In this document: in pieces, positions 1 through 64,000 of the stretch
Layout: every line of letters starts with the position of its first letter
Numbering within the stretch: position 1 is the stretch's first letter
Assembly: GCA_963662945.1 (NCBI GenBank)
Contig: OY759974.1
Span: forward strand, 896,001 to 960,000
DNA: 64,000 bases
Source of the DNA: Arcobacteraceae bacterium
Lineage (GTDB): Bacteria > Campylobacterota > Campylobacteria > Campylobacterales > Arcobacteraceae
Direction of reading: 5' to 3'
The notes under the pieces: generated by a model
What the model was told of the DNA's origin: nothing
What the model saw: the letters and a program-made list of their open reading frames with translations, nothing else
Database searches by the model: none
Position numbers and translations under genes: made by a program

Positions 1-2
1 CT

Positions 3-833
3 GTTATTTTAGCTGGAACAGATGGAGTTGGTACAAAATTAAAACTTGCTATTGATAGTGGAAAGTTTGATACTGTTGGTATTGATCTTGTTGCTATGTG
101 TTCAAATGATTTAATTTGTAACTTTGGTGAGCCATTATTTTTCTTAGATTATTATGCTACAGCAAAACTTGAAGTTGAAGAAGCTACACAAGTTGTTAAA
201 GGTATAGCTGAAGGTTGTATAAGAAGTCAATGTGCATTAATTGGTGGGGAAACAGCAGAGATGCCTGGTATGTATAAAGAGGGTGATTTTGATCTTGCTG
301 GTTTTTGTGTAGGAATTGCAGAAAAATCTGAAATGGATAGAGTATCACGTGTTCAAGCAGGTGATATTCTTATAGCTCTTCCAAGTTCTGGTGTTCATTC
401 AAATGGATTTTCATTAGTGAGAAAACTATTATTAGAAAAACTAGGTATGAAGTTTGAAGATGATTTCAATGGAAAACCACTTATAGATACACTTCTTGAA
501 CCAACAAGAATTTATGTTAAAGAATTTAAAGAAAATAAAGAAAATATCAATGCTTTAGCACATATTACAGGTGGAGGTATTGTTGAAAATTTACCAAGAG
601 TTCTTCCTGATAATTTAAGAGCAAAAGTTGAAAGATCAAAAGTAAAAGTTTTACCAATTTTTGAACTTATGGGACAACATGTAGAAGAAGCTGAAATGTT
701 CAGAGCTTTTAATATGGGTGTAGGAATGATTTTTGTTGTAAATCCTGCAAATGTTGATACTGTTTTAGAAAATACTGATGGATATGTGATAGGTCATATT
801 GAAGCTGGAGAGAAAGGTTGTGATATAGTTTAA
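3..833 (+). CDS. purM: Phosphoribosylformylglycinamidine cyclo-ligase (AIR synthetase), 5'-truncated by the window
   Basis: Frame is open from position 3 (VILAGTDGVGTK); contains GGETAEMPG, SSGVHSNGFSLVRK, AHITGGG and FNMGVG motifs. Confidence 0.97.
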   Translation, partial: VILAGTDGVGTKLKLAIDSGKFDTVGIDLVAMCSNDLICNFGEPLFFLDYYATAKLEVEEATQVVKGIAEGCIRSQCALIGGETAEMPGMYKEGDFDLAGFCVGIAEKSEMDRVSRVQAGDILIALPSSGVHSNGFSLVRKLLLEKLGMKFEDDFNGKPLIDTLLEPTRIYVKEFKENKENINALAHITGGGIVENLPRVLPDNLRAKVERSKVKVLPIFELMGQHVEEAEMFRAFNMGVGMIFVVNPANVDTVLENTDGYVIGHIEAGEKGCDIV

Positions 834-851
834 TACTATTTCACTTCAATT

Positions 852-884
852 AAAAAAGCCACTAAAAATTTAGTGGCTTTTTTT
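852..884. terminator. Bidirectional intrinsic terminator
   Basis: AAAAAAGCCACTAAA-aa-TTTAGTGGCTTTTTTT between convergent genes. Confidence 0.85.
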
Positions 885-886
885 AT

Positions 887-1489
887 TTAGAATAATTTAT
901 CTTTTAGATTATCATGAGCAACAGCTGGTTTCCCAGTCCATTGTTTAAAAATATCACAAGCAACTTTTGCACCTTCGCCATTTGCAATTGCAAACATTGT
1001 TTTTGCACCACTTGCTAATCCTACTACATACAAATTTTCTTCTATAATATTATTAGTATTTTTTAGACATACTTTGTTTGGTTTTAATACATCAGTATGT
1101 TCTTGTACTTGTACTAAATCACATTCTATATCAAATTTATGCATTCCAGTTGCCAATACAACAATTTTGGCTTCATAAGAAGTTGTAGGCGTTGTTACTA
1201 TAAAAACATTATCATTTTTTTCTATTTTTGTAACAGTATCACAAACTTTTGTACAACTTTTAAAATTTGCAAGTTGTGTTTCCATTTTTTTAATAAGAGA
1301 ATCTCCCCCTATTCCAAAATCTACCCCTGTTAGATTAAAAAAACTTGCTTTTGTAATATCACTATCTTCATTATCAAGCATAAGATATTTTTTATTCTGT
1401 GCCCAATCAAATTTATCTTCAACAGAGGCTAAAGTTAATGCACATCCATATCCTGCAGCTCCCCCTCCAACAATTAATACATCATACAT
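887..1489 (-). CDS. Short FAD-dependent oxidoreductase (thioredoxin-reductase-like FAD domain)
   Basis: N-terminal DVLIVGGGAAG Rossmann motif, LATG motif, C-terminal LYVVG...AIANGEG; lacks a central NADPH domain. Confidence 0.8.
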   Translation of the reverse strand: MYDVLIVGGGAAGYGCALTLASVEDKFDWAQNKKYLMLDNEDSDITKASFFNLTGVDFGIGGDSLIKKMETQLANFKSCTKVCDTVTKIEKNDNVFIVTTPTTSYEAKIVVLATGMHKFDIECDLVQVQEHTDVLKPNKVCLKNTNNIIEENLYVVGLASGAKTMFAIANGEGAKVACDIFKQWTGKPAVAHDNLKDKLF

Positions 1490-1588
1490 TTATAACTCCA
1501 TATCATTAATTTTTTTAGATAATATCAAAATTAATATAAATGGATTCTATTATGAAATAAATAGTTAAAATCTTAATCAAGGTTTAAG

Positions 1589-1605
1589 ATGATAATGGTT
1601 ATCAT
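1589..1605. promoter_or_regulatory. Fur box upstream of feoAB
   Basis: ATGATAATGGTTATCAT matches the 7-1-7 consensus TGATAAT-N-ATTATCA with one mismatch, 30 nt upstream of feoA. Confidence 0.75.
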
Positions 1606-1634
1606 TTCTAAAATAACTTATTATGGAATAGAAT

Positions 1635-1862
1635 ATGAAATTATCTGATTTAAATATAAATCAAGAAGCTGTTGTTGACAGAATAGATTGTAATGATGAA
1701 TTAAAACAAAGGTTTTATTCATTTGGAATATTTAAAGGTTCAACAGTATTTGTAGAGAATATTAGTTTTGCTAGAAATACAATAGAAATAAATGTAGAGG
1801 ATACTTCAATAGCACTAAGAGTAGAAGAAGCAAATTCTATTGAAGTTACTCCAAAAGGATAA
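1635..1862 (+). CDS. feoA: Ferrous iron transport protein A
   Basis: 75 aa; KQRFYSFGI...IALRVEEA pattern; directly upstream of feoB. Confidence 0.92.
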   Translation: MKLSDLNINQEAVVDRIDCNDELKQRFYSFGIFKGSTVFVENISFARNTIEINVEDTSIALRVEEANSIEVTPKG

Positions 1863-1866
1863 ATAA

Positions 1867-3906
1867 ATGACACCTATGAAAATAGTTTTAGCGGGACAAC
1901 CTAATGTTGGAAAATCATCGCTAATAAATGCTATGTCTAACTCACGGTTAAAAGTGGGAAATTTTAGTGGTGTTACAGTTGAAAAAACACAAATTTGTTT
2001 TGAACATCACTGTCATCAAATAGAGATGATAGATTTGCCAGGAACATATTCTATCAATGGTTTTTCAACAGAAGAAAAAGTTGCAAAAAATTACCTTTTA
2101 GATAAAGACTATGATGTAATTATTAATGTAATTGATGCAACCCATTTAACAAGAAATTTACTTCTTACACTTGAACTGTTAAATCTCAATAAAAAAATGG
2201 TTATTGCTTTAAATATGTATGATGAAGCACAAAAAGAAGGGATACATATAGATGTAGAACAAATTGAAGCTCTCACAGGAATACCAACTGTTGCAGTAAG
2301 TGCAAATACAAAAGAAGGCATAGAAGAACTATTAGATATTGTACACACTTATTATGACAGTGAAACCAGAATTCCATCTAACATAAACTTTAGTGATGCC
2401 ATTGAAGAGGAACTGTATCATCTTACAAAGTTTTTTGAAGCAAAAAACTTTGAATATAAAGATTATACCAGTAGGGAAATGGCTATTAAAGTATTATTTG
2501 AAAATGAAAAATTTTATGCAAAAATTCATGATAAACCAATATTTGCACAATTACAACCAATTCTTCTTATAGCAAGCGAAAAAATATATACCTACTATGA
2601 GACAGAAGATATCAATGAAATTCAAACTACCGAGTTTCATTCTATAGCCCATGGTATAAAATCAGAAACAGTTAAAAGGGATGATGCAAGACTTCCAAAA
2701 CAATTTACAAAAAAAATTGATAATATCCTTATAAATAAATATTTGGGTGTTCCTATATTTTTATTTTTTATGTGGGGACTATTTCAGCTTACTTTTGAAC
2801 TTGGTGCTATTCCTATGGATTATATTGATGCAGCCTTTGCATGGCTTGGTGAAGCTGTGGGAAGTACAATAACACACGAAGGATTGCGTTCTTTAATAGT
2901 TGATGGTATTATAGCTGGAGTTGGTGCTGTTGTTTTATTTTTACCCAATATTATTATTTTGTATATAGGTATTGCACTTCTTGAAACAACTGGTTATATG
3001 AGTAGAGTTGCTTTTTTACTTGATGGTTTTTTTCACAAATTTGGTCTGCATGGAAAAAGTTTTATCCCTCTTGTAACTGGATTTGGATGTAGTGTACCTG
3101 CCTATATGGCTACAAGAACACTTAAAAACGAAAAAGATAGATTAATTACTCTTTTTATTATAGGTTTTATGAGTTGTGGAGCAAAACTTCCTGTATATGT
3201 ACTGTTCGCTGGAGCATTTTTTAGTCAAGAACAAGCTGGGAATGTATTATTTTACATCTACATAGCAGGAGCAATTTTAGGACTTGTGATGGCAAAAGCA
3301 TTAAGAGTATTTGTATTTAAAGGGGAAGATGAACCATTTGTGATGGAGATGCCAAAATATAGGTTACCAACTATGAAACTTATTTATATGATAGTATCTC
3401 AAAAAGCTTGGTCATACTTAAAAAAAGCAGGAACATTTATCCTTGCAGCAACTATTTTAATTTGGTTTGCTTCTAATTATCCAAAAGTAGAAAGTGATAA
3501 TTCAGCTGTTCAATTAGAGAATAGCTATCTTGGACAAATCGGGAAAATAAGTGAGCCATTTTTTGCACCACTTGGATTTGATTGGAAACTCTCAGTTGCA
3601 CTTGAAACGGGACTTGCTGCAAAAGAAGTTGTTGTAGCAACACTTGGAATTCTCTATAATGTTGGTGAAGATGTCACGGAAGATGATGATAGACTATTAG
3701 CAGAATTAAAAAAACAAATTCCATTTGCAACAGCGATTGCTTTTATCGTTTTTGTAATGATTTATTTACCTTGTTTTGCTGCTTCAATGGTATTTGCTAA
3801 AGAAGCTGGAGGATATAAATACCTTGGATATCTGTTTATATTTACAACAACTGTAGCTTGGATCATGAGTTTTATAGCTTATAATATAACTATTGCATTA
3901 ACATAG
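1867..3906 (+). CDS. feoB: Ferrous iron transport protein B
   Basis: GTPase motifs GQPNVGKS, GVTVE, DLPG, NMYD followed by a membrane domain with GFGCSVP and FVMEMPKY. Confidence 0.98.
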   Translation: MTPMKIVLAGQPNVGKSSLINAMSNSRLKVGNFSGVTVEKTQICFEHHCHQIEMIDLPGTYSINGFSTEEKVAKNYLLDKDYDVIINVIDATHLTRNLLLTLELLNLNKKMVIALNMYDEAQKEGIHIDVEQIEALTGIPTVAVSANTKEGIEELLDIVHTYYDSETRIPSNINFSDAIEEELYHLTKFFEAKNFEYKDYTSREMAIKVLFENEKFYAKIHDKPIFAQLQPILLIASEKIYTYYETEDINEIQTTEFHSIAHGIKSETVKRDDARLPKQFTKKIDNILINKYLGVPIFLFFMWGLFQLTFELGAIPMDYIDAAFAWLGEAVGSTITHEGLRSLIVDGIIAGVGAVVLFLPNIIILYIGIALLETTGYMSRVAFLLDGFFHKFGLHGKSFIPLVTGFGCSVPAYMATRTLKNEKDRLITLFIIGFMSCGAKLPVYVLFAGAFFSQEQAGNVLFYIYIAGAILGLVMAKALRVFVFKGEDEPFVMEMPKYRLPTMKLIYMIVSQKAWSYLKKAGTFILAATILIWFASNYPKVESDNSAVQLENSYLGQIGKISEPFFAPLGFDWKLSVALETGLAAKEVVVATLGILYNVGEDVTEDDDRLLAELKKQIPFATAIAFIVFVMIYLPCFAASMVFAKEAGGYKYLGYLFIFTTTVAWIMSFIAYNITIALT

Positions 3907-3911
3907 TTGAT

Positions 3912-4211
3912 ATGTTTCTTATAATCCCAGCTATTGTAATATTCCTTGCTTTTTCATACTTACATTTAAATGAAAATGTAAGTATGTTTGTAGAAATTTC
4001 TATTTATATCTTTATAATAAGTGTCATTTCATTCTCTCTTTATATCTATAAGGCAATACGAAAAAACCTTAAACAACAAGAGTTGAATAAGATTTTATTA
4101 GAAATACATCAACTTGAACAAAAACTAAAACTTACTACTCTAGAAAATGAAAAAGAAACTATTAATCTACAAATTAAAAAATTGCAAGAAGAATCAAAAA
4201 CTTTTTTCTAA
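3912..4211 (+). CDS. Small membrane protein with two TM helices and a coiled-coil tail
   Basis: Starts 5 nt after feoB; hydrophobic N-half; overlaps the sodB 3' end by 18 nt. Confidence 0.6.
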   Translation: MFLIIPAIVIFLAFSYLHLNENVSMFVEISIYIFIISVISFSLYIYKAIRKNLKQQELNKILLEIHQLEQKLKLTTLENEKETINLQIKKLQEESKTFF

Positions 4212-4778
4212 ATTTGTAGAAACAAACTCCCAATTTATAAGCTTCCAAAAATTTTCCAAATATTCTGCTCTAGCATTTTTATAATCTAAATAATAAGCAT
4301 GCTCCCAAACATCACAAACCATTAATGGGACCAATCCTGATACAATTGGTGTATCTGCATTTGATGTTGTAACAATTGTTAATTTTAGATTTTTATCTAA
4401 ACATAACCAAACCCAACCAGACCCAAACAAACCTATTGCTTTTTCAATAAAAGCTTTTTTTAATTCGTCTTCTGAACCAAATTGTTCATTAATTTTTGAT
4501 GTCAAATATGTTGATTGATTTCTTTGTGTATTTGATAAACTATTCCAAAAAAAATCGTGATTATATACTTGGGCAGCATTATTAAAAATTGCACCATCGG
4601 CACTTTGAATAATTTCTATAAGAGTTTTTGGTTCAAAAATTGTCTCTTTTATGAGAGAATTTAATTTAGCAACATATCCAGCATGATGTTTATCATAATG
4701 ATAATGTAAAGTCTCTTCCGAAATCATTGGCGCCAACGCATCATAACCATAAGGTAATTTCATTAATACATGTTCCAT
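4194..4778 (-). CDS. sodB: Superoxide dismutase, Fe type
   Basis: HYDKHH, FNNAAQVYNH (Fe-type signature), FGSGW, DVWEHAYY. Confidence 0.95.
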   Translation of the reverse strand: MEHVLMKLPYGYDALAPMISEETLHYHYDKHHAGYVAKLNSLIKETIFEPKTLIEIIQSADGAIFNNAAQVYNHDFFWNSLSNTQRNQSTYLTSKINEQFGSEDELKKAFIEKAIGLFGSGWVWLCLDKNLKLTIVTTSNADTPIVSGLVPLMVCDVWEHAYYLDYKNARAEYLENFWKLINWEFVSTNLEKSF

Positions 4779-4897
4779 AATTTTCTCCTTCGATTAATTA
4801 TTTATTATTGTAAATGGTTGCAAAAATGGACTTAAGAAGTAATGAATATTTTGATGTAATGTATTGTTTACAAGTATTGAAAAATATAAAAGAATAA

Positions 4898-4973
4898 TGG
4901 AGCTTCAAATAGGACTTGAACCTACGACCTGCTGATTACAAATCAGCTGCTCTACCAACTGAGCTATTGAAGC
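4898..4973 (-). tRNA. tRNA-Thr(TGT)
   Basis: Reverse complement folds as a cloverleaf with anticodon arm CTGAT-TTGTAA-TCAG and encoded CCA. Confidence 0.96.
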
Positions 4974-5005
4974 AATAATAATGAAATCAAGATTTGATTT
5001 TTAAG

Positions 5006-5082
5006 TGGAGCGGGAGACGAGACTCGAACTCGCGACAATCTGCTTGGAAGGCAGAGGCTCTAGCCAACTGAGCTACTCCCGC
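5006..5082 (-). tRNA. tRNA-Gly(TCC)
   Basis: GCGGGAGTAGCTCAG...CTGCCTTCCAAGCAG...GGTTCGAG-like T arm, encoded CCA. Confidence 0.96.
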
Positions 5083-5127
5083 TTAAAAAAAGTTGTACAA
5101 ACATTTTAACACACTAAAGCTTAAAAG

Positions 5128-5204
5128 TGGTGGGTTCAGAAGGACTCGAACCTTCGACCACTCGGTTATGAGCCGAGTGCTCTAACCAGCTGAGCTATGA
5201 ACCC
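5128..5204 (-). tRNA. tRNA with CAT anticodon, probably tRNA-Ile2 (lysidine) rather than Met
   Basis: Anticodon arm CTCGG-CTCATAA-CCGAG; paired G1-C72 and no triple G-C, so not initiator; resembles Ile2 tRNAs. Confidence 0.85.
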
Positions 5205-5292
5205 TTTTTGCTGTAAGCCGTGCTTGTTTGTGGACGAAATTATAGTGATATTTTTATTAAAATTCACTTAAATTTATAGCAAATCCAAAAAA

Positions 5293-6560
5293 TTATATTT
5301 TTACTACAATTGTACTGTATGGATTATAAAGGACATTGGCTTTTGTTTGTATTTTTACATTTCTTCTTTGAGTATAGTCCACACTAAAAGTACCTCCACT
5401 ATCAAGGGAAAATCTTGCACAAATTTTTGCTGCTTCTTGAATAATATTTTCAGGAATTGATTTTTTGTTAGAAGAGACAATCACATGAGATGATGGCATA
5501 CCTTGAAGATGAAACCAAAAATCACTTGCTTTACTATTTTCTAACAAATAAATATTTTCTCTTTCATCTCTTCCAAGCATAATTTTATATCCATCAATAA
5601 AAAAAGACTGATATGGATTTTGCTTTTTTGTTTTAATTTGATTTTTATCTTTTCTAGGAAAATAAAATTCTATTTCATCAATTGTTTGACAATTTTCAAC
5701 CGTATTTACTAATCTGTTATAAAAATCTAATTTTTGTGATAAATTCAACTGTTCTATATATTGATTTTTTGCTTTTGCTTTTGCTTTTTTTGAATCTCTA
5801 AACAAATCATTAGATTTTTTTAAATTTACACTCTTTTCATATCCACTTTTTAAATAAAGATTTGCAACTATATTTGTAGCTTCTTGATTTAAGATTTCTG
5901 CATTTTGCTCAAGGCTTTCAACATCTTCCAAATTATCAACAATTTTTTTAATTTTTTTCATCTGTTTTTGTAATTGATTGATTTTTGTTTTTTTGTATTT
6001 TCTAGTTCTTTTGATATTTTTTGAGTATATACACCTAATAAATATTCTTCTATATTCGTAACAGTATTAGTTTCATAAGTAAAATTTGGCTTCTTTAATG
6101 TATCTAACTTATTACCAACTTTTACAATTCTTGTTGAAGTCCACTCATCAATGTGTCTCAAAGCTTCTAAAACAACATCTTCTGTATCTAAAATAATTAT
6201 ATTTGTATTTTTACCTGTAAATTCCAATTGTAAGATAGTAGTTTGTTCTTTATAAGAAGATTTGCTTTTTGTTACAATATTTAATACTTTATCATCATCT
6301 CTTAAATATACTTTTTCTATTCGTGAATTATTGAATCTTTTTTGTAAAACAATATCAAAAGGTGCTGTAAAAATTTTTTTATTTATATCTTTTTCATTTT
6401 TCATAAATGCAGTTGCATTTCCTTTTGTCATATCAAAATAAATTGTTTTTCTATCATTAAATTCAATTTTTATTGTGTTATTCTCTACTCGTTTTATGTG
6501 ATTAATTGTTGTAAAAGTGCCAAGATATTGGGCTATTTGTTTTAATATGTAATATTTCAT
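5293..6560 (-). pseudogene. NFACT/FbpA/RqcH-family RNA-binding protein split by a 1-nt frameshift near 5982-5994 (real mutation, recoding or assembly error)
   Basis: ORF 5958-6560 has NFACT-N LQLEFTGKNTNIII; ORF 5293-5961 has NFACT-R GRDERENI...DFWFHLQGMPSSHVI; one extra A fuses the two frames. Confidence 0.8.
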
Positions 6561-6647
6561 TTTTAAATCATAACATATTTTAGAAAAATTTTATATTTTT
6601 TTTATATATATCTGATATACTTATACAAATTAAAACTAGGAGATGAA

Positions 6648-6971
6648 ATGAATAAATTACTTAAGTTAGCATTAGTAGGTGCGATAACATTAGGTTTAAG
6701 CGCTACAGTTGCTTCTGCAAACGTTGCTAAAGGACAAAAACTTTACTCTAAAAAGCTTAAAAAAGCTTGTGGATTTACAGGAGCTAAAATGGCTTCTAAG
6801 CATACACAAGGTGAGTGGGAAGCTATTAACGGTAAAGGTGAACTAGCAAAAGAGATTAAAACTATTTGTCCTGCAGCATCTGATGATGATGTTCAAGAAA
6901 AATACATACCTCATTACTATGACTTTTTCTACGAATATGCAAGTGATTCAGGAAATGTTCCTTCTTGTTAA
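6648..6971 (+). CDS. Secreted 107-aa protein with a cytochrome c-like N-terminus (KGQKLY) but no CxxCH
   Basis: Signal peptide, AGGAG RBS, three isolated Cys. Confidence 0.75.
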   Translation: MNKLLKLALVGAITLGLSATVASANVAKGQKLYSKKLKKACGFTGAKMASKHTQGEWEAINGKGELAKEIKTICPAASDDDVQEKYIPHYYDFFYEYASDSGNVPSC

Positions 6972-6986
6972 TCAAGAGTTACAACT

Positions 6987-7019
6987 AAAAAAGGTTAGCT
7001 AATTAGCTAACCTTTTTTT
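6987..7019. terminator. Bidirectional terminator (perfect palindrome)
   Basis: AAAAAAGGTTAGCTAATTAGCTAACCTTTTTTT between convergent genes. Confidence 0.85.
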
Positions 7020-7043
7020 ATACTTACTATACAGATGATTATA

Positions 7044-8003
7044 TTAAATAATTAATAATCCCAAAGTAAATAAAATCTGTACAACAAAAACAATACTTGC
7101 TATTTTTAAAGCTAATTTTCCATCACTTTTAATACTATTAAAATGTATTTTTAATCCAACTGCACTCATTGCAACTAAAAGTAAAATATGTGAAGCTGAT
7201 GCGATTAAATGTTTAATTGTATCATTAACAAGACCGAAAGAACTTATAAGTGAGAAAACAATAAATGCTATGATAAAGCCAGGAACACTTGCACCTTTTG
7301 TATTTTCATCACTACTTTTTCTATGAAATAAATAAATAAGAATAAATACTAAAGGAGTCAGTAATAAAATTCTACCCATCTTTACAGCTGTTGCACTTAC
7401 TCCTGCTGTATCACTTATACTAAATCCTCCTGCTGTTACTTGTCCTACTGCTTGCAGGGTATTTCCTACTAATATCCCAGCATCTATTTCATTCAATCCA
7501 AAACTTATAGCAATAAAAGGGACTAAAAAAATACCTACTGTTCCCAAAAGATTTACAATTGCAACAGAGATTCCTATAAAATGTTTATCTGCTTTGATAA
7601 TTGGAGCCGTTGCACTAATAGCACTACTTCCACATACTCCATTTCCTATTCCCAATAATAAAGCTAATTTAACATCTATTTTATAATATCTTCCAATCAA
7701 AACTGCACTATAAATTGTTACAATCATACCAAGAATTATTATAACTAATGTTTTAAATCCAAGTGATGACAAAATATTAAAATCAAGATTAATTCCCATT
7801 AATCCTATAGAATATCCTAAAAGTGTTTTTTCTGCATATGTAATACCACTATTGTAACTCTCATTAAATTTAACCACATTTCCAACTATTATTCCTAATA
7901 TAATTGCAATAGCAACTGAACCTATTAAAATAAATTTTGCTAAAAAAAATGCAACTACACTTACTCCTATTGCGACACCTAAACCCTTAATATATTTACT
8001 CAT
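7044..8003 (-). CDS. YeiH/UPF0324 family membrane protein (putative sulfate/sulfite exporter family)
   Basis: About 10 TM helices; GNGVCGSSAISATAP and KMGRILLL motifs. Confidence 0.88.
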   Translation of the reverse strand: MSKYIKGLGVAIGVSVVAFFLAKFILIGSVAIAIILGIIVGNVVKFNESYNSGITYAEKTLLGYSIGLMGINLDFNILSSLGFKTLVIIILGMIVTIYSAVLIGRYYKIDVKLALLLGIGNGVCGSSAISATAPIIKADKHFIGISVAIVNLLGTVGIFLVPFIAISFGLNEIDAGILVGNTLQAVGQVTAGGFSISDTAGVSATAVKMGRILLLTPLVFILIYLFHRKSSDENTKGASVPGFIIAFIVFSLISSFGLVNDTIKHLIASASHILLLVAMSAVGLKIHFNSIKSDGKLALKIASIVFVVQILFTLGLLII

Positions 8004-8013
8004 TATTCTCTTC

Positions 8014-9087
8014 TTAAATTTTAAATTTTTTATCTAAATCTTCTACAATAGAAGAATCTATCTTATTTTCCATTGCTTCTTTTTTCAATATTTCAATTGC
8101 TTCTTCATGACTAAATGCTTTTCTATAAACTTTTTCTTCTAATAATGCTTGATATATAACTAATACAGCTAATAATCTCTCTTTTAAACTTAAATTTGCA
8201 GCATCTAATTCATAAGGAGTTCCTGTCCCATCTAATCTTTCATTATATGTTGAACAGAGTTTAGCAATATCATCAAAACCAAAAACAGAAGATAAAATAG
8301 AATATGAAAAATAAGGAATTGACTTAACCATATCAATTTCTTCTTTTGTTAAAATATTACTTTTAAAATAGATCTCTTTAGGTAAAAACAGTTTTCCTAT
8401 AGCATGTAAATTAGAAGATATTATCATTCTTGATGTATCTTTATTATCTAAATTATACACTTGACACATTGCTGTGCATTTTATACCAATACTATTTGCA
8501 TTTTTATTATTTGTATAAGCATAGATTGTTTCATTAATAATTTCTGATAACTTTATCAATTGTGTATACTCAATCTCTATAGTAAAATCTTGTAAAAAAT
8601 TATATACATAATATGGCAATTGACATTCATTAATCAAATCCAACCAAAATGTCATATCATTACTTAAATCACTAAAACTCTCTTTTAAATCTTCACCAAA
8701 AGTATTGCTACTTAATATCTGTGATATTAAAGCCTCTTTATTTTTAATAATATTATGTTCAATCTCAATATTATTTTCAATAAAAATACTTAATTCTAAA
8801 ATATGTTTTATACTTTTATCACTATAGATAGTGTTTTCAATAAAAGGCATTTCTTTTAAGTGTTCGATAGGAATATCCAATCTATATAATAATGAATAAG
8901 AACAAAGATCAGAAAAATGTTCAGCTGTAAAGTGCGTATAACTTGATAATCTTAAAGCAATATATGAAATTCTTTTTGAATTAAAAATTACACCATATTT
9001 ATTTTTCTCAAATACTTTATCAAAAGCACCACTAAAACCCATTAAAAAATTATTAAAATTAAATTTAACATGAGTCATTTTATCCAT
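8014..9087 (-). CDS. Degenerate HD-GYP domain protein
   Basis: LHAIGKL, YNERLDGTGTPY and YRKAFS resemble HD-GYP motifs, with substitutions at catalytic positions. Confidence 0.75.
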   Translation of the reverse strand: MDKMTHVKFNFNNFLMGFSGAFDKVFEKNKYGVIFNSKRISYIALRLSSYTHFTAEHFSDLCSYSLLYRLDIPIEHLKEMPFIENTIYSDKSIKHILELSIFIENNIEIEHNIIKNKEALISQILSSNTFGEDLKESFSDLSNDMTFWLDLINECQLPYYVYNFLQDFTIEIEYTQLIKLSEIINETIYAYTNNKNANSIGIKCTAMCQVYNLDNKDTSRMIISSNLHAIGKLFLPKEIYFKSNILTKEEIDMVKSIPYFSYSILSSVFGFDDIAKLCSTYNERLDGTGTPYELDAANLSLKERLLAVLVIYQALLEEKVYRKAFSHEEAIEILKKEAMENKIDSSIVEDLDKKFKI

Positions 9088-9529
9088 TGCATTCCTTCAG
9101 ACATTCAATGTCATAATCTTTTTTTATCATCCCTGATGATACAACTTTTGCAAAAATACCTCGATCAGTTTTTAATAAAGCAGGTACTCTTTTGTCTATT
9201 TTAGATAAATGATTACAAATTGTGCAATTCTGTGTTATCTCTAAAACAACTTCACCTATTTTTAACTGCATACCCACTTTTAAAAGAGATAAACTAAAAT
9301 CAATAAGAATATTCTCACCCAAATCACCGTAATCTATATCAATTCCCTGCTCTCTTACGATATCATAAGATTGCGTTGAAGTAATTAAAATTGATCTAAC
9401 TTTATCTTTACCATAAAACTTATCAATAAATACACCATCTTCATCAACTGCTAATTCTGTCTGGTTTATTCTACCATCATACTTCTCTTTTGAAATGAAC
9501 AAGTCCACTATTTTACCTAAAAAAATCAT
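9080..9529 (-). CDS. MOSC domain protein
   Basis: GDLGENILI, LEITQNCTICNHL, RGIFAKVVSSG. Confidence 0.88.
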   Translation of the reverse strand: MIFLGKIVDLFISKEKYDGRINQTELAVDEDGVFIDKFYGKDKVRSILITSTQSYDIVREQGIDIDYGDLGENILIDFSLSLLKVGMQLKIGEVVLEITQNCTICNHLSKIDKRVPALLKTDRGIFAKVVSSGMIKKDYDIECLKECNG

Positions 9530-9850
9530 AACTTAACCTTTAATTATATTTATTATTATAACTATTTATTATAATATTATATCATAATAAAATAGTAATT
9601 TCAATAGTTACTTCCAATTATTTTTTTTATTTATGTTACTCTTTTACCCAAAATTTTAAAAAAAATTTATTTGATAATTATCTATTATAATTCTCATTTA
9701 AACTACTAATAACACTAGAAAATAAGGCTTTTATGGCTATTATTTTTCTTTGTAACCTTAGTTTAAAATTAAATAATCAATAATAACTTATAATAAATAT
9801 TTGTTCATTTAATATGAAAATTATTTTTTACAAATTTCACTATATCTTAC

Positions 9851-9880
9851 TTGACTTTTGAAGTTGTATTTCTATATAAT
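9851..9880 (+). promoter_or_regulatory. Putative sigma70 promoter of soxCD
   Basis: TTGACT-N18-TATAAT. Confidence 0.6.
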
Positions 9881-9937
9881 TTGTAGTTTTGGTATGAAAA
9901 ATGCCTAATCAATACAATTTTAAAAAGGAGAATGTTA

Positions 9938-11281
9938 ATGAATAAGATTAAAGATATTTTTAAAAAATCATTAACTACTAAGGATAATAATACTTTAGAA
10001 GAGTCTAGCAGACGTGATTTTTTCAAAAATACTGCTGCATTATCTGTAAGTGCTATCGCGGCTTCTAGTGTACTTGGTCCAGTTAAAGCTTTTGCTGATG
10101 ATCCAGCTATCGTAGAAGAAGCAGAATGGGGTGTAAAACTAGGAGATATGGTTACAAAAAACCTGTATGGAATCCCTTCACCTTATGAACATAACAACAT
10201 AAGAAGAACAACTGATTTACTTTCATCTGGAGACGCATACGCATCTATTTCTATGTGTCCAATCCATGAGTCTGAAGGTATTATCACACCAAATGGTTTA
10301 TTCTTTTGTAGAGACCACGGTGGGACAGCACATGTTGACCCTAATAAATACAGACTTATGATTCATGGAAAAGTTAAAAAAGAGATTGTTTTAACTTTAG
10401 ATGAACTTAAAAGATATCCATGTGAAACAAGAACATATTTTATTGAGTGTCCTGCAAATGGATCTCCTGAATGGAGAGCTCCACAATTCAATAACTTACA
10501 ATTCATGAAAGGTATGATGTCTTGTGCTTCTTGGACTGGTGTTATGTTAAAAACTATTTTAGATGATATTGGTTTAGAAGATGATGCTGTATGGATGATG
10601 GCTGAAGGTAGTGATAATGCTGGAAACCCAAGAACAATTCCTGTTGCAAAAGCACTAGATGATATTATGGTTGTTTGGGGTCAAAATGGAGAAGCATTAA
10701 GACCAGAACAAGGATATCCAGTAAGACTTGTTGTTCCAGGTTGGGAAGGGAACTTAAATACTAAATGGTTAAAAAGATTAGAATTCTCAGATAAACCTTG
10801 GCATTCAAAAGAAGAAACTTCAAAATATACTATGCTACAAAAATCTGGAAAAGCTATTCAATATTTCTGGCCAAATGAAGTTAACTCTGTAATTACTAAA
10901 CCTTGTCCTGAAAAACCATGGACTGATCTTAAAAAAGGTGATTTAGTAGAAATTGAAGGGCTTGCATGGTCAGGTCATGGAACTATTAAACATGTTGATA
11001 TTTCATTTGATGGTGGAGACAACTGGGTTGAAGCTAGCTTAAAAGGACTTGTATTACCAAAAGCATGGACTAGATTTAGTTATATGTATAGATGGGATGG
11101 AAAGCCAATATTATTATCAAGTAGAGCTACTGATGATATTAATAATACTCAACCAACAATTGATCAAGAAACATCAAAAGTAGGTGTTGAGTCTGTGTAC
11201 CATAGAAATGGTATAGTAACTTGGGAAGTAACTGCAAAAGGTGAGGTTAATAATGTACATATTAGAAAACATAAAGCTTAA
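9938..11281 (+). CDS. soxC: Sulfane dehydrogenase molybdoprotein subunit
   Basis: Tat motif SRRDFFK; GIITPNGLFF, ECPANG, LRPEQGYPVRL; start taken at the ATG 7 nt after AAGGAG (9932 is the alternative). Confidence 0.95.
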   Translation: MNKIKDIFKKSLTTKDNNTLEESSRRDFFKNTAALSVSAIAASSVLGPVKAFADDPAIVEEAEWGVKLGDMVTKNLYGIPSPYEHNNIRRTTDLLSSGDAYASISMCPIHESEGIITPNGLFFCRDHGGTAHVDPNKYRLMIHGKVKKEIVLTLDELKRYPCETRTYFIECPANGSPEWRAPQFNNLQFMKGMMSCASWTGVMLKTILDDIGLEDDAVWMMAEGSDNAGNPRTIPVAKALDDIMVVWGQNGEALRPEQGYPVRLVVPGWEGNLNTKWLKRLEFSDKPWHSKEETSKYTMLQKSGKAIQYFWPNEVNSVITKPCPEKPWTDLKKGDLVEIEGLAWSGHGTIKHVDISFDGGDNWVEASLKGLVLPKAWTRFSYMYRWDGKPILLSSRATDDINNTQPTIDQETSKVGVESVYHRNGIVTWEVTAKGEVNNVHIRKHKA

Positions 11282-12482
11282 AAATACAATACTAGGTCTT
11301 AGTTTAGTAACTGTAGCACTTGTTACATCTGGTTGTAACAATAGTGATGTAAAAATGTCAGATGCTACAAATGCAAAAGCAGAACATAGATCAGTAGATG
11401 GTGCTGTAAAATATGAAATAAAAGATGGTAAATACGAAGCTTATCATGTAAATACTCAAAAAGCTGAAAATTTTGGATATGGTAGAACACCAACTGAAAG
11501 AGAAATAAAAGCTTGGAATATTGATGTTATGCCAGATGGAACTGGTGTTCCAATGTATGATATGAAAAATGGTGAAGTTGTATTAGATGAAGATGGTAAA
11601 CCAAAAGTTGCTCAAGGAACAGTTGGTGAAGGTAATGAATTATACGATGCTCAATGTGCTATGTGTCATGGTGACTTTGGTGCAGGAGGAAAAGGTTACC
11701 CTACTCTTTCTGGAGGAAGTAAATCTTCACTTGTAAACCAACTTATGAACCCTGCAGATGAGAATCCAGGAATGGAACCTCCAAAAAGAACAATTGGAAC
11801 ATACTGGCCATATGCTAGTACATTATTTTGGTACATTCAAGATGCAATGCCATTTCCACACCCAAAAAGCTTAAGTAATAGTGAAACATATGCTATCACT
11901 GCTTATTTATTATTTGAAAATGGTATTAAAGTAGATGGTGTTGACTTAGATGAAGAATTTGTAATGAATAGAGAACAATTCTTAAAAATTAAAATGCCAA
12001 ATGCAGATGGTTTTTATCCACAAGTTGATACACCAAAAGATCCTAAACAAGGTGTAAAAAACATGACAGAGTTCTTAAGTAATCCTGAGAACTATGGAAA
12101 AGGTACAAGATGTATGAAAGATTGTATCAAAGAAGATGTATCAAAACTTGTAATGAGAATTAGTGATGGTGGTCTTAGTGACTTCAATCCTCCTGCATCA
12201 ACAGTAAGAGATATGCCAGTAATTGAAGCAACAGGTCCTGTTCATCCAGGAAAAGCTGGATATGAAGCTTCTTGTAGTGCTTGTCACTCAAATGAAGCAA
12301 TTGGAGCTCCTGTTGTTGGGAACAAAGAAGCATGGGATGCTGTTATGGAAAAAGGAATTGATGGTGTTTACCACAATGCTTTAAATGGTGTAAATGCAAT
12401 GCCTCCAAAAGGTGGAAATATGGATTTATCTGACGATCAAGTTAAAGAGATTGTTAACTATATGATAGAAGCAAGTAAATAA
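11253..12482 (+). CDS. soxD: Sulfane dehydrogenase diheme cytochrome c subunit, probable lipoprotein
   Basis: CAMCH and CSACH heme motifs, TIGTYWPYASTL, lipobox-like VTSGC; start at ATG after GAGG, overlapping the soxC end. Confidence 0.92.
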   Translation: MYILENIKLKNTILGLSLVTVALVTSGCNNSDVKMSDATNAKAEHRSVDGAVKYEIKDGKYEAYHVNTQKAENFGYGRTPTEREIKAWNIDVMPDGTGVPMYDMKNGEVVLDEDGKPKVAQGTVGEGNELYDAQCAMCHGDFGAGGKGYPTLSGGSKSSLVNQLMNPADENPGMEPPKRTIGTYWPYASTLFWYIQDAMPFPHPKSLSNSETYAITAYLLFENGIKVDGVDLDEEFVMNREQFLKIKMPNADGFYPQVDTPKDPKQGVKNMTEFLSNPENYGKGTRCMKDCIKEDVSKLVMRISDGGLSDFNPPASTVRDMPVIEATGPVHPGKAGYEASCSACHSNEAIGAPVVGNKEAWDAVMEKGIDGVYHNALNGVNAMPPKGGNMDLSDDQVKEIVNYMIEASK

Positions 12483-12501
12483 TTTCTAATTTACTCCACT
12501 T

Positions 12502-12538
12502 AAAAAGGTTCAATGGTTTTTCCATTGAACCTTTTTTT
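12502..12538 (+). terminator. Intrinsic terminator after soxD
   Basis: AAAAAGGTTCAATGG-ttttt-CCATTGAACCTTTTTTT. Confidence 0.88.
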
Positions 12539-12824
12539 ATTTAAATTAACTATAATTATTTATTATACTATTATTGAAACAAATAATTTTTATTCAAAAT
12601 TTTAATATTATAAAAAGTTATATATTAACAAGATAAACTTTTTATAAAAAAACAGATGAAATTGTTACAATTTATAACAAATTATAATATATAATATATT
12701 AAATAAGAATTTAAAATAATCCTTTATTTATGGGCTTTTCTGGCATTAGACAAACTTATAAAATTATAATAAAAAAAACTTCAACTTATATATCAAAAAA
12801 TATTAATTTTTTTAACGATTTTAC

Positions 12825-12854
12825 TTGACATTAGATGATAATTTTGATTATAAT
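12825..12854 (+). promoter_or_regulatory. Putative sigma70 promoter of soxXYZA
   Basis: TTGACA-N18-TATAAT. Confidence 0.65.
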
Positions 12855-12934
12855 TCTCTGTTTTAGTATTTTTAACATACTAAATAATATGTTAATAAGA
12901 TAATATATTAACTACAATAAAAAAAGGAGACAAG

Positions 12935-13300
12935 ATGAGATTAGCTAAAAGTTTACTAATAGCATCAGCGATAAGTGGTTTAATTTCTACTTCAAGTTTT
13001 GCGAATGCAGATTTGGTTGCAAAAGGTGAAAAGATTTTTAAAACTAAAAAACTTGGAAACTGTGTAGCTTGTCATGCTATTAATGGAAAAGCTGATATTG
13101 ACAAAATGGGTCCAGGAAGCTTTGGTCCAAAACTTTCAGGTTTATCGTACTGGGATGATAAAACATTATATGATACAGTATATGATATTTATGCAGCTAG
13201 AGGTATAAAAATATCTCCAATGCCAGCATTTGGAAGAAACGGTTGGCTAGATGATGCAGAAATTAAAGCAGTTGTTGCTTATTTAAAAACAATTAATTAA
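12935..13300 (+). CDS. soxX: Sulfur oxidation c-type cytochrome SoxX
   Basis: GNCVACH, GSFGPKL, SPMPAFG; cluster context. Confidence 0.94.
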   Translation: MRLAKSLLIASAISGLISTSSFANADLVAKGEKIFKTKKLGNCVACHAINGKADIDKMGPGSFGPKLSGLSYWDDKTLYDTVYDIYAARGIKISPMPAFGRNGWLDDAEIKAVVAYLKTIN

Positions 13301-13317
13301 AATTAGGAGAAATTACA

Positions 13318-13767
13318 ATGAATAGAAGAAATTTTTTAGGTTTAGGTTTAGGTGCAGCAGCAGTTGCAATGGTTCCAATGAATTTAAGTGCTATCGATTT
13401 TAGAGCTACAAAACCAGCAGCATGGTCAGCAAAAAAAGTTGATGAGGCAATCAAAGCGTTATATGGTACAACAGCAGCAACAAAAAGTGGTGTTAAGTTA
13501 AAAGCTCCAGATATTGCAGAAAATGGTGCAGTTATTCCTGTATCAGTATCTTCAGATTTAGCTGGTAAAACAGTTGCATTATTCCAAGATGCTAACCCAG
13601 AAGCTACAATTGCTGTATTTACAGTTCCTGCTAAAGGTATTATAGATTATTCAGTAAGAATTAAAATGATGAAAACTGGTACAGTTACAGCTATCGTTGA
13701 AGTTGATGGTAAACTACATACAGATTCACAATTAGTAAAAGTTACAAAAGGTGGATGTGGAGGTTGA
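13318..13767 (+). CDS. soxY: Sulfur carrier SoxY
   Basis: Tat signal NRRNFL; APDIAENGAVIPV; C-terminal GGCGG swinging arm. Confidence 0.97.
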   Translation: MNRRNFLGLGLGAAAVAMVPMNLSAIDFRATKPAAWSAKKVDEAIKALYGTTAATKSGVKLKAPDIAENGAVIPVSVSSDLAGKTVALFQDANPEATIAVFTVPAKGIIDYSVRIKMMKTGTVTAIVEVDGKLHTDSQLVKVTKGGCGG

Positions 13768-13831
13768 TCCAACACCCATTTATCAAAATAATACAACTAT
13801 AAAACATTTAAATTAAAAGGAAAAGAATATT

Positions 13832-14140
13832 ATGGCAACAAAAAATACAAGAATAAAAGCAAGTGTAAAAAAAGGTGTTACTACAGTAAAAGCTATGGCA
13901 ACTCACCCAATGATGAGTTATGATGAAGCAAAAAGAGCAAAAAAAGAAGCTAACTTCATTACACATATGACAGCAAAAGTTGGTGGAGAAGTAGTATTTG
14001 AAGTTTCTACAAGTCAATTTTTATCTAAAAACCCTTACTTAAAGTTCTCATTTAACGGTGGAGAAAAAGGTCAAGAAGTTGAAATCGCATGGGTTGATTT
14101 AAAAGGTGAGACAAACACAAGTACAGGTAAAATCAAATAA
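13832..14140 (+). CDS. soxZ: Sulfur carrier SoxZ
   Basis: HPMM...FITH...LSKNPYLKF...WVDLKG. Confidence 0.95.
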   Translation: MATKNTRIKASVKKGVTTVKAMATHPMMSYDEAKRAKKEANFITHMTAKVGGEVVFEVSTSQFLSKNPYLKFSFNGGEKGQEVEIAWVDLKGETNTSTGKIK

Positions 14141-14187
14141 TTACATTCTTTAAAATAAAGATGTAAAAAATAACGAAGGAGATAACT

Positions 14188-15102
14188 ATGTTATTAAAAA
14201 TTGTAAGAACTTCTGCATTAGTAGCATTAGCAGCTTGTACTTTAAGTGCAAACTCTTTTAATGCTCAAGCTGAAAAAGATAAGAATGAACTTGTTAAATA
14301 TTTCGAAGCTAAGTTCGCAGATCCAGAAAAAAATGCAGCGACATTTTTCCCATATTCAACAGAAGATGAATTAAAAAACAATATCAAAAAAGGTCTAAAA
14401 CATATGGACTTTGGTATTGGTAACTATGCTTTTAACACAGCAGGTGTTGCAACATATGAAGAACTTAAAGAGATGCCACCTTATGAAGCTGATATAGAAG
14501 CTGGTGAAGCTCTATACAATAAAAAATTTGCAAATGGTAATTCTCTTGCAGTATGTTTCCCAGATCCAACAATCGGTGGAGACTATCCAATGTTTGATGA
14601 AAAAAGAAAACAAGTTGTTTCTTTAACACAAGTTATCAACGAGTGTATTACATCAAATGGTGAAAAAAAATGGAATGAGAAAAAAGGTGATATGGCTTCA
14701 GTTCAAGCATTCTTTGCAAACAAAACAAAAGAAGCTGAGAAGAAAGTTAATATCAAAATTGAAAGTGCAGAAGCAGCAGCTGCTTATGAGAGAGGTAAAG
14801 AATTTTACTACACTCAAAGAGGTTACTTAAATCTTTCTTGTGCAACATGTCACGTTCAAGGTGCAGGTCAAAGAGTTAGAAATGAGTCTTTATCTCAACT
14901 TCTAGGACACACTACTCACTTCCCAGTTTACAGATTAAAATGGCAAGGATTAGGTACTTTAGAGCGAAGAATGGAAGGTTGTGTTAAAGATCAAGGTCAA
15001 AACCCACCAAAACCATCTAGTAAAGAGATGAAAGAGTTACTATACTTTATGGCATATATGTCAAATGGAATGGCTGTTGACGGTCCAGACGTAAGAAAAT
15101 AG
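14188..15102 (+). CDS. soxA: SoxA cytochrome c, monoheme form
   Basis: RGYLNLSCATCH, HFPVYRLKW, RRMEGC; the first heme site is degenerate (SLAVCF). Confidence 0.95.
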   Translation: MLLKIVRTSALVALAACTLSANSFNAQAEKDKNELVKYFEAKFADPEKNAATFFPYSTEDELKNNIKKGLKHMDFGIGNYAFNTAGVATYEELKEMPPYEADIEAGEALYNKKFANGNSLAVCFPDPTIGGDYPMFDEKRKQVVSLTQVINECITSNGEKKWNEKKGDMASVQAFFANKTKEAEKKVNIKIESAEAAAAYERGKEFYYTQRGYLNLSCATCHVQGAGQRVRNESLSQLLGHTTHFPVYRLKWQGLGTLERRMEGCVKDQGQNPPKPSSKEMKELLYFMAYMSNGMAVDGPDVRK

Positions 15103-15113
15103 GAGAGAGAAAG

Positions 15114-15554
15114 ATGAAAAAAATATATAGTTTAGCAATAACTTCAATCGCAGCATTTTCTTTAGCAGGATGTATGGGTGGTTCAAATAGTATTACTCCA
15201 GCAGCTTCTGTAAAACTTGATCAAAGAGAAGTTTGTAATGTAAGCAAACTTGGAATTGAAACTGTTTTAGCAAATGCAAAAGTATACAATGCTGCTGCAA
15301 TAAAAGAAAAAGTAGAGTTTAGAAGACTTGGTGTAAATAATAGTGATTTAATTATTGCTGTTGAAGAAGGTCTTAAAACTAAAGCAAAAACAGTTACTCC
15401 AAAAGATTTCAAAGGGAAAGAAACAAAAGACAAATTTCCAATTGAATATGCAGCTCACAGAGCTTGTACTTTTGGTTTAAGTGCATTGCAACAAAAAGAG
15501 GAAGGTAAATCTACATGGAGATTAGCTGTTCCAGGTGACGGTTACAAATATTAA
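15114..15554 (+). CDS. Uncharacterised lipoprotein between soxA and soxB
   Basis: Lipobox LAGC, AGGAG RBS, 11 nt after the soxA stop. Confidence 0.8.
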   Translation: MKKIYSLAITSIAAFSLAGCMGGSNSITPAASVKLDQREVCNVSKLGIETVLANAKVYNAAAIKEKVEFRRLGVNNSDLIIAVEEGLKTKAKTVTPKDFKGKETKDKFPIEYAAHRACTFGLSALQQKEEGKSTWRLAVPGDGYKY

Positions 15555-15580
15555 TAACATAAGTTAAATGTTACCAATTC

Positions 15581-15610
15581 AAAAAAGCCAAGTATTTTAC
15601 TTGGCTTTTT
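15581..15610 (+). terminator. Intrinsic terminator between soxXYZA-lipoprotein and soxB
   Basis: AAAAAAGCCAAGTA-ttt-TACTTGGCTTTTT. Confidence 0.82.
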
Positions 15611-15681
15611 TAACATTAAAATTACTTATGTAAGTTAACAAATGATAAAATAACTAAAATTTATAAAATGAAGGAAATTAA

Positions 15682-17484
15682 ATGAGTAAAATGAGTAGAA
15701 GAGAATTCATATACATGTCAGCCCTACTTGCTGGTACTGCACCTGTATTTGCAAATTCACATACACGACTTTCAAATAGTGGAAAGGCTGAAGATTATTA
15801 TAAACTAGATAGTTTTGGTAATGTTAGACTTATGCACATGACAGATAGTCACGCCCAATTATTACCAGTATATTTTAGAGAACCAAATGTAAACTTAGGT
15901 TTCTTTGAAAACTTTGGTAAACCACCACATATTGTAGGTGATAAACTATTAGAAAGATATGGAATTAAAGGTGATAAAAGATTAGAATATGCTTTTTCAT
16001 GTGTAAATTTTGAAAAACATGCAAAAGAGATGGGAAGAATTGGTGGTTTTGCACAAATTAAAACTGTTGTTGATCACTTAAAAAAATCTTTTGGTTCTGA
16101 AAAGTGTTTACTTTTAGATGGTGGTGATACTTGGCAAGGTAGCTGGACTTCACTTCAAACAAGAGGTAAAGACATGGTTGGTGCTATGAATATTTTAGGT
16201 GTTGACGTTGCTGTTGGACACTGGGAATTCACATATAAAGCAGAAGAAGTATTAGAAAATGTTTCTCACTTAAAAGCTGAATTTATAGCACAAAACATCA
16301 AAGTAAAAGAAGATTCAATGATGAATGGTGTTAGTGCATATGATGAAGATGAAGGTTATGCATTTAAACCATATACTATCAAAGAACTAAATGGTGCAAG
16401 AGTAGCCATAGTTGGTCAAGCATTCCCTTACACAACTATTGCAAATCCACAAAGAAATATTCCTGATTGGACATTTTCAATTAGAGAAGATGGAATGCAA
16501 GAATTAGTAGAAAAAATTAGAGAAGAAGAAAAACCAGATGCAGTAATCGTTCTTTCTCACAACGGATACGATGTTGATAAAAGAATGGCTGAAGTATGTA
16601 GTGGAATTGACTTTATCATGGGAGGACATACACATGATGGTGTTCCTGAAGCTTATGAAGTTACAAATGCAGCTGGTGAAAAAACATATGTATGTAATGC
16701 TGGTTCAAATGGTAAATTCTTAAATGTATTAGATTTAGATATTCAAAATGGAAAAATCAAAGATTTCAAATTTACACTTTTACCAATCTTCTCAGACTTA
16801 GTTCCAGAAGATCCAGATATGAAAAAATATATTGAACTTGTAAGAAGACCTTTCCAAAAAGAACTTTCAAGAGAAATAGCAACAACTGATTTAACTCTAT
16901 TTAGAAGAGGAAATTTTAATGGTTCTTGGGATCAATTAATTTGTGATGCTTTAATTGAAGTAAAAGGTGCTGATGTATCACTTTCTCCAGGTTTTAGATG
17001 GGGAACTTCACTTATGCCAGGACAAACTGTAACATTTGATGATTTAGCAACTCAAACTGCTATGACTTATCCAGAAACTTATGCAGTTGATATGACAGGT
17101 GCTGCTATTAAAGATACACTTGAAGATGTTGCTGATAACTTATTTAATGCAAATCCTTTCTTACAATCTGGTGGAGATATGGTAAGAACAGGTGGTATTT
17201 CATATAGAATTGATCCAACTAAAAAAATGGGTGAAAGAATTTCTCATATCACTCTAACAAAAACTGGTAAATTAATGGAAGCAAATAAAAAGTATAAAGT
17301 TGCTGGTTGGTCAACAGTTAATTCTGTTTCTCCAGGTGAACCAATTTGGGAAACTACTGAAACATACCTTAGAAACTTAAAACATATTGATGCAAGTAAC
17401 TTAAAAATTAATGGTGCTCAAATGGATATGCTTGCAGTTAAAGGTAATCCAGGATACGATGCAAGATACGATTACAATATGTAA
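15682..17484 (+). CDS. soxB: Thiosulfohydrolase SoxB
   Basis: Tat motif SRREFI; HMTDSHAQL, DGGDTWQG, GHWEF, LSHNG, GGHTHD, RRGNFNG. Confidence 0.97.
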   Translation: MSKMSRREFIYMSALLAGTAPVFANSHTRLSNSGKAEDYYKLDSFGNVRLMHMTDSHAQLLPVYFREPNVNLGFFENFGKPPHIVGDKLLERYGIKGDKRLEYAFSCVNFEKHAKEMGRIGGFAQIKTVVDHLKKSFGSEKCLLLDGGDTWQGSWTSLQTRGKDMVGAMNILGVDVAVGHWEFTYKAEEVLENVSHLKAEFIAQNIKVKEDSMMNGVSAYDEDEGYAFKPYTIKELNGARVAIVGQAFPYTTIANPQRNIPDWTFSIREDGMQELVEKIREEEKPDAVIVLSHNGYDVDKRMAEVCSGIDFIMGGHTHDGVPEAYEVTNAAGEKTYVCNAGSNGKFLNVLDLDIQNGKIKDFKFTLLPIFSDLVPEDPDMKKYIELVRRPFQKELSREIATTDLTLFRRGNFNGSWDQLICDALIEVKGADVSLSPGFRWGTSLMPGQTVTFDDLATQTAMTYPETYAVDMTGAAIKDTLEDVADNLFNANPFLQSGGDMVRTGGISYRIDPTKKMGERISHITLTKTGKLMEANKKYKVAGWSTVNSVSPGEPIWETTETYLRNLKHIDASNLKINGAQMDMLAVKGNPGYDARYDYNM

Positions 17485-17492
17485 TTCACTTC

Positions 17493-17529
17493 ATAAATAA
17501 AATTTAGCTATTTGCTAAATTTTATTTAT
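17493..17529 (+). terminator. AT-rich hairpin after soxB, probable terminator
   Basis: ATAAATAAAATTTAGC-tattt-GCTAAATTTTATTTAT. Confidence 0.6.
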
Positions 17530-17650
17530 CTCTCAATGTTACTTCAAAATTTAAAACCCCTCTTCTCTCTCCAAATAAAATATAATTATTTATAATACAT
17601 TAATATTTACTAGTTATAATTATTCCAAATAATAAAAAAGGAGTTTATTG

Positions 17651-18430
17651 ATGAAAAAAATACTATTATCTGTACTACTTACAGTACTAAGTGTAGTTGA
17701 ATTACAAGCAAACGTAACACAAGAACAATGTTCACAAAAAGGTGATAATTTCATTTTTGCAGGTGGAGAATGTATCCAATACGTTAAATTTAAAGGTGAA
17801 GTAGAAGATAAACTAAATATTATTGTTCACGGTACTTGGAAATCTGGAACTAATACTTTAGGAAGATATGCACCATTTGCTGAAACTATTAATATGAATA
17901 CTGACATTACAACTGTTGCCGTTGCTCTTCCTGGATATTCTGGTTCTTCAACAAATAAAATAAAAGATCTTAACCATGGTAGTAATAGTGTCTATACTAA
18001 AGAATATATTGAATTCATGGCATCACTTATTAAAGCATTAAAAGAAAAATTTAATGCAACAACAGTAAATTACATTGGACATTCTGCTGGAGCATCTTTA
18101 GGTGTTAATGTAATAGCGCTCAATCCTGATTTACTACAAAGTGTAACAGCTGCTGGTGGGAGATTTAATCTTGATAAATTTAAAGAAAATGAAAAAGTTG
18201 GTCTTGTAACAATTAGTGATTATCTTGATAGTATAAAAGATACAAAACTCTTACTTGTTTATGGAACAAAAGATACAATTTCTGAACCTCAAATCACAAA
18301 AGATTTTTATAAACTTGTTCAAGATAAAGGTGTTGATGTAAAAATTGTTGAAGTAAAAGGTGCTGAACATATTGACTTAGATATGACCGATCCTTCTGTA
18401 GAGGCTATAACAGAACTTGTTACTCAATAA
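17651..18430 (+). CDS. Secreted alpha/beta hydrolase
   Basis: Signal peptide; GHSAG nucleophile elbow, GTKD Asp, GAEH His. Confidence 0.85.
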   Translation: MKKILLSVLLTVLSVVELQANVTQEQCSQKGDNFIFAGGECIQYVKFKGEVEDKLNIIVHGTWKSGTNTLGRYAPFAETINMNTDITTVAVALPGYSGSSTNKIKDLNHGSNSVYTKEYIEFMASLIKALKEKFNATTVNYIGHSAGASLGVNVIALNPDLLQSVTAAGGRFNLDKFKENEKVGLVTISDYLDSIKDTKLLLVYGTKDTISEPQITKDFYKLVQDKGVDVKIVEVKGAEHIDLDMTDPSVEAITELVTQ

Positions 18431-18472
18431 AAATATTAAATAGATAATTTTTATTATCTATTTAATAATTTA

Positions 18473-18955
18473 TTAATCCTTAAATTCTAAATCTGCTAAA
18501 TAACCTGCAAAATCTGTTTCTAAATATAATTTATTTTTTATATAATCTAAAATAAGATTAAATGTACTTGTATCTCTATATCCTTTTAAAGCATAAACGA
18601 TTTCATTACTTGTATCTATAAATACAACTGAAGGATAAAAACTTAAATTTACATATTTAGAAAAGGCTTTTTTTGTCCCTTTAAAATCTTTATATTGAAT
18701 AATACCTTCATCATCAACATTTACATCGATAAATATATAATCTTTTTCCATTTTCTCTTTAGCAATTTTATCACTAAAAGCATTGTCAATCATTCTTATA
18801 CAATAGGGACAATGTGTCATATGAAAAAATATCATTATATGCTTATTTTCTACTTTTGCCTCTTTTTGAGCAATCTCATCTATATTTATTATTCCATCAG
18901 CAAAACTAAATCTAGTAAATATAAGTAAAATAAACACTATTTTAAAATACTTCAT
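18473..18955 (-). CDS. Periplasmic thioredoxin-fold protein, SoxW-like
   Basis: Signal peptide, CPYC active site, FYPSVVF cis-Pro loop; sox context. Confidence 0.85.
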   Translation of the reverse strand: MKYFKIVFILLIFTRFSFADGIINIDEIAQKEAKVENKHIMIFFHMTHCPYCIRMIDNAFSDKIAKEKMEKDYIFIDVNVDDEGIIQYKDFKGTKKAFSKYVNLSFYPSVVFIDTSNEIVYALKGYRDTSTFNLILDYIKNKLYLETDFAGYLADLEFKD

Positions 18956-18957
18956 AG

Positions 18958-19884
18958 CTACTCTCCATCGTAAAATTCTAATTCTCCATAAGCTCTTGAT
19001 ACATTTCTTGGATTTAATAAATCAAATAAAGCTTTATCTTTAAATTCTACCATTTGTACAAAATTATTAACACCTTCAAGTCCAACTTCCTCTCCAACTG
19101 CTTTTAAAATTCTTTCTTTTAAAAGTGAGAAATATTGAATTGATTCATCAACAGCTGATTTTGAAAAATCATAACCATGCCCTGGTACTAAAACATTCCA
19201 ATCATATTGTTGAATAGTTTTTAAAGCCTTTAATTGACCAAGCACTAATCCATCCCTATTTGATGTAATTCTGCCATTCATTACAATATCACCAGCAAAC
19301 ATAACTTTTCTTTGAGGCATATACATTAGAACATCAAATTTACTATGTCCTTGACCCACAGGAATAAACTCAATTGTTTCACCATCAAAATTTTTTGTTT
19401 CAGGTTTTGTAATGTACTCATCAAGTTTTACTATATGAGTACCCTCCAATGCATCATGAGAAAGTAATTTATGCATTCTTGAAGGTTCTCCTTCTCTATA
19501 GTTTTCATCCTGTAGCTTCACACCATAGAGTTTTGCATCAAATTTTTCTTTGTAAAAATTATTTCCTAGCCAATGATCATCATGTTCATGAGTATTTAAA
19601 ACTACACTTACTGGAAGTTTTGCTATTTTCTCCATCTTTTCATAAGCAGCTTTTGCAAATTGATAAGTAGGACCACTATCAACAAGGATATAACTATTTT
19701 TTCCTTTAATATAACAATGATTAGACATATTTCCACCATTTTCTTTTGTTGGCATTTCTAATTTACCAAAAAAACACCAAACATTTTCACTTACTTTTTT
19801 TGGTTCTAATTTATATTCAAAAGCAAAAGTACTTATTACACTTAAACTTGTCAGCAAAAATACTCTACTAATAAGGTGTAACAT
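18958..19884 (-). CDS. Periplasmic metallo-beta-lactamase-fold protein, SoxH-like
   Basis: THEHDDHWLGN, FAGDIV, VPGHG; start taken at ATG (MLHLISRV) after GGAGG. Confidence 0.85.
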   Translation of the reverse strand: MLHLISRVFLLTSLSVISTFAFEYKLEPKKVSENVWCFFGKLEMPTKENGGNMSNHCYIKGKNSYILVDSGPTYQFAKAAYEKMEKIAKLPVSVVLNTHEHDDHWLGNNFYKEKFDAKLYGVKLQDENYREGEPSRMHKLLSHDALEGTHIVKLDEYITKPETKNFDGETIEFIPVGQGHSKFDVLMYMPQRKVMFAGDIVMNGRITSNRDGLVLGQLKALKTIQQYDWNVLVPGHGYDFSKSAVDESIQYFSLLKERILKAVGEEVGLEGVNNFVQMVEFKDKALFDLLNPRNVSRAYGELEFYDGE

Positions 19885-20305
19885 TAATCCATCCTCCAGC
19901 AATTCTTTCTATTACTTCTGCAATACCAGCCTGCACATAACTTATATCATCAAGGAATTCTTCTTTTTTCCAATTCATTGTGTCCATAGTATTAATACAA
20001 CCTATAAATTCCACATCATATTCCATTAAAGAGTTTATTTTTTTAAGAGTTTCTGCATCATAATCTTTTCTTAATACCCTCATCCCTTGTGCATAAGCTA
20101 CAACTGAGATTTTAATACTTTCTGTTGGATATACTTTTAATACATTGTAAATTGAACCTAGCATATGATTTACCGTTTCAATATTTGCACTTCTAAGTTT
20201 TATTACCCATTTTCTTGGTTGTTCAAAAGTTGGTTTTGGATCAGAAAACTCCATTTGGGCAAACGACAATACCGAGATCATCATTAACAAAATTAACTTT
20301 TTCAT
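19868..20305 (-). CDS. Secreted DsrE-family protein
   Basis: Signal peptide MKKLILL; ISVVAYAQG...FIGCINTM...VQAGIAEV pattern. Confidence 0.8.
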   Translation of the reverse strand: MKKLILLMMISVLSFAQMEFSDPKPTFEQPRKWVIKLRSANIETVNHMLGSIYNVLKVYPTESIKISVVAYAQGMRVLRKDYDAETLKKINSLMEYDVEFIGCINTMDTMNWKKEEFLDDISYVQAGIAEVIERIAGGWINVTPY

Positions 20306-20394
20306 ATTTTCCCTTTTATTATAAATTTTTATAGTATATCTGATATTCAATTAAAATAAAAACAAAAGAATTGAAAAAAATTCATGAAAAATCC

Positions 20395-20423
20395 TTGACA
20401 AAAAATGAAAAATTTACTACAAT
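20395..20423 (+). promoter_or_regulatory. Sigma70 promoter of groESL
   Basis: TTGACA-N17-TACAAT. Confidence 0.8.
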
Positions 20424-20424
20424 T

Positions 20425-20451
20425 CTAGCACTCAAAATAAATGAGTGCTAA
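20425..20451. promoter_or_regulatory. CIRCE element (HrcA operator)
   Basis: CTAGCACTC-N9-GAGTGCTAA, one mismatch to the consensus, immediately after the -10 box. Confidence 0.93.
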
Positions 20452-20486
20452 TTAAAATTTTAAACTTAACATAGAAGGACTAAATT

Positions 20487-22399
<1,913 letters not shown>

Positions 22400-22418
22400 T
22401 CCCATTTTCTCTTCTTTC

Positions 22419-22452
22419 AACAAACCTCTTTATGGGGTTTGTTTCTTTTTTT
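22419..22452 (+). terminator. Terminator after groEL
   Basis: AACAAACCTC-tttat-GGGGTTTGTT followed by a T tract. Confidence 0.7.
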
Positions 22453-22562
22453 ATACTTTTCACTTAATCAATTCTTCTAAAATAAATATTTTAAAAAGTT
22501 ATTTTATACAATATTTACCCAAAATATAGTAAAGTTCACTATTATTTTATAAGGAACTGTAA

Positions 22563-23348
22563 ATGTTGAAAAAAACTTTCATCTATTTTATTACTCTACT
22601 ATTATTAAAGTCTTTTTTAATTGCGGATAGACTCACAGATGTAAAACAAAGTGGTATTCTCAAAGCAGGTGTAAAATATGATTTTGAACCGTTTGGTTTT
22701 ATTAATAATGATGGAAATGTTGTAGGTTTTGATATAGATTTATTAGAATATATCGCCAAAGATTTAGATGTAACTTTAAAAATACAACAAGTAACATCAA
22801 AAAATAGAATTACAATGATAGAAAATAATACTATTGATATAGCTGCAGCTTCAATGACCCACAAAGTAAATCGTGATGATACAATAGATTTTACGATTTC
22901 TTATTTCTTTGATGGACAAGCACTACTAACACGAAAATATTGTAAAAAAAGACAAGCTACAGGATTTAATGGTAAAGAAGTTGGTGCAATAGAAGGTGCG
23001 ACTAGTGGTAAAAATCTAAAAAAAATAGCTCCAAAAGTAAGAATCATCTATTTTAAAACTTATGATGAAGCTATTGTTGCACTTCAAAAAGGTGAAATTG
23101 ATGCTATTACTACAGATTTAGTCTGGTGTAGTATACAAGCTCAAAAATCAAATGGCGAATTTAAAGTATTAAATGACACAATATCTTTTGAACCATATGG
23201 TATGGGAATACCTGAAAATGAATCCAACTTTAGAGATGCTATAAATTTTTCAATTCAAAAAGCTGTATTAGATGGAACATATGTAAAATTATACAAAAAA
23301 TGGTTTCATAAAGAGCCAGAAAGACTACCAGAAATCTGGCCAAACTAA
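22563..23348 (+). CDS. Amino-acid ABC-type substrate-binding protein (family 3); no permease or ATPase adjacent
   Basis: GVKYDFEPFGF...GFDIDL...RI...DFTISYF...EPYGMG. Confidence 0.88.
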   Translation: MLKKTFIYFITLLLLKSFLIADRLTDVKQSGILKAGVKYDFEPFGFINNDGNVVGFDIDLLEYIAKDLDVTLKIQQVTSKNRITMIENNTIDIAAASMTHKVNRDDTIDFTISYFFDGQALLTRKYCKKRQATGFNGKEVGAIEGATSGKNLKKIAPKVRIIYFKTYDEAIVALQKGEIDAITTDLVWCSIQAQKSNGEFKVLNDTISFEPYGMGIPENESNFRDAINFSIQKAVLDGTYVKLYKKWFHKEPERLPEIWPN

Positions 23349-23444
23349 AATCATTGATTATATTTATAAGATAAACTAATATAACTTTAAGTTATACCAA
23401 AGCAAGACTGTTTTACAATGTTTTGTAAATTTTAAGGAGATAAA

Positions 23445-24983
23445 ATGAAAAAAAGTATTATAGCACTATCTGCAATTGCTGCGCTCTCAACAGCATCAGT
23501 TGCAAATGATGATGTCAAGTTACAATTAGAGTTGTTAAAAAACCAAATTAAACAGCTTGAAGCAAAAATGGAAGCAAATGAAAAAGCGGTACAAAAAGTT
23601 GAAAAAACTGTAATTACAAATAAGAAAAATATTACAGAAAATAAAATTCTAGCAAATAATGATAACATTAAATGGGATATTGATTTTAGAACAGCTATGG
23701 ATAATATTCATTATAAAAGAGCTAGTGGGGCAAAGGCATCAAATCCTGATTTACTAACTAATAGACTTTGGTTAGGAATGGGTTATGCGCCAGATGCGAA
23801 TAACCTTTTCAAAGGTAAATTATCTTATTACAAAGCATATGGAGATACTGCAAACCATAGTCAATCTAATACACAACCAGGATATGCAAATTTTGATTGG
23901 GTTACAAATGAAAATGCTACAGATAACTCACTCAAAGTAAAAGAAGCATATTGGTTATATATGAATGATACATTTATGGGTACAAAAGTGCCTTGGACTG
24001 TTTCTGTAGGGCGAAGACCATCAACAGATGGACTTGGAATCAATATGAGAGAAGGGATGAAAGACAACTCTCCATTATCACATACGGTAAATGTTGAGTT
24101 TGATGGATTAAGTGCAAAATTCAACCTTGATAAAGTAACTGGAGTAGAAGGTATGTGGTGGAAACTATGTACTGGAAGAGGCTTAACAAATGCTAGTCCA
24201 CGATTTACTAATGGTGGAATAGATTATGCAGCAAGTACTACTGCGTCAAATACACATGATGTAAATATGTATGGATTTATTTTTGTACCGTGGGACAATG
24301 GGCAATACTCTGTTCATACAAACTGGGCAAGAGCTGAAAATATGATTGGTTTTGCTTCTAATGGGACAACTTACATGTCAACAAGCGGTCTTTATGATGT
24401 TAATATGACAACAATATTCCCAGCATTTAAAAGTTTTGGAGATATGGACTTACTAACAGTTATGGCAAAAGCGGAAGGTATAGGAGATGGAATTTCAGAT
24501 TTCTTGGATGATACAAGAGTATTTGCTTCGTGGGCACAATCAAAAACACATCCAAAGTCTCCTGTTTCTGGGGAATCAGCTAGAATGCTTGGTTCTACAA
24601 AGTCAGAAACTGGTTCTTCTATGTGGGTTGGTGTAAATATGCCTTGTCCTTTAACAAAAGATGGTAGAATTGGAATTGAATGGAATAAAGGTAGTAAATA
24701 TTGGAGAAGTGTAACTTATGGTGAAGACACAATGGTAGGAAGTAAAATAGCTGCTCGTGGTACTGCTTGGGAAGTTTACTATAATAAACCATTAACAAAA
24801 GCTCTTACATTCAATGCAAGATATACAATGATTGATTATGATTACACTGGAAGTAATGCATTCTTTGGTGATGATGGTGCACCAGTTGACTTATCAACAA
24901 TCAATGCAACTAATGCAGCGACTTATGGTGATCCTGTTAAAGAAGCGAAAGATATAAGACTATCTATTAGCTACAGATACTAA
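23445..24983 (+). CDS. DUF3373-like outer-membrane beta-barrel protein
   Basis: Signal peptide, N-terminal coiled coil, LTNRLWL and SVGRRPSTDG motifs, C-terminal aromatic residue. Confidence 0.75.
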   Translation: MKKSIIALSAIAALSTASVANDDVKLQLELLKNQIKQLEAKMEANEKAVQKVEKTVITNKKNITENKILANNDNIKWDIDFRTAMDNIHYKRASGAKASNPDLLTNRLWLGMGYAPDANNLFKGKLSYYKAYGDTANHSQSNTQPGYANFDWVTNENATDNSLKVKEAYWLYMNDTFMGTKVPWTVSVGRRPSTDGLGINMREGMKDNSPLSHTVNVEFDGLSAKFNLDKVTGVEGMWWKLCTGRGLTNASPRFTNGGIDYAASTTASNTHDVNMYGFIFVPWDNGQYSVHTNWARAENMIGFASNGTTYMSTSGLYDVNMTTIFPAFKSFGDMDLLTVMAKAEGIGDGISDFLDDTRVFASWAQSKTHPKSPVSGESARMLGSTKSETGSSMWVGVNMPCPLTKDGRIGIEWNKGSKYWRSVTYGEDTMVGSKIAARGTAWEVYYNKPLTKALTFNARYTMIDYDYTGSNAFFGDDGAPVDLSTINATNAATYGDPVKEAKDIRLSISYRY

Positions 24984-24986
24984 AAC

Positions 24987-26090
24987 TTACAAAAGAGTAG
25001 AGAGTAACTTCTCTGCTTCTTTTTTACTACAAATTTCTCCCTCAAGTTGTTTTGTATATATTTTTTTTAAAATCATTCCAAATTTTTCACTTGGCTTATA
25101 TCCTAAATTTATTAAATCTTTTCCTCGTATAAATGCTTGAGGCATAGTAGTCATTATGGTATATTTTACAAAAATTTCTTCTGCTTCATTATGAATATTT
25201 TTTAATTGATTGTTATATATTTTTGGTACTTGAAACTTTTGAAGTTCATTGATTGTTTTTTTTAATACTTTATTATCTGATATACTTGTTAAAATATTAG
25301 ATATAAAATAAAACATTAATACTAAATTATCTTTCTTCTTTAATGTTTTATATTGAACCATCTCATCAATATTCTTAAAAATATCACTTGAAATATTTAT
25401 TATATTTAATTGAGTTAATAAAGATAAACCTATAGAAGGTCTAGTTGATTGTAAAAGTAATTTTTCATATTCATAAAAAATTCTTTCTTTTGATAGGAGC
25501 TGAAAATCTTCTTTTAATACTATATCTTGACAAAGTTGTTTTGTAGCAATATCAATTTCTAATTCAAATCTAGCACATAACTGAGCTGCCCGATAAACAC
25601 GCAATGGATCTTCAATAAAACTTTTTTTATCAATATGTTTTAATTTTCTATTATAAATATCTATTATTCCATCAAAAGGATCTAAAAATTGATTTGTTTC
25701 ATAATCATATCCTATTGAATTTATAGTAAAATCTCTTCTTCTCGTTGCTTCTTTAAAGCTTAAATTACCGTCGATTGTAACTAAGAACTCTTTATGTCCC
25801 AAACCTATTTTATTTTCTTGCCTTGGAAATGAAAAATCATACACTTCTTCTTTACAATGAAGTTTTAATATCCCAAAACTTTTTCCTACAAAATTAACTG
25901 AACCAAATGTTTTCAATATTTCTACTAATTTATCTAAAGTAGCAAGATTATATACTTCAATATCATAATCAGAACATGATATACCAAAAAAATAATCTCG
26001 TACACTTCCACCAACAAGGATAGGTTTCCCCCCATGTAAAATTATTGAATCTAAAACAGTAATAAGATTTTTTGGTAGAATATCTTTCAT
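24987..26090 (-). CDS. cca: tRNA nucleotidyltransferase (CCA-adding enzyme), compact form
   Basis: VGGSVRD, DYDIE, RRRDFTIN, EDPLRVYR. Confidence 0.85.
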   Translation of the reverse strand: MKDILPKNLITVLDSIILHGGKPILVGGSVRDYFFGISCSDYDIEVYNLATLDKLVEILKTFGSVNFVGKSFGILKLHCKEEVYDFSFPRQENKIGLGHKEFLVTIDGNLSFKEATRRRDFTINSIGYDYETNQFLDPFDGIIDIYNRKLKHIDKKSFIEDPLRVYRAAQLCARFELEIDIATKQLCQDIVLKEDFQLLSKERIFYEYEKLLLQSTRPSIGLSLLTQLNIINISSDIFKNIDEMVQYKTLKKKDNLVLMFYFISNILTSISDNKVLKKTINELQKFQVPKIYNNQLKNIHNEAEEIFVKYTIMTTMPQAFIRGKDLINLGYKPSEKFGMILKKIYTKQLEGEICSKKEAEKLLSTLL

Positions 26091-26125
26091 GAGTTATTAT
26101 AGTGTTTCATATATTTTAAAATAAT

Positions 26126-26161
26126 AAAAAAAAGGGATGCAATCTCTTGCATCCCTTTTTT
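26126..26161 (-). terminator. Terminator after rplT
   Basis: AAAGGGATGCAA-tctc-TTGCATCCCTTT flanked by A/T tracts. Confidence 0.88.
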
Positions 26162-26184
26162 ACACCACAATATAAGACTATGTC

Positions 26185-26538
26185 TTATAAAGCTGCTTTA
26201 GCACTTGCTACAAGTGTTTGAAATGATGCGTAATCATTCATAGCCATATCAGCAAGAATTTTTCTATCAAGTGATATTCCTGCTTTATTTAGACCATTCA
26301 TAAATCTTGAGTAGCTAATGTCATTTAATCTACACGCCGCATTAATTCTAACAATCCAAAGTTTTCTGAAATCTCTTTTCTTTTGTCTTCTATCTCTAAA
26401 AGCATAAACTAAACTTCTCTCAACTTGCTCTTTCGCTTTTCTAAAGTGTTTTCTTCTACCACTGTAGAATCCTTTAGCCATTTTAAGAATTTTTTTGTGT
26501 CTTGCTCTTCTTATTGTACCTGTTTTTACTCTTGGCAT
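26185..26538 (-). CDS. rplT: 50S ribosomal protein L20
   Basis: MPRVKTG...[13 protein letters not shown]. Confidence 0.99.
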
Positions 26539-26653
26539 TTTATTTTCCTTTCTTTACCATAAATACTGTAATATTTTGGTGTCTGTACATTTTGTACTGA
26601 ACTTATCCGAACTTAATCGGAGGGACTAATTACTGAAAATTTGTTAATAAAGG

Positions 26654-26851
26654 TTACCCTTTATTTAACATCTTTTTAACTCTTGAAGCATCTGCATCAG
26701 ATACTACTTGTGGACCTCTTAAAGCTACTTTTCTTTTTTGGCTCTTCTTAGTAAGAATGTGACTTCTAAAAGCACTTCCTCTTTTGATAGAACCATTTTT
26801 TTTCACTTTAAATCTTTTTAAAGCTCCACTGTTAGATTTCATCTTTGGCAT
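26654..26851 (-). CDS. rpmI: 50S ribosomal protein L35
   Basis: [15 protein letters not shown]...HILTKK. Confidence 0.98.
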
Positions 26852-26974
26852 TGTTAGACTCCTTTGCAATTTTTATCAAATTTGTATATCTTCTAAAATA
26901 AAAAATCCACAAACTTAAATAAGTTGTGGATTATACAGTTTTTATACTTTAAATTATTTTAAATAGAAAATATA

Positions 26975-27517
26975 TTATTTCCCACTACCTTTTAATGGAG
27001 TAACTAACATATTTACATATCTACCTTCAAGTTTTGGATCACCATCTTTTATGGCAACATCTTCTATCATACTCCATACTTTAGCTAGAACTTCAGCACC
27101 TGCAGCAGGATTTGCCATTTCTCTACCTCTTAAGAATACTCTAAATTTTACATGATTCCCTTTTTCAAGAAACTCTAAAGCATGTTTTACTTTGTAGTCA
27201 ATATCATTTTGAGCTATTTTTACAGAAAGTTTTATCTCTTTTGTAACAATAATCTTTTGATTTTTTTTAGCTTCTTTTTGTTTTTTCTCTTGTTGATATT
27301 TAAACTTTCCATAGTTCATTATTTTAACAACAGGAGGTTGAGCATTGGGAGCAATACATACTAAATCAAGCCCTGCTTCATCAGCCAAAGCTAATGCCTC
27401 ACGTGAACTCATAATTCCATGACTAGATCCATCTTCTGCGTTACATCTAACCTCTTTAAATCTTATATCTTCATTTAGTAATGTATCATCTGTTTTTTTG
27501 TTGTTTTTTAAACTCAA
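26975..27517 (-). CDS. infC: Translation initiation factor IF-3 (TTG start overlapping the thrS stop)
   Basis: [36 protein letters not shown]. Confidence 0.97.
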
Positions 27518-29331
27518 ATTTTATCCCCTGTTTTTTGTTGTTGTAACATATCTATAAACTCTTGTTTTGACATCTCACTTCTCTCCCGCTTTCTTCTATC
27601 CCTTAATGCAATTGTTTCATTTGCCACTTCATCATCACCTACTACAACGATCATTGGTACTCTTTGTTTTTCAGCAATTCTAATTCTTTTATTTAGACTC
27701 TCATTTTGACTAAACACTTCATTATCAATGTCAATCATTTGTAGTTCTTGTGATAATTTTTTAGCATACTCTAAATGAGTATCCGCAATTGGCACAATAA
27801 TTACACCAGTTGGTGCAATACTCAATGGAAATTCTCCAGCATAATGTTCAGTAAGTATTCCAATAAATCTTTCAAAACTTCCTAAAATAGCTCTATGAAT
27901 CATTACAGGTCTCTCTTTTTTATCTTGAGAAGTTGTATAATGAATATCAAATCTCTCTGGTAAATTCATATCTACTTGTATTGTACCACATTGCCATTTT
28001 CTACCAATAGCATCAAGAATTTTTATATCTATCTTAGGACCATAAAATGCTCCTCCACCCTCATCTATTCCATAAGTGTAACCATTTTCATCTAAAGCAT
28101 CCATAATACCTTTTGTAGTACTTTCCCAAAATGCATCATCACCAATGGCCTTTTTAGGTTTAGTAGATACTTCCATTTCATAAGTAAACTCAAAATGTTT
28201 CATTAAAGATTCAACGAACTCTAACACTTCAATAATTACATCTTTTACTTGAGATTGCATACAAAAAATATGTGCATCATCTTGTGTAAATTCTCTTACA
28301 CGAAATAATCCATGCATAGCACCACTTAGCTCATGTCTATGAACTACACCATATTCAAAAAATTTCAATGGCAAATCTTTGTACGATACCAAATCATTTT
28401 TAAATACTTCAATATGTCCAACACAGTTCATAGGTTTTATACCATACTCCTGCCCATCAATTTCAGTAAAATACATATTTTCTTTATAATTTGCATAATG
28501 ACCAGATTTTACCCATGCTTCTGCTTTAAGAATTTCTGGACCTCGAACAGGTTGATAACCTCTCATTCTATGTGCTTTATATAAAAGTTGTTCTAGTTTT
28601 CCTCTTAATCTTGAACCAGCAGGAAGCCATAAAGGAAGCCCAGCTCCTATATCATCACTAAAAGTAAATAATTTAAGATCTGTACCTAATCTTCTATGAT
28701 CTCTTTTTTTTGCCTCTTCAAGCATAGTTACATAATCTTTTAACTCTTGTTTATCAAAAAAAGCAATACCGTAGATTCTTGTGATCATTTCATTAGCTTC
28801 ATCACCACCAAGGTATGCACCTGCAACTCTAATAAGTTTAAAATTTCTTATTAAATTTGTATTTGGAACATGTGGTCCTCGACATAAATCTTCAAAATCC
28901 CCTTGTGTATAAACTGTTAAAACATCATCTGTTATTTTTTCCAACACTGCTTGCTTTAATTCATCACTTGCAAACTTTTTAATAATATCTTTTCTTGATA
29001 CTTCACTTCTTGTTATAGGTAACTTTCTACCAGCAATCTCTTTCATCTTTTTTTCAATTACTGTTAAATCATCATCATTTAATTGATGATTTAATTTAAA
29101 ATCGTAATAGAATCCCTCATCTACAACAGGTCCCACAAAAAATTTTGCTTCACTATGTAACTCTTTAATTGCTTGTGCCATTAAATGAGCTGTTGAGTGT
29201 CTTAATATCTCTAATGATTCTTTTGAACCATCAGCGTATATTTTTTCTTCATCTGTAGCATTAATACCTAAAGCCTCTGCAGTTTGAAGATCATATATTT
29301 GACCTTCTCTCTTTATCCCTATATAATCCAA
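27514..29331 (-). CDS. thrS: Threonine--tRNA ligase
   Basis: [37 protein letters not shown]. Confidence 0.99.
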
Positions 29332-29454
29332 TAAAGTCCTTTTATATTATATTTAATTAAATTATCTAAATTTTAGCAAACTTGAACTTAAATCAAACAT
29401 TGTTATAATTATATTTCTGATATTATTAATGAATATTACATTGGGAATTTAAAT

Positions 29455-29829
29455 ATGGGAAGAATACTAATAGCAGAAGATATTAAACTTATAAGTTTAC
29501 ATTTAAAAAAAGTTTTACAAAAATTAAATCAAAATGTATTATCAATTGTAGAGTCACCGGATGAAGCTTTTAAAATTTTATCAAATGATGATAATATAGA
29601 TATATTATTTTTAAGTGATTCTTTAATAGGTAATAATAGTATTCCTGATAGTCTAGAGTTAACAAAAAAAATAATGGACAATCAACCACATCTAAAAATT
29701 ATAATTGTAACTAGTCAAGGAAAAAAACAAACTATTTTAAAATTTATAAATAACGGTGCTAAAACTTTTGTAGAAAAACCGTTAAATACAAATAATATTC
29801 AAAATATTCTAACAGAAATTAATATTTAA
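29455..29829 (+). CDS. Single-domain CheY-like response regulator
   Basis: RILIAED, IIIVTS, GAKTFVEKP. Confidence 0.8.
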   Translation: MGRILIAEDIKLISLHLKKVLQKLNQNVLSIVESPDEAFKILSNDDNIDILFLSDSLIGNNSIPDSLELTKKIMDNQPHLKIIIVTSQGKKQTILKFINNGAKTFVEKPLNTNNIQNILTEINI

Positions 29830-30902
29830 TTACAATAAACTTTTTTTATATTTTTTATTGTGCTATTCATATTAAGTAGTAGCATATCAACTAGCACTAA
29901 GCTCATCATTGATTCACAAACAACACTACCTCTTAAAGCGACACAGGGATCATGCCGTCCTTTTAAATTATAAATTGTATCTGTATTATTTATATCAACA
30001 GTTTTTTGCTCACAAAATATCGAAGGAGTTGGTTTAAAATATACTTTAGTAAGAATATCATCACCATTACTAATTCCTCCTAATATTCCTCCGCTATGGT
30101 TTGTTTGAAAGCCTTGAGAGGTAATTTGATCATTATTGAAACTTCCTTTTGCTCTACTTGACTCCACACCATCACCTATTTCAACTGCTTTAACAGCATT
30201 TAATCCCATCATTGCTTCGGCAATTTGACCATCAAGTTTATGGTACATAGGTTCCCCAAGTCCTACCGGTACACCAATAGCTTTGACTAATACCACTCCA
30301 CCTACAGAATCATGATTTGTCATTGCTTCTTTGATAACATCTTTTTGTATTTGTTCTTTGTCTTTATCTAACGCAAAGATTTCACTTTGTTTTGCATATT
30401 CAAAATCAAAATTTTCTGATTTTATTCCTCCAACTTCACAAATACCACTTTCTACTTTGATATCAAGTTCTTTTAAAATAAGTTTAGCAATAGCACCTGC
30501 TGCAACTCTTGCTGCAGTTTCACGAGCGGAACTTCGACCACCTCCTCTATAATCTCTTATCCCATATTTGTGGAAATAAGTAAAATCGGCATGACCCGGT
30601 CTAAATAAATCTTTTACATTTGAATAATCATTACTTTTTTGATTTTCATTATATAAAACCATTGCAATTGGCGTACCTGTACTTAAGCCTTCAAATACAC
30701 CGCTTAAAATTTGTATTTTATCACTTTCTTTTCTTTGTGTCTCATATTTGGTTTTGCCAGGTTTTCGTCTATCCATCTCACTTTGAATAAACTCTTCATC
30801 AATTTTAATTCCAGCAGGAACACCATCAACAATGCATCCTAAAGCAACTCCATGTGATTCACCAAAAGTTGTAAACTTAAACCTTGCTCCAAAACTATTC
30901 AT
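29826..30902 (-). CDS. aroC: Chorismate synthase
   Basis: FGESHG, RPGHAD, GGGRSSARETA, GRHDPC. Confidence 0.99.
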   Translation of the reverse strand: MNSFGARFKFTTFGESHGVALGCIVDGVPAGIKIDEEFIQSEMDRRKPGKTKYETQRKESDKIQILSGVFEGLSTGTPIAMVLYNENQKSNDYSNVKDLFRPGHADFTYFHKYGIRDYRGGGRSSARETAARVAAGAIAKLILKELDIKVESGICEVGGIKSENFDFEYAKQSEIFALDKDKEQIQKDVIKEAMTNHDSVGGVVLVKAIGVPVGLGEPMYHKLDGQIAEAMMGLNAVKAVEIGDGVESSRAKGSFNNDQITSQGFQTNHSGGILGGISNGDDILTKVYFKPTPSIFCEQKTVDINNTDTIYNLKGRHDPCVALRGSVVCESMMSLVLVDMLLLNMNSTIKNIKKVYCN

Positions 30903-31582
30903 TATTTTGTACCTTGAAGTTGATTTAGAACAATTTTTGCTGCTGCTTGTTGTGCTAATTTTTTACTTTTCCCTTTTGCTGTTGCATAATGTTTATCATT
31001 AATCCATAAAGAAAGTTCAAATTCTTTTTCATGATCAGGGCCTACTGCTGCTTCTAATTTATACACAGGAATTGCACCAAATTTTGCTTGAGTAACTTCT
31101 TGCAATGCAGTTTTATAATCACTAAAAAGCTCATCTAAATTTATCTCATCATAATTTTCTGTTAAAAGTTTTAAAATTAAAGGTTTTAAAACAGTCAATC
31201 CTGATTCAATATAAATTGCACCCATAATTGCTTCAAAAGCATCACTCAAAATTGAAGCTTTTTTTCTTCCTTGATTTCGTTCTTCTGCTTCACTTAGAAA
31301 TATATAATCTCCTAAATGAATTGCTCTTGCTAACTTTGTAAAACCTTTTTCATTTACTAAACTAGCCCTTATTTTAGATAACTCTCCCTCATTTGAAGAT
31401 GGAAATTTATTAAATAAAAATTCACCAACTATTAAATTAAGAACGGCATCTCCTAAAAATTCCAATCTTTCATTATTAAAAACTTTTTTATAACTTTTAT
31501 GCGTAAGTGCTTCGATTATCAGATCTTTATTTTCAAACTGATAACCCAAGCACTTTTCAAGTTCTTTATATTCTTTATGCAC
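30902..31582 (-). CDS. rnc: Ribonuclease III
   Basis: [12 protein letters not shown] signature, ds[11 protein letters not shown]. Confidence 0.98.
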
Positions 31583-31632
31583 TTATACTCCTTTGGTATA
31601 TAAAATTTCTCTAATTTTATCTAAAACTAAAT

Positions 31633-31667
31633 AAAAAAACTCCCCAAGGATAACCTTGAGGAGTTTT
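31633..31667 (-). terminator. Terminator after glnK
   Basis: AAAACTCCCCAAGG-ataa-CCTTGAGGAGTTTT with the A tract on the downstream side. Confidence 0.75.
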
Positions 31668-31717
31668 AGAGTTGAGTAAAACTTTAGTTTTAATTCATAG
31701 AGTATTAGTATAAAATA

Positions 31718-32068
<351 letters not shown>

Positions 32069-32071
32069 CTA

Positions 32072-33286
32072 TTATGCTTTTTTGAATTCTGGGTAACATT
32101 CAAGACCTGTCTCATGAATATCTAAACCATTGATTTCTGTCTCTTCATCTACTCTTAATCCAACGATCATATCTAGTATTTTCCAGATTATGAATGAAAC
32201 GATAAATACGAATGCTCCAATTACTACTACACCTTTAAGTTGTGCCATAAATGTTGCACTTTCTGTAAATAATCCTACTGCTAATGTTCCCCAGATACCT
32301 GCTACTAAGTGAACTGATAATGCACCAACTGGATCATCTATTCTTAGTTTATCAAAGAAAGGAACTGCTACTACTACTATTAAAGCACCTACTGCACCTA
32401 CACCGAATGCGTACATCATACCTGCATCTGGAGCTGCTGTTACAGAAACTAGACCTGCTAATGCACCATTTAATACCATTGTTAAATCAACTTTTTTATA
32501 AAGTATTTGAGTTAAGATTGCTGCTACTATTGAACCTGTTGCTGCTGCCATATTTGTATTTGCAACTACCATAGCAATACCAGTAATATCATCTTTAGAA
32601 CCTAATGCTAATTGAGAACCACCATTAAATCCGAACCATCCCATCCATAGAATGAATGTACCTAAAGTTGCCAGAGTAAGGTTTGAACCTGGAATTGGTT
32701 TTACTTTACCATCTGCTGTATATTTACCTTTTCTTGCACCAATGATTAGAACACCTGCTAAAGCTGCCCAACCACCAACACTGTGAACGATTGTAGAACC
32801 AGCGAAGTCAGAGAATCCTGCTAATATACCACCAAGTTCTGATCCACCCCATGTCCAGTGACCTTGTAGAGGATAAATTACACCACTTAAAAGAACAACG
32901 AAGATTAGGAATGGCCATAATTTCATTCTTTCTGCTACTGATCCACTAATTACTGAAGCAGCTGTTGCTACGAACATTACTTGGAAGAAGAAATCTGATG
33001 CTTTTGGGTATGTTGCATCTGCTGCATTTGCCATATCTACTACTGATAAGCTTCCCATAAATGCTCCACCTTCTCCATACATTAGGTCATAACCTATGAA
33101 GTAGTACATTATACAACTAATTGAGAACAATGCTAAATTCTTTGTTAAGATTGTTGCATTATTTTTTGATCTTGTAAGACCTGCCTCTAACATCGCGAAT
33201 CCTGCTGCCATCCACATAACTAGTATACCTGAAATAACGAACAAGAATCCATCTAAGATAAACTTGACATCATTGAAATTTTCCAT
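32072..33286 (-). CDS. amtB: Ammonium transporter
   Basis: DFAGSTIVH, GWFGFNGGS, DDPVGALSVH; start taken at MENFND after GGAG. Confidence 0.96.
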   Translation of the reverse strand: MENFNDVKFILDGFLFVISGILVMWMAAGFAMLEAGLTRSKNNATILTKNLALFSISCIMYYFIGYDLMYGEGGAFMGSLSVVDMANAADATYPKASDFFFQVMFVATAASVISGSVAERMKLWPFLIFVVLLSGVIYPLQGHWTWGGSELGGILAGFSDFAGSTIVHSVGGWAALAGVLIIGARKGKYTADGKVKPIPGSNLTLATLGTFILWMGWFGFNGGSQLALGSKDDITGIAMVVANTNMAAATGSIVAAILTQILYKKVDLTMVLNGALAGLVSVTAAPDAGMMYAFGVGAVGALIVVVAVPFFDKLRIDDPVGALSVHLVAGIWGTLAVGLFTESATFMAQLKGVVVIGAFVFIVSFIIWKILDMIVGLRVDEETEINGLDIHETGLECYPEFKKA

Positions 33287-33571
33287 CTTGGAACTCCTTT
33301 TATTTTTTAACAAAAGAAGTATGACATATTTAGGCTATATTTTCATATTTAATTATGTATATATTATATACAATTAGAAAAATTATTCACAAAAAAGTTA
33401 TTATATTTATAATATTAAAAAAAGATTAGCATTTTGAAAAATATAATCACATAACATATCTAGTATTATGTAAAATTTTCACAAAACAATTCTGCAAAAT
33501 TATATTTATTTTTATTATTCATAAATTTTTTAGTCAATTGTATATTATATATACAATTGGCTTGTTGACAT

Positions 33572-34204
33572 TTATAATGGTTTAAAAATATTATCATTTC
33601 CATCATAATATTCAATAGAACCATCTTCTATTTTATAATACCATCCGTGTATACCTAAGCTGCCTTCATTCACTTTACGCAATATTTCAGGAAAAGTTAA
33701 TAAATTTTCTAATTGATGTTTTATTGATATTTTTTCAGTAATTCGCAATTTATCTTCTATTGTATGTTTATCTGTAATATTGGATAATGTATACTCTTTT
33801 GCTTTTTTTCCAAGTTCTAACCATTTATGTACATGTATTAAATGTGGTTCATTACTTAAATCTTCATATAAAGCAGCACATGCACCACAATGACTATGTC
33901 CACATACTATTATATCTTTTACATTCAAAACACTTACTGCATATTCTATGGCAGCTGTTGATCCATGAAAATCATTATCATTCTTATAAGGAGGTACAAA
34001 ATTACCAATATTTCGTATTATAAACATATCACCTGGTTTACTATCAACAATTAAATCAGGAACAACTCGGCTATCACTACAACCTATAAATAATACATCT
34101 GGTGATTGTCCATTAGTTACTAAATTCTCAAATTTATTCTCTAAATGAGGAAAATGAGTATCCTTAAATTTTTTATTACCATTTATAAGTTTATTTATTA
34201 GCAT
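33572..34204 (-). CDS. Beta-class carbonic anhydrase
   Basis: GCSDSRV, RNIGNFVP, CGHSHCGA. Confidence 0.96.
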   Translation of the reverse strand: MLINKLINGNKKFKDTHFPHLENKFENLVTNGQSPDVLFIGCSDSRVVPDLIVDSKPGDMFIIRNIGNFVPPYKNDNDFHGSTAAIEYAVSVLNVKDIIVCGHSHCGACAALYEDLSNEPHLIHVHKWLELGKKAKEYTLSNITDKHTIEDKLRITEKISIKHQLENLLTFPEILRKVNEGSLGIHGWYYKIEDGSIEYYDGNDNIFKPL

Positions 34205-34384
34205 TTAATTCCTTTAATCATTTTGATATTATATTAAAAAAGTGATAATAAATTATAAAAGAAAAATATTAATATAATATGAATTAAAAAGAAATCGAAA
34301 AAGATTAACAAAAAAAGAAAATAAAAAAGCCAAAGGAGGCATAAAAGCTTCCAAAAAGAAGTAAAAAAAAGAGACACCTTAAAA

Positions 34385-34500
34385 GTTGGCAGCGACCTAC
34401 GTTTCCACCAGGGGACCCGGCAGTATTATCGGCGATGGAGAGCTTGACTACCAGGTTCGAAATGGGGCTGGGTATTTCCTCTCCTCTATAACCACCAACA
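34385..34500 (-). rRNA. rrf: 5S rRNA
   Basis: Conserved 5S sequence (CCATTTCGAAC, CGCCGATAATACTG, GGAAACGTAGGTCGCTGCCA) on the minus strand; ends approximate. Confidence 0.95.
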
Positions 34501-34626
34501 TTTAAAATGTCTCATTTAAAAGTTGTGTATAAAGTAATACAGTTAAAGTCTTTGTTCTAAAGTAAAAATACATTCTAAATATATCTTATTACATTTAATA
34601 AGATAGTAAACTAAAGATAATCTTAT

Positions 34627-37508
<2,882 letters not shown>

Positions 37509-37756
37509 GATAAATTAAAGAAGAATTTGTATTATTGCTAATACAGTTCTTTTTTGCTTTGTTATGATTATTCTTTAGCTACTATCTTATTAAATGTAAC
37601 TTCAATAAAATAATATTTAAAATTGTATTTTTATTTTCTTTAGAAAAATAAAGACTTTAACAGTATGTTTTTAAATAACTCTTTGATCTCTTTTGAAATC
37701 AAATATTAATTCTACAATTAGAACTAATATTTAACTTCTTCTGTATCTCTTTCCTA

Positions 37757-37832
37757 TGGTGGAGAATAGCGGGATCGAACCGCTGACCTCCTACGTGCAA
37801 GGCAGGCGCTCTCCCAGCTGAGCTAATTCCCC
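37757..37832 (-). tRNA. tRNA-Ala(TGC)
   Basis: GGGGAATTAGCTCAG...TTGCAC...CCA in the 16S-23S spacer. Confidence 0.97.
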
Positions 37833-37833
37833 A

Positions 37834-37910
37834 TGGTGGGCCTAACAGGACTTGAACCTGTGACCTCACGATTATCAGTCGAGCGCTCTAGCCAGCTGAG
37901 CTATAGGCCC
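37834..37910 (-). tRNA. tRNA-Ile(GAT)
   Basis: GGGCCTATAGCTCAG...CTGATAA...CCA in the 16S-23S spacer. Confidence 0.97.
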
Positions 37911-38158
37911 ATGAATACTTAGTTAATAATGATCTCTCATTATTGACTAGGATGTTTTAACATCTTTGTTAATAAATAATGTTCTGTTCTTTTAAGATTA
38001 TTCATATAATCTTTATAAACTAGATAGCAAGATGTCTTTATGAGATTAAAGAACTTTCGTCTCGATGTTGTACTATTTTTTACATCAATTTGTTATATCT
38101 TATTATATAACTTTTTATTCATTGAACTCAACTAAACGAATAGTTAAGTTATATCTTT

Positions 38159-39676
<1,518 letters not shown>

Positions 39677-40031
39677 AAATAAGCATTTCTACTTATTGGT
39701 TTGTTTAATCTTGACTTTTAAGTTTTTACCTAAAAATCACTGAATCTATTTAAAGATTCAATTATATTTATTTGTTTTTAGTTTTAAAACTAAAACTCAT
39801 AAAGTTTATAGACGAAGTTTATCAAATATAAATTACTCTATATTTAATTCTTCTTGTATCTAGTTTATAAAGATTACTTCTCAGTAATTTAAATAAACTT
39901 GATTTTATTTATTAACATTATTTTTTTTAAAGAACTTTTCCTAATTAATTTTTCTCTCTTCTTGAAGTTATTGAATCTAAACAACCCGTTTATACTCTCT
40001 TCTTAAAGTGTCTTACTTTAATTGGACGCGA

Positions 40032-40060
40032 ATTATAATAAAATTTTTTGGCTTTGTCAA
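40032..40060 (-). promoter_or_regulatory. rRNA operon sigma70 promoter
   Basis: Minus strand TTGACA-N17-TATAAT followed by GC-containing TCGCGTCC; a similar TATAATTTCGTCC precedes the tRNA cluster at about 5232-5244. Confidence 0.85.
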
Positions 40061-40131
40061 GAGCTACAGCTTAAGTATTGCTGAAATTTTGAAAAATTTT
40101 TTTTTATAGTACTTTTCACTATATTTTATTA

Positions 40132-40611
40132 CTATAAATCATAATTATCTATATATAATAATATATAAATTCTCTCTCTTTCATCAATATATTTCTTTGT
40201 TTGAACTAATTGTAAATATTCATATATTTTTTCTTGTGATAAATCAGATTGATCTAATTTTTTTTGTAACTCTTTTCTTGCTCTACTTCTTGCTAAATTT
40301 TCTTGGTAGTTTTTACCTTTAAAATGTGTATTAGCTTTTCCCACACCATAATATTGGTAATCAGCACTGTAACCTTTAATCCATAATGGAATAATATTAG
40401 TTGGTTCTTCTTGATCTATATTAGCTTTTAAAAGTCTTTTTATTTTAATATCTGCCAGTGATTCAAATACACCGTGAGGATATTGTTTTTTATATAACTT
40501 CAATAATTCAACATCACCACTATCTTTTACTTCATCCCAAAATAATAACTCTGCTTTATCTGCAAAAAGCATTGTAATTAATATTGTTAAAATAAATATT
40601 GTTTTTTTCAT
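40132..40611 (-). CDS. Secreted hypothetical protein with a possible LPP20-like C-terminal half
   Basis: Signal peptide; PLWIKG...YYGVGKA...ARSRARKEL; overlaps the mutS2 stop. Confidence 0.6.
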   Translation of the reverse strand: MKKTIFILTILITMLFADKAELLFWDEVKDSGDVELLKLYKKQYPHGVFESLADIKIKRLLKANIDQEEPTNIIPLWIKGYSADYQYYGVGKANTHFKGKNYQENLARSRARKELQKKLDQSDLSQEKIYEYLQLVQTKKYIDERERIYILLYIDNYDL

Positions 40612-42812
40612 AGTTTTATAACCTTTGCTCCATACCCACCCTCTTTTGCTGTTGCATCATTATAACTTTTTATACTTGGATGAGTATCTAAAAATTGTTT
40701 CACCGCATAAGCAAGTTTTCCTGTTCCTATTCCATGATATACTAAAACCTCATCAAATCCAGCAATTAAACTATCAGAAAGAAATTTATCTAAATTTTCA
40801 ATAGCTTCTTCTGCTCTTTGCCCATGTAAATCTAACTTCACATGTCCTGTTTGAGGCTTTTGGATATCTATTTTAACATTTTTAGGTTTTACTCTTGGTA
40901 TATTACCACTTCTTTTTAAACTTGATAAAGGAAGTTGTAATTTCATACCATCATTGGTCTCAACCATTGCTTTTTTCCCTTTGATTGATATAATGACACC
41001 TTTTGTATTATTATATTTTACAGTATCTCCAACTTTTAAATCTAATGGTTCTTCTACTTTTTCAACTTTAATTTGCTGTTTTTTTGTATGAACTTTATTT
41101 AAAATTCGATGTTGCTCTTTTGAATCATTTAATTTAACAGCTTTTTTTACTTCTTCAATGGCTTCTTTATATTCTTGTTCTAACTTATTTTTCTTTGCTA
41201 AAACTTCTTTATCTAAATTCTCTTTTTGTTCTTTTAAATTTTGCTCTAGTCTATTATTCTTTTCAATTTTTTCATCAAGTTGTTGTATCTTTTGTTTATA
41301 TTCTCTTTCAAGATCACTACTTCTTTGTATTAAATCATTTAATTTATCTTTATCTTCACCATAAACTTCTTTTGCTTTTTTTACAACACCTACAGGAATA
41401 TTATATCTTTGAGCAGTTTCAAAAGCATAACTTCTCCCGATTGTTCCTTGTAAAAACTCATAAGTTGGTTTTCTATTTTCTTCATCATAAAGTGCAGCTA
41501 TCAAATCTACTTCAGGATTTGAAGCTAATAAAGATGCTAATCTTTTATGATGTGTTGTCACAATGATTTTTATATTTTTACTTATAAGTTCTTCAATGAT
41601 AACTTTAAATAAACTCGCTGCTTCATCACTATCTGTTCCTAACTCAATTTCATCAACACCAACTATTGCATTTTGTTTTGTAAAAAGTTTACTAAACTCA
41701 ACCATACGACCAGCAAATGTTGAAATATCATTTTTCACATTTTGTGGATCATCCAAAATTGCATTGATATCTTTATAACTACCAACAACACTTGATTTAT
41801 CACAACTATATGGAATAAGATATTTTGACATATAAACAGCACTTAAAATTGATTTTAGAAGCATCGTTTTTCCACCAGCATTTACACCAGTAATCATAAT
41901 AACATTTTTCGTGAAATCTACAGTCACACTTTTTGCATGTTCTAACGCAGGATGTTTGAAATTAACTAGTTTTTGTATTTTATTAGCTTTATTTGATGGT
42001 AATATAAAATTAAGATTTTTATGTTTTGCAAAATGTATTCTTGCCTGATAATGGTCATATCTATCAAACTCTTTATTGATAAATCTTAAAAACATAAGAT
42101 GTTTTGATAATAAAAAACTAAATTCTTGAGTGATTTTATAAAGAATTTCATCCTTGAGATTAATCAAATCAGATTGTTTTTGTTTTAATTCACTCACACT
42201 ATGTGGCAATACATAAAAAAATCCACTTTGACTTCTATCTAATACTTTACATTGTAATACATGATTAAATCCAGCTCGTACCATCAAAGTTTGTTCCCCA
42301 TGAACTAAGTGTACTTGATGATCAACTAAATATGGTTGTAAATTTTTACTATTTATTACCCCATAAAGTTTTTGCTTAATAGCATCTCTATTTGTATATA
42401 AACTTTGATTTACCCTATCTAAATCTTCATCAAATCCGGATAACAGTTCACCCTTATCATCAAATGCATAAATAATTTTATCTAATTCATTAGGAATAAT
42501 AATTTTTTCAATCCACGATTCTAATTTTCCACTAAAAGTGAATTTCTTAAGATATGAAAAAAAAGTAATAATTTTTACAAATTCATATATCTCATAGATT
42601 TTTATATTACCTTGCTTTTGCAAATAATTTAATGCACTATCCAAATTATCTATTTTTTGTGGAGTTTTTAACTCAAAATTTTCTAATTCACTTAAAATTG
42701 TATGATGAAGGTTTATATCACCTTCTAAAATAACGCTTTTTTCTCTACAAAACAAAGACTGTAGATTTTCTATATGATTTACTATATCAAGTTTTTTTAC
42801 TAAATTTTCCAA
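40608..42812 (-). CDS. mutS2: Endonuclease MutS2
   Basis: ITGVNAGGKT, ISTFAGRM, DEIELGTD, TTHH; C-terminal Smr domain LDLHG...YHGIGTG. Confidence 0.96.
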   Translation of the reverse strand: MENLVKKLDIVNHIENLQSLFCREKSVILEGDINLHHTILSELENFELKTPQKIDNLDSALNYLQKQGNIKIYEIYEFVKIITFFSYLKKFTFSGKLESWIEKIIIPNELDKIIYAFDDKGELLSGFDEDLDRVNQSLYTNRDAIKQKLYGVINSKNLQPYLVDHQVHLVHGEQTLMVRAGFNHVLQCKVLDRSQSGFFYVLPHSVSELKQKQSDLINLKDEILYKITQEFSFLLSKHLMFLRFINKEFDRYDHYQARIHFAKHKNLNFILPSNKANKIQKLVNFKHPALEHAKSVTVDFTKNVIMITGVNAGGKTMLLKSILSAVYMSKYLIPYSCDKSSVVGSYKDINAILDDPQNVKNDISTFAGRMVEFSKLFTKQNAIVGVDEIELGTDSDEAASLFKVIIEELISKNIKIIVTTHHKRLASLLASNPEVDLIAALYDEENRKPTYEFLQGTIGRSYAFETAQRYNIPVGVVKKAKEVYGEDKDKLNDLIQRSSDLEREYKQKIQQLDEKIEKNNRLEQNLKEQKENLDKEVLAKKNKLEQEYKEAIEEVKKAVKLNDSKEQHRILNKVHTKKQQIKVEKVEEPLDLKVGDTVKYNNTKGVIISIKGKKAMVETNDGMKLQLPLSSLKRSGNIPRVKPKNVKIDIQKPQTGHVKLDLHGQRAEEAIENLDKFLSDSLIAGFDEVLVYHGIGTGKLAYAVKQFLDTHPSIKSYNDATAKEGGYGAKVIKL

Positions 42813-43824
42813 TGTTCAACTTCGGCTTTATAATTTTTTTCTCTGGTATTTGTTTTTGTTTTGAATTTCTAAGTTCTGTATCTAGATTAATCTCTTCTCC
42901 AAATACTTCTCTTTCTTTAAATTCTTCAACTAAAGATTCCAACAATTTTATACTAAATTCTGGTATATAATTATTTATTTTATAACTTTCTTCACTTATT
43001 GTTAGAATCTTAACATCTTTATTGCTATCAATATCATTTTGATAAACATATCCATAACTTTTTCTGATTTTTAACAACTCTTCTTTTATCGCTGGATGTA
43101 AATAATATAGTTTTGACATATTCGTTTCTATTCTATAGTTACTATTGTCAAAATCTATTAACTCCCATTTTAGATTAAGTATCTTTTTTTTCTTTTTACC
43201 ATGTATTAAAAAAAGAAAAAATGATATTACAAGCGGTTTGTTATGAAATAAAATATTAACAACATCATATATTTCTGTTATTTTTTCTTGTATCAATTTA
43301 ACATATTGTTTTTCTTGTGCATATTTGAAATTAAGTTTTTTACAAGGACTCAATAGAATTAAATTTTTTTGTACTGCATAATCAAAAACGCGTATTATAA
43401 AATCAGAGGTTATTTTATAAACACTCAATTTAAAATGATTTTGTTGTTTACTGAAAATATGTTTAATATCTTCTTCTGTAATAACTTCAATAGGAATCAT
43501 ACCTAAATAATTTTTAATATATTTTTCATAATATCTTTTTTCTATAAAATCAGCAACATCATGAAACTCAACATATTTACTAATAAAATCATCAAATGTT
43601 AATTGTTCTTTTTGTATTAATTGTTTATTCTTGTTTTTTTCTTTTTGTAATGTAGCTTTTGCTACTGATATTTTCATGTCAGAAGTCCACTTTTTTTGTG
43701 AAAAATCTAATGTACCTTCTATATACTCATCTAAATCTTTAAACTTATAATAAAAGAGGGAAGTGTTTTCATCACACCACAACTCTTCAGTTAATTGCTT
43801 AGTAAAATATGATTTATTATCCAT
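42787..43824 (-). CDS. Tyrosine-recombinase (phage integrase-like) homolog lacking recognisable catalytic residues
   Basis: Core-binding-like YEKYIKNYLG...ITEEDI...VFDYAVQKNLILLSPC; box I-like FLFLIHGKKKKKILNLKWELIDF; no HxxR or catalytic Tyr box. Confidence 0.65.
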   Translation of the reverse strand: MDNKSYFTKQLTEELWCDENTSLFYYKFKDLDEYIEGTLDFSQKKWTSDMKISVAKATLQKEKNKNKQLIQKEQLTFDDFISKYVEFHDVADFIEKRYYEKYIKNYLGMIPIEVITEEDIKHIFSKQQNHFKLSVYKITSDFIIRVFDYAVQKNLILLSPCKKLNFKYAQEKQYVKLIQEKITEIYDVVNILFHNKPLVISFFLFLIHGKKKKKILNLKWELIDFDNSNYRIETNMSKLYYLHPAIKEELLKIRKSYGYVYQNDIDSNKDVKILTISEESYKINNYIPEFSIKLLESLVEEFKEREVFGEEINLDTELRNSKQKQIPEKKIIKPKLNIGKFSKKT

Positions 43825-43834
43825 TTTTATTTAA

Positions 43835-44440
43835 TTAATCTTTATTCTTATTAATAAAAATTGCTAAAGAAACTCTATCTTTCACTTTTAATTTTGTAAA
43901 TATATTACCAATATGTTTTTTTACAGTTACCAACTGTATATCTAATTGCTTAGATATCTCTTTATTCGAATCTCCCTTAGCAACCAACTGAGCAACTTCT
44001 AATTCTTTTGATGAAAGCACTGATAATTTCTTTTTATCTATTTGTTTTTCCGTATCAACAGTTATATTTTTTATTATATAATTCATCAATTCTGGATAAA
44101 GCCAAACATTTCCTTCTTGGACAGTTTTTAAAACTTCTTTTACAATAATCTTACTTGTTTTTTTACCAATATAACTCTTGCATCCTTTTTTGATCATCAA
44201 AGTACCATGAGCTAATCTTGGTACTTCTACTAAAGCTATAATATTTAATAATTTGGATACATTATCAATGTAAAAAAGTGTTTGTTCAACTGTTTTAAAA
44301 TTATCTAGGTCTAGAACTAAAATATCATTAGTTTGAAAATTCTTCTCGTCTAGATAAAAATCTTCTTCAACCACTCTTGCTTCAAACTCATTTGTCCAAT
44401 AATTTTTGATGATTTCTTGTTGTGAATAAATATAAATCAT
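43835..44440 (-). CDS. NarL/LuxR-family regulator with an atypical receiver domain
   Basis: C-terminal HTH LSSKELEVAQLVAKGDSNKEISKQLDIQLVTVKKHIGNIFTKL. Confidence 0.9.
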   Translation of the reverse strand: MIYIYSQQEIIKNYWTNEFEARVVEEDFYLDEKNFQTNDILVLDLDNFKTVEQTLFYIDNVSKLLNIIALVEVPRLAHGTLMIKKGCKSYIGKKTSKIIVKEVLKTVQEGNVWLYPELMNYIIKNITVDTEKQIDKKKLSVLSSKELEVAQLVAKGDSNKEISKQLDIQLVTVKKHIGNIFTKLKVKDRVSLAIFINKNKD

Positions 44441-44441
44441 T

Positions 44442-46259
44442 TTATTCCTTCTGTGTTGTTTTTAGTATTGGTTTCAGTAAAAATGACATGATACTTTTCT
44501 TACCAACTAAAACATCTGCATTTACCATCATACCAACTTTTATCTTATACTTTTCATTATCTAAAAGATAATTCTTTTTTGTTTTTACATAAATCATATA
44601 AAAACTATCCCCTGTATCTTCATCCACAATAGTATCTGGACTTATATTAGTTATTTTTCCTTCTAAATCTCCATAAATAGAATAATCAAATGCAGTTACT
44701 TTTAATTTTACTGTTTGACCTACATGTAATTTAGCTATCTCTTCAGGTTTAATTTTCACTTCTGCTACCATCTCATAATTGTCTGGTACAATTGTTATGA
44801 TATCAGCTGATGGTTCAATAGAACTTCCTACTGTATGCACAAAAATTTCTTTTACAACTCCATCTACTGGCGAACGAATTACCGTTCTTGCTATAATATC
44901 TTCTAGATTTTTTTTAGTTTCTTCTAGTCTTAATAATTCTGCAATCGTTTCATTTAATTGTAATGCTGATTTATTTTTAAATGTTAATTTTGTTTCCTCA
45001 ATACCATTTTTTATCTCTTGAATTTGAGCATCACTTTGTTTTATAACTTCTTGTGCACTTCTTAATGCTCCTCTTGAATCATTAAGCTCTCTTTCTAATT
45101 GATTTAATTCATATTTTGTAAATATTTTTTTTGCTTCTAATGCTTTTTTTGCTTTAAATTCTTCTTCGAGAGTAATTAAATTTTCTTTTAATACATCGTA
45201 CTTATTTTGTGCATCTACTAAAACACTCTCTTGATATTTTAGTTGTTCTAATTGTTTAGATATATTTTGTTGTAATTCTTGTTGATTTGATAAAAAATAA
45301 TGTTTTTCATTTTCAATCATACTATTATCACATTCACCATTACAAACTATTTTTTGCATAGGAAGATCGTCTATCTCTGCCATCAATCTAGATCTTTTAA
45401 CTTTCAATTCCATTATTCTAATATGATTTTCTTCTAGCTTACTTTTATAAGATATGGGACTCAATTTTACTAATATTTGTCCTTTTTTAATGCTATCACC
45501 TTCTTTTACGTAAATATGCGAGACCACTCCCCCTTCGAGATTTTTAAGTTTTTGTACTTTTGAAGTTGGAATAAATTGACCTTGTCCCCGCGCAATTTCA
45601 TCTATATCAAAACTCACTGCATATATTAAAAATAAGAAGATAAAACCTACAACAATTTTTACCACTAAACTTACTTTATTTGAGACTGTATCCAATACAG
45701 CGGCGCTAGTACTGGATACAAAACTTAGTGTAGAATCATGATACTTTTCTTGTGACATCATTTTGACTTGTAATTTATGGAGTAATCTTTGACAGGATAT
45801 ATCATGAATGACAAAAATAAATCCACTTAATTCATTATCTATGAATAGTGGATTTATAATAGTTTTAGTAAAAATCTCTTTATTATCTACTGTCGTTAAA
45901 ACAAGTTCCGTACCCCAAGATTCTTGGTCATGGTTTTTTACATATTCGCAACCATTATAAAATTTTTCTGCATACTCTGGTGAAACTATAAAAGTAAAAC
46001 TTTTATTTGTAAAAGTTGCATTATTATAGCCAAAAAGATCACTAAAAGCTTTGCTTACAGACTTGACTGACAAATTTTTATCTACTGTACATGAAATCAT
46101 ATTTTCATCAGCAATAGTATTGAAGTCATTCATTTGCCGTAAAGTATCTTCATCTATCAAACTAGCTAACTTACTATGACTCTCTTTAGCTGCTAATTCT
46201 TTTTCAAGTTTTTCAATCTTTAAATTAAGATTTTCTACTATTATCTCTTGACTATTCAT
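44442..46259 (-). CDS. HlyD-family T1SS periplasmic adaptor with an N-terminal PAS domain
   Basis: C-part: IDEIARGQG, NLEGGVV, IRSPVDGVV, AFDYSIYG, KVGM; N-part: VDKNL..KSVSKAFSDLFGY...GFIFVIHDIS. Confidence 0.9.
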   Translation of the reverse strand: MNSQEIIVENLNLKIEKLEKELAAKESHSKLASLIDEDTLRQMNDFNTIADENMISCTVDKNLSVKSVSKAFSDLFGYNNATFTNKSFTFIVSPEYAEKFYNGCEYVKNHDQESWGTELVLTTVDNKEIFTKTIINPLFIDNELSGFIFVIHDISCQRLLHKLQVKMMSQEKYHDSTLSFVSSTSAAVLDTVSNKVSLVVKIVVGFIFLFLIYAVSFDIDEIARGQGQFIPTSKVQKLKNLEGGVVSHIYVKEGDSIKKGQILVKLSPISYKSKLEENHIRIMELKVKRSRLMAEIDDLPMQKIVCNGECDNSMIENEKHYFLSNQQELQQNISKQLEQLKYQESVLVDAQNKYDVLKENLITLEEEFKAKKALEAKKIFTKYELNQLERELNDSRGALRSAQEVIKQSDAQIQEIKNGIEETKLTFKNKSALQLNETIAELLRLEETKKNLEDIIARTVIRSPVDGVVKEIFVHTVGSSIEPSADIITIVPDNYEMVAEVKIKPEEIAKLHVGQTVKLKVTAFDYSIYGDLEGKITNISPDTIVDEDTGDSFYMIYVKTKKNYLLDNEKYKIKVGMMVNADVLVGKKSIMSFLLKPILKTTQKE

Positions 46260-48428
46260 CTAGTTACCACCACTTAACTTACTTAATATTTCCTCTTTTG
46301 GTCCATCCATTATAATTTTACCACTGTCCATCACAATTATTCTATCCACTAATGCTAAATTTGATGGTGTATGTGTTATTAGTATAAGTGTTTTTTCTTT
46401 TAAAAACTCTTTTAAATTTTTTAAGACTTTATTTGTAGTTCCACTATCAAAAGATTTAGTAGGTTCATCAAGAATAAATAATGCACTATCATCTATAACT
46501 GTTCTTGCTAATGAAATAGCTTGTGCTTGACCACCAGATAAATTTTCACCTTTTTCAACAATTGGAAGTTCAAAACCTTTAGGATGTTTATTAATAAACT
46601 CTGTTGCACAACTAATTGTTGCAGCTTTAAGTAAATCATCATCACTTGCTTTATGATTTTTTATCATTATGTTACTTCTAGCAGTTCCTGCAAATAATAC
46701 TATCTCTTGTGCCATATAAGAGATATTTGACCGTATCTCTACAGGGTCAATTTGTTGTACATCAATACCATCAATTAAAACAGAACCCTCATCATGATAA
46801 TAAAATCCTAGTAGAAGTTTTTGAATAGTACTTTTTCCACTTCCTACTTTTCCTAAGATAGCAACTTTTTCCCCCTCTTCAATCTTAAAATTAATATTAA
46901 TTAATTGCTTTGTTTCAGTTCCAGGATATGAAAAACTTACATTTTTGAATTCTATATTTCCTTTAAAAGCAGGTCGTCGAACAAATTGTTTATCACTAGG
47001 ATGTTCTGATTCTAAATTCATAACATTTTCGATAGATTGATATGCAGATACAATATGTTGGTAATATGCAATCATACCAGCTACTTGCCCCATAGGTCCC
47101 AATGCCCGGCCAGCCATAATAACTGTTGCGATTAATGCCCCTGTTGTAAGAGTTTGTGCATCAACCATATAAGCACCAAAAATAATAATAAGCACTGTAT
47201 TTAACTGTGTAACAAAAGAAGATACTGTCCCAATAGCAGCTGAAAGTGTTTTTGTTTTAATCCCTTTATCTGCTATTTCCCCTGTTGCTTCTTCCCATTT
47301 ATATTGAGATAAACTTAAAGCATTTAAACTCTTAATAGTTTCAAGATTTGAAATAGATTCTATAAGAACGCCATTTTTTAAACTACTTGCACCTGCAGTT
47401 TCTTTTACACTTTGCAACATTTTATCTTTGATACTATAAGTATAAACTAAAATTATCAGCATAGAAACAACTGTAACCCACACTAAATGCCCTGCTACAA
47501 AATAAATTGTAAATAAAAAGATAAAAACAAATGGTAAATCAATAACAATAGCAATAGTACTTGAAGCCATAAAACTTCGTATAGATTCAAACTCTTTTAG
47601 TACATTTGCAAAAGACCCAATAGGTTTTGGTATTACAGATATTTTTAAATCCATTACTTTTTCAAAAATAATAGAGGACATAATAATATCTGCTTTTTTT
47701 CCAGCAACTTCCAGTAAATACGTACGGGTAAAACGTAAACCTAAATCTATCATATATACAACAACCACCCCTAAAGCAAAAACCCAAAGTGTATCAAAAG
47801 CTGAAGTTGGGATAACCCTATCATAAACATTCATAGTAAAAATTGGTGTTGCTATCATAAAAAGATTTATCACTAATGATGCTAACAAAACATCTTTGTA
47901 AATATATTTTACTGTTTGTATAGTATCCCAAAACCAATGTTTATGTTTATTGTCTATAAGTTTAAAATCATCTGATTCAAAACGAAACTCTCTTTTTAAA
48001 AAGAAAGCTAAACCAAAATATTCTTCTTTTAAATCTTCCGTAGAAACTTTATTAACCACTTCTCCAATCTCTGGAAGAATGACATTAGCATATTCTCTTG
48101 TTTCATCAAAAGACTCTAAAATACAAGCATTTACTTCATTTGGATTATCTGTTTTTAAAAGAATAATACAAGGCAAAACCAATTTACTGATTTCATCTAA
48201 AGAAATTTTTGAGATACTTGTTTTAAATCCTGCTTTGTGTGCAGCTCTACTAAACAATCCTCTTGAAGCATTAGCTTTTACAGAAAAAAGTTTTGGAGAT
48301 GATTCACCTTCTGCAATTGGTAATCCTTCACTTAATACTTCAGCACTATATGGTTTTCCATGTAATTTAGAAAATAAAACTAATGAATCTAAAACTGAAC
48401 TTTCTATATGTTTTCTAAAGTTTGCCAC
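46260..48428 (-). CDS. Type I secretion ABC permease/ATPase (LapB/LssB-like) with a C39-like N-domain
   Basis: PIFTMNVYDRVIP, Walker A GKVGSGKST, LSGGQ, LDEPT. Confidence 0.95.
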   Translation of the reverse strand: MANFRKHIESSVLDSLVLFSKLHGKPYSAEVLSEGLPIAEGESSPKLFSVKANASRGLFSRAAHKAGFKTSISKISLDEISKLVLPCIILLKTDNPNEVNACILESFDETREYANVILPEIGEVVNKVSTEDLKEEYFGLAFFLKREFRFESDDFKLIDNKHKHWFWDTIQTVKYIYKDVLLASLVINLFMIATPIFTMNVYDRVIPTSAFDTLWVFALGVVVVYMIDLGLRFTRTYLLEVAGKKADIIMSSIIFEKVMDLKISVIPKPIGSFANVLKEFESIRSFMASSTIAIVIDLPFVFIFLFTIYFVAGHLVWVTVVSMLIILVYTYSIKDKMLQSVKETAGASSLKNGVLIESISNLETIKSLNALSLSQYKWEEATGEIADKGIKTKTLSAAIGTVSSFVTQLNTVLIIIFGAYMVDAQTLTTGALIATVIMAGRALGPMGQVAGMIAYYQHIVSAYQSIENVMNLESEHPSDKQFVRRPAFKGNIEFKNVSFSYPGTETKQLININFKIEEGEKVAILGKVGSGKSTIQKLLLGFYYHDEGSVLIDGIDVQQIDPVEIRSNISYMAQEIVLFAGTARSNIMIKNHKASDDDLLKAATISCATEFINKHPKGFELPIVEKGENLSGGQAQAISLARTVIDDSALFILDEPTKSFDSGTTNKVLKNLKEFLKEKTLILITHTPSNLALVDRIIVMDSGKIIMDGPKEEILSKLSGGN

Positions 48429-48439
48429 ATTCTTTCCTT

Positions 48440-50362
48440 TTAAATTTCACCTAGCATATATTCTTTTATCAAACCAAGGTTTTTTAATATTTCATATTTT
48501 GAAAGAATAAAATCATATTTCGTTTCTATATAACTTCTTTTTGCCTCATATACACTATCTGTTACATCCAAAAGATCATTAGCATCAATTTTCGCAAACT
48601 TATAATCGTAATTTGCAGCGACATATTCTTCTTCTCTTTTTTTAACCATATCGCCTGTAAAGTTTTGTTTCGAATCTAACATATAATATTTATTGTAAGA
48701 CAAATCTAATGTATACCTTGCATCTCTAATGACTTCGTCTTTTTTAGCTATTTTTTGTTTATATTCATAAAATTTTTTTGCATAATCTGCTTCATCTGCT
48801 CCACCAGCATAAAGATTTATTGATGCTTCTACAGACAGAGATGACTCTTTTGTTGTTGTATCATATGTATTTAAAGTATATTTTTCATCTAAAACACTAC
48901 TTTTCCCTACAAGATTAATAGATGGAAGAAAAGATACATTTGCTTTTTCTAACTTTTGTTTATACAACAAAACATTATTATTTGCTTCTTTAATTGCTGG
49001 TGCATATTTTTCAATATCTTCTAATGCTAAAACAACATTTCCAAAATATTTACTTGTTGGATTTTCCATTTTAAATAATTTCATCTCATTATCATCAAAA
49101 TCTAAATATTTTTGCATTTTTGATATAGAATCATTATATCTTTTTGTATCTTCTTCAAAATTCATAAATCTACTAATAGATCTTGCTTCCACTTTTCTAA
49201 AATCTCTTAATGCAGTTATACCATTTTGAAATCTAATTTTCTCTTTTTCAACCCAGTCCATATAATGAGTATAATTTTCTCTTGATAATTTGTAAATATC
49301 TTTTATTTTTTGAATTGTTATATATGCCTCAACTAAAGAATAAATTAAATCATCTTCAATTTGCTCTTTAGAATACTCTGTTGATTTATAATTTGCTTGT
49401 GTTATTTCTAATTGATTTTTATCTTTAAATCCATTAAAAAGATTATACCTCACTGTAATATCTCTTGAACCATCACTATCTTTTACAGCCGCTGTTTCAT
49501 CATCATAACTTGTATAGTTTTTATAACTATAATTAACATCAATAGTTGGTTTAAAAGCTGCTTTTGCTGTATTAATATCTTCATTTGTAGCTTTTAAGAG
49601 TTCTATTTGCTCTTGAAGTGTAGGATTTTCATTAAGAAGTCTCTGTACATATTGAGAAATAGTTTTGATATTTTGTTCTGGAATATCAGTATTGTGTTCT
49701 AATGTTTCCTCTATATTTTCAATTTTTACTGGTTCTATTTGTTCAGGTTCTTCTATTTTTGTTTCTTCTTTAACTATTTTTTCTTCTTTTGGTAACTCTA
49801 CATTTTCATTTAAAATAACAATAAATTCTATTCTTCTAGATTTATATACATCTTCCTCACCATTTTCTTGATAAATGAGCTTTGATGATGAGTTTCCAAT
49901 AGTAATAAATTTCTCATTGATAAAATCTTTATTATCTTCTACAGTGTTATCATTAAGCCTCTTTATAAAATTTAAAACACCATCCGCTCTTTCCTGAGAT
50001 AAAATTAAATTTCTTTGATATTTTTCCTCTTTTGTTTTTCCTTTATTATTTTCAGAAGATGTATATCCATTGATCTCTACTTTTTTAATATATTTTTCAT
50101 AAGGCTTTAATATTTCAATATATCTTGGGAAAAAATCTTTTAATATTAATTCAAAAGATTGTGAAATAGTTGCACTTCCTTTCATATAAAGCATATTAAT
50201 ATTCTCAAATCTTAATCTCAAATTTTCTTTATTAAATTGAACTTCCCATACTCCAAAATCCCTTTTAAATTCTTGGTTTATAGTTTGATAAATTTCATCT
50301 TTAACTGTATCAGCTAAAAGATTAACCGTAATACAAAAAATAAAAATAAAATTTTTAATCAT
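48440..50362 (-). CDS. TolC-family outer-membrane protein with an N-terminal OmpA/MotB-like domain
   Basis: N-part: INGYTSS, NLILSQERA, SRRIEF; C-part: AKAAFKPTID, YNLFNGF, FLPSINL, NLYAGG. Confidence 0.88.
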   Translation of the reverse strand: MIKNFIFIFCITVNLLADTVKDEIYQTINQEFKRDFGVWEVQFNKENLRLRFENINMLYMKGSATISQSFELILKDFFPRYIEILKPYEKYIKKVEINGYTSSENNKGKTKEEKYQRNLILSQERADGVLNFIKRLNDNTVEDNKDFINEKFITIGNSSSKLIYQENGEEDVYKSRRIEFIVILNENVELPKEEKIVKEETKIEEPEQIEPVKIENIEETLEHNTDIPEQNIKTISQYVQRLLNENPTLQEQIELLKATNEDINTAKAAFKPTIDVNYSYKNYTSYDDETAAVKDSDGSRDITVRYNLFNGFKDKNQLEITQANYKSTEYSKEQIEDDLIYSLVEAYITIQKIKDIYKLSRENYTHYMDWVEKEKIRFQNGITALRDFRKVEARSISRFMNFEEDTKRYNDSISKMQKYLDFDDNEMKLFKMENPTSKYFGNVVLALEDIEKYAPAIKEANNNVLLYKQKLEKANVSFLPSINLVGKSSVLDEKYTLNTYDTTTKESSLSVEASINLYAGGADEADYAKKFYEYKQKIAKKDEVIRDARYTLDLSYNKYYMLDSKQNFTGDMVKKREEEYVAANYDYKFAKIDANDLLDVTDSVYEAKRSYIETKYDFILSKYEILKNLGLIKEYMLGEI

Positions 50363-53113
50363 CTACATACCTTTTATTAACAAATACATATTTAATTTAT
50401 TATTATCTAAAGAGATACCTAAATCAAACACTTTATATGATTCAGTCTTTGCAAGAGTTTCAACGATTTCGTCTTTATTCACTTGAAGAGTAATTTTTTT
50501 ATTTGTATTTTTTGATACTATATCCCCTAATGATAATAAAATTTGCTTTGAAATATCATGTAAACCATTATCAATCGTTTCTACAATATCTCCATCTGTA
50601 TCATCAATCATAATATTAAATATTTTAGACAAAGTTTTTGCTGGAATAAAAAACTTCCAATCAACATTTTTGCTACCATTTGCCACTAAACTATTAGTAA
50701 ATAATACCCCATTCATATTTTTAATATTCTGATGATAAATTTGTTCTATCTGAATCTTCTCCAACGTCGTTTCTAAGATATTATTTAATGTTGTTAATAA
50801 AGAATCTTGTATTAAAGTATATGGGTCTAATTTCGCTTTTTCTGCTTTTGAAGTTACTTTTTTTTGAATTTTAATAGGAGTTGCAATCACGTTATTAATA
50901 GTTTTGGCTTCAGATTGAACTAACTCCTTTTTTTCTTCCCCAATCTCTGTTTTTTTTATATCTTCCACAACTTCTTCATCTTTTAACTGTTCGACATCTA
51001 CTGTTTTACCAAAATATTCATAAGGAACAATCTCCTTATTTTCAACAATCATATTTACAAAAGGAATCAAGTCTTTATCTAGTCTTGTATATATTTCAAT
51101 TATATCTTGAGCAAATATTATACTTATTTTAAAGACATTCTCAAGTTTAGACAGATCTCTTTTTGTTATCTCTTTTATCTCTGATTGTGTGTATTTTCCA
51201 TTTTGTAAATCATGGAATTTTTTTTGATTTATTATATTACACATATTTATAGACAAGGTATAAATAAATTCTTTTGCTGTATCTACTACATCTTTATTCA
51301 TCTCATCTACTAACTCAAACTTATTATCACTTATTAAATTTAAGATTTTATATGAAGATATACAAGAGATATAAAAATTCCATTTTGATTCTATATCTTT
51401 AAATTTTAATAGACCATCAACTTCAACCATTTTTTCTCTTGGAATTGAATTTGAATCAATAGCTTCGATATTAATATTTACTAGTTTTTCTGAACTTAAT
51501 TCTTCAATTGTATGTTTGATACCTTCAACAATTTCATAAGAAATATCCGTATTCTTTTTTTCTTCTTCTAATTCTAGTTTTTCATTTATTCGAATATCTT
51601 TTAATAATTCAGCTGTTTCTTTTGATGATTTATAATTCACCAAATCTTGTGTCATATCCACTAAAGCAACTATTATAATTCTCTCTGTAACATGCTTTGA
51701 ATAATCCATTTCATTAAACTTCACTATAAAATGGTGTGGATCGCCGTTTATAGACATAACTACTTTATAAAGTTTTCTTGGATTTTGCAATAAATAGTCA
51801 ATCCAAAATTCTCCATCAATATATTGATCCCATATATAATTTGGTGCTTCATACTTTTCAAAAAGTTCACAAACACATTTATGCTTCTTTTTAAAACCAT
51901 CAAAAGTTCCAAATCTATTGAAAAATCCCATAAATCTATTATTTGCCTTTGTTATTTCTTTTCCATTATGCATAAACATTAGATTTGGTTGCATATTAAA
52001 TAAATTATCTAATTTTTTATCATTAAAATCAAGCTGATCTGTTTTTTCTTTTAAATCTTCATTGATAATTACTAATTCTTCATTTTCTAATTTTAAATCT
52101 TTAAAAACATTTGCCATATATAAATATTTTATGAAAAAGAATATAAGAAATATTGAAATTATAGTCACAATAATATGTGCTTTTTGCATAAAATTCAAAT
52201 CTTGATAATCTATTTCATCAAGTGTTCTAAATATTATTGCTTTTGCTATTATGCTATTATCGAGATTTTTAATATTATATTTAGATATAAGATGATCGCT
52301 TTTCTCATGGACAATATAATTGTTATTATCATCATCACAAAACTCATTTGCATCATTTTGTTTTATCACCCTTAAAAGATAATCATCTGCATTGGAATTT
52401 ACTACATAACAATCATTTATAAAGTTTTTAGAATAAGAAAGTTCTTGTTGTATTATATGAGAATCTCTTTTATTTAATAAAATTACTATTTTATACCCTC
52501 GTTGTGAAAAAATATCAGCTAATGCATCAAAATGTACATTAACTCCAAAATATCCTAAAAAAATATTGTTTTCATCAAAAATTGGTATTTTGTTTGTAAA
52601 TGTTACACCATATTTACTGGTTTGTATTGTAGTATATACTCTTGGATATTTTATTAGATGTTCCATTTGAGGATCATCTTTCACTAAATCATCACCTTTT
52701 AAATTTGTCCAACTCCTTTTAAAACTTTTACCATTAGCATCAATAACTTCTGCTTGAATATCAACATACTCTTTTTTAGTTCTCATCTCTTCAAGTAGTT
52801 TATCCATATCAAGTAAATCTGGATTATTTTGTTTCAATGATTTTTTAATCATAACATTTTTAGACAACGATGATGAAACAAGTAAAGATGTATTAAGCTT
52901 TTCATTAAGCATGACATCAAATTTCTCTAATATATCTTGATCAACTTTTTTATATATTTTATTTTTATATTCTTGTGTTTTTAAAAAATATATATCTTTA
53001 GAAATAAAACCAATAATTAGAATCAAAAATAAAAAAAGCGAAGTATAGATTGTTTTTGTACTAACAACATGATTATTAAGAATTTGTTTCTTGAGTTTTT
53101 TTAGTTTTTTCAT
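50363..53113 (-). CDS. Membrane sensor-like protein: TM, Cache-like, TM, PAS-like, then two CheC/FliY-like domains; no kinase or cyclase output
   Basis: Two hydrophobic segments, SFKRSW..LKGDDL Cache-like region, LFNMQPNL...ANNRFMGFF PAS-like region, duplicated C-terminal domain. Confidence 0.7.
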   Translation of the reverse strand: MKKLKKLKKQILNNHVVSTKTIYTSLFLFLILIIGFISKDIYFLKTQEYKNKIYKKVDQDILEKFDVMLNEKLNTSLLVSSSLSKNVMIKKSLKQNNPDLLDMDKLLEEMRTKKEYVDIQAEVIDANGKSFKRSWTNLKGDDLVKDDPQMEHLIKYPRVYTTIQTSKYGVTFTNKIPIFDENNIFLGYFGVNVHFDALADIFSQRGYKIVILLNKRDSHIIQQELSYSKNFINDCYVVNSNADDYLLRVIKQNDANEFCDDDNNNYIVHEKSDHLISKYNIKNLDNSIIAKAIIFRTLDEIDYQDLNFMQKAHIIVTIISIFLIFFFIKYLYMANVFKDLKLENEELVIINEDLKEKTDQLDFNDKKLDNLFNMQPNLMFMHNGKEITKANNRFMGFFNRFGTFDGFKKKHKCVCELFEKYEAPNYIWDQYIDGEFWIDYLLQNPRKLYKVVMSINGDPHHFIVKFNEMDYSKHVTERIIIVALVDMTQDLVNYKSSKETAELLKDIRINEKLELEEEKKNTDISYEIVEGIKHTIEELSSEKLVNINIEAIDSNSIPREKMVEVDGLLKFKDIESKWNFYISCISSYKILNLISDNKFELVDEMNKDVVDTAKEFIYTLSINMCNIINQKKFHDLQNGKYTQSEIKEITKRDLSKLENVFKISIIFAQDIIEIYTRLDKDLIPFVNMIVENKEIVPYEYFGKTVDVEQLKDEEVVEDIKKTEIGEEKKELVQSEAKTINNVIATPIKIQKKVTSKAEKAKLDPYTLIQDSLLTTLNNILETTLEKIQIEQIYHQNIKNMNGVLFTNSLVANGSKNVDWKFFIPAKTLSKIFNIMIDDTDGDIVETIDNGLHDISKQILLSLGDIVSKNTNKKITLQVNKDEIVETLAKTESYKVFDLGISLDNNKLNMYLLIKGM

Positions 53114-53244
53114 TGCAGATATTCCATATTATAATGCGTTTGCAAGATTATACTAAAGTATACCTTAAATAAAATTTTTGATTATATTTATTATTACTTA
53201 TAATGTACTAAAAGATAGAGAAAATCTCTATCTTAATTAAATTA

Positions 53245-56200
53245 TTATGATTGGTCTACTTGAACATTTGAATCAATCATAATCTGAATTGTTTGCAATT
53301 CATCTCCAGATCCTGCAGTAGATGTAAATGTATTAAATTCATTTCCATTTTCATCAATTGTTGTTTCCCCTGGTGTCCATATATCACTATCTAATGATAC
53401 TCTATCATCTGCATCACCTAGTATAGTAAGAGTATTATTATCTCCTGTCATATTAAGTACATCTTGAGCATCTAAATTTGATATTTCATGTGAACCTTCT
53501 GTCATATCTATAGAATTTATATGTGCTAATTCACTATCAACATCAATATTATTAAAATCTATATCAATATCATCCATATCAAATGTAAAGTCACCATCAT
53601 CAGATATATCTCCCATAGCATCTAAAGAGTTATCTTCATTTGTAACAACTGTACTTGTATCTCCACCATTAATTTCTGTTGAAGTTACACTTGCTGTAAT
53701 GCCACTTATAGAATCATCATCTAATTCAGATGGTGCTGATAAAGTTACTGTTGCATCACCATTTTCATTTGGTGTGATTGTATATGTTCCATCTAAGTTT
53801 GCACTGATTTCATTTCCATTAGCATCTGTTAATGTTGCACCATCTGGTATATTATTCAATGTAATATCACTTAACGTTTCACTTCCATCTGTGTCAGTTA
53901 ATCCTGCATTTAAGTCTATATCATAAGAATATACTGTTTCTGTATTATCTGGAATAGAAGAATCCGTACCCAAAGATACAATACCATCACGAAATTGAAT
54001 ATTTTCTACATTTTGTGTTGTAACTTCATAATGATCTAGATCCCATTCTCCCCATGCATTATAACCAACTTGTTGGATAGTATGAGTACCATCACCATTA
54101 TCTATAATATTAAATCTTACACTACCATTATCTCGAGGTGCGTCAATCACTAAAGTATCTGTTCCTGATCCACCATCAATATTATGTCCTGTTCCAAAAT
54201 TATTCCACAATGATACAGGAGCTTCTATGGTATCATTACCAGCACCTGCATTTATCTCTTTATTATCACCCATTCCTACATTAATAATATCTGATGCTTC
54301 TGTACCATTAATAGTTTCATTATTTGTCCAATAATTATTTGCACTATTAATTACATTTCCATCAATAGGAATTACCTCTGCAGAGACTGCTATAACTTCA
54401 AAACTATCAGACCAACTATTACCTGAAATTTTTATTGAACTAAATTCCTCTTCAGAAGTTATTGTTTGCACTTGATTTCCATTATTTACATCTATCACTA
54501 TAGTATCTACAATATTTCCATTTTCATCTAGTAATTCAACTTTTGCATCATCTTGTCCCATATTATTTCTAAATGTTACATCAACACTATGAGTATTTCC
54601 ACCTAAGTTATACTCTGCTGTATCCCAACCACCATTTACATAATCTGTTGTTGTGTCTGTAAATGTTACTGTTTGTTCTGGATTAACTTCAGTTACAACT
54701 GCATCACCTATTTCCATATCTAAAGTTGGAGCTGATGCTTCATGATCTACTCCTGTTACATTTACAGTTATATCAGCTGTATCTGTATCAACTCCATCAC
54801 TTACTGTATAAGTAAATGTTACATCTGTATTTTCACCTTGATCTAATGTTGCAAAATATTGGCTTGGTGTGAATTCAACTTCACCATTAGGTGTTACTAT
54901 TGCTGTACCTAATTCATTTCCATCAGTATCTGTTATAGTTGCAACTTGTCCATTTGTTACATCTTGTCCATCAATAGCTACAATTGAAAGTTCATCACCA
55001 TCTGAATCTGTATCATTATTTGTTGCATCTACGATTACACTACTATCTTCATCTGTAGTAGCTATATCATCTGATGCTTCTGGGGCATCATTTGGAATAT
55101 AAGCAATGTCTGTATCTATTACTGTATTTGTATCACCTGTACTTAATTCTGTACCCGTTGCCACTATACTTAATTCAAACTCTCCAATACCAGCTGGAAC
55201 TGTTATTGTTAAACTATCTTCTATAGATGTTGCACCTTCTGGTACTGATATAGTCCAAGTTCCATCACCATTATTGATACCTTCACTTAAGGTCGCACCT
55301 TCTGGCACGCCTGTTATAACCACACTTAAACTTTCACTTCCATCTGTATCACTAAGTGCTGCACTAATATCTACTGGATATACATAACCATTAACTACAT
55401 CCTCTGTAGTCATCATAGGTTCTACCACAATTTCTTGTGAAACCATTGGTACTCCACCCTCTATTTCAGAAGCATCTACTTGTTGTGCTGGTGCATCTAC
55501 AAGTACACTTTCGGTGTAAGTCTCTGTAGTAGTTTCCTCTTTTACCCAACCTGATTGTCCCTCATAAGTCACTTCTATATCTTTTACATTTACAATCTCA
55601 TCTGAAGCAGTTGAAGCAACCATAAAATCTAATTGTGCTTGACCATTATCATCTAAATACACCTGATACTCATAAGTATATGTTTCTGATTGATCCCAAC
55701 CTAAATAACTTACATCATCTGACTCATAGGTATTAGCGTTTGAATTACTTGAATAATAATTTACATCCAGCTCTTTTCCATTTGCACTAACACTAAAATA
55801 GTCATTTGTACTTGTAGTGTTATTATCCCAACTACCTTTTACTTCCATTTCAACAGTAATTGTCACAAGTCTATTAGCTAAATCTGGCCCAAAATCAAAT
55901 ACTTGACTTGATTCATGATCTTCTGGATTAAATCCATCAACTTTACTATTTCCAACATTTCCAATATTTGTTATATCAGCACTTTGTGTTATTGTTTGAT
56001 GTTCTGTTTCACTCCAAGAGATTCCAGCAGCTTCCATCGCATCATAATCAGGTACTAATCCTCCAGCTTCAACAGTAACTGTTTCTGGTAATCCTCTTCC
56101 TTGAATAGATTCTACTTCTATATCTGAACCATTTGCAGTCAATCTAACTGCACTAAACTCTTCACCAAAACCATATCCTCTTTCATCATTACCTGTAGGA

Positions 56201-59200
56201 TATGTAGTTCTTGTAGCTATAACTTCCCCGGCATCATTTAAAAACTCAATTTGTAAACTTCCATGAGTAAAATGATTAAAATCTAGTTCTATATTTTTTG
56301 TAGTTTCATCTAAAGTGATAGTTGTGCTTGTTCCACTTTCAATAGTTCCTGGTGTATGAGAAAATTCATTTCCTAAAGATTCAAATGTAGTAGTTTCTGT
56401 CGCCTCTTTCATAATTGGATCAGTTTCTACTACATGTGTTACTTCTCTTTGAACCTCTTGTTCAACAAGTACTTTTGGTGCATTTTCATCTATTACATAA
56501 AAATTTCCTTCTGAATCTATTGTATATCCTAGTTCTCTTAATGCATCAGTATCGACTTGATTTGTATCTACCTCTTGATAGTATGAACCATCTCTTTCAT
56601 AGATTCCAGCTTCCTGATTTGCTACTGTATCTACCACATCAACTTGTGCCATTACAACTGTTGCATCACCTACATCAATAGATGCTGTTAAATCATCTGC
56701 TTGTGTATCGTTTGAAACAAAGTTACCAGTTGCAGTATCATATGTACCATCTGCAAATTTTATAGTTTCTACATTTCGTAGCTCTGTAACATCTCCTATT
56801 CCATCTCCATCACTATCACTTGCTGCACCCTCAGTCACTATTATATTTCCTTGTGCATCTGTTGTGATTGTATAATCTGACATATCTTTACCAAATGTTA
56901 CTGTATCGTTTCCATCGCCACCATCGATTACTACACTATCATTTGTGTCATCATTTGTACTTGTTACATATCCATTTTCATTTGTTCCTGAAAGTGTATC
57001 ATCCGTATTGATTGTATCATTTCCACTTCCTGCCATTACAAAGTCATCTGTTGATTCAGTATTTCCATTTGACCAATTTCCATGCCAATAATGTGTTGTA
57101 TCTGTTTGTTCAGTTGTATTTCCTGCACTATCTGTTTCTGTTACACTAAAAAATTCATTATCATTTATTGGTGTTCCTGTTAAATTTTCAATTTGAATAG
57201 ACCAAGTACCATCTGCTTGCACCTCTGTTGTTCCTACTGCTTGATTATCCTCATTGTATAATGTAATTGTATTTCCAACTTCTGCACCAGTTCCAGTCAT
57301 AGTTACTGATGTATAATCACCATCATTATCTACTATATCTGTTATTGATAATAAGTCTGCATCACTTGCCTCAGTATCTACTGTGATATCTCTTGCACCT
57401 TCACTTGTTACTGTGTTACCTGCTGCGTCTGTTGAAGAAACTGATACTGCAACTGAGTTATCAGCTACTAAATCTGTTGTTGCTACATCTACTGAATAAG
57501 TTCCATCTGCACCAACTGTTGTTTCATAATCAGTTCCATTTACTGTTACTGTTACTGTGTCACCCTCAGCGATATCTCCACCGTTTGCAGTTCCACTTAC
57601 TGTGATTGTTGCTTCTCCACTTTCACTAGCATTGATAATATCATCTCCTGCAATTGTAGAAACTGTTACTGTTCCTGCATCTGCTGTTGTATCTACTGTG
57701 ATATCTCTTGCACCTTCACTTGTTACTGTGTTACCTGCTGCGTCTGTTGAAGAAACTGATACTGCAACTGAGTTATCAGCTACTAAATCTGTTGTTGCTA
57801 CATCTACTGAATAAGTTCCATCTGCACCAACTGTTGTTTCATAATCAGTTCCATTTACTGTTACTGTTACTGTGTCACCCTCAGCGATATCTCCACCGTT
57901 TGCAGTTCCACTTACTGTGATTGTTGCTTCTCCACTTTCACTAGCATTGATAATATCATCTCCTGCAATTGTAGAAACTGTTACTGTTCCTGCATCTGCT
58001 GTTGTATCTACTGTGATATCTCTTGCACCTTCACTTGTTACTGTGTTACCTGCTGCGTCTGTTGAAGAAACTGATACTGCAACTGAGTTATCAGCTACTA
58101 AATCTGTTGTTGCTACATCTACTGAATAAGTTCCATCTGCACCAACTGTTGTTTCATAATCAGTTCCATTTACTGTTACTGTTACTGTGTCACCCTCAGC
58201 GATATCTCCACCGTTTGCAGTTCCACTTACTGTGATTGTTGCTTCTCCACTTTCACTAGCATTGATAATATCATCTCCTGCAATTGTAGAAACTGTTACT
58301 GTTCCTGCATCTGCTGTTGTATCTACTGTGATATCTCTTGCACCTTCACTTGTTACTGTGTTACCTGCTGCGTCTGTTGAAGAAACTGATACTGCAACTG
58401 AGTTATCAGCTACTAAATCTGTTGTTGCTACATCTACTGAATAAGTTCCATCTGCACCAACTGTTGTTTCATAATCAGTTCCATTTACTGTTACTGTTAC
58501 TGTGTCACCCTCAGCGATATCTCCACCGTTTGCAGTTCCACTTACTGTGATTGTTGCTTCTCCACTTTCACTAGCATTGATAATATCATCTCCTGCAATT
58601 GTAGAAACTGTTACTGTTCCTGCATCTGCTGTTGTATCTACTGTGATATCTCTTGCACCTTCACTTGTTACTGTGTTACCTGCTGCGTCTGTTGAAGAAA
58701 CTGATACTGCAACTGAGTTATCAGCTACTAAATCTGTTGTTGCTACATCTACTGAATAAGTTCCATCTGCACCAACTGTTGTTTCATAATCAGTTCCATT
58801 TACTGTTACTGTTACTGTGTCACCCTCAGCGATATCTCCACCGTTTGCAGTTCCACTTACTGTGATTGTTGCTTCTCCACTTTCACTAGCATTGATAATA
58901 TCATCTCCTGCAATTGTAGAAACTGTTACTGTTCCTGCATCTGCTGTTGTATCTACTGTGATATCTCTTGCACCTTCACTTGTTACTGTGTTACCTGCTG
59001 CGTCTGTTGAAGAAACTGATACTGCAACTGAGTTATCAGCTACTAAATCTGTTGTTGCTACATCTACTGAATAAGTTCCATCTGCACCAACTGTTGTTTC
59101 ATAATCAGTTCCATTTACTGTTACTGTTACTGTGTCACCCTCAGCGATATCTCCACCGTTTGCAGTTCCACTTACTGTGATTGTTGCTTCTCCACTTTCA

Positions 59201-62200
59201 CTAGCATTGATAATATCATCTCCTGCAATTGTAGAAACTGTTACTGTTCCTGCATCTGCTGTTGTATCTACTGTGATATCTCTTGCACCTTCACTTGTTA
59301 CTGTGTTACCTGCTGCGTCTGTTGAAGAAACTGATACTGCAACTGAGTTATCAGCTACTAAATCTGTTGTTGCTACATCTACTGAATAAGTTCCATCTGC
59401 ACCAACTGTTGTTTCATAATCAGTTCCATTTACTGTTACTGTTACTGTGTCACCCTCAGCGATATCTCCACCGTTTGCAGTTCCACTTACTGTGATTGTT
59501 GCTTCTCCACTTTCACTAGCATTGATAATATCATCTCCTGCAATTGTAGAAACTGTTACTGTTCCTGCATCTGCTGTTGTATCTACTGTGATATCTCTTG
59601 CACCTTCACTTGTTACTGTGTTACCTGCTGCGTCTGTTGAAGAAACTGATACTGCAACTGAGTTATCAGCTACTAAATCTGTTGTTGCTACATCTACTGA
59701 ATAAGTTCCATCTGCACCAACTGTTGTTTCATAATCAGTTCCATTTACTGTTACTGTTACTGTGTCACCCTCAGCGATATCTCCACCGTTTGCAGTTCCA
59801 CTTACTGTGATTGTTGCTTCTCCACTTTCACTAGCATTGATAATATCATCTCCTGCAATTGTAGAAACTGTTACTGTTCCTGCATCTGCTGTTGTATCTA
59901 CTGTGATATCTCTTGCACCTTCACTTGTTACTGTGTTACCTGCTGCGTCTGTTGAAGAAACTGATACTGCAACTGAGTTATCAGCTACTAAATCTGTTGT
60001 TGCTACATCTACTGAATAAGTTCCATCTGCACCAACTGTTGTTTCATAATCAGTTCCATTTACTGTTACTGTTACTGTGTCACCCTCAGCGATATCTCCA
60101 CCGTTTGCAGTTCCACTTACTGTGATTGTTGCTTCTCCACTTTCACTAGCATTGATAATATCATCTCCTGCAATTGTAGAAACTGTTACTGTTCCTGCAT
60201 CTGCTGTTGTATCTACTGTGATATCTCTTGCACCTTCACTTGTTACTGTGTTACCTGCTGCGTCTGTTGAAGAAACTGATACTGCAACTGAGTTATCAGC
60301 TACTAAATCTGTTGTTGCTACATCTACTGAATAAGTTCCATCTGCACCAACTGTTGTTTCATAATCAGTTCCATTTACTGTTACTGTTACTGTGTCACCC
60401 TCAGCGATATCTCCACCGTTTGCAGTTCCACTTACTGTGATTGTTGCTTCTCCACTTTCACTAGCATTGATAATATCATCTCCTGCAATTGTAGAAACTG
60501 TTACTGTTCCTGCATCTGCTGTTGTATCTACTGTGATATCTCTTGCACCTTCACTTGTTACTGTGTTACCTGCTGCGTCTGTTGAAGAAACTGATACTGC
60601 AACTGAGTTATCAGCTACTAAATCTGTTGTTGCTACATCTACTGAATAAGTTCCATCTGCACCAACTGTTGTTTCATAATCAGTTCCATTTACTGTTACT
60701 GTTACTGTGTCACCCTCAGCGATATCTCCACCGTTTGCAGTTCCACTTACTGTGATTGTTGCTTCTCCACTTTCACTAGCATTGATAATATCATCTCCTG
60801 CAATTGTAGAAACTGTTACTGTTCCTGCATCTGCTGTTGTATCTACTGTGATATCTCTTGCACCTTCACTTGTTACTGTGTTACCTGCTGCGTCTGTTGA
60901 AGAAACTGATACTGCAACTGAGTTATCAGCTACTAAATCTGTTGTTGCTACATCTACTGAATAAGTTCCATCTGCACCAACTGTTGTTTCATAATCAGTT
61001 CCATTTACTGTTACTGTTACTGTGTCACCCTCAGCGATATCTCCACCGTTTGCAGTTCCACTTACTGTGATTGTTGCTTCTCCACTTTCACTAGCATTGA
61101 TAATATCATCTCCTGCAATTGTAGAAACTGTTACTGTTCCTGCATCTGCTGTTGTATCTACTGTGATATCTCTTGCACCTTCACTTGTTACTGTGTTACC
61201 TGCTGCGTCTGTTGAAGAAACTGATACTGCAACTGAGTTATCAGCTACTAAATCTGTTGTTGCTACATCTACTGAATAAGTTCCATCTGCACCAACTGTT
61301 GTTTCATAATCAGTTCCATTTACTGTTACTGTTACTGTGTCACCCTCAGCGATATCTCCACCGTTTGCAGTTCCACTTACTGTGATTGTTGCTTCTCCAC
61401 TTTCACTAGCATTGATAATATCATCTCCTGCAATTGTAGAAACTGTTACTGTTCCTGCATCTGCTGTTGTATCTACTGTGATATCTCTTGCACCTTCACT
61501 TGTTACTGTGTTACCTGCTGCGTCTGTTGAAGAAACTGATACTGCAACTGAGTTATCAGCTACTAAATCTGTTGTTGCTACATCTACTGAATAAGTTCCA
61601 TCTGCACCAACTGTTGTTTCATAATCAGTTCCATTTACTGTTACTGTTACTGTGTCACCCTCAGCGATATCTCCACCGTTTGCAGTTCCACTTACTGTGA
61701 TTGTTGCTTCTCCACTTTCACTAGCATTGATAATATCATCTCCTGCAATTGTAGAAACTGTTACTGTTCCTGCATCTGCTGTTGTATCTACTGTGATATC
61801 TCTTGCACCTTCACTTGTTACTGTGTTACCTGCTGCGTCTGTTGAAGAAACTGATACTGCAACTGAGTTATCAGCTACTAAATCTGTTGTTGCTACATCT
61901 ACTGAATAAGTTCCATCTGCACCAACTGTTGTTTCATAATCAGTTCCATTTACTGTTACTGTTACTGTGTCACCCTCAGCGATATCTCCACCGTTTGCAG
62001 TTCCACTTACTGTGATTGTTGCTTCTCCACTTTCACTAGCATTGATAATATCATCTCCTGCAATTGTAGAAACTGTTACTGTTCCTGCATCTGCTGTTGT
62101 ATCTACTGTGATATCTCTTGCACCTTCACTTGTTACTGTGTTACCTGCTGCGTCTGTTGAAGAAACTGATACTGCAACTGAGTTATCAGCTACTAAATCT

Positions 62201-63999
62201 GTTGTTGCTACATCTACTGAATAAGTTCCATCTGCACCAACTGTTGTTTCATAATCAGTTCCATTTACTGTTACTGTTACTGTGTCACCCTCAGCGATAT
62301 CTCCACCGTTTGCAGTTCCACTTACTGTGATTGTTGCTTCTCCACTTTCACTAGCATTGATAATATCATCTCCTGCAATTGTAGAAACTGTTACTGTTCC
62401 TGCATCTGCTGTTGTATCTACTGTGATATCTCTTGCACCTTCACTTGTTACTGTGTTACCTGCTGCGTCTGTTGAAGAAACTGATACTGCAACTGAGTTA
62501 TCAGCTACTAAATCTGTTGTTGCTACATCTACTGAATAAGTTCCATCTGCACCAACTGTTGTTTCATAATCAGTTCCATTTACTGTTACTGTTACTGTGT
62601 CACCCTCAGCGATATCTCCACCGTTTGCAGTTCCACTTACTGTGATTGTTGCTTCTCCACTTTCACTAGCATTGATAATATCATCTCCTGCAATTGTAGA
62701 AACTGTTACTGTTCCTGCATCTGCTGTTGTATCTACTGTGATATCTCTTGCACCTTCACTTGTTACTGTGTTACCTGCTGCGTCTGTTGAAGAAACTGAT
62801 ACTGCAACTGAGTTATCAGCTACTAAATCTGTTGTTGCTACATCTACTGAATAAGTTCCATCTGCACCAACTGTTGTTTCATAATCAGTTCCATTTACTG
62901 TTACTGTTACTGTGTCACCCTCAGCGATATCTCCACCGTTTGCAGTTCCACTTACTGTGATTGTTGCTTCTCCACTTTCACTAGCATTGATAATATCATC
63001 TCCTGCAATTGTAGAAACTGTTACTGTTCCTGCATCTGCTGTTGTATCTACTGTGATATCTCTTGCACCTTCACTTGTTACTGTGTTACCTGCTGCGTCT
63101 GTTGAAGAAACTGATACTGCAACTGAGTTATCAGCTACTAAATCTGTTGTTGCTACATCTACTGAATAAGTTCCATCTGCACCAACTGTTGTTTCATAAT
63201 CAGTTCCATTTACTGTTACTGTTACTGTGTCACCCTCAGCGATATCTCCACCGTTTGCAGTTCCACTTACTGTGATTGTTGCTTCTCCACTTTCACTAGC
63301 ATTGATAATATCATCTCCTGCAATTGTAGAAACTGTTACTGTTCCTGCATCTGCTGTTGTATCTACTGTGATATCTCTTGCACCTTCACTTGTTACTGTG
63401 TTACCTGCTGCGTCTGTTGAAGAAACTGATACTGCAACTGAGTTATCAGCTACTAAATCTGTTGTTGCTACATCTACTGAATAAGTTCCATCTGCACCAA
63501 CTGTTGTTTCATAATCAGTTCCATTTACTGTTACTGTTACTGTGTCACCCTCAGCGATATCTCCACCGTTTGCAGTTCCACTTACTGTGATTGTTGCTTC
63601 TCCACTTTCACTAGCATTGATAATATCATCTCCTGCAATTGTAGAAACTGTTACTGTTCCTGCATCTGCTGTTGTATCTACTGTGATATCTCTTGCACCT
63701 TCACTTGTTACTGTGTTACCTGCTGCGTCTGTTGAAGAAACTGATACTGCAACTGAGTTATCAGCTACTAAATCTGTTGTTGCTACATCTACTGAATAAG
63801 TTCCATCTGCACCAACTGTTGTTTCATAATCAGTTCCATTTACTGTTACTGTTACTGTGTCACCCTCAGCGATATCTCCACCGTTTGCAGTTCCACTTAC
63901 TGTGATTGTTGCTTCTCCACTTTCACTAGCATTGATAATATCATCTCCTGCAATTGTAGAAACTGTTACTGTTCCTGCATCTGCTGTTGTATCTACTGT
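53245..63999 (-). CDS. Giant T1SS-secreted RTX-type adhesin, more than 3584 aa, 5' end outside the window
   Basis: The frame of ORF 53245-57300 stays open through the whole repeat array (no stop and no Met in the unit); RTX-like AGSGNDTI/GGDGNDTV/AGAGNDTI, cadherin-like NDAPEASDD, T1SS-type C-terminus. Confidence 0.92.
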   Translation of the reverse strand, partial: TVDTTADAGTVTVSTIAGDDIINASESGEATITVSGTANGGDIAEGDTVTVTVNGTDYETTVGADGTYSVDVATTDLVADNSVAVSVSSTDAAGNTVTSEGARDITVDTTADAGTVTVSTIAGDDIINASESGEATITVSGTANGGDIAEGDTVTVTVNGTDYETTVGADGTYSVDVATTDLVADNSVAVSVSSTDAAGNTVTSEGARDITVDTTADAGTVTVSTIAGDDIINASESGEATITVSGTANGGDIAEGDTVTVTVNGTDYETTVGADGTYSVDVATTDLVADNSVAVSVSSTDAAGNTVTSEGARDITVDTTADAGTVTVSTIAGDDIINASESGEATITVSGTANGGDIAEGDTVTVTVNGTDYETTVGADGTYSVDVATTDLVADNSVAVSVSSTDAAGNTVTSEGARDITVDTTADAGTVTVSTIAGDDIINASESGEATITVSGTANGGDIAEGDTVTVTVNGTDYETTVGADGTYSVDVATTDLVADNSVAVSVSSTDAAGNTVTSEGARDITVDTTADAGTVTVSTIAGDDIINASESGEATITVSGTANGGDIAEGDTVTVTVNGTDYETTVGADGTYSVDVATTDLVADNSVAVSVSSTDAAGNTVTSEGARDITVDTTADAGTVTVSTIAGDDIINASESGEATITVSGTANGGDIAEGDTVTVTVNGTDYETTVGADGTYSVDVATTDLVADNSVAVSVSSTDAAGNTVTSEGARDITVDTTADAGTVTVSTIAGDDIINASESGEATITVSGTANGGDIAEGDTVTVTVNGTDYETTVGADGTYSVDVATTDLVADNSVAVSVSSTDAAGNTVTSEGARDITVDTTADAGTVTVSTIAGDDIINASESGEATITVSGTANGGDIAEGDTVTVTVNGTDYETTVGADGTYSVDVATTDLVADNSVAVSVSSTDAAGNTVTSEGARDITVDTTADAGTVTVSTIAGDDIINASESGEATITVSGTANGGDIAEGDTVTVTVNGTDYETTVGADGTYSVDVATTDLVADNSVAVSVSSTDAAGNTVTSEGARDITVDTTADAGTVTVSTIAGDDIINASESGEATITVSGTANGGDIAEGDTVTVTVNGTDYETTVGADGTYSVDVATTDLVADNSVAVSVSSTDAAGNTVTSEGARDITVDTTADAGTVTVSTIAGDDIINASESGEATITVSGTANGGDIAEGDTVTVTVNGTDYETTVGADGTYSVDVATTDLVADNSVAVSVSSTDAAGNTVTSEGARDITVDTTADAGTVTVSTIAGDDIINASESGEATITVSGTANGGDIAEGDTVTVTVNGTDYETTVGADGTYSVDVATTDLVADNSVAVSVSSTDAAGNTVTSEGARDITVDTTADAGTVTVSTIAGDDIINASESGEATITVSGTANGGDIAEGDTVTVTVNGTDYETTVGADGTYSVDVATTDLVADNSVAVSVSSTDAAGNTVTSEGARDITVDTTADAGTVTVSTIAGDDIINASESGEATITVSGTANGGDIAEGDTVTVTVNGTDYETTVGADGTYSVDVATTDLVADNSVAVSVSSTDAAGNTVTSEGARDITVDTTADAGTVTVSTIAGDDIINASESGEATITVSGTANGGDIAEGDTVTVTVNGTDYETTVGADGTYSVDVATTDLVADNSVAVSVSSTDAAGNTVTSEGARDITVDTTADAGTVTVSTIAGDDIINASESGEATITVSGTANGGDIAEGDTVTVTVNGTDYETTVGADGTYSVDVATTDLVADNSVAVSVSSTDAAGNTVTSEGARDITVDTTADAGTVTVSTIAGDDIINASESGEATITVSGTANGGDIAEGDTVTVTVNGTDYETTVGADGTYSVDVATTDLVADNSVAVSVSSTDAAGNTVTSEGARDITVDTTADAGTVTVSTIAGDDIINASESGEATITVSGTANGGDIAEGDTVTVTVNGTDYETTVGADGTYSVDVATTDLVADNSVAVSVSSTDAAGNTVTSEGARDITVDTTADAGTVTVSTIAGDDIINASESGEATITVSGTANGGDIAEGDTVTVTVNGTDYETTVGADGTYSVDVATTDLVADNSVAVSVSSTDAAGNTVTSEGARDITVDTTADAGTVTVSTIAGDDIINASESGEATITVSGTANGGDIAEGDTVTVTVNGTDYETTVGADGTYSVDVATTDLVADNSVAVSVSSTDAAGNTVTSEGARDITVDTEASDADLLSITDIVDNDGDYTSVTMTGTGAEVGNTITLYNEDNQAVGTTEVQADGTWSIQIENLTGTPINDNEFFSVTETDSAGNTTEQTDTTHYWHGNWSNGNTESTDDFVMAGSGNDTINTDDTLSGTNENGYVTSTNDDTNDSVVIDGGDGNDTVTFGKDMSDYTITTDAQGNIIVTEGAASDSDGDGIGDVTELRNVETIKFADGTYDTATGNFVSNDTQADDLTASIDVGDATVVMAQVDVVDTVANQEAGIYERDGSYYQEVDTNQVDTDALRELGYTIDSEGNFYVIDENAPKVLVEQEVQREVTHVVETDPIMKEATETTTFESLGNEFSHTPGTIESGTSTTITLDETTKNIELDFNHFTHGSLQIEFLNDAGEVIATRTTYPTGNDERGYGFGEEFSAVRLTANGSDIEVESIQGRGLPETVTVEAGGLVPDYDAMEAAGISWSETEHQTITQSADITNIGNVGNSKVDGFNPEDHESSQVFDFGPDLANRLVTITVEMEVKGSWDNNTTSTNDYFSVSANGKELDVNYYSSNSNANTYESDDVSYLGWDQSETYTYEYQVYLDDNGQAQLDFMVASTASDEIVNVKDIEVTYEGQSGWVKEETTTETYTESVLVDAPAQQVDASEIEGGVPMVSQEIVVEPMMTTEDVVNGYVYPVDISAALSDTDGSESLSVVITGVPEGATLSEGINNGDGTWTISVPEGATSIEDSLTITVPAGIGEFELSIVATGTELSTGDTNTVIDTDIAYIPNDAPEASDDIATTDEDSSVIVDATNNDTDSDGDELSIVAIDGQDVTNGQVATITDTDGNELGTAIVTPNGEVEFTPSQYFATLDQGENTDVTFTYTVSDGVDTDTADITVNVTGVDHEASAPTLDMEIGDAVVTEVNPEQTVTFTDTTTDYVNGGWDTAEYNLGGNTHSVDVTFRNNMGQDDAKVELLDENGNIVDTIVIDVNNGNQVQTITSEEEFSSIKISGNSWSDSFEVIAVSAEVIPIDGNVINSANNYWTNNETINGTEASDIINVGMGDNKEINAGAGNDTIEAPVSLWNNFGTGHNIDGGSGTDTLVIDAPRDNGSVRFNIIDNGDGTHTIQQVGYNAWGEWDLDHYEVTTQNVENIQFRDGIVSLGTDSSIPDNTETVYSYDIDLNAGLTDTDGSETLSDITLNNIPDGATLTDANGNEISANLDGTYTITPNENGDATVTLSAPSELDDDSISGITASVTSTEINGGDTSTVVTNEDNSLDAMGDISDDGDFTFDMDDIDIDFNNIDVDSELAHINSIDMTEGSHEISNLDAQDVLNMTGDNNTLTILGDADDRVSLDSDIWTPGETTIDENGNEFNTFTSTAGSGDELQTIQIMIDSNVQVDQS

Positions 64000-64000
64000 G
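57374..64000 (-). repeat. Tandem array of 315-bp units (21 full copies plus 12 bp visible) encoding 105-aa Ig-like domains
   Basis: Period 315 bp (57374, 57689, ...); unit TTADAGTVTVSTIAGDDIINASESGEATITVSGTANGGDIAEGDTVTVTVNGTDYETTVGADGTYSVDVATTDLVADNSVAVSVSSTDAAGNTVTSEGARDITVD. Confidence 0.98.

Follow-up and report, generated by a model that had tools for sequence, protein, structure and literature searches.

Genes g1–g5, next to a giant adhesin gene in this Arcobacteraceae genome (G000), make up a giant-adhesin type I secretion system (T1SS) of a family-specific kind, the Arcobacteraceae type, whose protein fusions and g1 sensor recur jointly across genomes. The window, the 64,000-nt stretch of DNA that was analysed, contains eight minus-strand ORFs at this site (Table 1), separated by gaps of 0, 11, 0, 1 and 10 nt, with the last two junctions overlapping by 26 and 4 nt, as an earlier, sequence-only reading had described. 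The domain assignments of that reading stand for all genes, the two CheC-like domains of g1 now being backed by structure prediction. Its proposal of one eight-gene unit did not survive: the conserved block comprises g1–g5 only, and mutS2 and g8 trail the LuxR gene within the genus only. Tight spacing by itself is ordinary for operons; the block is more than chance because g1–g5 recur in relatives.

Table 1. Features of the secretion cluster and adjoining adhesin gene (window coordinates)
Feature	Position	Strand	Description
g1	50363..53113	-	916 aa kinase-less sensor: dCache_3-like, PAS, two CheC-like domains
g1 PAS, residues 335-505	51599..52111	-	cytoplasmic, with flanking helices; AF2 pLDDT 85.5
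g1 CheC-like pair, residues 516-916	50366..51568	-	domains 516-687 and 761-916, disordered linker between
g2	48440..50362	-	640 aa OmpA-TolC fusion
g3	46260..48428	-	722 aa LssB-type T1SS ABC permease/ATPase
g4	44442..46259	-	605 aa PAS-HlyD fusion
g4 coiled coil and PAS, residues 1-195	45675..46259	-	cytoplasmic
g5	43835..44440	-	201 aa CsgD/VpsT-like LuxR regulator
g6	42787..43824	-	345 aa tyrosine-recombinase derivative
g7 (mutS2)	40608..42812	-	MutS2 endonuclease, TIGR01069
g8	40132..40611	-	159 aa, signal-like N-terminus
Hairpin, 10 bp	53212..53234	-	11 nt past adhesin stop; followed by TATAAT-like boxes, then g1
Adhesin, C-terminal 3,584 codons	53245..63999	-	of 5,428 aa; gene extends past the window to G000:C1:965531

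A gene-neighbourhood survey across genomes of the family, which the sequence-only reading had called for, revealed that g1–g5 are co-conserved. Close PAS-HlyD N-termini (E<=1e-30) were found in 17 of 150 other family genomes. In 16 of these, the contig and strand of the PAS-HlyD gene also carry a homologue of g1, or a kinase homologue, 4–6 kb away; in the seventeenth, the locus is broken by contig ends. In every one of the 15 loci that were fetched, whatever part of g1–g5 the contig has room for is present and in identical order; contig ends truncate two of these loci, so that G086 is without g1 and G107 without the LuxR gene on the fetched contig. Orthologues of g3 in same-genus cassettes share 81–89% identity. 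The block is whole even in G128, G131 and G140, although the orthologous adhesin gene is 160–200 kb distant there. Another 15 family genomes contain more distant frames of PAS-HlyD length, and the six divergent PAS-HlyD loci fetched (L025–L030) all combine PAS-HlyD with LuxR and have no g1 alongside; g1 is therefore not obligatory. Within the phylum sample, PAS-HlyD was detected in the Arcobacteraceae only.

The integrase-like gene g6 is present in five of the 12 cassettes with a readable junction and absent from the other seven, its orthologues in G149, G114, G086 and G107 being found at the same position with 42–51% identity. Its product scores 22.6 bits against Phage_int_M (cut-off 27) and is 28–32% identical to integrase-length frames over residues ~4–300. 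The catalytic set of tyrosine recombinases consists of an arginine, a His-x-x-Arg box and a tyrosine nucleophile. When g6 is aligned to three integrase homologues of 322–377 aa, the first arginine position is Lys or Arg, the HxxR box is replaced (for example by KLLE or HMEY), and the GH...Y segment gives way to a new conserved tail, IKPKLNIGKF. We conclude that g6 is an optional and, judged by these residues, presumably catalytically dead integrase relic. The g7 product matches the MutS2 family at 542.7 bits, and its gene adjoins LuxR or g6 in same-genus loci only. No family matched g8, which begins with a hydrophobic, signal-like segment, overlaps the mutS2 stop by 4 nt and trails mutS2 in all nine same-genus loci that reach that far. 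Both genes are missing from the cassettes of three genomes of other genera (G068, G014 and G080) and likewise from L025–L030; they are bystander neighbours outside the system. The contrary proposal, that the eight genes together form one functional system with the integrase-like gene, mutS2 and g8 included, could appeal to the tight spacing and overlaps, to the seven same-genus loci without g6 in which LuxR, mutS2 and g8 abut, to the overlap of g6 with the mutS2 start that is alike in G000, G149 and G114, and to a terminator scan that found no terminator-like site on the minus strand inside the cluster. It is nonetheless highly improbable, given the cassettes and divergent loci without mutS2 and g8, the seven cassettes without g6, the missing catalytic residues of g6 and the membership of MutS2 in a housekeeping DNA endonuclease family.

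Promoter and terminator scans of the cluster stayed at chance level. The hairpin between the adhesin gene and g1 fails the T-run rule of the terminator scan, and the RNA fold of positions 53100–53260 has a z-score of -2.79. Hairpin and TATAAT-like boxes could possibly represent a partial terminator and a separate promoter for g1–g5.

The window adhesin, whose ORF ends 131 nt upstream of g1, is the predicted substrate of the adjoining T1SS. Its N-terminal region matches the NCBIfam families Ig_like_ice and Ca_tandemer at 101 and 73 bits, respectively, and its last 300 residues share 47–56% identity with the ORFs that immediately precede g1 in G143, G146 and G107. LapG proteases cleave at a di-alanine motif, [TAP]AA[GV]. 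The first 400 residues of the window adhesin contain no such site and no match to retention_LapA (NF033682) or Pfam LapA; the N-terminus is acidic and N/Q-rich, an element that is conserved in G128 and unlike LapA. The 4,567-aa adhesin of locus B, which lies beside LapG and LapD, served as a positive control and has both TAAG at residue 153 and a LapA-domain match. As first noted from the sequence, the LapG and LapD families are absent from the window, and the recommended search upstream of the adhesin found neither in the 14 kb upstream. A canonical LapD/LapG pair, which if located upstream had been held to speak against a different control circuit, does occur in the genome, but ~680 kb away: LapG (215 aa; Peptidase_C93, 56.6 bits) and LapD (732 aa; LapD_MoxY_N, GGDEF and EAL) are found together only at C1:1.628–1.631 Mb in the whole genome, inside the complete T1SS-adhesin locus B. 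Control of the window adhesin by this pair in trans, as in a normal Lap-type system with unlinked regulators, would be in line with the presence of both proteins, with two further Peptidase_C93-like frames in the genome and with the 'TAAA' at residue 152 of the G128 adhesin orthologue. We consider it very unlikely, because the window adhesin is devoid of the retention module and cleavage motif that the locus B adhesin displays, because its acidic N-terminal element is kept in G128 yet differs from LapA, and because LapG and LapD are embedded in a complete T1SS-adhesin locus of their own.

The outer-membrane component g2 is composed of a signal peptide, an OmpA/MotB-like domain (residues ~21–190), an E/P/K-rich linker and a TolC-type channel (residues 234–640). 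It scores 28.9 bits against Pfam OmpA (cut-off 27.2), 123 bits against OEP in two repeats (cut-off 22) and 167 bits against TIGR01844 (cut-off 225.15); the N-terminal domain also gives partial ZorB2 and MotB matches. The counterpart of g2 in 10 related cassettes is a single ORF of 571–630 aa. OmpA-like peptidoglycan-binding domains carry the motif N-x2-L-S-x2-R-A, which reads NLILSQERA in g2 and is exact in eight of 11 fused TolCs, with the arginine kept in 10 of them. The OmpA-like profile of g2 matches the Ank-OmpA accessory protein of locus B (E=2.5e-49), a similarity by which we judge the g2 domain to be homologous to the free-standing accessory OmpA protein of T1SS loci. Each of the three LssB loci in G000 includes an OmpA-family component, which in loci B and C is a free-standing gene. 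Four TolCs from PAS-HlyD loci of other genera have a C-terminal SPOR domain and no separate OmpA gene; the N-terminal TolC extensions of G068, G014 and G080 matched no peptidoglycan-binding family. Peptidoglycan-related partners of giant-adhesin exporters have precedents in the accessible parts of two reports: the OmpA-like SO4321 of Shewanella is required for biofilm, with its role unexplained (PMC4523816), and SiiA of the SPI-4 T1SS binds peptidoglycan (bioRxiv 10.1101/641415). The contrast with a plain TolC drawn in the sequence-only reading thus holds for the fusion and not for its partner, since an OmpA-like accessory already belongs to the Shewanella locus according to the same part of PMC4523816.

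The exporter g3 belongs to the LssB subfamily (TIGR03375, 836.5 bits; cut-off 693.1). In g4, the cytoplasmic coiled coil and PAS domain (PAS_9, 36.4 bits; cut-off 27) are followed by a transmembrane segment (residues ~197–220) and a HlyD-type periplasmic adaptor (TIGR01843, 330.9 bits over residues 196–604; cut-off 208.65). The PAS residues Gly103-Cys104-Glu105-Tyr106 and Trp115-Gly116 are invariant in 27 sequences. GAF-PAS-HlyD and PAS_4-HlyD variants occur elsewhere.

The sensor g1 consists of a transmembrane segment, a dCache_3-like periplasmic domain, a second transmembrane segment, a coiled coil, a PAS domain and two CheC-like domains separated by a disordered linker. The input side of a histidine kinase is present, namely periplasmic dCache, transmembrane segments and a cytoplasmic PAS with signalling helices, and HisKA and HATPase_c have no match in g1 or five scanned orthologues, even at E<=1. 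The dCache_3 match is sub-threshold in g1, and above the cut-off in two of five scanned orthologues (P0002 and P0010) and in all four paralogues. Among the four G000 paralogues of the N-terminal half, three are dCache_3 HisKA/HATPase_c kinases and one is an HD-GYP protein, and the gene at the position of g1 encodes HATPase_c in G068 and HisKA plus HATPase_c in G014. This domain comparison indicates that g1 derives from a sensor histidine kinase that lost its kinase core. For the predicted PAS structure, Foldseek returned 30 matches at E<=1e-3; the listed ones are either PAS/LOV domains or sensor proteins that contain a PAS, with resemblance to the PAS domains of LOV-HK, FixL, WalK and NifL; by sequence, neither this PAS nor that of g4 has a relative of solved structure. 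His382, His411, Cys413, His460 and His461 are invariant in 33 orthologues, and Cys413 and His461 are still kept once kinase homologues are added.

Both CheC-like domains of g1 are predicted with high confidence (AF2 pLDDT >90), and all 38 Foldseek matches of residues 516–916 at E<=1e-3 belong to the CheC/CheX/FliM-middle superfamily. VIA superpositions reach Z-scores of 9.6–13.9 (rmsd 3.3–4.9 over 135–172 residues; sequence identity 3–13%), the next unrelated fold having Z 4.8. The active-site motif of the CheY-P phosphatases CheC, CheX and FliY is (D/S)xxxExxN; it has no match in g1, whose sole ExxN sits in the inter-domain linker, and therefore g1 cannot be assigned an enzymatic output. Its C-terminal half is variable and shows little conservation, with two CheC-like domains in only four genomes, one in ~4–6, none in ~5 and a real kinase in two. 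One JGI record labels a g1 homologue 'CheC'. Taking g1 for a chemotaxis-type CheY-P phosphatase that neighbours the T1SS by position only would agree with the CheC/CheX/FliY fold of its C-terminal domains and with that label; it is most improbable in view of the missing motif, of best VIA matches that are equally often to FliM-middle, a non-enzyme, and of the T1SS adjacency in 16 of 17 genomes, which persists even in genomes whose g1 counterpart lacks these domains or has a kinase instead.

The regulator g5 combines a pseudo-receiver with a GerE (LuxR) helix-turn-helix (GerE, 65.5 bits); Response_reg found no match in it. It aligns partly with NarL, NarP and CsgD, below cut-off, and scores 45.9 bits against the CsgD equivalog (cut-off 250). 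In all 16 sequences compared, no acidic pair follows β1, the Asp position is variable and a W[LVI]YP[EQK][LF] motif (WLYPELM in g5) is conserved. The c-di-GMP motif of VpsT is W[FLM][TS]R; since g5 has W[LVI]YP instead, c-di-GMP binding cannot be claimed.

On this evidence, we consider it reasonably probable that g1–g5 form a sensor-decorated T1SS with a peptidoglycan-anchored duct, a PAS-gated adaptor, the kinase-less g1, and g5 replacing LapD/LapG control at this locus. The peptidoglycan-binding domain of g2 would fix the duct in the outer membrane to the cell wall, enabling the channel to withstand the pull of a megadalton adhesin held at the surface; such wall anchoring would be achieved with a free-standing OmpA gene in some lineages, and with an OmpA domain at the N-terminus or a SPOR domain at the C-terminus of the duct protein in others. 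In the HlyBD system, the cytoplasmic part of HlyD engages the substrate and triggers duct recruitment. The PAS of g4, located on the corresponding part of the adaptor, may tie export to a cytoplasmic cue, perhaps via the invariant Cys104. Periplasmic input would be brought in by g1, which may signal by docking to other proteins via its PAS and CheC-like domains rather than by phosphotransfer, and g5 would set transcription. Jointly, these features of g1, g2, g4 and g5 would replace the LapD/LapG control that appears to serve another adhesin in this genome. The earlier idea of a sensor wired into the apparatus is borne out in part: it agrees with the PAS that the cytoplasmic arm of HlyD bears and with the fusion of TolC to an OmpA-like domain, and the integrase-like gene, mutS2 and g8 fall outside the unit.

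An alternative is an ordinary T1SS that exports its adhesin constitutively and in which the added domains play a structural part, the HlyD PAS being a ligand-free module for oligomerisation or scaffolding; regulation would be transcriptional only, with g1 sensing a periplasmic cue and acting on LuxR through a further partner. PAS domains are often dimerisation modules, the kinase ancestor of g1 sat beside this LuxR-type regulator, and locus C, with a plain HlyD, also has LuxR after HlyD; moreover, CheC-family folds bind receiver domains (the CheX-CheY complex 3hzh is among the matches listed), and g5 has a receiver-like domain. We nevertheless regard this alternative as unlikely. The Cys, Glu, Tyr and Trp of the g4 PAS are invariant across the 27 sequences at 59–82% overall identity, which exceeds the need of a bare scaffold, and sensor-type N-termini (PAS, GAF-PAS and PAS_4) recur on HlyD adaptors. 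The g5 receiver lacks the acidic pocket in 16 of 16 sequences, even beside a true kinase, and a classical phosphorelay to g5 is therefore unlikely.

The sensor-decorated T1SS that we favour combines elements known from several systems. CheC, CheX and FliY phosphatases and the FliM middle domain share the fold of both g1 C-terminal domains, which differ in being tethered to a transmembrane dCache-PAS sensor and in the absence of the phosphatase motif. CsgD/VpsT-type regulators likewise unite a GerE helix-turn-helix with a receiver-like half without an acidic pocket and are encoded beside biofilm-matrix functions, whereas g5 falls far under the CsgD equivalog cut-off and has W[LVI]YP in place of the VpsT motif. 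The likeness of the adhesin to ice-binding RTX adhesins of the MpIBP type (Marinomonas primoryensis) is at the level of the repeats (Ig_like_ice and Ca_tandemer), and the N-terminal element differs; no mention of OmpA or of operon structure was found in PMC5550230. The Dvh/Bfs system of Desulfovibrio, as far as the accessible part of the source describes it, is also a Lap-like adhesin T1SS with regulators that diverge from the gammaproteobacterial model; the LapG/LapD-like DvhG and DvhD are retained there, and that part mentions neither a PAS-HlyD nor a TolC fusion. Salmonella SPI-4 (SiiABCDF-SiiE) is a giant-adhesin T1SS with a non-canonical accessory subunit, SiiA, that has a MotB/OmpA-like, peptidoglycan-binding domain (bioRxiv 10.1101/641415). 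SiiA resides in the inner membrane, forms a pair with the MotA-like SiiB and conducts protons. In contrast, the g2 domain follows a signal peptide on an outer-membrane duct, and the cassette has no MotA/SiiB-like gene. The Lap/Bpf systems (Pseudomonas fluorescens LapA-LapBCE-LapDG and Shewanella oneidensis BpfA-AggABC-SO4321-BpfGD) similarly place a giant repeat adhesin beside its ABC/HlyD/TolC trio and, as the accessible part of PMC4523816 reports for SO4321 in Shewanella, include an OmpA-like component in the locus. Unlike these, the window cassette has no LapG/LapD and its adhesin no retention module or di-alanine site; here, TolC and the OmpA-like domain form one protein, a cytoplasmic PAS is part of HlyD, and the exporter is inherited together with the kinase-less dCache-PAS-CheC-like sensor and the CsgD-like regulator.

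The eight minus-strand ORFs of the sequence-only reading occupy exactly the positions it gave them (40132–53113), separated by gaps of 0, 11, 0, 1 and 10 nt and then overlapping by 26 and 4 nt. The first, g1, starts 131 nt past the end of an ORF so long that it leaves the window; in the whole genome (G000, a single 2.50-Mb contig, C1, of which the window covers positions 896001–960000), this ORF encodes an adhesin of 5,428 aa. Since the adhesin ORF precedes g1 and an rRNA operon lies downstream of g8, the cluster is delimited at both ends. A hairpin 11 nt past the end of the adhesin ORF, with TATAAT-like boxes after it, agrees with a possible separate g1–g5 transcript, of which it is only a hint. 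Window scans for promoter-like sites (101 versus 103.6 expected) and terminator-like sites (2, each on the plus strand, versus 2.0 expected) stayed at chance level. A perfect sigma-70 consensus (TTGACA, 17 nt, TATAAT; 12/12) stands shortly after g8, ahead of the rRNA operon.

Genes of the cluster, neighbouring elements and comparison loci (window positions unless a genome, G, contig, C, or fetched locus, L, is named)
Feature	Position	Strand	Length (aa)	Assignment
g1			916	Pfam/NCBIfam: dCache matches below threshold only
g2			640	OmpA 28.9 bits (cut-off 27.2) and two OEP repeats 123 bits (Pfam)
g3			722	LssB-type T1SS ABC, TIGR03375 836.5 bits (cut-off 693.1)
g4			605	PAS_9 36.4 bits (cut-off 27) at 58–155; TIGR01843 HlyD T1SS adaptor 330.9 bits at 196–604
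g5			201	GerE/LuxR helix-turn-helix (Pfam/NCBIfam)
g6			345	Phage_int_M below threshold only
g7			734	MutS2, TIGR01069 542.7 bits
g8	40132–40611	minus	159	No family match; signal-like N-terminus; overlaps mutS2 stop by 4 nt
rRNA operon	34384–39677	minus		16S, tRNA, tRNA, 23S, 5S; same strand as cluster
Sigma-70 consensus	40032–40060	minus
Hairpin	53212–53234
Adhesin, first ~40 residues	G000:C1:965400–965531
Locus B	G000:C1:1616001–1645962			Canonical Lap-type locus, complete
Locus C (1.72 Mb)	G000:C1:1714001–1734000			Third LssB-type T1SS
Peptidase_C93 match	G000:C1:171853–172179	plus
Peptidase_C93 match	G000:C1:2326895–2327113	minus
SPOR-bearing TolC, other genus	L026:10380–12668			TolC of a PAS-HlyD locus
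SPOR-bearing TolC, other genus	L027:9859–11754			TolC of a PAS-HlyD locus
SPOR-bearing TolC, other genus	L028:7566–9374			TolC of a PAS-HlyD locus
SPOR-bearing TolC, other genus	L029:7734–9707			TolC of a PAS-HlyD locus
Adhesin orthologue at contig end (L050)	G131:C2:1435000–1436190

The g1–g5 cassette is co-inherited across the family. A search of 150 other family genomes with the N-terminus of g4 (residues 1–195) gave matches at E ≤ 1e-30 in 17 genomes: 12 of the 21 from the same genus, two in genus g8 and three in genus g14. A g1 homologue lies 4–6 kb from the PAS-HlyD gene, on the same contig and strand, in 16 of the 17; in the remaining genome (G086) the two genes are on different short contigs. 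The cluster had been proposed as an eight-gene unit, and this stands for g1–g5: all 15 loci fetched from these genomes have the order sensor, TolC-type gene, ABC, PAS-HlyD, LuxR for the genes fitting on the contig, two being cut by contig ends (G086 starts inside the TolC gene; the LuxR gene of G107 is on a second contig). It does not extend to mutS2 and gene g8, which are bound to the genus, or to g6, which is optional. The adhesin C-terminus is directly upstream of the cassette in G143, G146, G107, G068 and G014. In the closest relatives, G128, G131 and G140, the g1-to-LuxR block is intact despite a distant adhesin, the orthologue (60–62% identity over the last 299 aa) lying 160–200 kb away. 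Weaker matches to the g4 N-terminus (E 1e-17 to 1e-12, frames of 578–602 aa) occur in 15 further family genomes; in all six loci fetched from these, PAS-HlyD and LuxR are divergent from TolC-ABC, and g1 is absent.

Every same-genus locus that reaches far enough has mutS2 and gene g8 after LuxR or g6: seven without g6, where LuxR directly abuts mutS2, two with g6, and G000 itself. The pair does not follow LuxR in G068, G014, G080 or the six divergent loci. Family-wide, g6 orthologues (42–51% identity) stand after LuxR in G149, G114, G086 and G107, and overlap the mutS2 start, as in G000, in G149 and G114, whose contigs reach that gene. An alignment with three homologues of integrase length shows that the g6 group has lost the H-x-x-R box and the whole segment carrying the Tyr nucleophile; a conserved basic tail, IKPKLNIGKF, is new in it. 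By its sequence, g6 is a dead recombinase derivative; in the locus it is an optional passenger.

The regulator g5 gave no Pfam match to a receiver domain, and its NCBIfam alignments to NarL, NarP, FimZ and CsgD are partial and under the cut-off. The acidic pair after β1 is missing in all 16 aligned g5-type sequences, including those beside true kinases and that of locus C, another T1SS locus of this genome. The same 16 have in common a W[LVI]YP[EQK][LF] motif before the helix-turn-helix (WLYPELM in g5). The protein is best described as a putative CsgD/VpsT-style regulator with a predicted pseudo-receiver.

The hydropathy profile of the adaptor g4 comprises ~190 cytoplasmic residues, a single transmembrane segment and the periplasmic adaptor. 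Across 27 aligned sequences, the cytoplasmic part of PAS-HlyD has invariant L63, S69, K99, G103-C104-E105-Y106 and W115-G116, and the juxtamembrane stretch is also conserved. Within a sample of the phylum, this architecture turned up in 3 of 15 family genomes but in none of 285 genomes from 13 other families. An exhaustive HMMER search with g4 residues 1–260 against 1.84 billion cluster representatives gave 33 matches at E ≤ 1e-10, and only ~7 non-fragment proteins align from PAS into HlyD. We scanned 15 of the 150 matches listed, picked for a PAS-to-HlyD span or a long N-terminus, and eight have PAS ahead of HlyD. Two HlyD-type adaptors among these eight have other sensor modules: a GAF-PAS-HlyD protein (P0118, 789 aa) and one with an unrelated PAS_4 domain (P0203, 555 aa). 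The other seven scanned adaptors carry N-terminal extensions without a family assignment, and the proteins reach 1,372 aa.

The architecture claimed for g1, Cache-PAS-(CheC-like)x2, was borne out by structural modelling. Its hydropathy profile predicts two transmembrane segments enclosing a periplasmic domain of ~260 aa, followed by ~580 cytoplasmic residues. The dCache_3 family scores above the cut-off in two of five scanned g1 orthologues (P0002, P0010) and in all four paralogues. Residues 335–505, modelled from a 37-row alignment, adopt a confident PAS fold with a long helix at the N-terminal side and a helix at the C-terminal side (pLDDT 85.5), for which Foldseek returned 30 matches at E ≤ 1e-3; those listed are PAS/LOV domains or sensors containing them (LOV-HK, FixL, WalK, NifL). 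Residues 491–916, modelled from a 23-row alignment, form two confident domains and a disordered linker, and the 38 matches that Foldseek gave at E ≤ 1e-3 are without exception CheC, CheX, FliY or FliM-middle. In VIA-align, residues 516–687 and 761–916 each match CheC-type folds (Z 9.6–13.9, rmsd 3.3–4.9 over 135–172 residues), and the next unrelated fold for this half scores Z 4.8. The two domains are weakly alike in sequence (E=0.002). The active-site motif of CheC and CheX, (D/S)xxxExxN, is absent from g1. A search of the ESM Atlas with residues 505–916 gave a best score of 0.80, under the meaningful level, and sequence searches of the PDB with the PAS modules of g1 and g4 gave no match at E ≤ 1.

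Among 33 orthologues, the PAS domain is the best conserved part of g1, with H382, H411, C413, H460 and H461 invariant, and the CheC-like half the least conserved; adding kinase homologues leaves C413 and H461 invariant. Of the four G000 paralogues of the N-terminal half, three are dCache_3-HisKA-HATPase_c kinases and one is a dCache_3-PAS-HD-GYP protein. In two genomes of another genus, G068 and G014, the gene at the g1 position encodes a true kinase of 621–734 aa, with HATPase_c in both and HisKA also in G014. These comparisons show g1 to be a kinase-less descendant of a sensor kinase. For a two-component sensor, trading the kinase core for CheC/FliM-like domains is an unusual change of output. 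The gene itself varies in length: it encodes 885–916 aa with two CheC-like domains in G000, G131, G128 and G140, 694–749 aa matching the second domain only in G143, G149, G114 and G107, and ~500–530 aa or less with neither domain in G119, G146, G080 and the frames of G096 and G089. G050 (708 aa) and G109 (a 696-aa frame) are near the middle class in length, and either lack a second-domain match or were left out of the comparison. A complex prediction for g1 residues 338–916 with g4 residues 1–195, run with alignments, gave a score of 0.00 and a mark of 0.32, which speaks neither for nor against binding.

By hydropathy, the product of the duct gene g2 begins with a signal-like N-terminus and continues through the OmpA-like domain and a linker rich in E, P and K into TolC. 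A single ORF of 571–630 aa encodes both OmpA and TolC in all ten same-genus or genus g8 cassettes in which the gene is complete. A profile of the OmpA-like part of 11 fused TolCs matches the Ank-OmpA accessory of locus B, the canonical Lap-type locus of the genome (E=2.5e-49), and the OmpA protein of locus C (2.1e-6); g2 is therefore apparently a duct fused with an accessory OmpA-like protein that is separately encoded elsewhere, and these matches show the accessory-OmpA origin of its N-terminal domain. [quoted passage not shown] The TolCs of G068, G014 and G080 have N-terminal extensions of ~170 aa that match neither the OmpA-like profile nor Pfam. In a large protein collection, OmpA-TolC fusions form 18 clusters (609–731 aa), the named ones being from Campylobacterota; some bear the JGI pipeline label 'TolC/OmpA-like'. 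A Zorya assignment was rejected: the ZorB2 match of g2 (119.9 bits against a cut-off of 400) reflects only the shared MotB/OmpA-like domain.

Giant-adhesin T1SSs control biofilm attachment in many bacteria and, to our knowledge, LapD/LapG with c-di-GMP is their only well-understood control. The sequence-only reading had noted the lack of both proteins in the window. This holds upstream of the adhesin as well, where only mog and other housekeeping genes are found, so that no canonical LapD/LapG pair lies there; but such a pair is encoded at another place in the genome, where it serves a different adhesin. Three LssB-type ABC genes exceed the cut-off in G000. The adhesin of locus B, 4,567 aa long, contains a Pfam LapA domain and carries TAAG at its residue 153; the locus also encodes LapG (Peptidase_C93), LapD (LapD_MoxY_N, GGDEF, EAL), the Ank-OmpA protein, a WG-repeat protein, plain TolC (530 aa), ABC, plain HlyD (462 aa) and three two-component genes, including a histidine kinase and a response regulator. 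Locus C holds TolC, OmpA as a gene of its own, ABC, plain HlyD, LuxR and a receiver-HD-GYP protein, and its cadherin-like substrate (1,897 aa) matches retention_LapA weakly; on the other side of the locus are an NMT1/SBP_bac_3-PAS histidine kinase and its response regulator. Two more Peptidase_C93 (LapG-like transglutaminase-type protease) matches exceed the Pfam cut-off, and the frame of the minus-strand one holds one in-frame TAA.

The window adhesin has Ig_like_ice and Ca_tandemer repeats, and its first 400 aa contain neither a retention-module match nor [TAP]AA[GV]; these scans show a protein devoid of Lap-type features. Its N-terminus is acidic and N/Q-rich, and the G128 orthologue is 40% identical over 408 columns. 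The first ~40 residues (MA..E.LGQ...REDE.SK.GG...SLEDF) are conserved in G128 and resemble no known retention module. At residue 152 the G128 adhesin reads 'TAAA'; the window protein lacks a di-alanine there. In G131, the contig ends within near-perfect 98-aa tandem repeats of the orthologue, so the N-terminus is unassembled there.

The cassette would represent a second design, with sensing modules built into or beside the apparatus, and its presence with a canonical LapDG locus in one genome is a ready-made internal comparison. We infer a four-step working. The cell-wall-binding module would fix the duct to peptidoglycan. Because the N-terminal part of HlyD engages substrate and sets off the recruitment of TolC, a PAS domain on the cytoplasmic arm of the adaptor could make export depend on a cytoplasmic cue. 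g1 would add a periplasmic input, signalling by docking and not by phosphotransfer, and g5 may act on transcription. Taken together, the cassette might be an export checkpoint independent of c-di-GMP and LapDG, in which the g4 PAS domain, alone or with g1, acts post-translationally on a redox or ligand cue to switch either the engagement of substrate by a peptidoglycan-anchored T1SS or the recruitment of its duct, and the recurrent TolC-OmpA and TolC-SPOR fusions would show that OmpA-like accessories (such as Shewanella SO4321 or SiiA-like proteins) tie the duct to the cell wall; as a whole, we consider this joint reading unlikely.

In the literature covered, mostly abstracts, with subscription journals and supplements outside the scope, we found no description of an adaptor of the PAS-HlyD type, of TolC fused to OmpA or SPOR, or of a sensor combining Cache with CheC-like domains. 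The fusions act as a 'Rosetta stone', predicting that the OmpA-like accessories of Lap/Bpf systems anchor the outer-membrane duct to peptidoglycan, and make the role of these accessory genes, which are needed for biofilm, directly testable. In Shewanella, biofilm requires the OmpA-like SO4321 of the bpf locus, whose role is stated to be unknown (PMC4523816); SiiA of the Salmonella SPI-4 T1SS is described as having a MotB-like domain that binds peptidoglycan (bioRxiv 10.1101/641415). As a T1SS for a giant adhesin, the system belongs to a known type, from which it departs in three features: an adaptor that bears PAS, a duct joined to an OmpA-like or SPOR domain, and a Cache-PAS sensor in which CheC/FliM-like domains replace the kinase core.

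Follow-up and report, generated by a model that had tools for sequence, protein, structure and literature searches.

Introduction

MrpR (YopR) of the Bacillus prophage SPbeta is described as a repressor that has the tyrosine-recombinase fold and has lost recombinase function (PMC10516654). SroF (phi3T) is reported to bind DNA through an integrase-like fold (bioRxiv 10.1101/2025.11.27.690993). In eukaryotes, the crypton-derived genes are presented as a tyrosine-recombinase transposase turned host gene (PMC3212892). Our literature search found no paper on a dead integrase in a type I secretion system (T1SS)/adhesin operon; this is weak evidence that none has been published, as subscription journals lay mostly outside the search.

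This study analyzed a 64,000-nucleotide stretch of an Arcobacteraceae genome (the window; GCA_963662945.1, contig OY759974.1, positions 896,001 to 960,000 of the forward strand) that carries an integrase-like gene, here called IntL, at the end of such an operon. The IntL family comprised 19 database proteins and one more genome copy (G116).

Genomic context of IntL

The genes and elements surrounding IntL in the window were as follows.

40608..42812, minus strand: mutS2, with a TTG start and an overlap with the 3' end of IntL (Pfam MutS_V and Smr)
42787..43824, minus strand: IntL, a catalytically dead tyrosine-integrase derivative (345-aa ORF, stop codon included)
43835..44440, minus strand: LuxR/GerE-type regulator whose N-terminal domain has no family assignment, ending 10 nt before the IntL start (Pfam GerE at residues 140-195, E 3.2e-18)
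44442-46259, minus strand: PAS-HlyD, type I secretion (Pfam)
46260-48428, minus strand: ABC exporter, type I secretion (Pfam)
48440-50362, minus strand: OmpA-TolC outer-membrane factor, type I secretion (Pfam)
50363..53113, minus strand: 916-aa protein, first gene after the promoter-like element (no Pfam match at E <= 1e-4)
53147..53169, minus strand: promoter-like 23-mer ending in TATAAT, conserved and not specific to IntL-bearing genomes
53245..64000, minus strand: giant adhesin gene with Ig/cadherin repeats, 3' part, open frame (Pfam Big_9, Cadherin_4, Big_13)

A sequence-only reading of this DNA had described an uninterrupted 345-aa ORF that starts 10 nt after the LuxR gene and overlaps mutS2, and the coordinates bore this out: 42787..43824 (minus strand) encodes 345 aa with no internal stops, the LuxR gene at 43835..44440 leaves a 10-nt gap, and mutS2 at 40608..42812 has 26 nt in common with IntL. 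Read from the sequence, the last eight IntL codons and the stop codon overlap the mutS2 start. The adhesin comprises approximately 5,427 aa, and its gene runs past the window to L032:5531.

The LuxR gene was directly upstream of IntL in 6/6 genomes (gap -1 to 10 nt), and HlyD was upstream of LuxR in all five IntL contigs reaching that far. The downstream gene varied: it is mutS2 in three genomes (G000, G119, G123), as also at the metagenome locus L029, and other genes take this place in the remaining three genomes. IntL and the LuxR-type regulator, which close the T1SS/giant adhesin operon, are presumably translated together.

This arrangement may also be read as a sign that IntL acts outside the adhesin/T1SS module, either by occupying att sites against related elements or through mutS2 expression. 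IntL descends from integrases that commonly occur in its own bacterial family, where 15 of 184 genomes carry 16 other active-type loci, and the IntL stop overlaps the mutS2 start in three genomes and one metagenome locus. Nevertheless, mutS2 was not downstream in 3/6 genomes, whereas LuxR was upstream in all of them; at E <= 10 the window's own genome contained no IntL match besides IntL itself, and hence no paralogue with which it could interfere; and an att-like repeat was not identified. We consider such a role improbable. None of the six IntL loci contained tRNA genes, and among seven active-type integrase loci scanned, only L026 did.

Homology and predicted fold

We searched 1.8 billion representatives with IntL by using phmmer and obtained 165 matches at E <= 1e-3. 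Those outside the IntL family were approximately 360-aa proteins, and PF00589 was present in all eight that were scanned (P0017 and P0021-P0027). The IntL family profile aligned with the active integrase P0017 over 287 columns (hhalign probability 99.1, E 1.2e-18), and the best Foldseek match was lambda Int (1z1b, E 4e-5). The fold matches comprised lambda Int and Tn1549 Int, the catalytic domains of XerD, P2, and HP1, and SAM-like core-binding (CB) domains. The profile alignment and the AlphaFold and Foldseek check that had been proposed thus both revealed similarity to tyrosine recombinases, and IntL belongs to the tyrosine recombinase/phage integrase superfamily by descent and fold. Its parts were assigned as follows.

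43615..43824, minus strand: arm-type-like N-terminal (N) domain, beta-sheet and helix, residues 1-70 (AF2 and VIA)
43330..43596, minus strand: core-binding (SAM-like) domain, residues 77-165 (Pfam and VIA)
42895..43329, minus strand: catalytic-domain (CAT) remnant, residues 166-310 (VIA and catalytic-position alignment)
43192..43194, minus strand: Arg I position, codon 211 = Lys (alignment)
42937..42939, minus strand: Arg II position, codon 296 = Glu (alignment)
42790..42894, minus strand: residues 311-345, a disordered and variable linker followed by the conserved basic tail IIKPKLNIGKFSKKT

For the N domain, AF2 predicted strands at residues 15-40 and a helix at residues 48-70 (pLDDT approximately 90), a topology that fits a three-stranded sheet plus a helix. 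Its matches to the P4-like integrase arm-binding domain 3rmp (VIA Z 5.9, rmsd 4.0, 61 aligned) and to 3jtz (VIA Z 4.5) were weak to moderate, and the alignments of full-length lambda Int began at IntL model residues 7-9. No Pfam arm-domain match was obtained for IntL, and no arm-type repeats were found. The core-binding domain matched Pfam Phage_int_M below the cut-off (E 1.3e-4, 22.6 bits against 27) and, by VIA, 2kd1 (Z 13.5) and the lambda Int CB domain 2oxo (Z 11.5, rmsd 1.8, 87 aligned). The catalytic remnant matched the XerD C-domain 5dcf (Z 9.4, rmsd 3.7, 125 aligned), the P2 integrase 5c6k (Z 8.7), and the HP1 integrase 1aih (Z 8.5), with a VIA range of Z 8.5-9.4 and rmsd 3.4-3.7 over 120-125 residues. 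Residues 311-345 had a pLDDT of < 50 in AF2. A second AF2 model was built on an alignment that included active integrases and leans to the active-integrase fold.

Pfam Phage_integrase (PF00589; gathering cut-off 27.1 bits) had no match in the window IntL (P0001) at E <= 1, and the family members P0011 and P0016 scored 22.4 and 19.2 bits, below the cut-off and at profile positions 5-81 only. The NCBIfam, PHROGs, and PADLOC scans of IntL yielded nothing meaningful (best, phrog_10778, of unknown function, E 0.01); a match to the Cas4a2 model in these scans (E 1.4e-4) was taken as a composition artefact.

Catalytic positions

The strings quoted in the sequence-only reading were all found in IntL, namely AVQKNLILLSPC at residues 150-161, HGKKKKKILNLKWELIDF at residues 208-225, and FSIKLLES at residues 290-297, and the alignment to active integrases placed them at box I and box II, as had been guessed. 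In the catalytic-domain remnant, box I reads LKWELIDF and the position of box II reads FSIKLLES; none of the catalytic residues is present, and the remnant stops ahead of the His III/Tyr helices; no LGH...Y box follows FSIKLLES, in agreement with the earlier claim.

Aligning the R-K-H-R-H/W-Y positions, a check that the same reading had called for, revealed K211, K293, and E296 in the window IntL and no His III/Tyr segment, and the loss was clade-wide (19/19). The Arg I position was occupied by Lys in 11 members, by Arg in five, and by Ser, Ala, and Thr in one each, and the Arg II position by Glu in 17 and Gln in two, whereas both were Arg in 80/80 active relatives. His II was never His in the 19 members (codon 293 of the window IntL is Lys). 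The His III/Tyr block was absent in all 19 and was replaced by a disordered linker and the conserved basic tail KPKLNIGKF; the nucleophile was Tyr in 77 of the 80 active relatives. The G116 copy exhibited the same dead-site pattern as the database members. At the other integrase loci in genomes of the same bacterial family, both Arg residues were present in 16/16 and His III and Tyr were kept in 14, the remaining two being cut by contig ends.

The loss of Arg I, His II, Arg II, and the His III/Tyr segment means that IntL cannot cleave and rejoin DNA by the known mechanism; judged by catalytic residues, none of the 19 members is a tyrosine recombinase as an enzyme. A split integrase was considered and rejected; the next ORF is mutS2, which overlaps IntL, so there is no downstream source of a Tyr segment. 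IntL might still recombine DNA through unconventional chemistry or with a nucleophile supplied in trans, given that five members carry Arg at the Arg I position and that K238, near the beta-hairpin, is nearly invariant in the family. However, every member has an acidic or amide residue at Arg II and lacks both His II and the segment bearing His III and Tyr; none of the conserved tail positions is Tyr, Ser, or Thr, and the window's own genome has no paralogue able to donate Tyr. Such an activity appears scarcely credible.

Conservation and selection

The 19 members formed one clade (SH-aLRT 99) nested among active integrases of the same bacterial family, and this clade has a single origin. The 15 full-length orthologues (42-97% identity, 340-353 aa) and four further members from later searches indicate that the ORF is more than chance. 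Lengths ranged from 338 to 368 aa in 18/19 members, P0019 being a 300-aa fragment, and stop codons were found in none of the copies. Across 16 aligned members, 46 columns were invariant. By domain, 10 of 70 columns were invariant in the N domain and 26 of 145 in the CAT remnant. In the tail, the majority fraction was 0.88, and the core KPKL.IGKF was retained also in copies without mutS2 downstream; part of the tail conservation (SKKT) may be due to the overlapping mutS2 start.

The NG86 dN/dS values of IntL were 0.19-0.47, with saturated dS, and those of LuxR were similar (0.12-0.37). We then pooled the contigs of two metagenome runs for a list of SNPs. Among the changes listed in near-identical contigs, 16 were synonymous and seven nonsynonymous (182 S and 853 N sites), corresponding to a pN/pS of approximately 0.09 (binomial P 6e-8). 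The metagenome contig scan added a single partial orthologue (L029) and a single distant one (L028), which did not suffice for a more detailed dN/dS analysis. The pN/pS, the NG86 values, and the absence of stops, the last being the argument of the sequence-only reading, all speak against neutral decay; IntL is under purifying selection and is not decaying.

These results bear on a further reading, in which IntL is what an island or prophage integrase left behind, inert and with its frame open by chance or solely through its operon position. The loss of all catalytic residues, the absence of IntL from most syntenic loci, and its position on the border of a cluster of accessory genes are what a relic would display. 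Nevertheless, the pN/pS was 0.09 at low divergence among the changes listed, the invariant columns and the length are conserved in members down to 42% identity, no copy has gained a stop codon although DNA of approximately 23% G+C gains them easily, and a new conserved tail has been acquired. We therefore regard a relic as very improbable, and it is practically certain that IntL is both dead and under selection. Integrase genes are routinely read as mobile-element markers or decaying relics; the IntL clade, which is about as old as its host secretion module, is neither mobile nor decaying.

Distribution and DNA-binding capacity

In 11 related genomes, HlyD, LuxR, and mutS2 were arranged without IntL and without a gap, which indicates that IntL is dispensable, an optional accessory and not a core regulator. 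In the HlyD+LuxR tree, the IntL-bearing loci fell into two separate well-supported clades. Together with the 11 loci, this distribution indicates that IntL has been lost or moved repeatedly and that the module works without it.

No IntL-specific target site was found in the region upstream of the adhesin gene or in the adhesin/916-aa intergenic region. The only strongly conserved noncoding element of the operon was the promoter-like 23-mer, which occurred with 0-2 mismatches in 12 of 28 genus genomes, nine of them without IntL (reversed-pattern control, one genome); as a candidate IntL site it was rejected because it is equally conserved in IntL-lacking genomes. The median net charges of the N, CB, and CAT segments were +3.5, 0, and 0 in the IntL family (n = 19) versus +8, +6, and +6 in active relatives (n = 81), which argues that the core-type DNA-binding surfaces have been weakened. 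The proposal of a domesticated integrase kept as a DNA-binding or regulatory protein was thus upheld in one half, an integrase derivative that lacks the active site and is under purifying selection; the DNA-binding or regulatory half was weakened by the lack of an IntL-specific site, the reduced charge, and the 11 loci without IntL.

IntL may instead be a protein-protein adaptor with little or no sequence-specific DNA binding, in which the body is a scaffold and the tail docks onto LuxR, one of the T1SS components, or some other host protein. The net positive charge lost from the CB and CAT segments and the tight coupling of IntL to LuxR would fit this explanation, as would the most conserved parts of the protein, the CAT remnant (26/145 invariant) and a short tail that, lying past a variable disordered linker, looks like a linear docking motif. 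In addition, the LuxR column at approximately residue 30 differs with IntL presence: it was aromatic, aliphatic, or Ser in the six IntL-bearing genomes and Asp in nine, Glu in one, Ile in one, and a gap in one of the 12 IntL-lacking genomes, the only one of approximately 205 columns with disjoint residue sets. Nevertheless, the alignment is poor in the loop that contains this column, only three IntL-bearing lineages stand behind it, and the IntL N domain retains modest positive charge and invariant aromatic and basic residues. The IntL-LuxR complex prediction (score 0.00 against a mark of 0.32) says nothing for or against. On balance, we consider the adaptor unlikely.

Comparison with known systems

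IntL probably does a non-enzymatic job, and a regulatory or architectural role is plausible. A lambda/P4-type tyrosine integrase was the ancestor, and IntL is its exapted, catalytically dead descendant. The three-domain body (an arm-type-like N domain, the core-binding domain, and most of the catalytic-domain fold) has been kept, and a flexible linker and a new conserved basic peptide (KPKLNIGKF) have taken the place of the His III/Tyr segment. We propose that IntL serves as an optional non-enzymatic accessory of the LuxR/T1SS/adhesin regulatory module, in its most likely form as a site-specific DNA-binding or bridging factor that acts through the N domain and the basic tail and modulates LuxR-dependent transcription, as with the repressors MrpR and SroF of SPbeta-like phages. 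The explanation as a whole, a dead integrase derivative that is an optional DNA-binding accessory of the LuxR module, has in our judgment an even chance of being correct. A more far-reaching version is doubtful: IntL might be the first cellular (non-phage) lambda-type integrase turned non-catalytic co-regulator, one that uses its arm-type domain and the newly gained basic tail to bridge DNA sites, sets the expression of the approximately 5,400-aa adhesin and the T1SS together with an atypical LuxR regulator, and, as an optional add-on, gives some Arcobacteraceae lineages a different attachment programme. The same operon exists with and without IntL in close relatives, so an effect on adhesin/T1SS expression is directly measurable. 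In annotation, the presence of an IntL-like protein should not be taken to indicate an integrative element.

The lambda/P4-type integrases (PF00589 plus Phage_int_M/SAM-like CB) have a common ancestry with IntL (hhalign probability 99.1), and the nearest active relatives are approximately 360-aa integrases of the same bacterial family, such as P0021-P0028. Both have the same domain order, an N-terminal beta-sheet followed by the CB domain and the CAT fold, and the box I motif LKWE.IDF. In contrast to these enzymes, IntL has no R-H-R-H-Y site, lacks approximately 20 residues with His III and Tyr, and has the new linker, the KPKLNIGKF tail, and a lower net charge.

With MrpR and SroF, IntL shares a recombinase fold, in IntL without the recombinase residues, and their structures were among its matches (8a0a, Foldseek E 8e-3; 9rgl, Z 10.2; 9rd5, Z 9.9). 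No sequence relation to either protein was found, the PDB sequence search at E <= 10 yielding only 2kj5; with neither a detectable sequence relation nor an SPbeta-like phage context, common descent with MrpR and SroF is not indicated. According to Table 3 of PMC10516654, MrpR consists of the CB and CAT domains only and keeps Tyr and Lys, whereas IntL has an extra N domain and its Tyr segment is gone. The crypton-derived genes have the idea of a recruited recombinase in common with IntL but come from another kingdom and are of unrelated descent. In Firmicutes, MrpR and SroF act as lysogeny repressors of phages; IntL is chromosomal and lies in a secretion/adhesin operon of Campylobacterota. It would be a concrete and testable non-phage case with a different architecture, in which the N domain is kept, the Tyr segment is gone, and a new tail has been added.

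An intact gene at the end of an adhesin and secretion cluster

IntL, a 345-aa derivative of a tyrosine integrase, was the last gene of a minus-strand cluster encoding an adhesin and a type I secretion system (T1SS), in which HlyD was followed by LuxR, IntL, and mutS2.

Features of the cluster
53245 to past the window end, minus strand: giant Ig/cadherin-repeat adhesin gene, ~5,427 aa
between the adhesin gene and the 916-aa gene, minus strand: terminator-like hairpin
53147-53169, minus strand: promoter-like element, the 23-mer TTTAAGGTATACTTTAGTATAAT, upstream of the 916-aa gene, with a -10-like TATAAT end
50363-53113, minus strand: 916-aa protein, first gene of the T1SS operon
48440-50362, minus strand: outer-membrane factor in which an OmpA-family domain (residues 61-174) is fused to a TolC-like OEP domain
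46260-48428, minus strand: ABC exporter
44442-46259, minus strand: HlyD-type membrane-fusion protein whose N-terminal part carries a PAS domain (PAS_9, E 6.5e-9, residues 58-155)
43835..44440, minus strand: LuxR/GerE-type gene (Pfam GerE, E 3.2e-18), 10 nt upstream of IntL
42787..43824, minus strand: IntL, single open frame of 345 codons
TTG start at 42812, minus strand: mutS2 (Pfam MutS_V and Smr), sharing 26 nt with IntL

The sequence-only reading had described an uninterrupted 345-aa frame that starts 10 nt past the LuxR gene and overlaps mutS2. We found no stop in 42787..43824, the spacing and the 26-nt overlap were confirmed, and every peptide string quoted in that reading was present in IntL. 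Because stops are common by chance at the local G+C content of ~23%, a frame of 345 codons is not random.

Several neighbouring features were also recorded. The 916-aa protein had no Pfam or PADLOC match, and homologous fragments occurred in two other loci (L002 and L004). The PAS domain, a sensor not usually fused to a secretion adaptor, was kept in related loci. In the same genome pairs, aa identity was higher for the ABC exporter (81-90%) than for the housekeeping MutS2 (75-81%). In genome G123, a 94-aa ORF (L057, 1748-2032) with no equivalent in the window separated the adhesin gene from the conserved promoter element. The region at ~34500-40000 (37-49% G+C, compared with ~25-30% in the surroundings; short ORFs only) is probably an rRNA operon, adjoining an LPP20-like lipoprotein gene at 40132-40611.

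Descent from tyrosine recombinases

Pfam returned a Phage_int_M match in IntL residues 97-163 (22.6 bits, below the cut-off of 27) and no PF00589 match. A word-indexed search identified 15 full-length orthologues (42-97% identity, 340-353 aa) and one PF00589 integrase; publicly, family members are named just "phage integrase SAM-like domain-containing protein" or "hypothetical protein". Across 1.8 billion representatives, an exhaustive phmmer search yielded 165 matches at E <= 1e-3, among them three additional family members (P0018-P0020); the others were mostly ~360 aa, and PF00589 was present in all eight scanned (P0017, P0021-P0027). The 16-sequence family profile aligned with the active integrase from the word-indexed search, P0017, over 287 columns (probability 99.1, E 1.2e-18).

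Two AlphaFold models were built. Model 1 used the 16 family sequences (pLDDT 69); model 2 (pLDDT 83) drew on 100 sequences, active relatives among them, an alignment that biased it toward the integrase fold. It was confident for residues 1-310 and disordered for 311-345. Full-length lambda integrase was the best Foldseek match of both (E 6.9e-4 and 4e-5, respectively). In structure comparisons of the predicted model, the core-binding domain matched 2kd1 (Z 13.5) and the lambda core-binding domain 2oxo (Z 11.5, rmsd 1.8, 87 residues), and residues 174-317 matched the XerD C-domain (Z 9.4, rmsd 3.7, 125 aligned), P2 integrase (Z 8.7), and HP1 integrase (Z 8.5). The resemblance of modelled residues 2-69 to P4-type arm-binding domains (3rmp, Z 5.9; 3jtz, Z 4.5) is suggestive only. 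The integrase ancestry claimed earlier is thus supported by both the profile alignment and Foldseek. IntL is a member of the tyrosine-recombinase superfamily by descent, and it fails the PF00589 threshold and the enzymatic definition.

Loss of the active site across the clade

Catalytic columns were taken from a 100-sequence alignment that contained 19 family members and 80 active relatives.

Catalytic positions in the IntL family (n=19) and in active relatives (n=80)
Position; IntL family; active relatives
Arg I (window IntL, K211); K 11, R 5, S 1, A 1, T 1; R 80/80
Neighbouring acidic position; variable; E 78/80
His II (K293); H 0/19; H 76/80
Arg II (E296); E 17, Q 2; R 80/80
His III; segment missing; H 76, W 1
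Tyr; segment missing; Y 77/80

The ~20-residue segment bearing His III and the Tyr nucleophile (...ALGH.....KYL in active relatives) had no counterpart in the family, whose members have a variable linker followed by the tail IIKPKLNIGKFSKKT in its place. A twentieth member, the copy in genome G116, had Ser at Arg I, Gln at Arg II, and the tail KPKLSIGKFA; together with the column table, it extends the missing catalytic residues noted in the sequence-only reading to the whole clade. A family-profile search of related genomes identified 16 other integrase loci, all with both arginines; His III and Tyr were present in 14, and the remaining two end at contig ends. In a 60-protein tree, built with the catalytic columns included, the 19 dead members formed one clade (SH-aLRT 99) with a long stem, nested among active integrases. 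The lost catalytic residues show that IntL is incapable of conventional tyrosine-recombinase action.

Selection on IntL

Internal stops were absent from every IntL copy, and 46 columns were invariant over 16 aligned members with identity down to 42%; conservation was highest in the catalytic-domain remnant (26/145 columns invariant) and the tail. In the five genomes with DNA, NG86 ratios were 0.19-0.47 for IntL, 0.12-0.37 for LuxR, 0.13-0.23 for HlyD, 0.07-0.12 for ABC, and 0.12-0.17 for MutS2, values that are only rough because synonymous sites were saturated between these genomes (dS >= 1). As a finer test, contigs of two metagenome runs were aligned to the window for near-identical variants, in a table that pools strains and includes some single low-depth contigs. 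Among the variants listed, IntL had 16 synonymous and 7 nonsynonymous changes, the latter in 6 codons, over 182 synonymous and 853 nonsynonymous sites (pN/pS ~0.09, binomial P 6e-8); LuxR had 6 of each (pN/pS ~0.24). Two changes in IntL codon 31 on one contig jointly produced L -> E and no stop. These results show purifying selection on the protein sequence, in agreement with the earlier proposal that the gene is maintained rather than decaying.

The tail core KPKL.IGKF was kept also where mutS2 was not downstream and is thus constrained at the protein level, and the conservation of the SKKT end may derive partly from the overlapping mutS2 start.

Linkage to the LuxR module

LuxR lay immediately upstream of IntL in all six genomes (G000, G119, G123, G071, G077, and G116; gap -1 to 10 nt), and HlyD preceded LuxR in the five whose contigs extended far enough. 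mutS2 was downstream in three of the six and in metagenome locus L029, and a different gene was downstream in the other three. IntL therefore accompanies the secretion/LuxR module rather than mutS2. IntL is made beside the LuxR-type regulator and is probably co-produced with it. The N-terminal 130 residues of this regulator had no Pfam match; by eye, they resemble a putative receiver domain lacking its N-terminal acidic pair.

Among the 184 genomes from the bacterial family, only 6 carried IntL, but 49 had a LuxR match (E <= 1e-25). HlyD-LuxR-mutS2, without space for an extra gene, was found in 11 same-genus genomes, and in four more loci neither IntL nor mutS2 came after HlyD-LuxR. IntL is optional to the module. 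The window LuxR was 58-60% identical to some IntL-lacking LuxRs and 46-54% to other IntL-bearing ones. In a 22-locus HlyD+LuxR tree (two distant loci as outgroups; G116, whose contig lacks HlyD, omitted), the five IntL-bearing rows fell into two separate well-supported clades, forcing at least two changes. Combined with the single origin of IntL, this means that the gene was acquired long ago and then lost several times, or that recombination between modules has transferred it.

Possible role of IntL

By analogy, IntL may serve the LuxR/secretion module in a regulatory or architectural capacity, without catalysis. We considered whether the 23-mer TTTAAGGTATACTTTAGTATAAT, which has a GTATAC/GTATAA direct repeat of 10-nt period, was an IntL site. 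It was conserved despite saturated synonymous sites in flanking genes: of 28 genus genomes, 12 carried it with 0-2 mismatches (reversed-pattern control, one genome). Nine of the 12 lacked IntL, which rules it out as an IntL site. It is likely a promoter/operator of the T1SS operon and possibly a LuxR site. G123 had a related TATACCAAAGT string (L057, ~1680), and one also preceded the adhesin gene (L032, ~5590, minus strand).

The median net charges of the three domains were +3.5, 0, and 0 in the family, compared with +8, +6, and +6 in active relatives. The 23-mer distribution, the lowered charge, and the IntL-free modules weigh against a simple DNA-binding model, and they make a serious rival of a protein adaptor whose new tail is a docking peptide. 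A weak lead for this rival is the LuxR column at ~residue 30, the sole separating one of ~205, which was L, S, Y, Y, F, and Y in IntL-bearing genomes and D in nine IntL-lacking genomes, with E, I, and a gap in others. Interference of IntL with a resident paralogue is unlikely because its own genome had no further relative at E <= 10.

Whatever its role, IntL is a real, cleanly defined, and testable integrase exaptation. Searches of the literature available to us turned up no such gene described from a T1SS/adhesin operon, and a review of mobile-element recruitment, in the portion available to us, presents tyrosine recombinases/integrases only as integration/excision enzymes (PMC8987985). Precedents for the proposed regulatory role are the phage repressors MrpR/YopR of SPbeta (PMC10516654) and SroF of phi3T (bioRxiv 10.1101/2025.11.27.690993), described as DNA-binding repressors that have the recombinase fold and have lost recombination. 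Both MrpR and SroF were among the structural matches of the IntL model; nevertheless, no sequence relation to IntL was detected. The chromosomal IntL nests instead among the integrases of its own bacterial family, the additional N domain is IntL's, and MrpR retains the Tyr segment missing in IntL. IntL and these repressors are similar at most in mode of working and are not kin.

Follow-up and report, generated by a model that had tools for sequence, protein, structure and literature searches.

[quoted passage not shown] The substrate alone is usually taken to drive type I secretion, and the control known for giant adhesins acts after export, via c-di-GMP, LapD and LapG. A sensory domain in the adaptor, if it is one, would feed directly, at the post-translational level, into the secretion step. 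The adaptor in question is encoded by Arcobacteraceae bacterium GCA_963662945.1 (contig OY759974.1, positions 896,001–960,000 of the forward strand), and the window referred to below is this whole stretch of 64,000 nucleotides. An earlier note on this DNA had proposed that the domain is fused to the cytoplasmic N-terminus of the HlyD adaptor, where it could gate secretion directly or pair with the PAS-like domain of a 916-aa sensor. The features of the locus are listed in Table 1.

Table 1. Features of the PAS-adaptor locus, in window coordinates
Feature	Position	Strand	Basis
LuxR/GerE regulator, 201 aa	43835..44440	-	GerE 65.5 bits; profile match to VraR/DesR/NarL
PAS-HlyD, T1SS periplasmic adaptor, 605 aa, ATG start	44442..46259	-	ORF; TIGR01843; PAS_9
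Adaptor: periplasmic HlyD body (lipoyl, helical hairpin, beta-barrel)	44445..45608	-	HlyD_3, HlyD_D23, Biotin_lipoyl_2; TIGR01843
Adaptor: single transmembrane helix, ~residues 197–217	45609..45671	-	Hydropathy; helix in model
Adaptor: juxtamembrane tail motif FVSSTSAAVLDTVS, residues 180–193	45681..45722	-	Alignments
Adaptor: post-PAS helix LLHKLQVKMMSQEK, residues 156–170, J-alpha-helix position	45750..45794	-	AlphaFold2; conserved in alignment
Adaptor: PAS core, residues 55–155	45795..46097	-	Pfam, NCBIfam, AlphaFold2, Foldseek, VIA-align
Adaptor: long N-terminal helix, residues 3–53	46101..46253	-	AlphaFold2 secondary structure; alignment
LssB-type T1SS ABC permease/ATPase, 722 aa	46260..48428	-	TIGR03375, 836.5 bits versus cut-off 693.1
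TolC-family protein with N-terminal ZorB/MotB-like OmpA peptidoglycan-binding domain, 640 aa	48440..50362	-	OEP, OmpA
Membrane sensor, 916 aa, dCache_3-like and PAS-like	50363..53113	-	Domain searches, predicted structure
Giant adhesin, C-terminal 3,584 residues	53245..64000	-	Open frame; Big_9 and cadherin-like domains

The protein was identified as an adaptor by NCBIfam (TIGR01843, type_I_hlyD, residues 196–604, 330.9 bits versus a cut-off of 208.65) and by Pfam (HlyD_3, 67.2 bits). Its T1SS company was confirmed by an ABC transporter above the TIGR03375 cut-off and an outer-membrane protein matching OEP, both encoded alongside. In a hydropathy scan, residue 192 opens the first hydrophobic stretch of 19 residues, so about 190 residues precede the membrane helix, as had been claimed. 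The Pfam scan suggested in the earlier note found PAS_9 above its gathering score (residues 58–155, E 6.5e-9, 36.4 bits versus 27), and NCBIfam TIGR00229 (sensory_box) matched residues 46–155 with 31 bits versus 22.9. The FVIHDIS with which the segment was said to end corresponds to residues 149–155, and positions 45780–46259 to codons 1–160. By family membership, the PAS segment would face the cytoplasm, ahead of the protein's one membrane helix.

An AlphaFold2 model of the N-terminus, built on a 24-sequence alignment, has a mean pLDDT of 78.6, with values of 86–92 across residues 50–160. The predicted layout comprises a helix (3–53), a five-stranded PAS core (55–153, strands 55–60, 64–68, 115–122, 128–140 and 143–153) and a C-terminal helix (155–170), followed by a low-confidence linker (177–190) and the membrane helix. 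The coiled coil placed ahead of the PAS domain by the earlier note shows up in the model just as a single long helix; this helix varies in length among relatives and is missing in 561–583-aa forms. PAS and LOV domains rank top in a Foldseek search of the PDB (3lyx, E 5.5e-9, TM 0.82–0.85 on the target, rmsd 2.0–2.1 Å), and VIA-align superimposed residues 54–155 of the model on solved PAS domains with Z 17–18 and rmsd 1.1–1.5 Å over 100–102 residues, the closest being ARNT/BMAL1 PAS-B. A profile search with the PAS core against PDB sequences gave matches; a single-sequence phmmer search gave none at E <= 0.1. The predicted structure confirms a true PAS domain in the adaptor N-terminus.

The protein is an LssD/LapC-type adaptor with a helix-PAS-helix module of about 155–170 residues grafted onto the canonical short cytoplasmic tail, ahead of the membrane helix and the conserved juxtamembrane motif. 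Canonical sister adaptors of 451–467 aa keep the ‘SS-L/T-SAAV’ motif 25–45 residues from their N-terminus, and the PAS module was therefore added in front of a complete canonical tail. Our comparison set, the 144 nearest non-fragment adaptor representatives, bears out that a short tail is normal for HlyD adaptors: in the 139 with a hydrophobic segment, the first one starts at a median of residue 34 (10th–90th percentile 19–113). At least 100 residues lie ahead of it in 16 of the 139. Among 30 long representatives scanned, 23 have no PAS and carry N-terminal extensions without a recognisable domain, from which it follows that tail extension is common in this subfamily. Other long adaptors have acquired different domains. 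One sister (P0057) carries GAF and PAS at the equivalent position, and another (P0176) is an independent PAS_4 fusion, with its nearest PAS relative in histidine kinases.

Is the N-terminal region made at all? The earlier note had named an internal start near the membrane helix among the things that would overturn its reading. In that case the PAS frame would be a relic. One database representative from clade 2 of the adaptor (the clades are described below), P0074 with 424 aa, does have its start annotated at an internal Met that immediately precedes the tail motif, but clade 1 lacks a Met at this position. Moreover, the adaptor ATG abuts the stop codon of the upstream ABC gene, and both clades, at identities as low as 27%, retain an open frame with a PAS Pfam match. 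Strong purifying selection acts on the PAS codons, with pN 0.03–0.18 versus pS 0.57–0.94 overall. For codons 55–155 of the window adaptor against four relatives, pN is 0.156–0.183 and pS 0.70–0.94, and for one pair of relatives (L015 and L016) dN is 0.032 and dS 1.09. The abutting ATG, pN far below pS and the conservation across two clades show, at the level of gene sequence, that the fusion is translated rather than skipped; a relic frame is at odds with the selection pattern and is scarcely credible.

The N-terminal region is shared by 47 other cluster representatives at 38–73% identity (PF13426 in 48 of 48 rows), which makes the fusion more than a chance occurrence. It was found in 36 of 184 Arcobacteraceae genomes, in 9 of 22 genera, and falls into two deep clades of 21 (clade 1) and 15 (clade 2) genomes. 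Frames are full length (567–655 aa) in 33 of the 36 genomes, and Pfam found PAS_9 with HlyD_3 in all four loci scanned, which represent both clades. None of 377 genomes sampled from other families of the phylum has the PAS fusion. A tree built from 91 rows of adaptor-body sequence puts the 19 PAS rows, together with one probably truncated call, on one side of a branch with SH-aLRT 90.3. The tree shows that the fusion probably had one origin and was inherited as one adaptor clade within Arcobacteraceae. Conservation within the PAS domain is highest in K99–T117, the F-alpha to G-beta segment. The F-alpha helix is nearly fully invariant within clade 1, where alone ‘EKFYNGCEYV’ with C104 is invariant, and W115, P137, G146 and F147 are invariant across both clades.

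The PAS adaptor always comes with the same partners: the LssB-type ABC transporter, the peptidoglycan-binding TolC, the giant adhesin and a LuxR-type pseudo-receiver regulator. In clade 1 they are joined by the kinase-less 916-aa dCache/PAS-like sensor. The TolC-family protein matches OEP with 123 bits and OmpA with 28.9 bits; its residues 19–190 match the ZorB2 model (E 7.7e-45), and its TIGR01844 score of 167 bits is under the cut-off of 225.15. The adhesin has a full length of about 5,428 aa, with its ATG outside the window at an equivalent coordinate of 69531 (the start was found in locus L091). Besides the Pfam domains Big_9 and cadherin-like, it has Gly/Asp-rich ‘GAGNDTI’-type motifs close to the C-terminus, as judged by eye; no LapA-like retention or di-alanine site is obvious by eye in the first 300 residues.

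These partners set the locus beside several known systems. As in E. coli HlyD, the adaptor matches TIGR01843 and has a cytoplasmic N-terminus, a single membrane helix and a periplasmic body, with its gene directly after that of its ABC partner. It differs from E. coli HlyD in having about 190 residues, PAS included, before the membrane helix, and in serving a giant adhesin rather than a toxin. According to a preprint, the tail region of E. coli HlyD contacts the ABC transporter HlyB and is needed for substrate-triggered TolC recruitment (bioRxiv 10.1101/2025.05.27.656419). With LapC/LssD systems the locus shares an LssB-type ABC transporter and a repeat adhesin of several thousand residues as substrate; unlike those systems (LapBCE with LapD/LapG), it has a PAS domain on the adaptor and a peptidoglycan-binding domain on TolC. 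Pfam searches found neither LapD nor LapG in the window operon, and no c-di-GMP domain was found among the proteins at the PAS-adaptor locus. PF16448 and the best PF06035 match lie at 1.629–1.630 Mb, next to another T1SS of canonical type; with the window locus at 0.94 Mb, LapD and LapG are about 0.69 Mb away from it. Two weaker PF06035 matches occur elsewhere in the genome. The genome encodes two canonical adaptors (~454–463 aa), one of them adjoining LapD and LapG, and the PAS locus itself is therefore without the usual c-di-GMP/LapDG control. As with LapD and DvhD, the adhesin T1SS locus here includes a signalling protein. DvhD of Desulfovibrio, as described in a preprint (bioRxiv 10.1101/2023.11.22.568322), combines a periplasmic CACHE domain, a cytoplasmic PAS domain and a degenerate output domain, the layout of the 916-aa neighbour here. 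LapD and DvhD, however, are stand-alone membrane receptors that control adhesin retention and answer c-di-GMP by acting on a periplasmic protease, whereas the PAS domain here is within the adaptor.

The best explanation, to which we give a probability of about one half, is that the secretion machine receives a regulatory input through the grafted PAS module, which gates adhesin export. We infer that its function is signal-dependent control of adaptor activity. The module would sit under the inner membrane, beside the cytoplasmic domains of the ABC transporter, where it may bind a partner protein or a small signal from the cytoplasm; the change would then travel via the post-PAS helix to the conserved tail and membrane helix, so that the adhesin would be exported only in a given cellular state. 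The PAS domain adjoins the tail that links substrate engagement to TolC recruitment in the HlyD paradigm. A natural ‘switch’ variant makes the long-discussed role of this tail testable, and the two canonical adaptors of the same genome are clean comparators. The GAF+PAS sister, the kinase-type PAS_4 fusion and the concentration of conservation at residues 99–117 suggest that the domain serves sensing and is not mere filler. In its predicted order of N-terminal helix, PAS core and C-terminal helix leading to an output, the module matches short LOV proteins and FixL-type PAS kinases such as the YF1 sensor kinase (9vf7, 7r5n and 4gcz, which with 8js6 are among the top Foldseek matches). Unlike these proteins it has no recognisable flavin or haem ligand motif, and where the YF1/FixL proteins have a kinase as ‘output’, it leads into a membrane helix and a secretion adaptor.

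As to the signal, alignment to DosP, Aer and YtvA revealed no cofactor signature in the adaptor PAS; the ‘RHPD’ residues of Aer align with ‘VSPE’. No convincing ligand residues emerged from this alignment, and the naming of a cofactor was rejected. A LOV-type Cys motif is not visible in the adaptor PAS by eye. That Cys104 of the F-alpha helix, a residue invariant in clade 1 and absent in clade 2, mediates a thiol or redox input is a guess, and so is the idea that the signal comes from the dCache/PAS-like sensor co-inherited in clade 1. One may extend the regulatory reading to a T1SS in which the adaptor PAS decides on TolC engagement and on export of the 5,400-residue adhesin in response to a cytoplasmic redox or metabolite cue, clade 1 adds periplasmic cues through PAS-PAS contact with the kinase-less dCache sensor, and the LuxR pseudo-receiver sets transcription. 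We consider this full scheme quite unlikely. If true, it would be a phosphorylation-free sensory circuit built around a secretion machine, and an alternative to the c-di-GMP/LapDG logic of another adhesin system in the same genome.

PAS domains are among the most promiscuously fused domains, and for this reason the presence of one does not by itself show sensing. ARNT/BMAL1 PAS-B domains are mainly protein-protein interaction modules; since they are the closest structures, a purely structural or docking role is equally compatible. The PAS domain may thus be a non-sensing element that stabilises or assembles the machine without responding to a signal: it could dimerise adaptor protomers, contact the C39-like or nucleotide-binding domains of the ABC transporter, or contact the adhesin secretion signal. 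The domain-less long extensions of the sister adaptors and the missing cofactor motif fit such a role as well as the PAS-B resemblance does, but the GAF+PAS variant and the kinase-type PAS acquired in a separate event speak for signalling modules and against this reading, as does the almost full invariance of the F-alpha helix in clade 1. We regard it as unlikely; were the PAS domain no more than a scaffold, the fusion would be a modest variation in architecture confined to a single bacterial family. A candidate partner for docking is the 916-aa protein, and the adaptor PAS might be a handle for its PAS-like domain, the two forming a PAS-PAS heterodimer through which periplasmic dCache information reaches the secretion machine or the secretion state reaches the sensor. 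The PAS-like domain claimed for this protein was recovered as a divergent one in the predicted structure (residues ~378–486), where PAS/LOV domains account for every top structure match (Foldseek, E 1.7e-4 or weaker; VIA, Z 8–9.8 and rmsd 3.2–3.7 Å). It follows a dCache_3-like periplasmic domain and a membrane helix and precedes an uncharacterised C-terminal region. HisKA and HATPase_c are absent (Pfam, on the whole protein and three pieces, E <= 1), while paralogues elsewhere do carry them. The sensor part is homologous to dCache_3-containing HisKA/HATPase kinases (29–32% identity, E 1e-17 to 1e-22), so that the protein looks like a kinase minus its kinase, and many family members (504–530 aa) end right after the PAS-like domain. 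All this, with no known output in the protein and an adaptor PAS nearest in structure to heterodimerising PAS-B domains, favours docking. Orthologues (E <= 1e-30) occur in 19 of the 184 family genomes, including 18 of the 21 clade-1 genomes with a PAS adaptor, in 17 of those 18 on the same contig; co-occurrence among kin, however, is not independent evidence. At the same threshold none of the 15 clade-2 genomes with a PAS adaptor has the sensor, nor do the four clade-2 loci examined, and the PAS domain must therefore work without the 916-aa protein too. Docking to this partner as the explanation of the PAS domain is rather unlikely.

The other candidate partner is the LuxR-type regulator, whose gene is directly downstream of that of the adaptor in the window, in 18 of 19 clade-1 loci and in 4 of 4 clade-2 loci. 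Its profile match to VraR, DesR and NarL spans positions ~40 to 200, and Pfam Response_reg gave no match. In alignment, the receiver-like domain has a degenerate acidic pocket with no DD pair after the first strand, and clade 2 has ‘HHLN’ or ‘QHLD’ where clade 1 has ‘LDLD’. The regulator thus appears to be without a phosphorylatable receiver of NarL/FixJ type, with its acidic pocket and conserved acceptor Asp. With the pocket lost and the acceptor position not conserved in clade 2, it would need a non-phosphoryl input, and the PAS domain might tether it at the idle transporter, coupling secretion to transcription like MalK/MalT. Against this, the genome encodes a GerE-containing paralogue of the regulator (E 3e-25, 33% identity across 136 residues), and its gene comes directly downstream of that for a PAS-less canonical adaptor of 454 aa, so that the adjacency is not specific to PAS. 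Docking of PAS to the LuxR regulator, once a favoured side idea, was downgraded on this account and is highly unlikely.

In the freely accessible main texts searched, no PAS-bearing T1SS adaptor is described, nor does one appear in the first 300,000 characters of a Chem Rev 2021 review (PMC8277102). For the C-terminal 400 residues of the 916-aa protein, blank in Pfam here and in seven relatives, the Atlas gives matches with scores of 0.79–0.86 to clusters, some with CheC/CheX on 11–33% of their members, and one source names a relative ‘CheC’; both are leads only. The Atlas also gives candidate clusters of 588–607 aa (score 0.91) from Pseudomonadota and Thermodesulfobacteriota with PAS families on 85–98% of their members; one alone is automatically named a periplasmic adaptor subunit. 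Some public sources call relatives of the adaptor ‘adhesin transport system membrane fusion protein’.

The cytoplasmic N-terminus of the 605-aa adaptor has a PAS fold, on which Pfam, NCBIfam, the predicted structure and the structure comparison agree. The earlier note had described about 190 residues ahead of the membrane helix, including a PAS segment ending in FVIHDIS, and had proposed a Pfam scan; the description is correct on both points, and residues 58–155 match PAS_9 with 36.4 bits (cut-off 27). The adaptor also matches TIGR00229 (31 bits, cut-off 22.9). Residues 1–230 were modeled by AlphaFold2 from 24 aligned sequences of clade 1, which includes the window, and clade 2, the two deep groups of PAS adaptors in Arcobacteraceae. 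The model (mean pLDDT 78.6; 86–92 across residues 50–160) has a helix (3–53), a five-stranded PAS core (55–153), a second helix (155–170) and, after a linker of low confidence, the membrane helix. Exclusively PAS/LOV domains head the list of Foldseek matches to this model in the PDB, the best being 3lyx (E 5.5e-9, TM 0.82–0.85, rmsd about 2 Å), followed by short LOV proteins, YF1, DosP, NifL, FixL and Aer. VIA-align gave Z 17–18 with the PAS-B domains of ARNT and BMAL1 (rmsd 1.1–1.5 Å, 100–102 residues) and 16.5 across 116 residues of 3lyx. By sequence, the N-terminal alignment used as a profile reaches DosP (7.6e-9), Aer, 3lyx, MmoS and YtvA; the best-scoring stretch of DosP is chain residues 156–271, past the haem PAS.

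Residues L63, S69, K99, G103, C104, E105, Y106, W115, G116, I135, P137, G146 and F147 are invariant in clade 1, and the F-alpha helix, EKFYNGCEYV, is fixed almost throughout. In clade 2 this helix differs and Cys is absent at the C104 position; across both clades the invariant positions of the PAS part are just S69, Y78, W115, P137, G146 and F147. No flavin or haem ligand pattern was found in the alignment of the N-terminal profile to PAS proteins of the PDB, judged by eye against the LOV motif.

Genes and features of the PAS adaptor locus and its surroundings (window positions)
Feature	Position	Strand	Remarks
Giant adhesin	53245 to past window end	-	open frame; gene about 16.3 kb, about 5,428 aa (window 53245-64000 and beyond; extracted locus L091:2-6532)
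916-aa membrane protein	50363-53113	-	
TolC-family protein, 640 aa	48440-50362	-	
ABC transporter, 722 aa, LssB-type	46260-48428	-	TIGR03375, 836.5 bits
Adaptor, 605 aa	44442-46259	-	TIGR01843 (type I HlyD), 330.9 bits, residues 196-604
PAS-bearing part of adaptor	45780-46259	-	codons 1-160
LuxR-type regulator, 201 aa	43835-44440	-	
ORF, 345 aa	42787-43824	-	
Complete rRNA operon (16S, two tRNAs, 23S, 5S)	34384-39677	-	

The adaptor belongs to a single gene string on the minus strand, in the order adhesin, 916-aa sensor, TolC, ABC transporter, adaptor, LuxR regulator, and all four long clade-1 loci have the same order. The G+C content of the adhesin gene is about 0.34–0.40, as against 0.23–0.30 in the adjoining secretion genes; adhesin residues 1–300 are of low complexity, Asn-rich and acidic. 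In clade-2 loci, LuxR and the PAS adaptor share a strand, TolC, ABC and a giant ORF lie on the opposite strand, and housekeeping genes are on the flanks.

How unusual is a cytoplasmic tail of this size? Among the best 150 of 18,181 adaptor representatives, less six fragments or fusions, a hydrophobic segment was detected in 139 of 144; it starts at a median residue of 34 (10th–90th percentile 19–113), and 16 of the 139 have it no earlier than residue 100. The Pfam scan covered those 30 of the 150 representatives that have at least 496 aa. PAS is present in seven, including P0057 (789 aa), which carries GAF and PAS ahead of the membrane helix; in the other 23, one an ABC–adaptor fusion, Pfam recognised no N-terminal domain. 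The nearest representatives include P0115 (1191 aa), with ABC transporter and adaptor in a single chain. Canonical sisters of 451–467 aa keep the juxtamembrane motif F/Y-M/V-S-S-L/T-S-A-A-V near the N-terminus (25–45 residues from it), and therefore the PAS module was added before a complete canonical tail.

As far as sampled, the PAS adaptor is restricted mainly to one family. Residues 1–195 as query gave 48 cluster representatives, the window's own included, from 978 candidates (38–73% identity, 427–694 aa), all annotated with PF13426. In a phylum sample of 401 genomes, 377 of them from other families, seven matched at E <= 1e-10, every one within the window's family; none of the 377 did. 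L012 and L013 were rejected as dCache-PAS-GGDEF proteins, and true PAS adaptors occur in five of the 401. Family-wide, 36 of 184 genomes, in 9 of 22 genera, match at E <= 1e-12, with open frames of 567–655 aa in 33 and interruption by contig ends or masked bases in three. Clade 1 comprises 21 genomes (N-terminus 36–68% identical to the window's) and clade 2 comprises 15 (27–35%); PAS_9 and HlyD_3 were both found in the four loci scanned with Pfam, two per clade. Atlas clusters from other phyla are candidate PAS adaptors, to be taken as leads.

A tree was built from the last 425 adaptor residues (91 rows: the window, nine clade-1 and three clade-2 sequences, P0055–P0134 minus three fragments, and P0176; P0135–P0204 were excluded). 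The 19 PAS rows and P0074 lie on one side of a branch with SH-aLRT 90.3 in a quick IQ-TREE run, and FastTree gave a similar picture. P0176 is placed elsewhere; the nearest relative of its PAS_4 domain is the PAS of a histidine kinase (50% identity), and just one other PAS adaptor related to it was found. The fusion thus had one main origin and arose independently at least once more.

The partners of the PAS adaptor form a coherent group that is itself unusual. In Pfam, the 916-aa protein has weak dCache matches alone, and it has no kinase domains. What its family conserves as a core is a dCache_3 domain followed by a membrane helix and a cytoplasmic domain about 160 residues long; many members stop there, at 504–530 aa. 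Residues 330–530 are predicted (pLDDT 76.6) to form a long helix and a PAS-like core, whose top structural matches are all PAS/LOV and moderate in strength (Foldseek 1.7e-4 and weaker; VIA Z 8–9.8, rmsd 3.2–3.7 Å); H53, H82, C84, H131 and H132 are invariant (numbering of the domain alignment, A4). Elsewhere in the family, dCache_3-HisKA-HATPase kinases have a sensor part homologous to the cytoplasmic domain, and the 916-aa protein looks like a histidine kinase minus its kinase. DvhD of Desulfovibrio, according to a preprint, has the same layout of CACHE, PAS and degenerate output domain and acts like LapD (bioRxiv 10.1101/2023.11.22.568322). The roughly 400 residues after the PAS-like domain gave weak CheC/CheX-like leads alone.

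The clade-1 TolC protein has an N-terminal ZorB/MotB-like OmpA domain (PADLOC ZorB2 E 7.7e-45, residues 19–190), in place of which the clade-2 protein (L042:10371-12665) has a C-terminal SPOR domain. A peptidoglycan-binding domain is fused to the TolC-family protein in both clades, and two differing anchors on one component suggest that selection has favored attachment of the outer-membrane channel to the cell wall. The genome holds three TIGR01843 adaptors. One canonical set, an adhesin-type T1SS at G000:C1:1,618,000-1,633,000 (adaptor 462 aa, ABC 712 aa, outer-membrane protein 530 aa), adjoins LapD (732 aa) and LapG (215 aa), with an ankyrin-OmpA protein downstream; neither LapD nor LapG occurs at the PAS adaptor locus.

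The HlyD tail, as another preprint has it, touches the ABC protein and is required for TolC recruitment (bioRxiv 10.1101/2025.05.27.656419). Here the PAS module stands at the cytoplasmic end, and a conserved helix followed by a short linker connects it with the canonical tail and the membrane helix. By analogy, we give a probability of about 0.5 to the PAS module being a regulatory input to secretion; it would modulate the TolC-recruitment step, or complex assembly, on a trigger that may be a ligand, redox state or a partner protein. The module might serve a structural or assembly role alone, which we find doubtful. Quite doubtful is a use as a handle for the PAS-like domain of the dCache sensor, which in clade 1 overlaps with regulatory input. 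Orthologues of the 916-aa protein (E <= 1e-30) occur in 19 of 184 family genomes, namely 18 of 21 in clade 1 and one incomplete genome lacking an adaptor match; the three clade-1 genomes that lack an orthologue comprise two of 78–80% completeness and G461, at 93%. At this threshold none was found in the 15 clade-2 genomes, nor was a homologue seen within the clade-2 loci examined.

The LuxR gene comes next after the adaptor gene in 18 of 19 clade-1 and all four clade-2 loci, so placed that the PAS domain might tether the regulator. A paralogue (33% identity, E 3e-25), however, follows a canonical 454-aa adaptor in the same genome (G000:C1, about 1,722,300-1,722,950); the adjacency is not specific to PAS, and such a tether is improbable. 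The exception among the clade-1 loci, L073, a 6,520-base contig of a metagenome-assembled relative, lacks the LuxR gene and has mutS2 directly after the adaptor and a split ABC gene upstream of it (frames of 197 and 526 aa), reflecting either locus decay or assembly error. The regulator aligns with full-length NarL/VraR/DesR from about position 40 on; its receiver-like domain lacks the acidic pair and the conserved acceptor Asp in the alignment and is therefore a pseudo-receiver. Two of the genome's three T1SS loci have a LuxR/GerE regulator with a degenerate receiver behind the adaptor gene; the adaptor bears a PAS domain in one of these loci and is canonical in the other. These regulators are probably locus-specific activators needing no phosphorylation. 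Scarcely credible is that the PAS region goes untranslated. By our own Nei-Gojobori-type count over PAS codons 55–155, the window and four relatives differ by pN 0.156–0.183 and pS 0.70–0.94, and two closer relatives by dN 0.032 versus dS 1.09. An internal start near the membrane helix, raised in the earlier note, is very unlikely and was not borne out, as pN is far below pS and the adaptor ATG abuts the TAG of the ABC gene with zero gap. The database entry P0074, from clade 2, has its start called at an internal Met; no Met stands at that position in the clade-1 alignment.

Automatic annotation had already recorded the PAS and HlyD families on these proteins; our literature searches, with the accessible text of one review, found no paper in which a PAS-bearing type I secretion adaptor is described or tested. 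Between the LuxR gene and mutS2 sits the 345-aa ORF, whose sole match is Phage_int_M (22.6 bits, under the cut-off). It is missing in relatives L039, L040 and L046, where mutS2 directly follows LuxR, and is possibly an insertion remnant. Downstream of the locus, G+C rises to 0.42 because of the rRNA operon.
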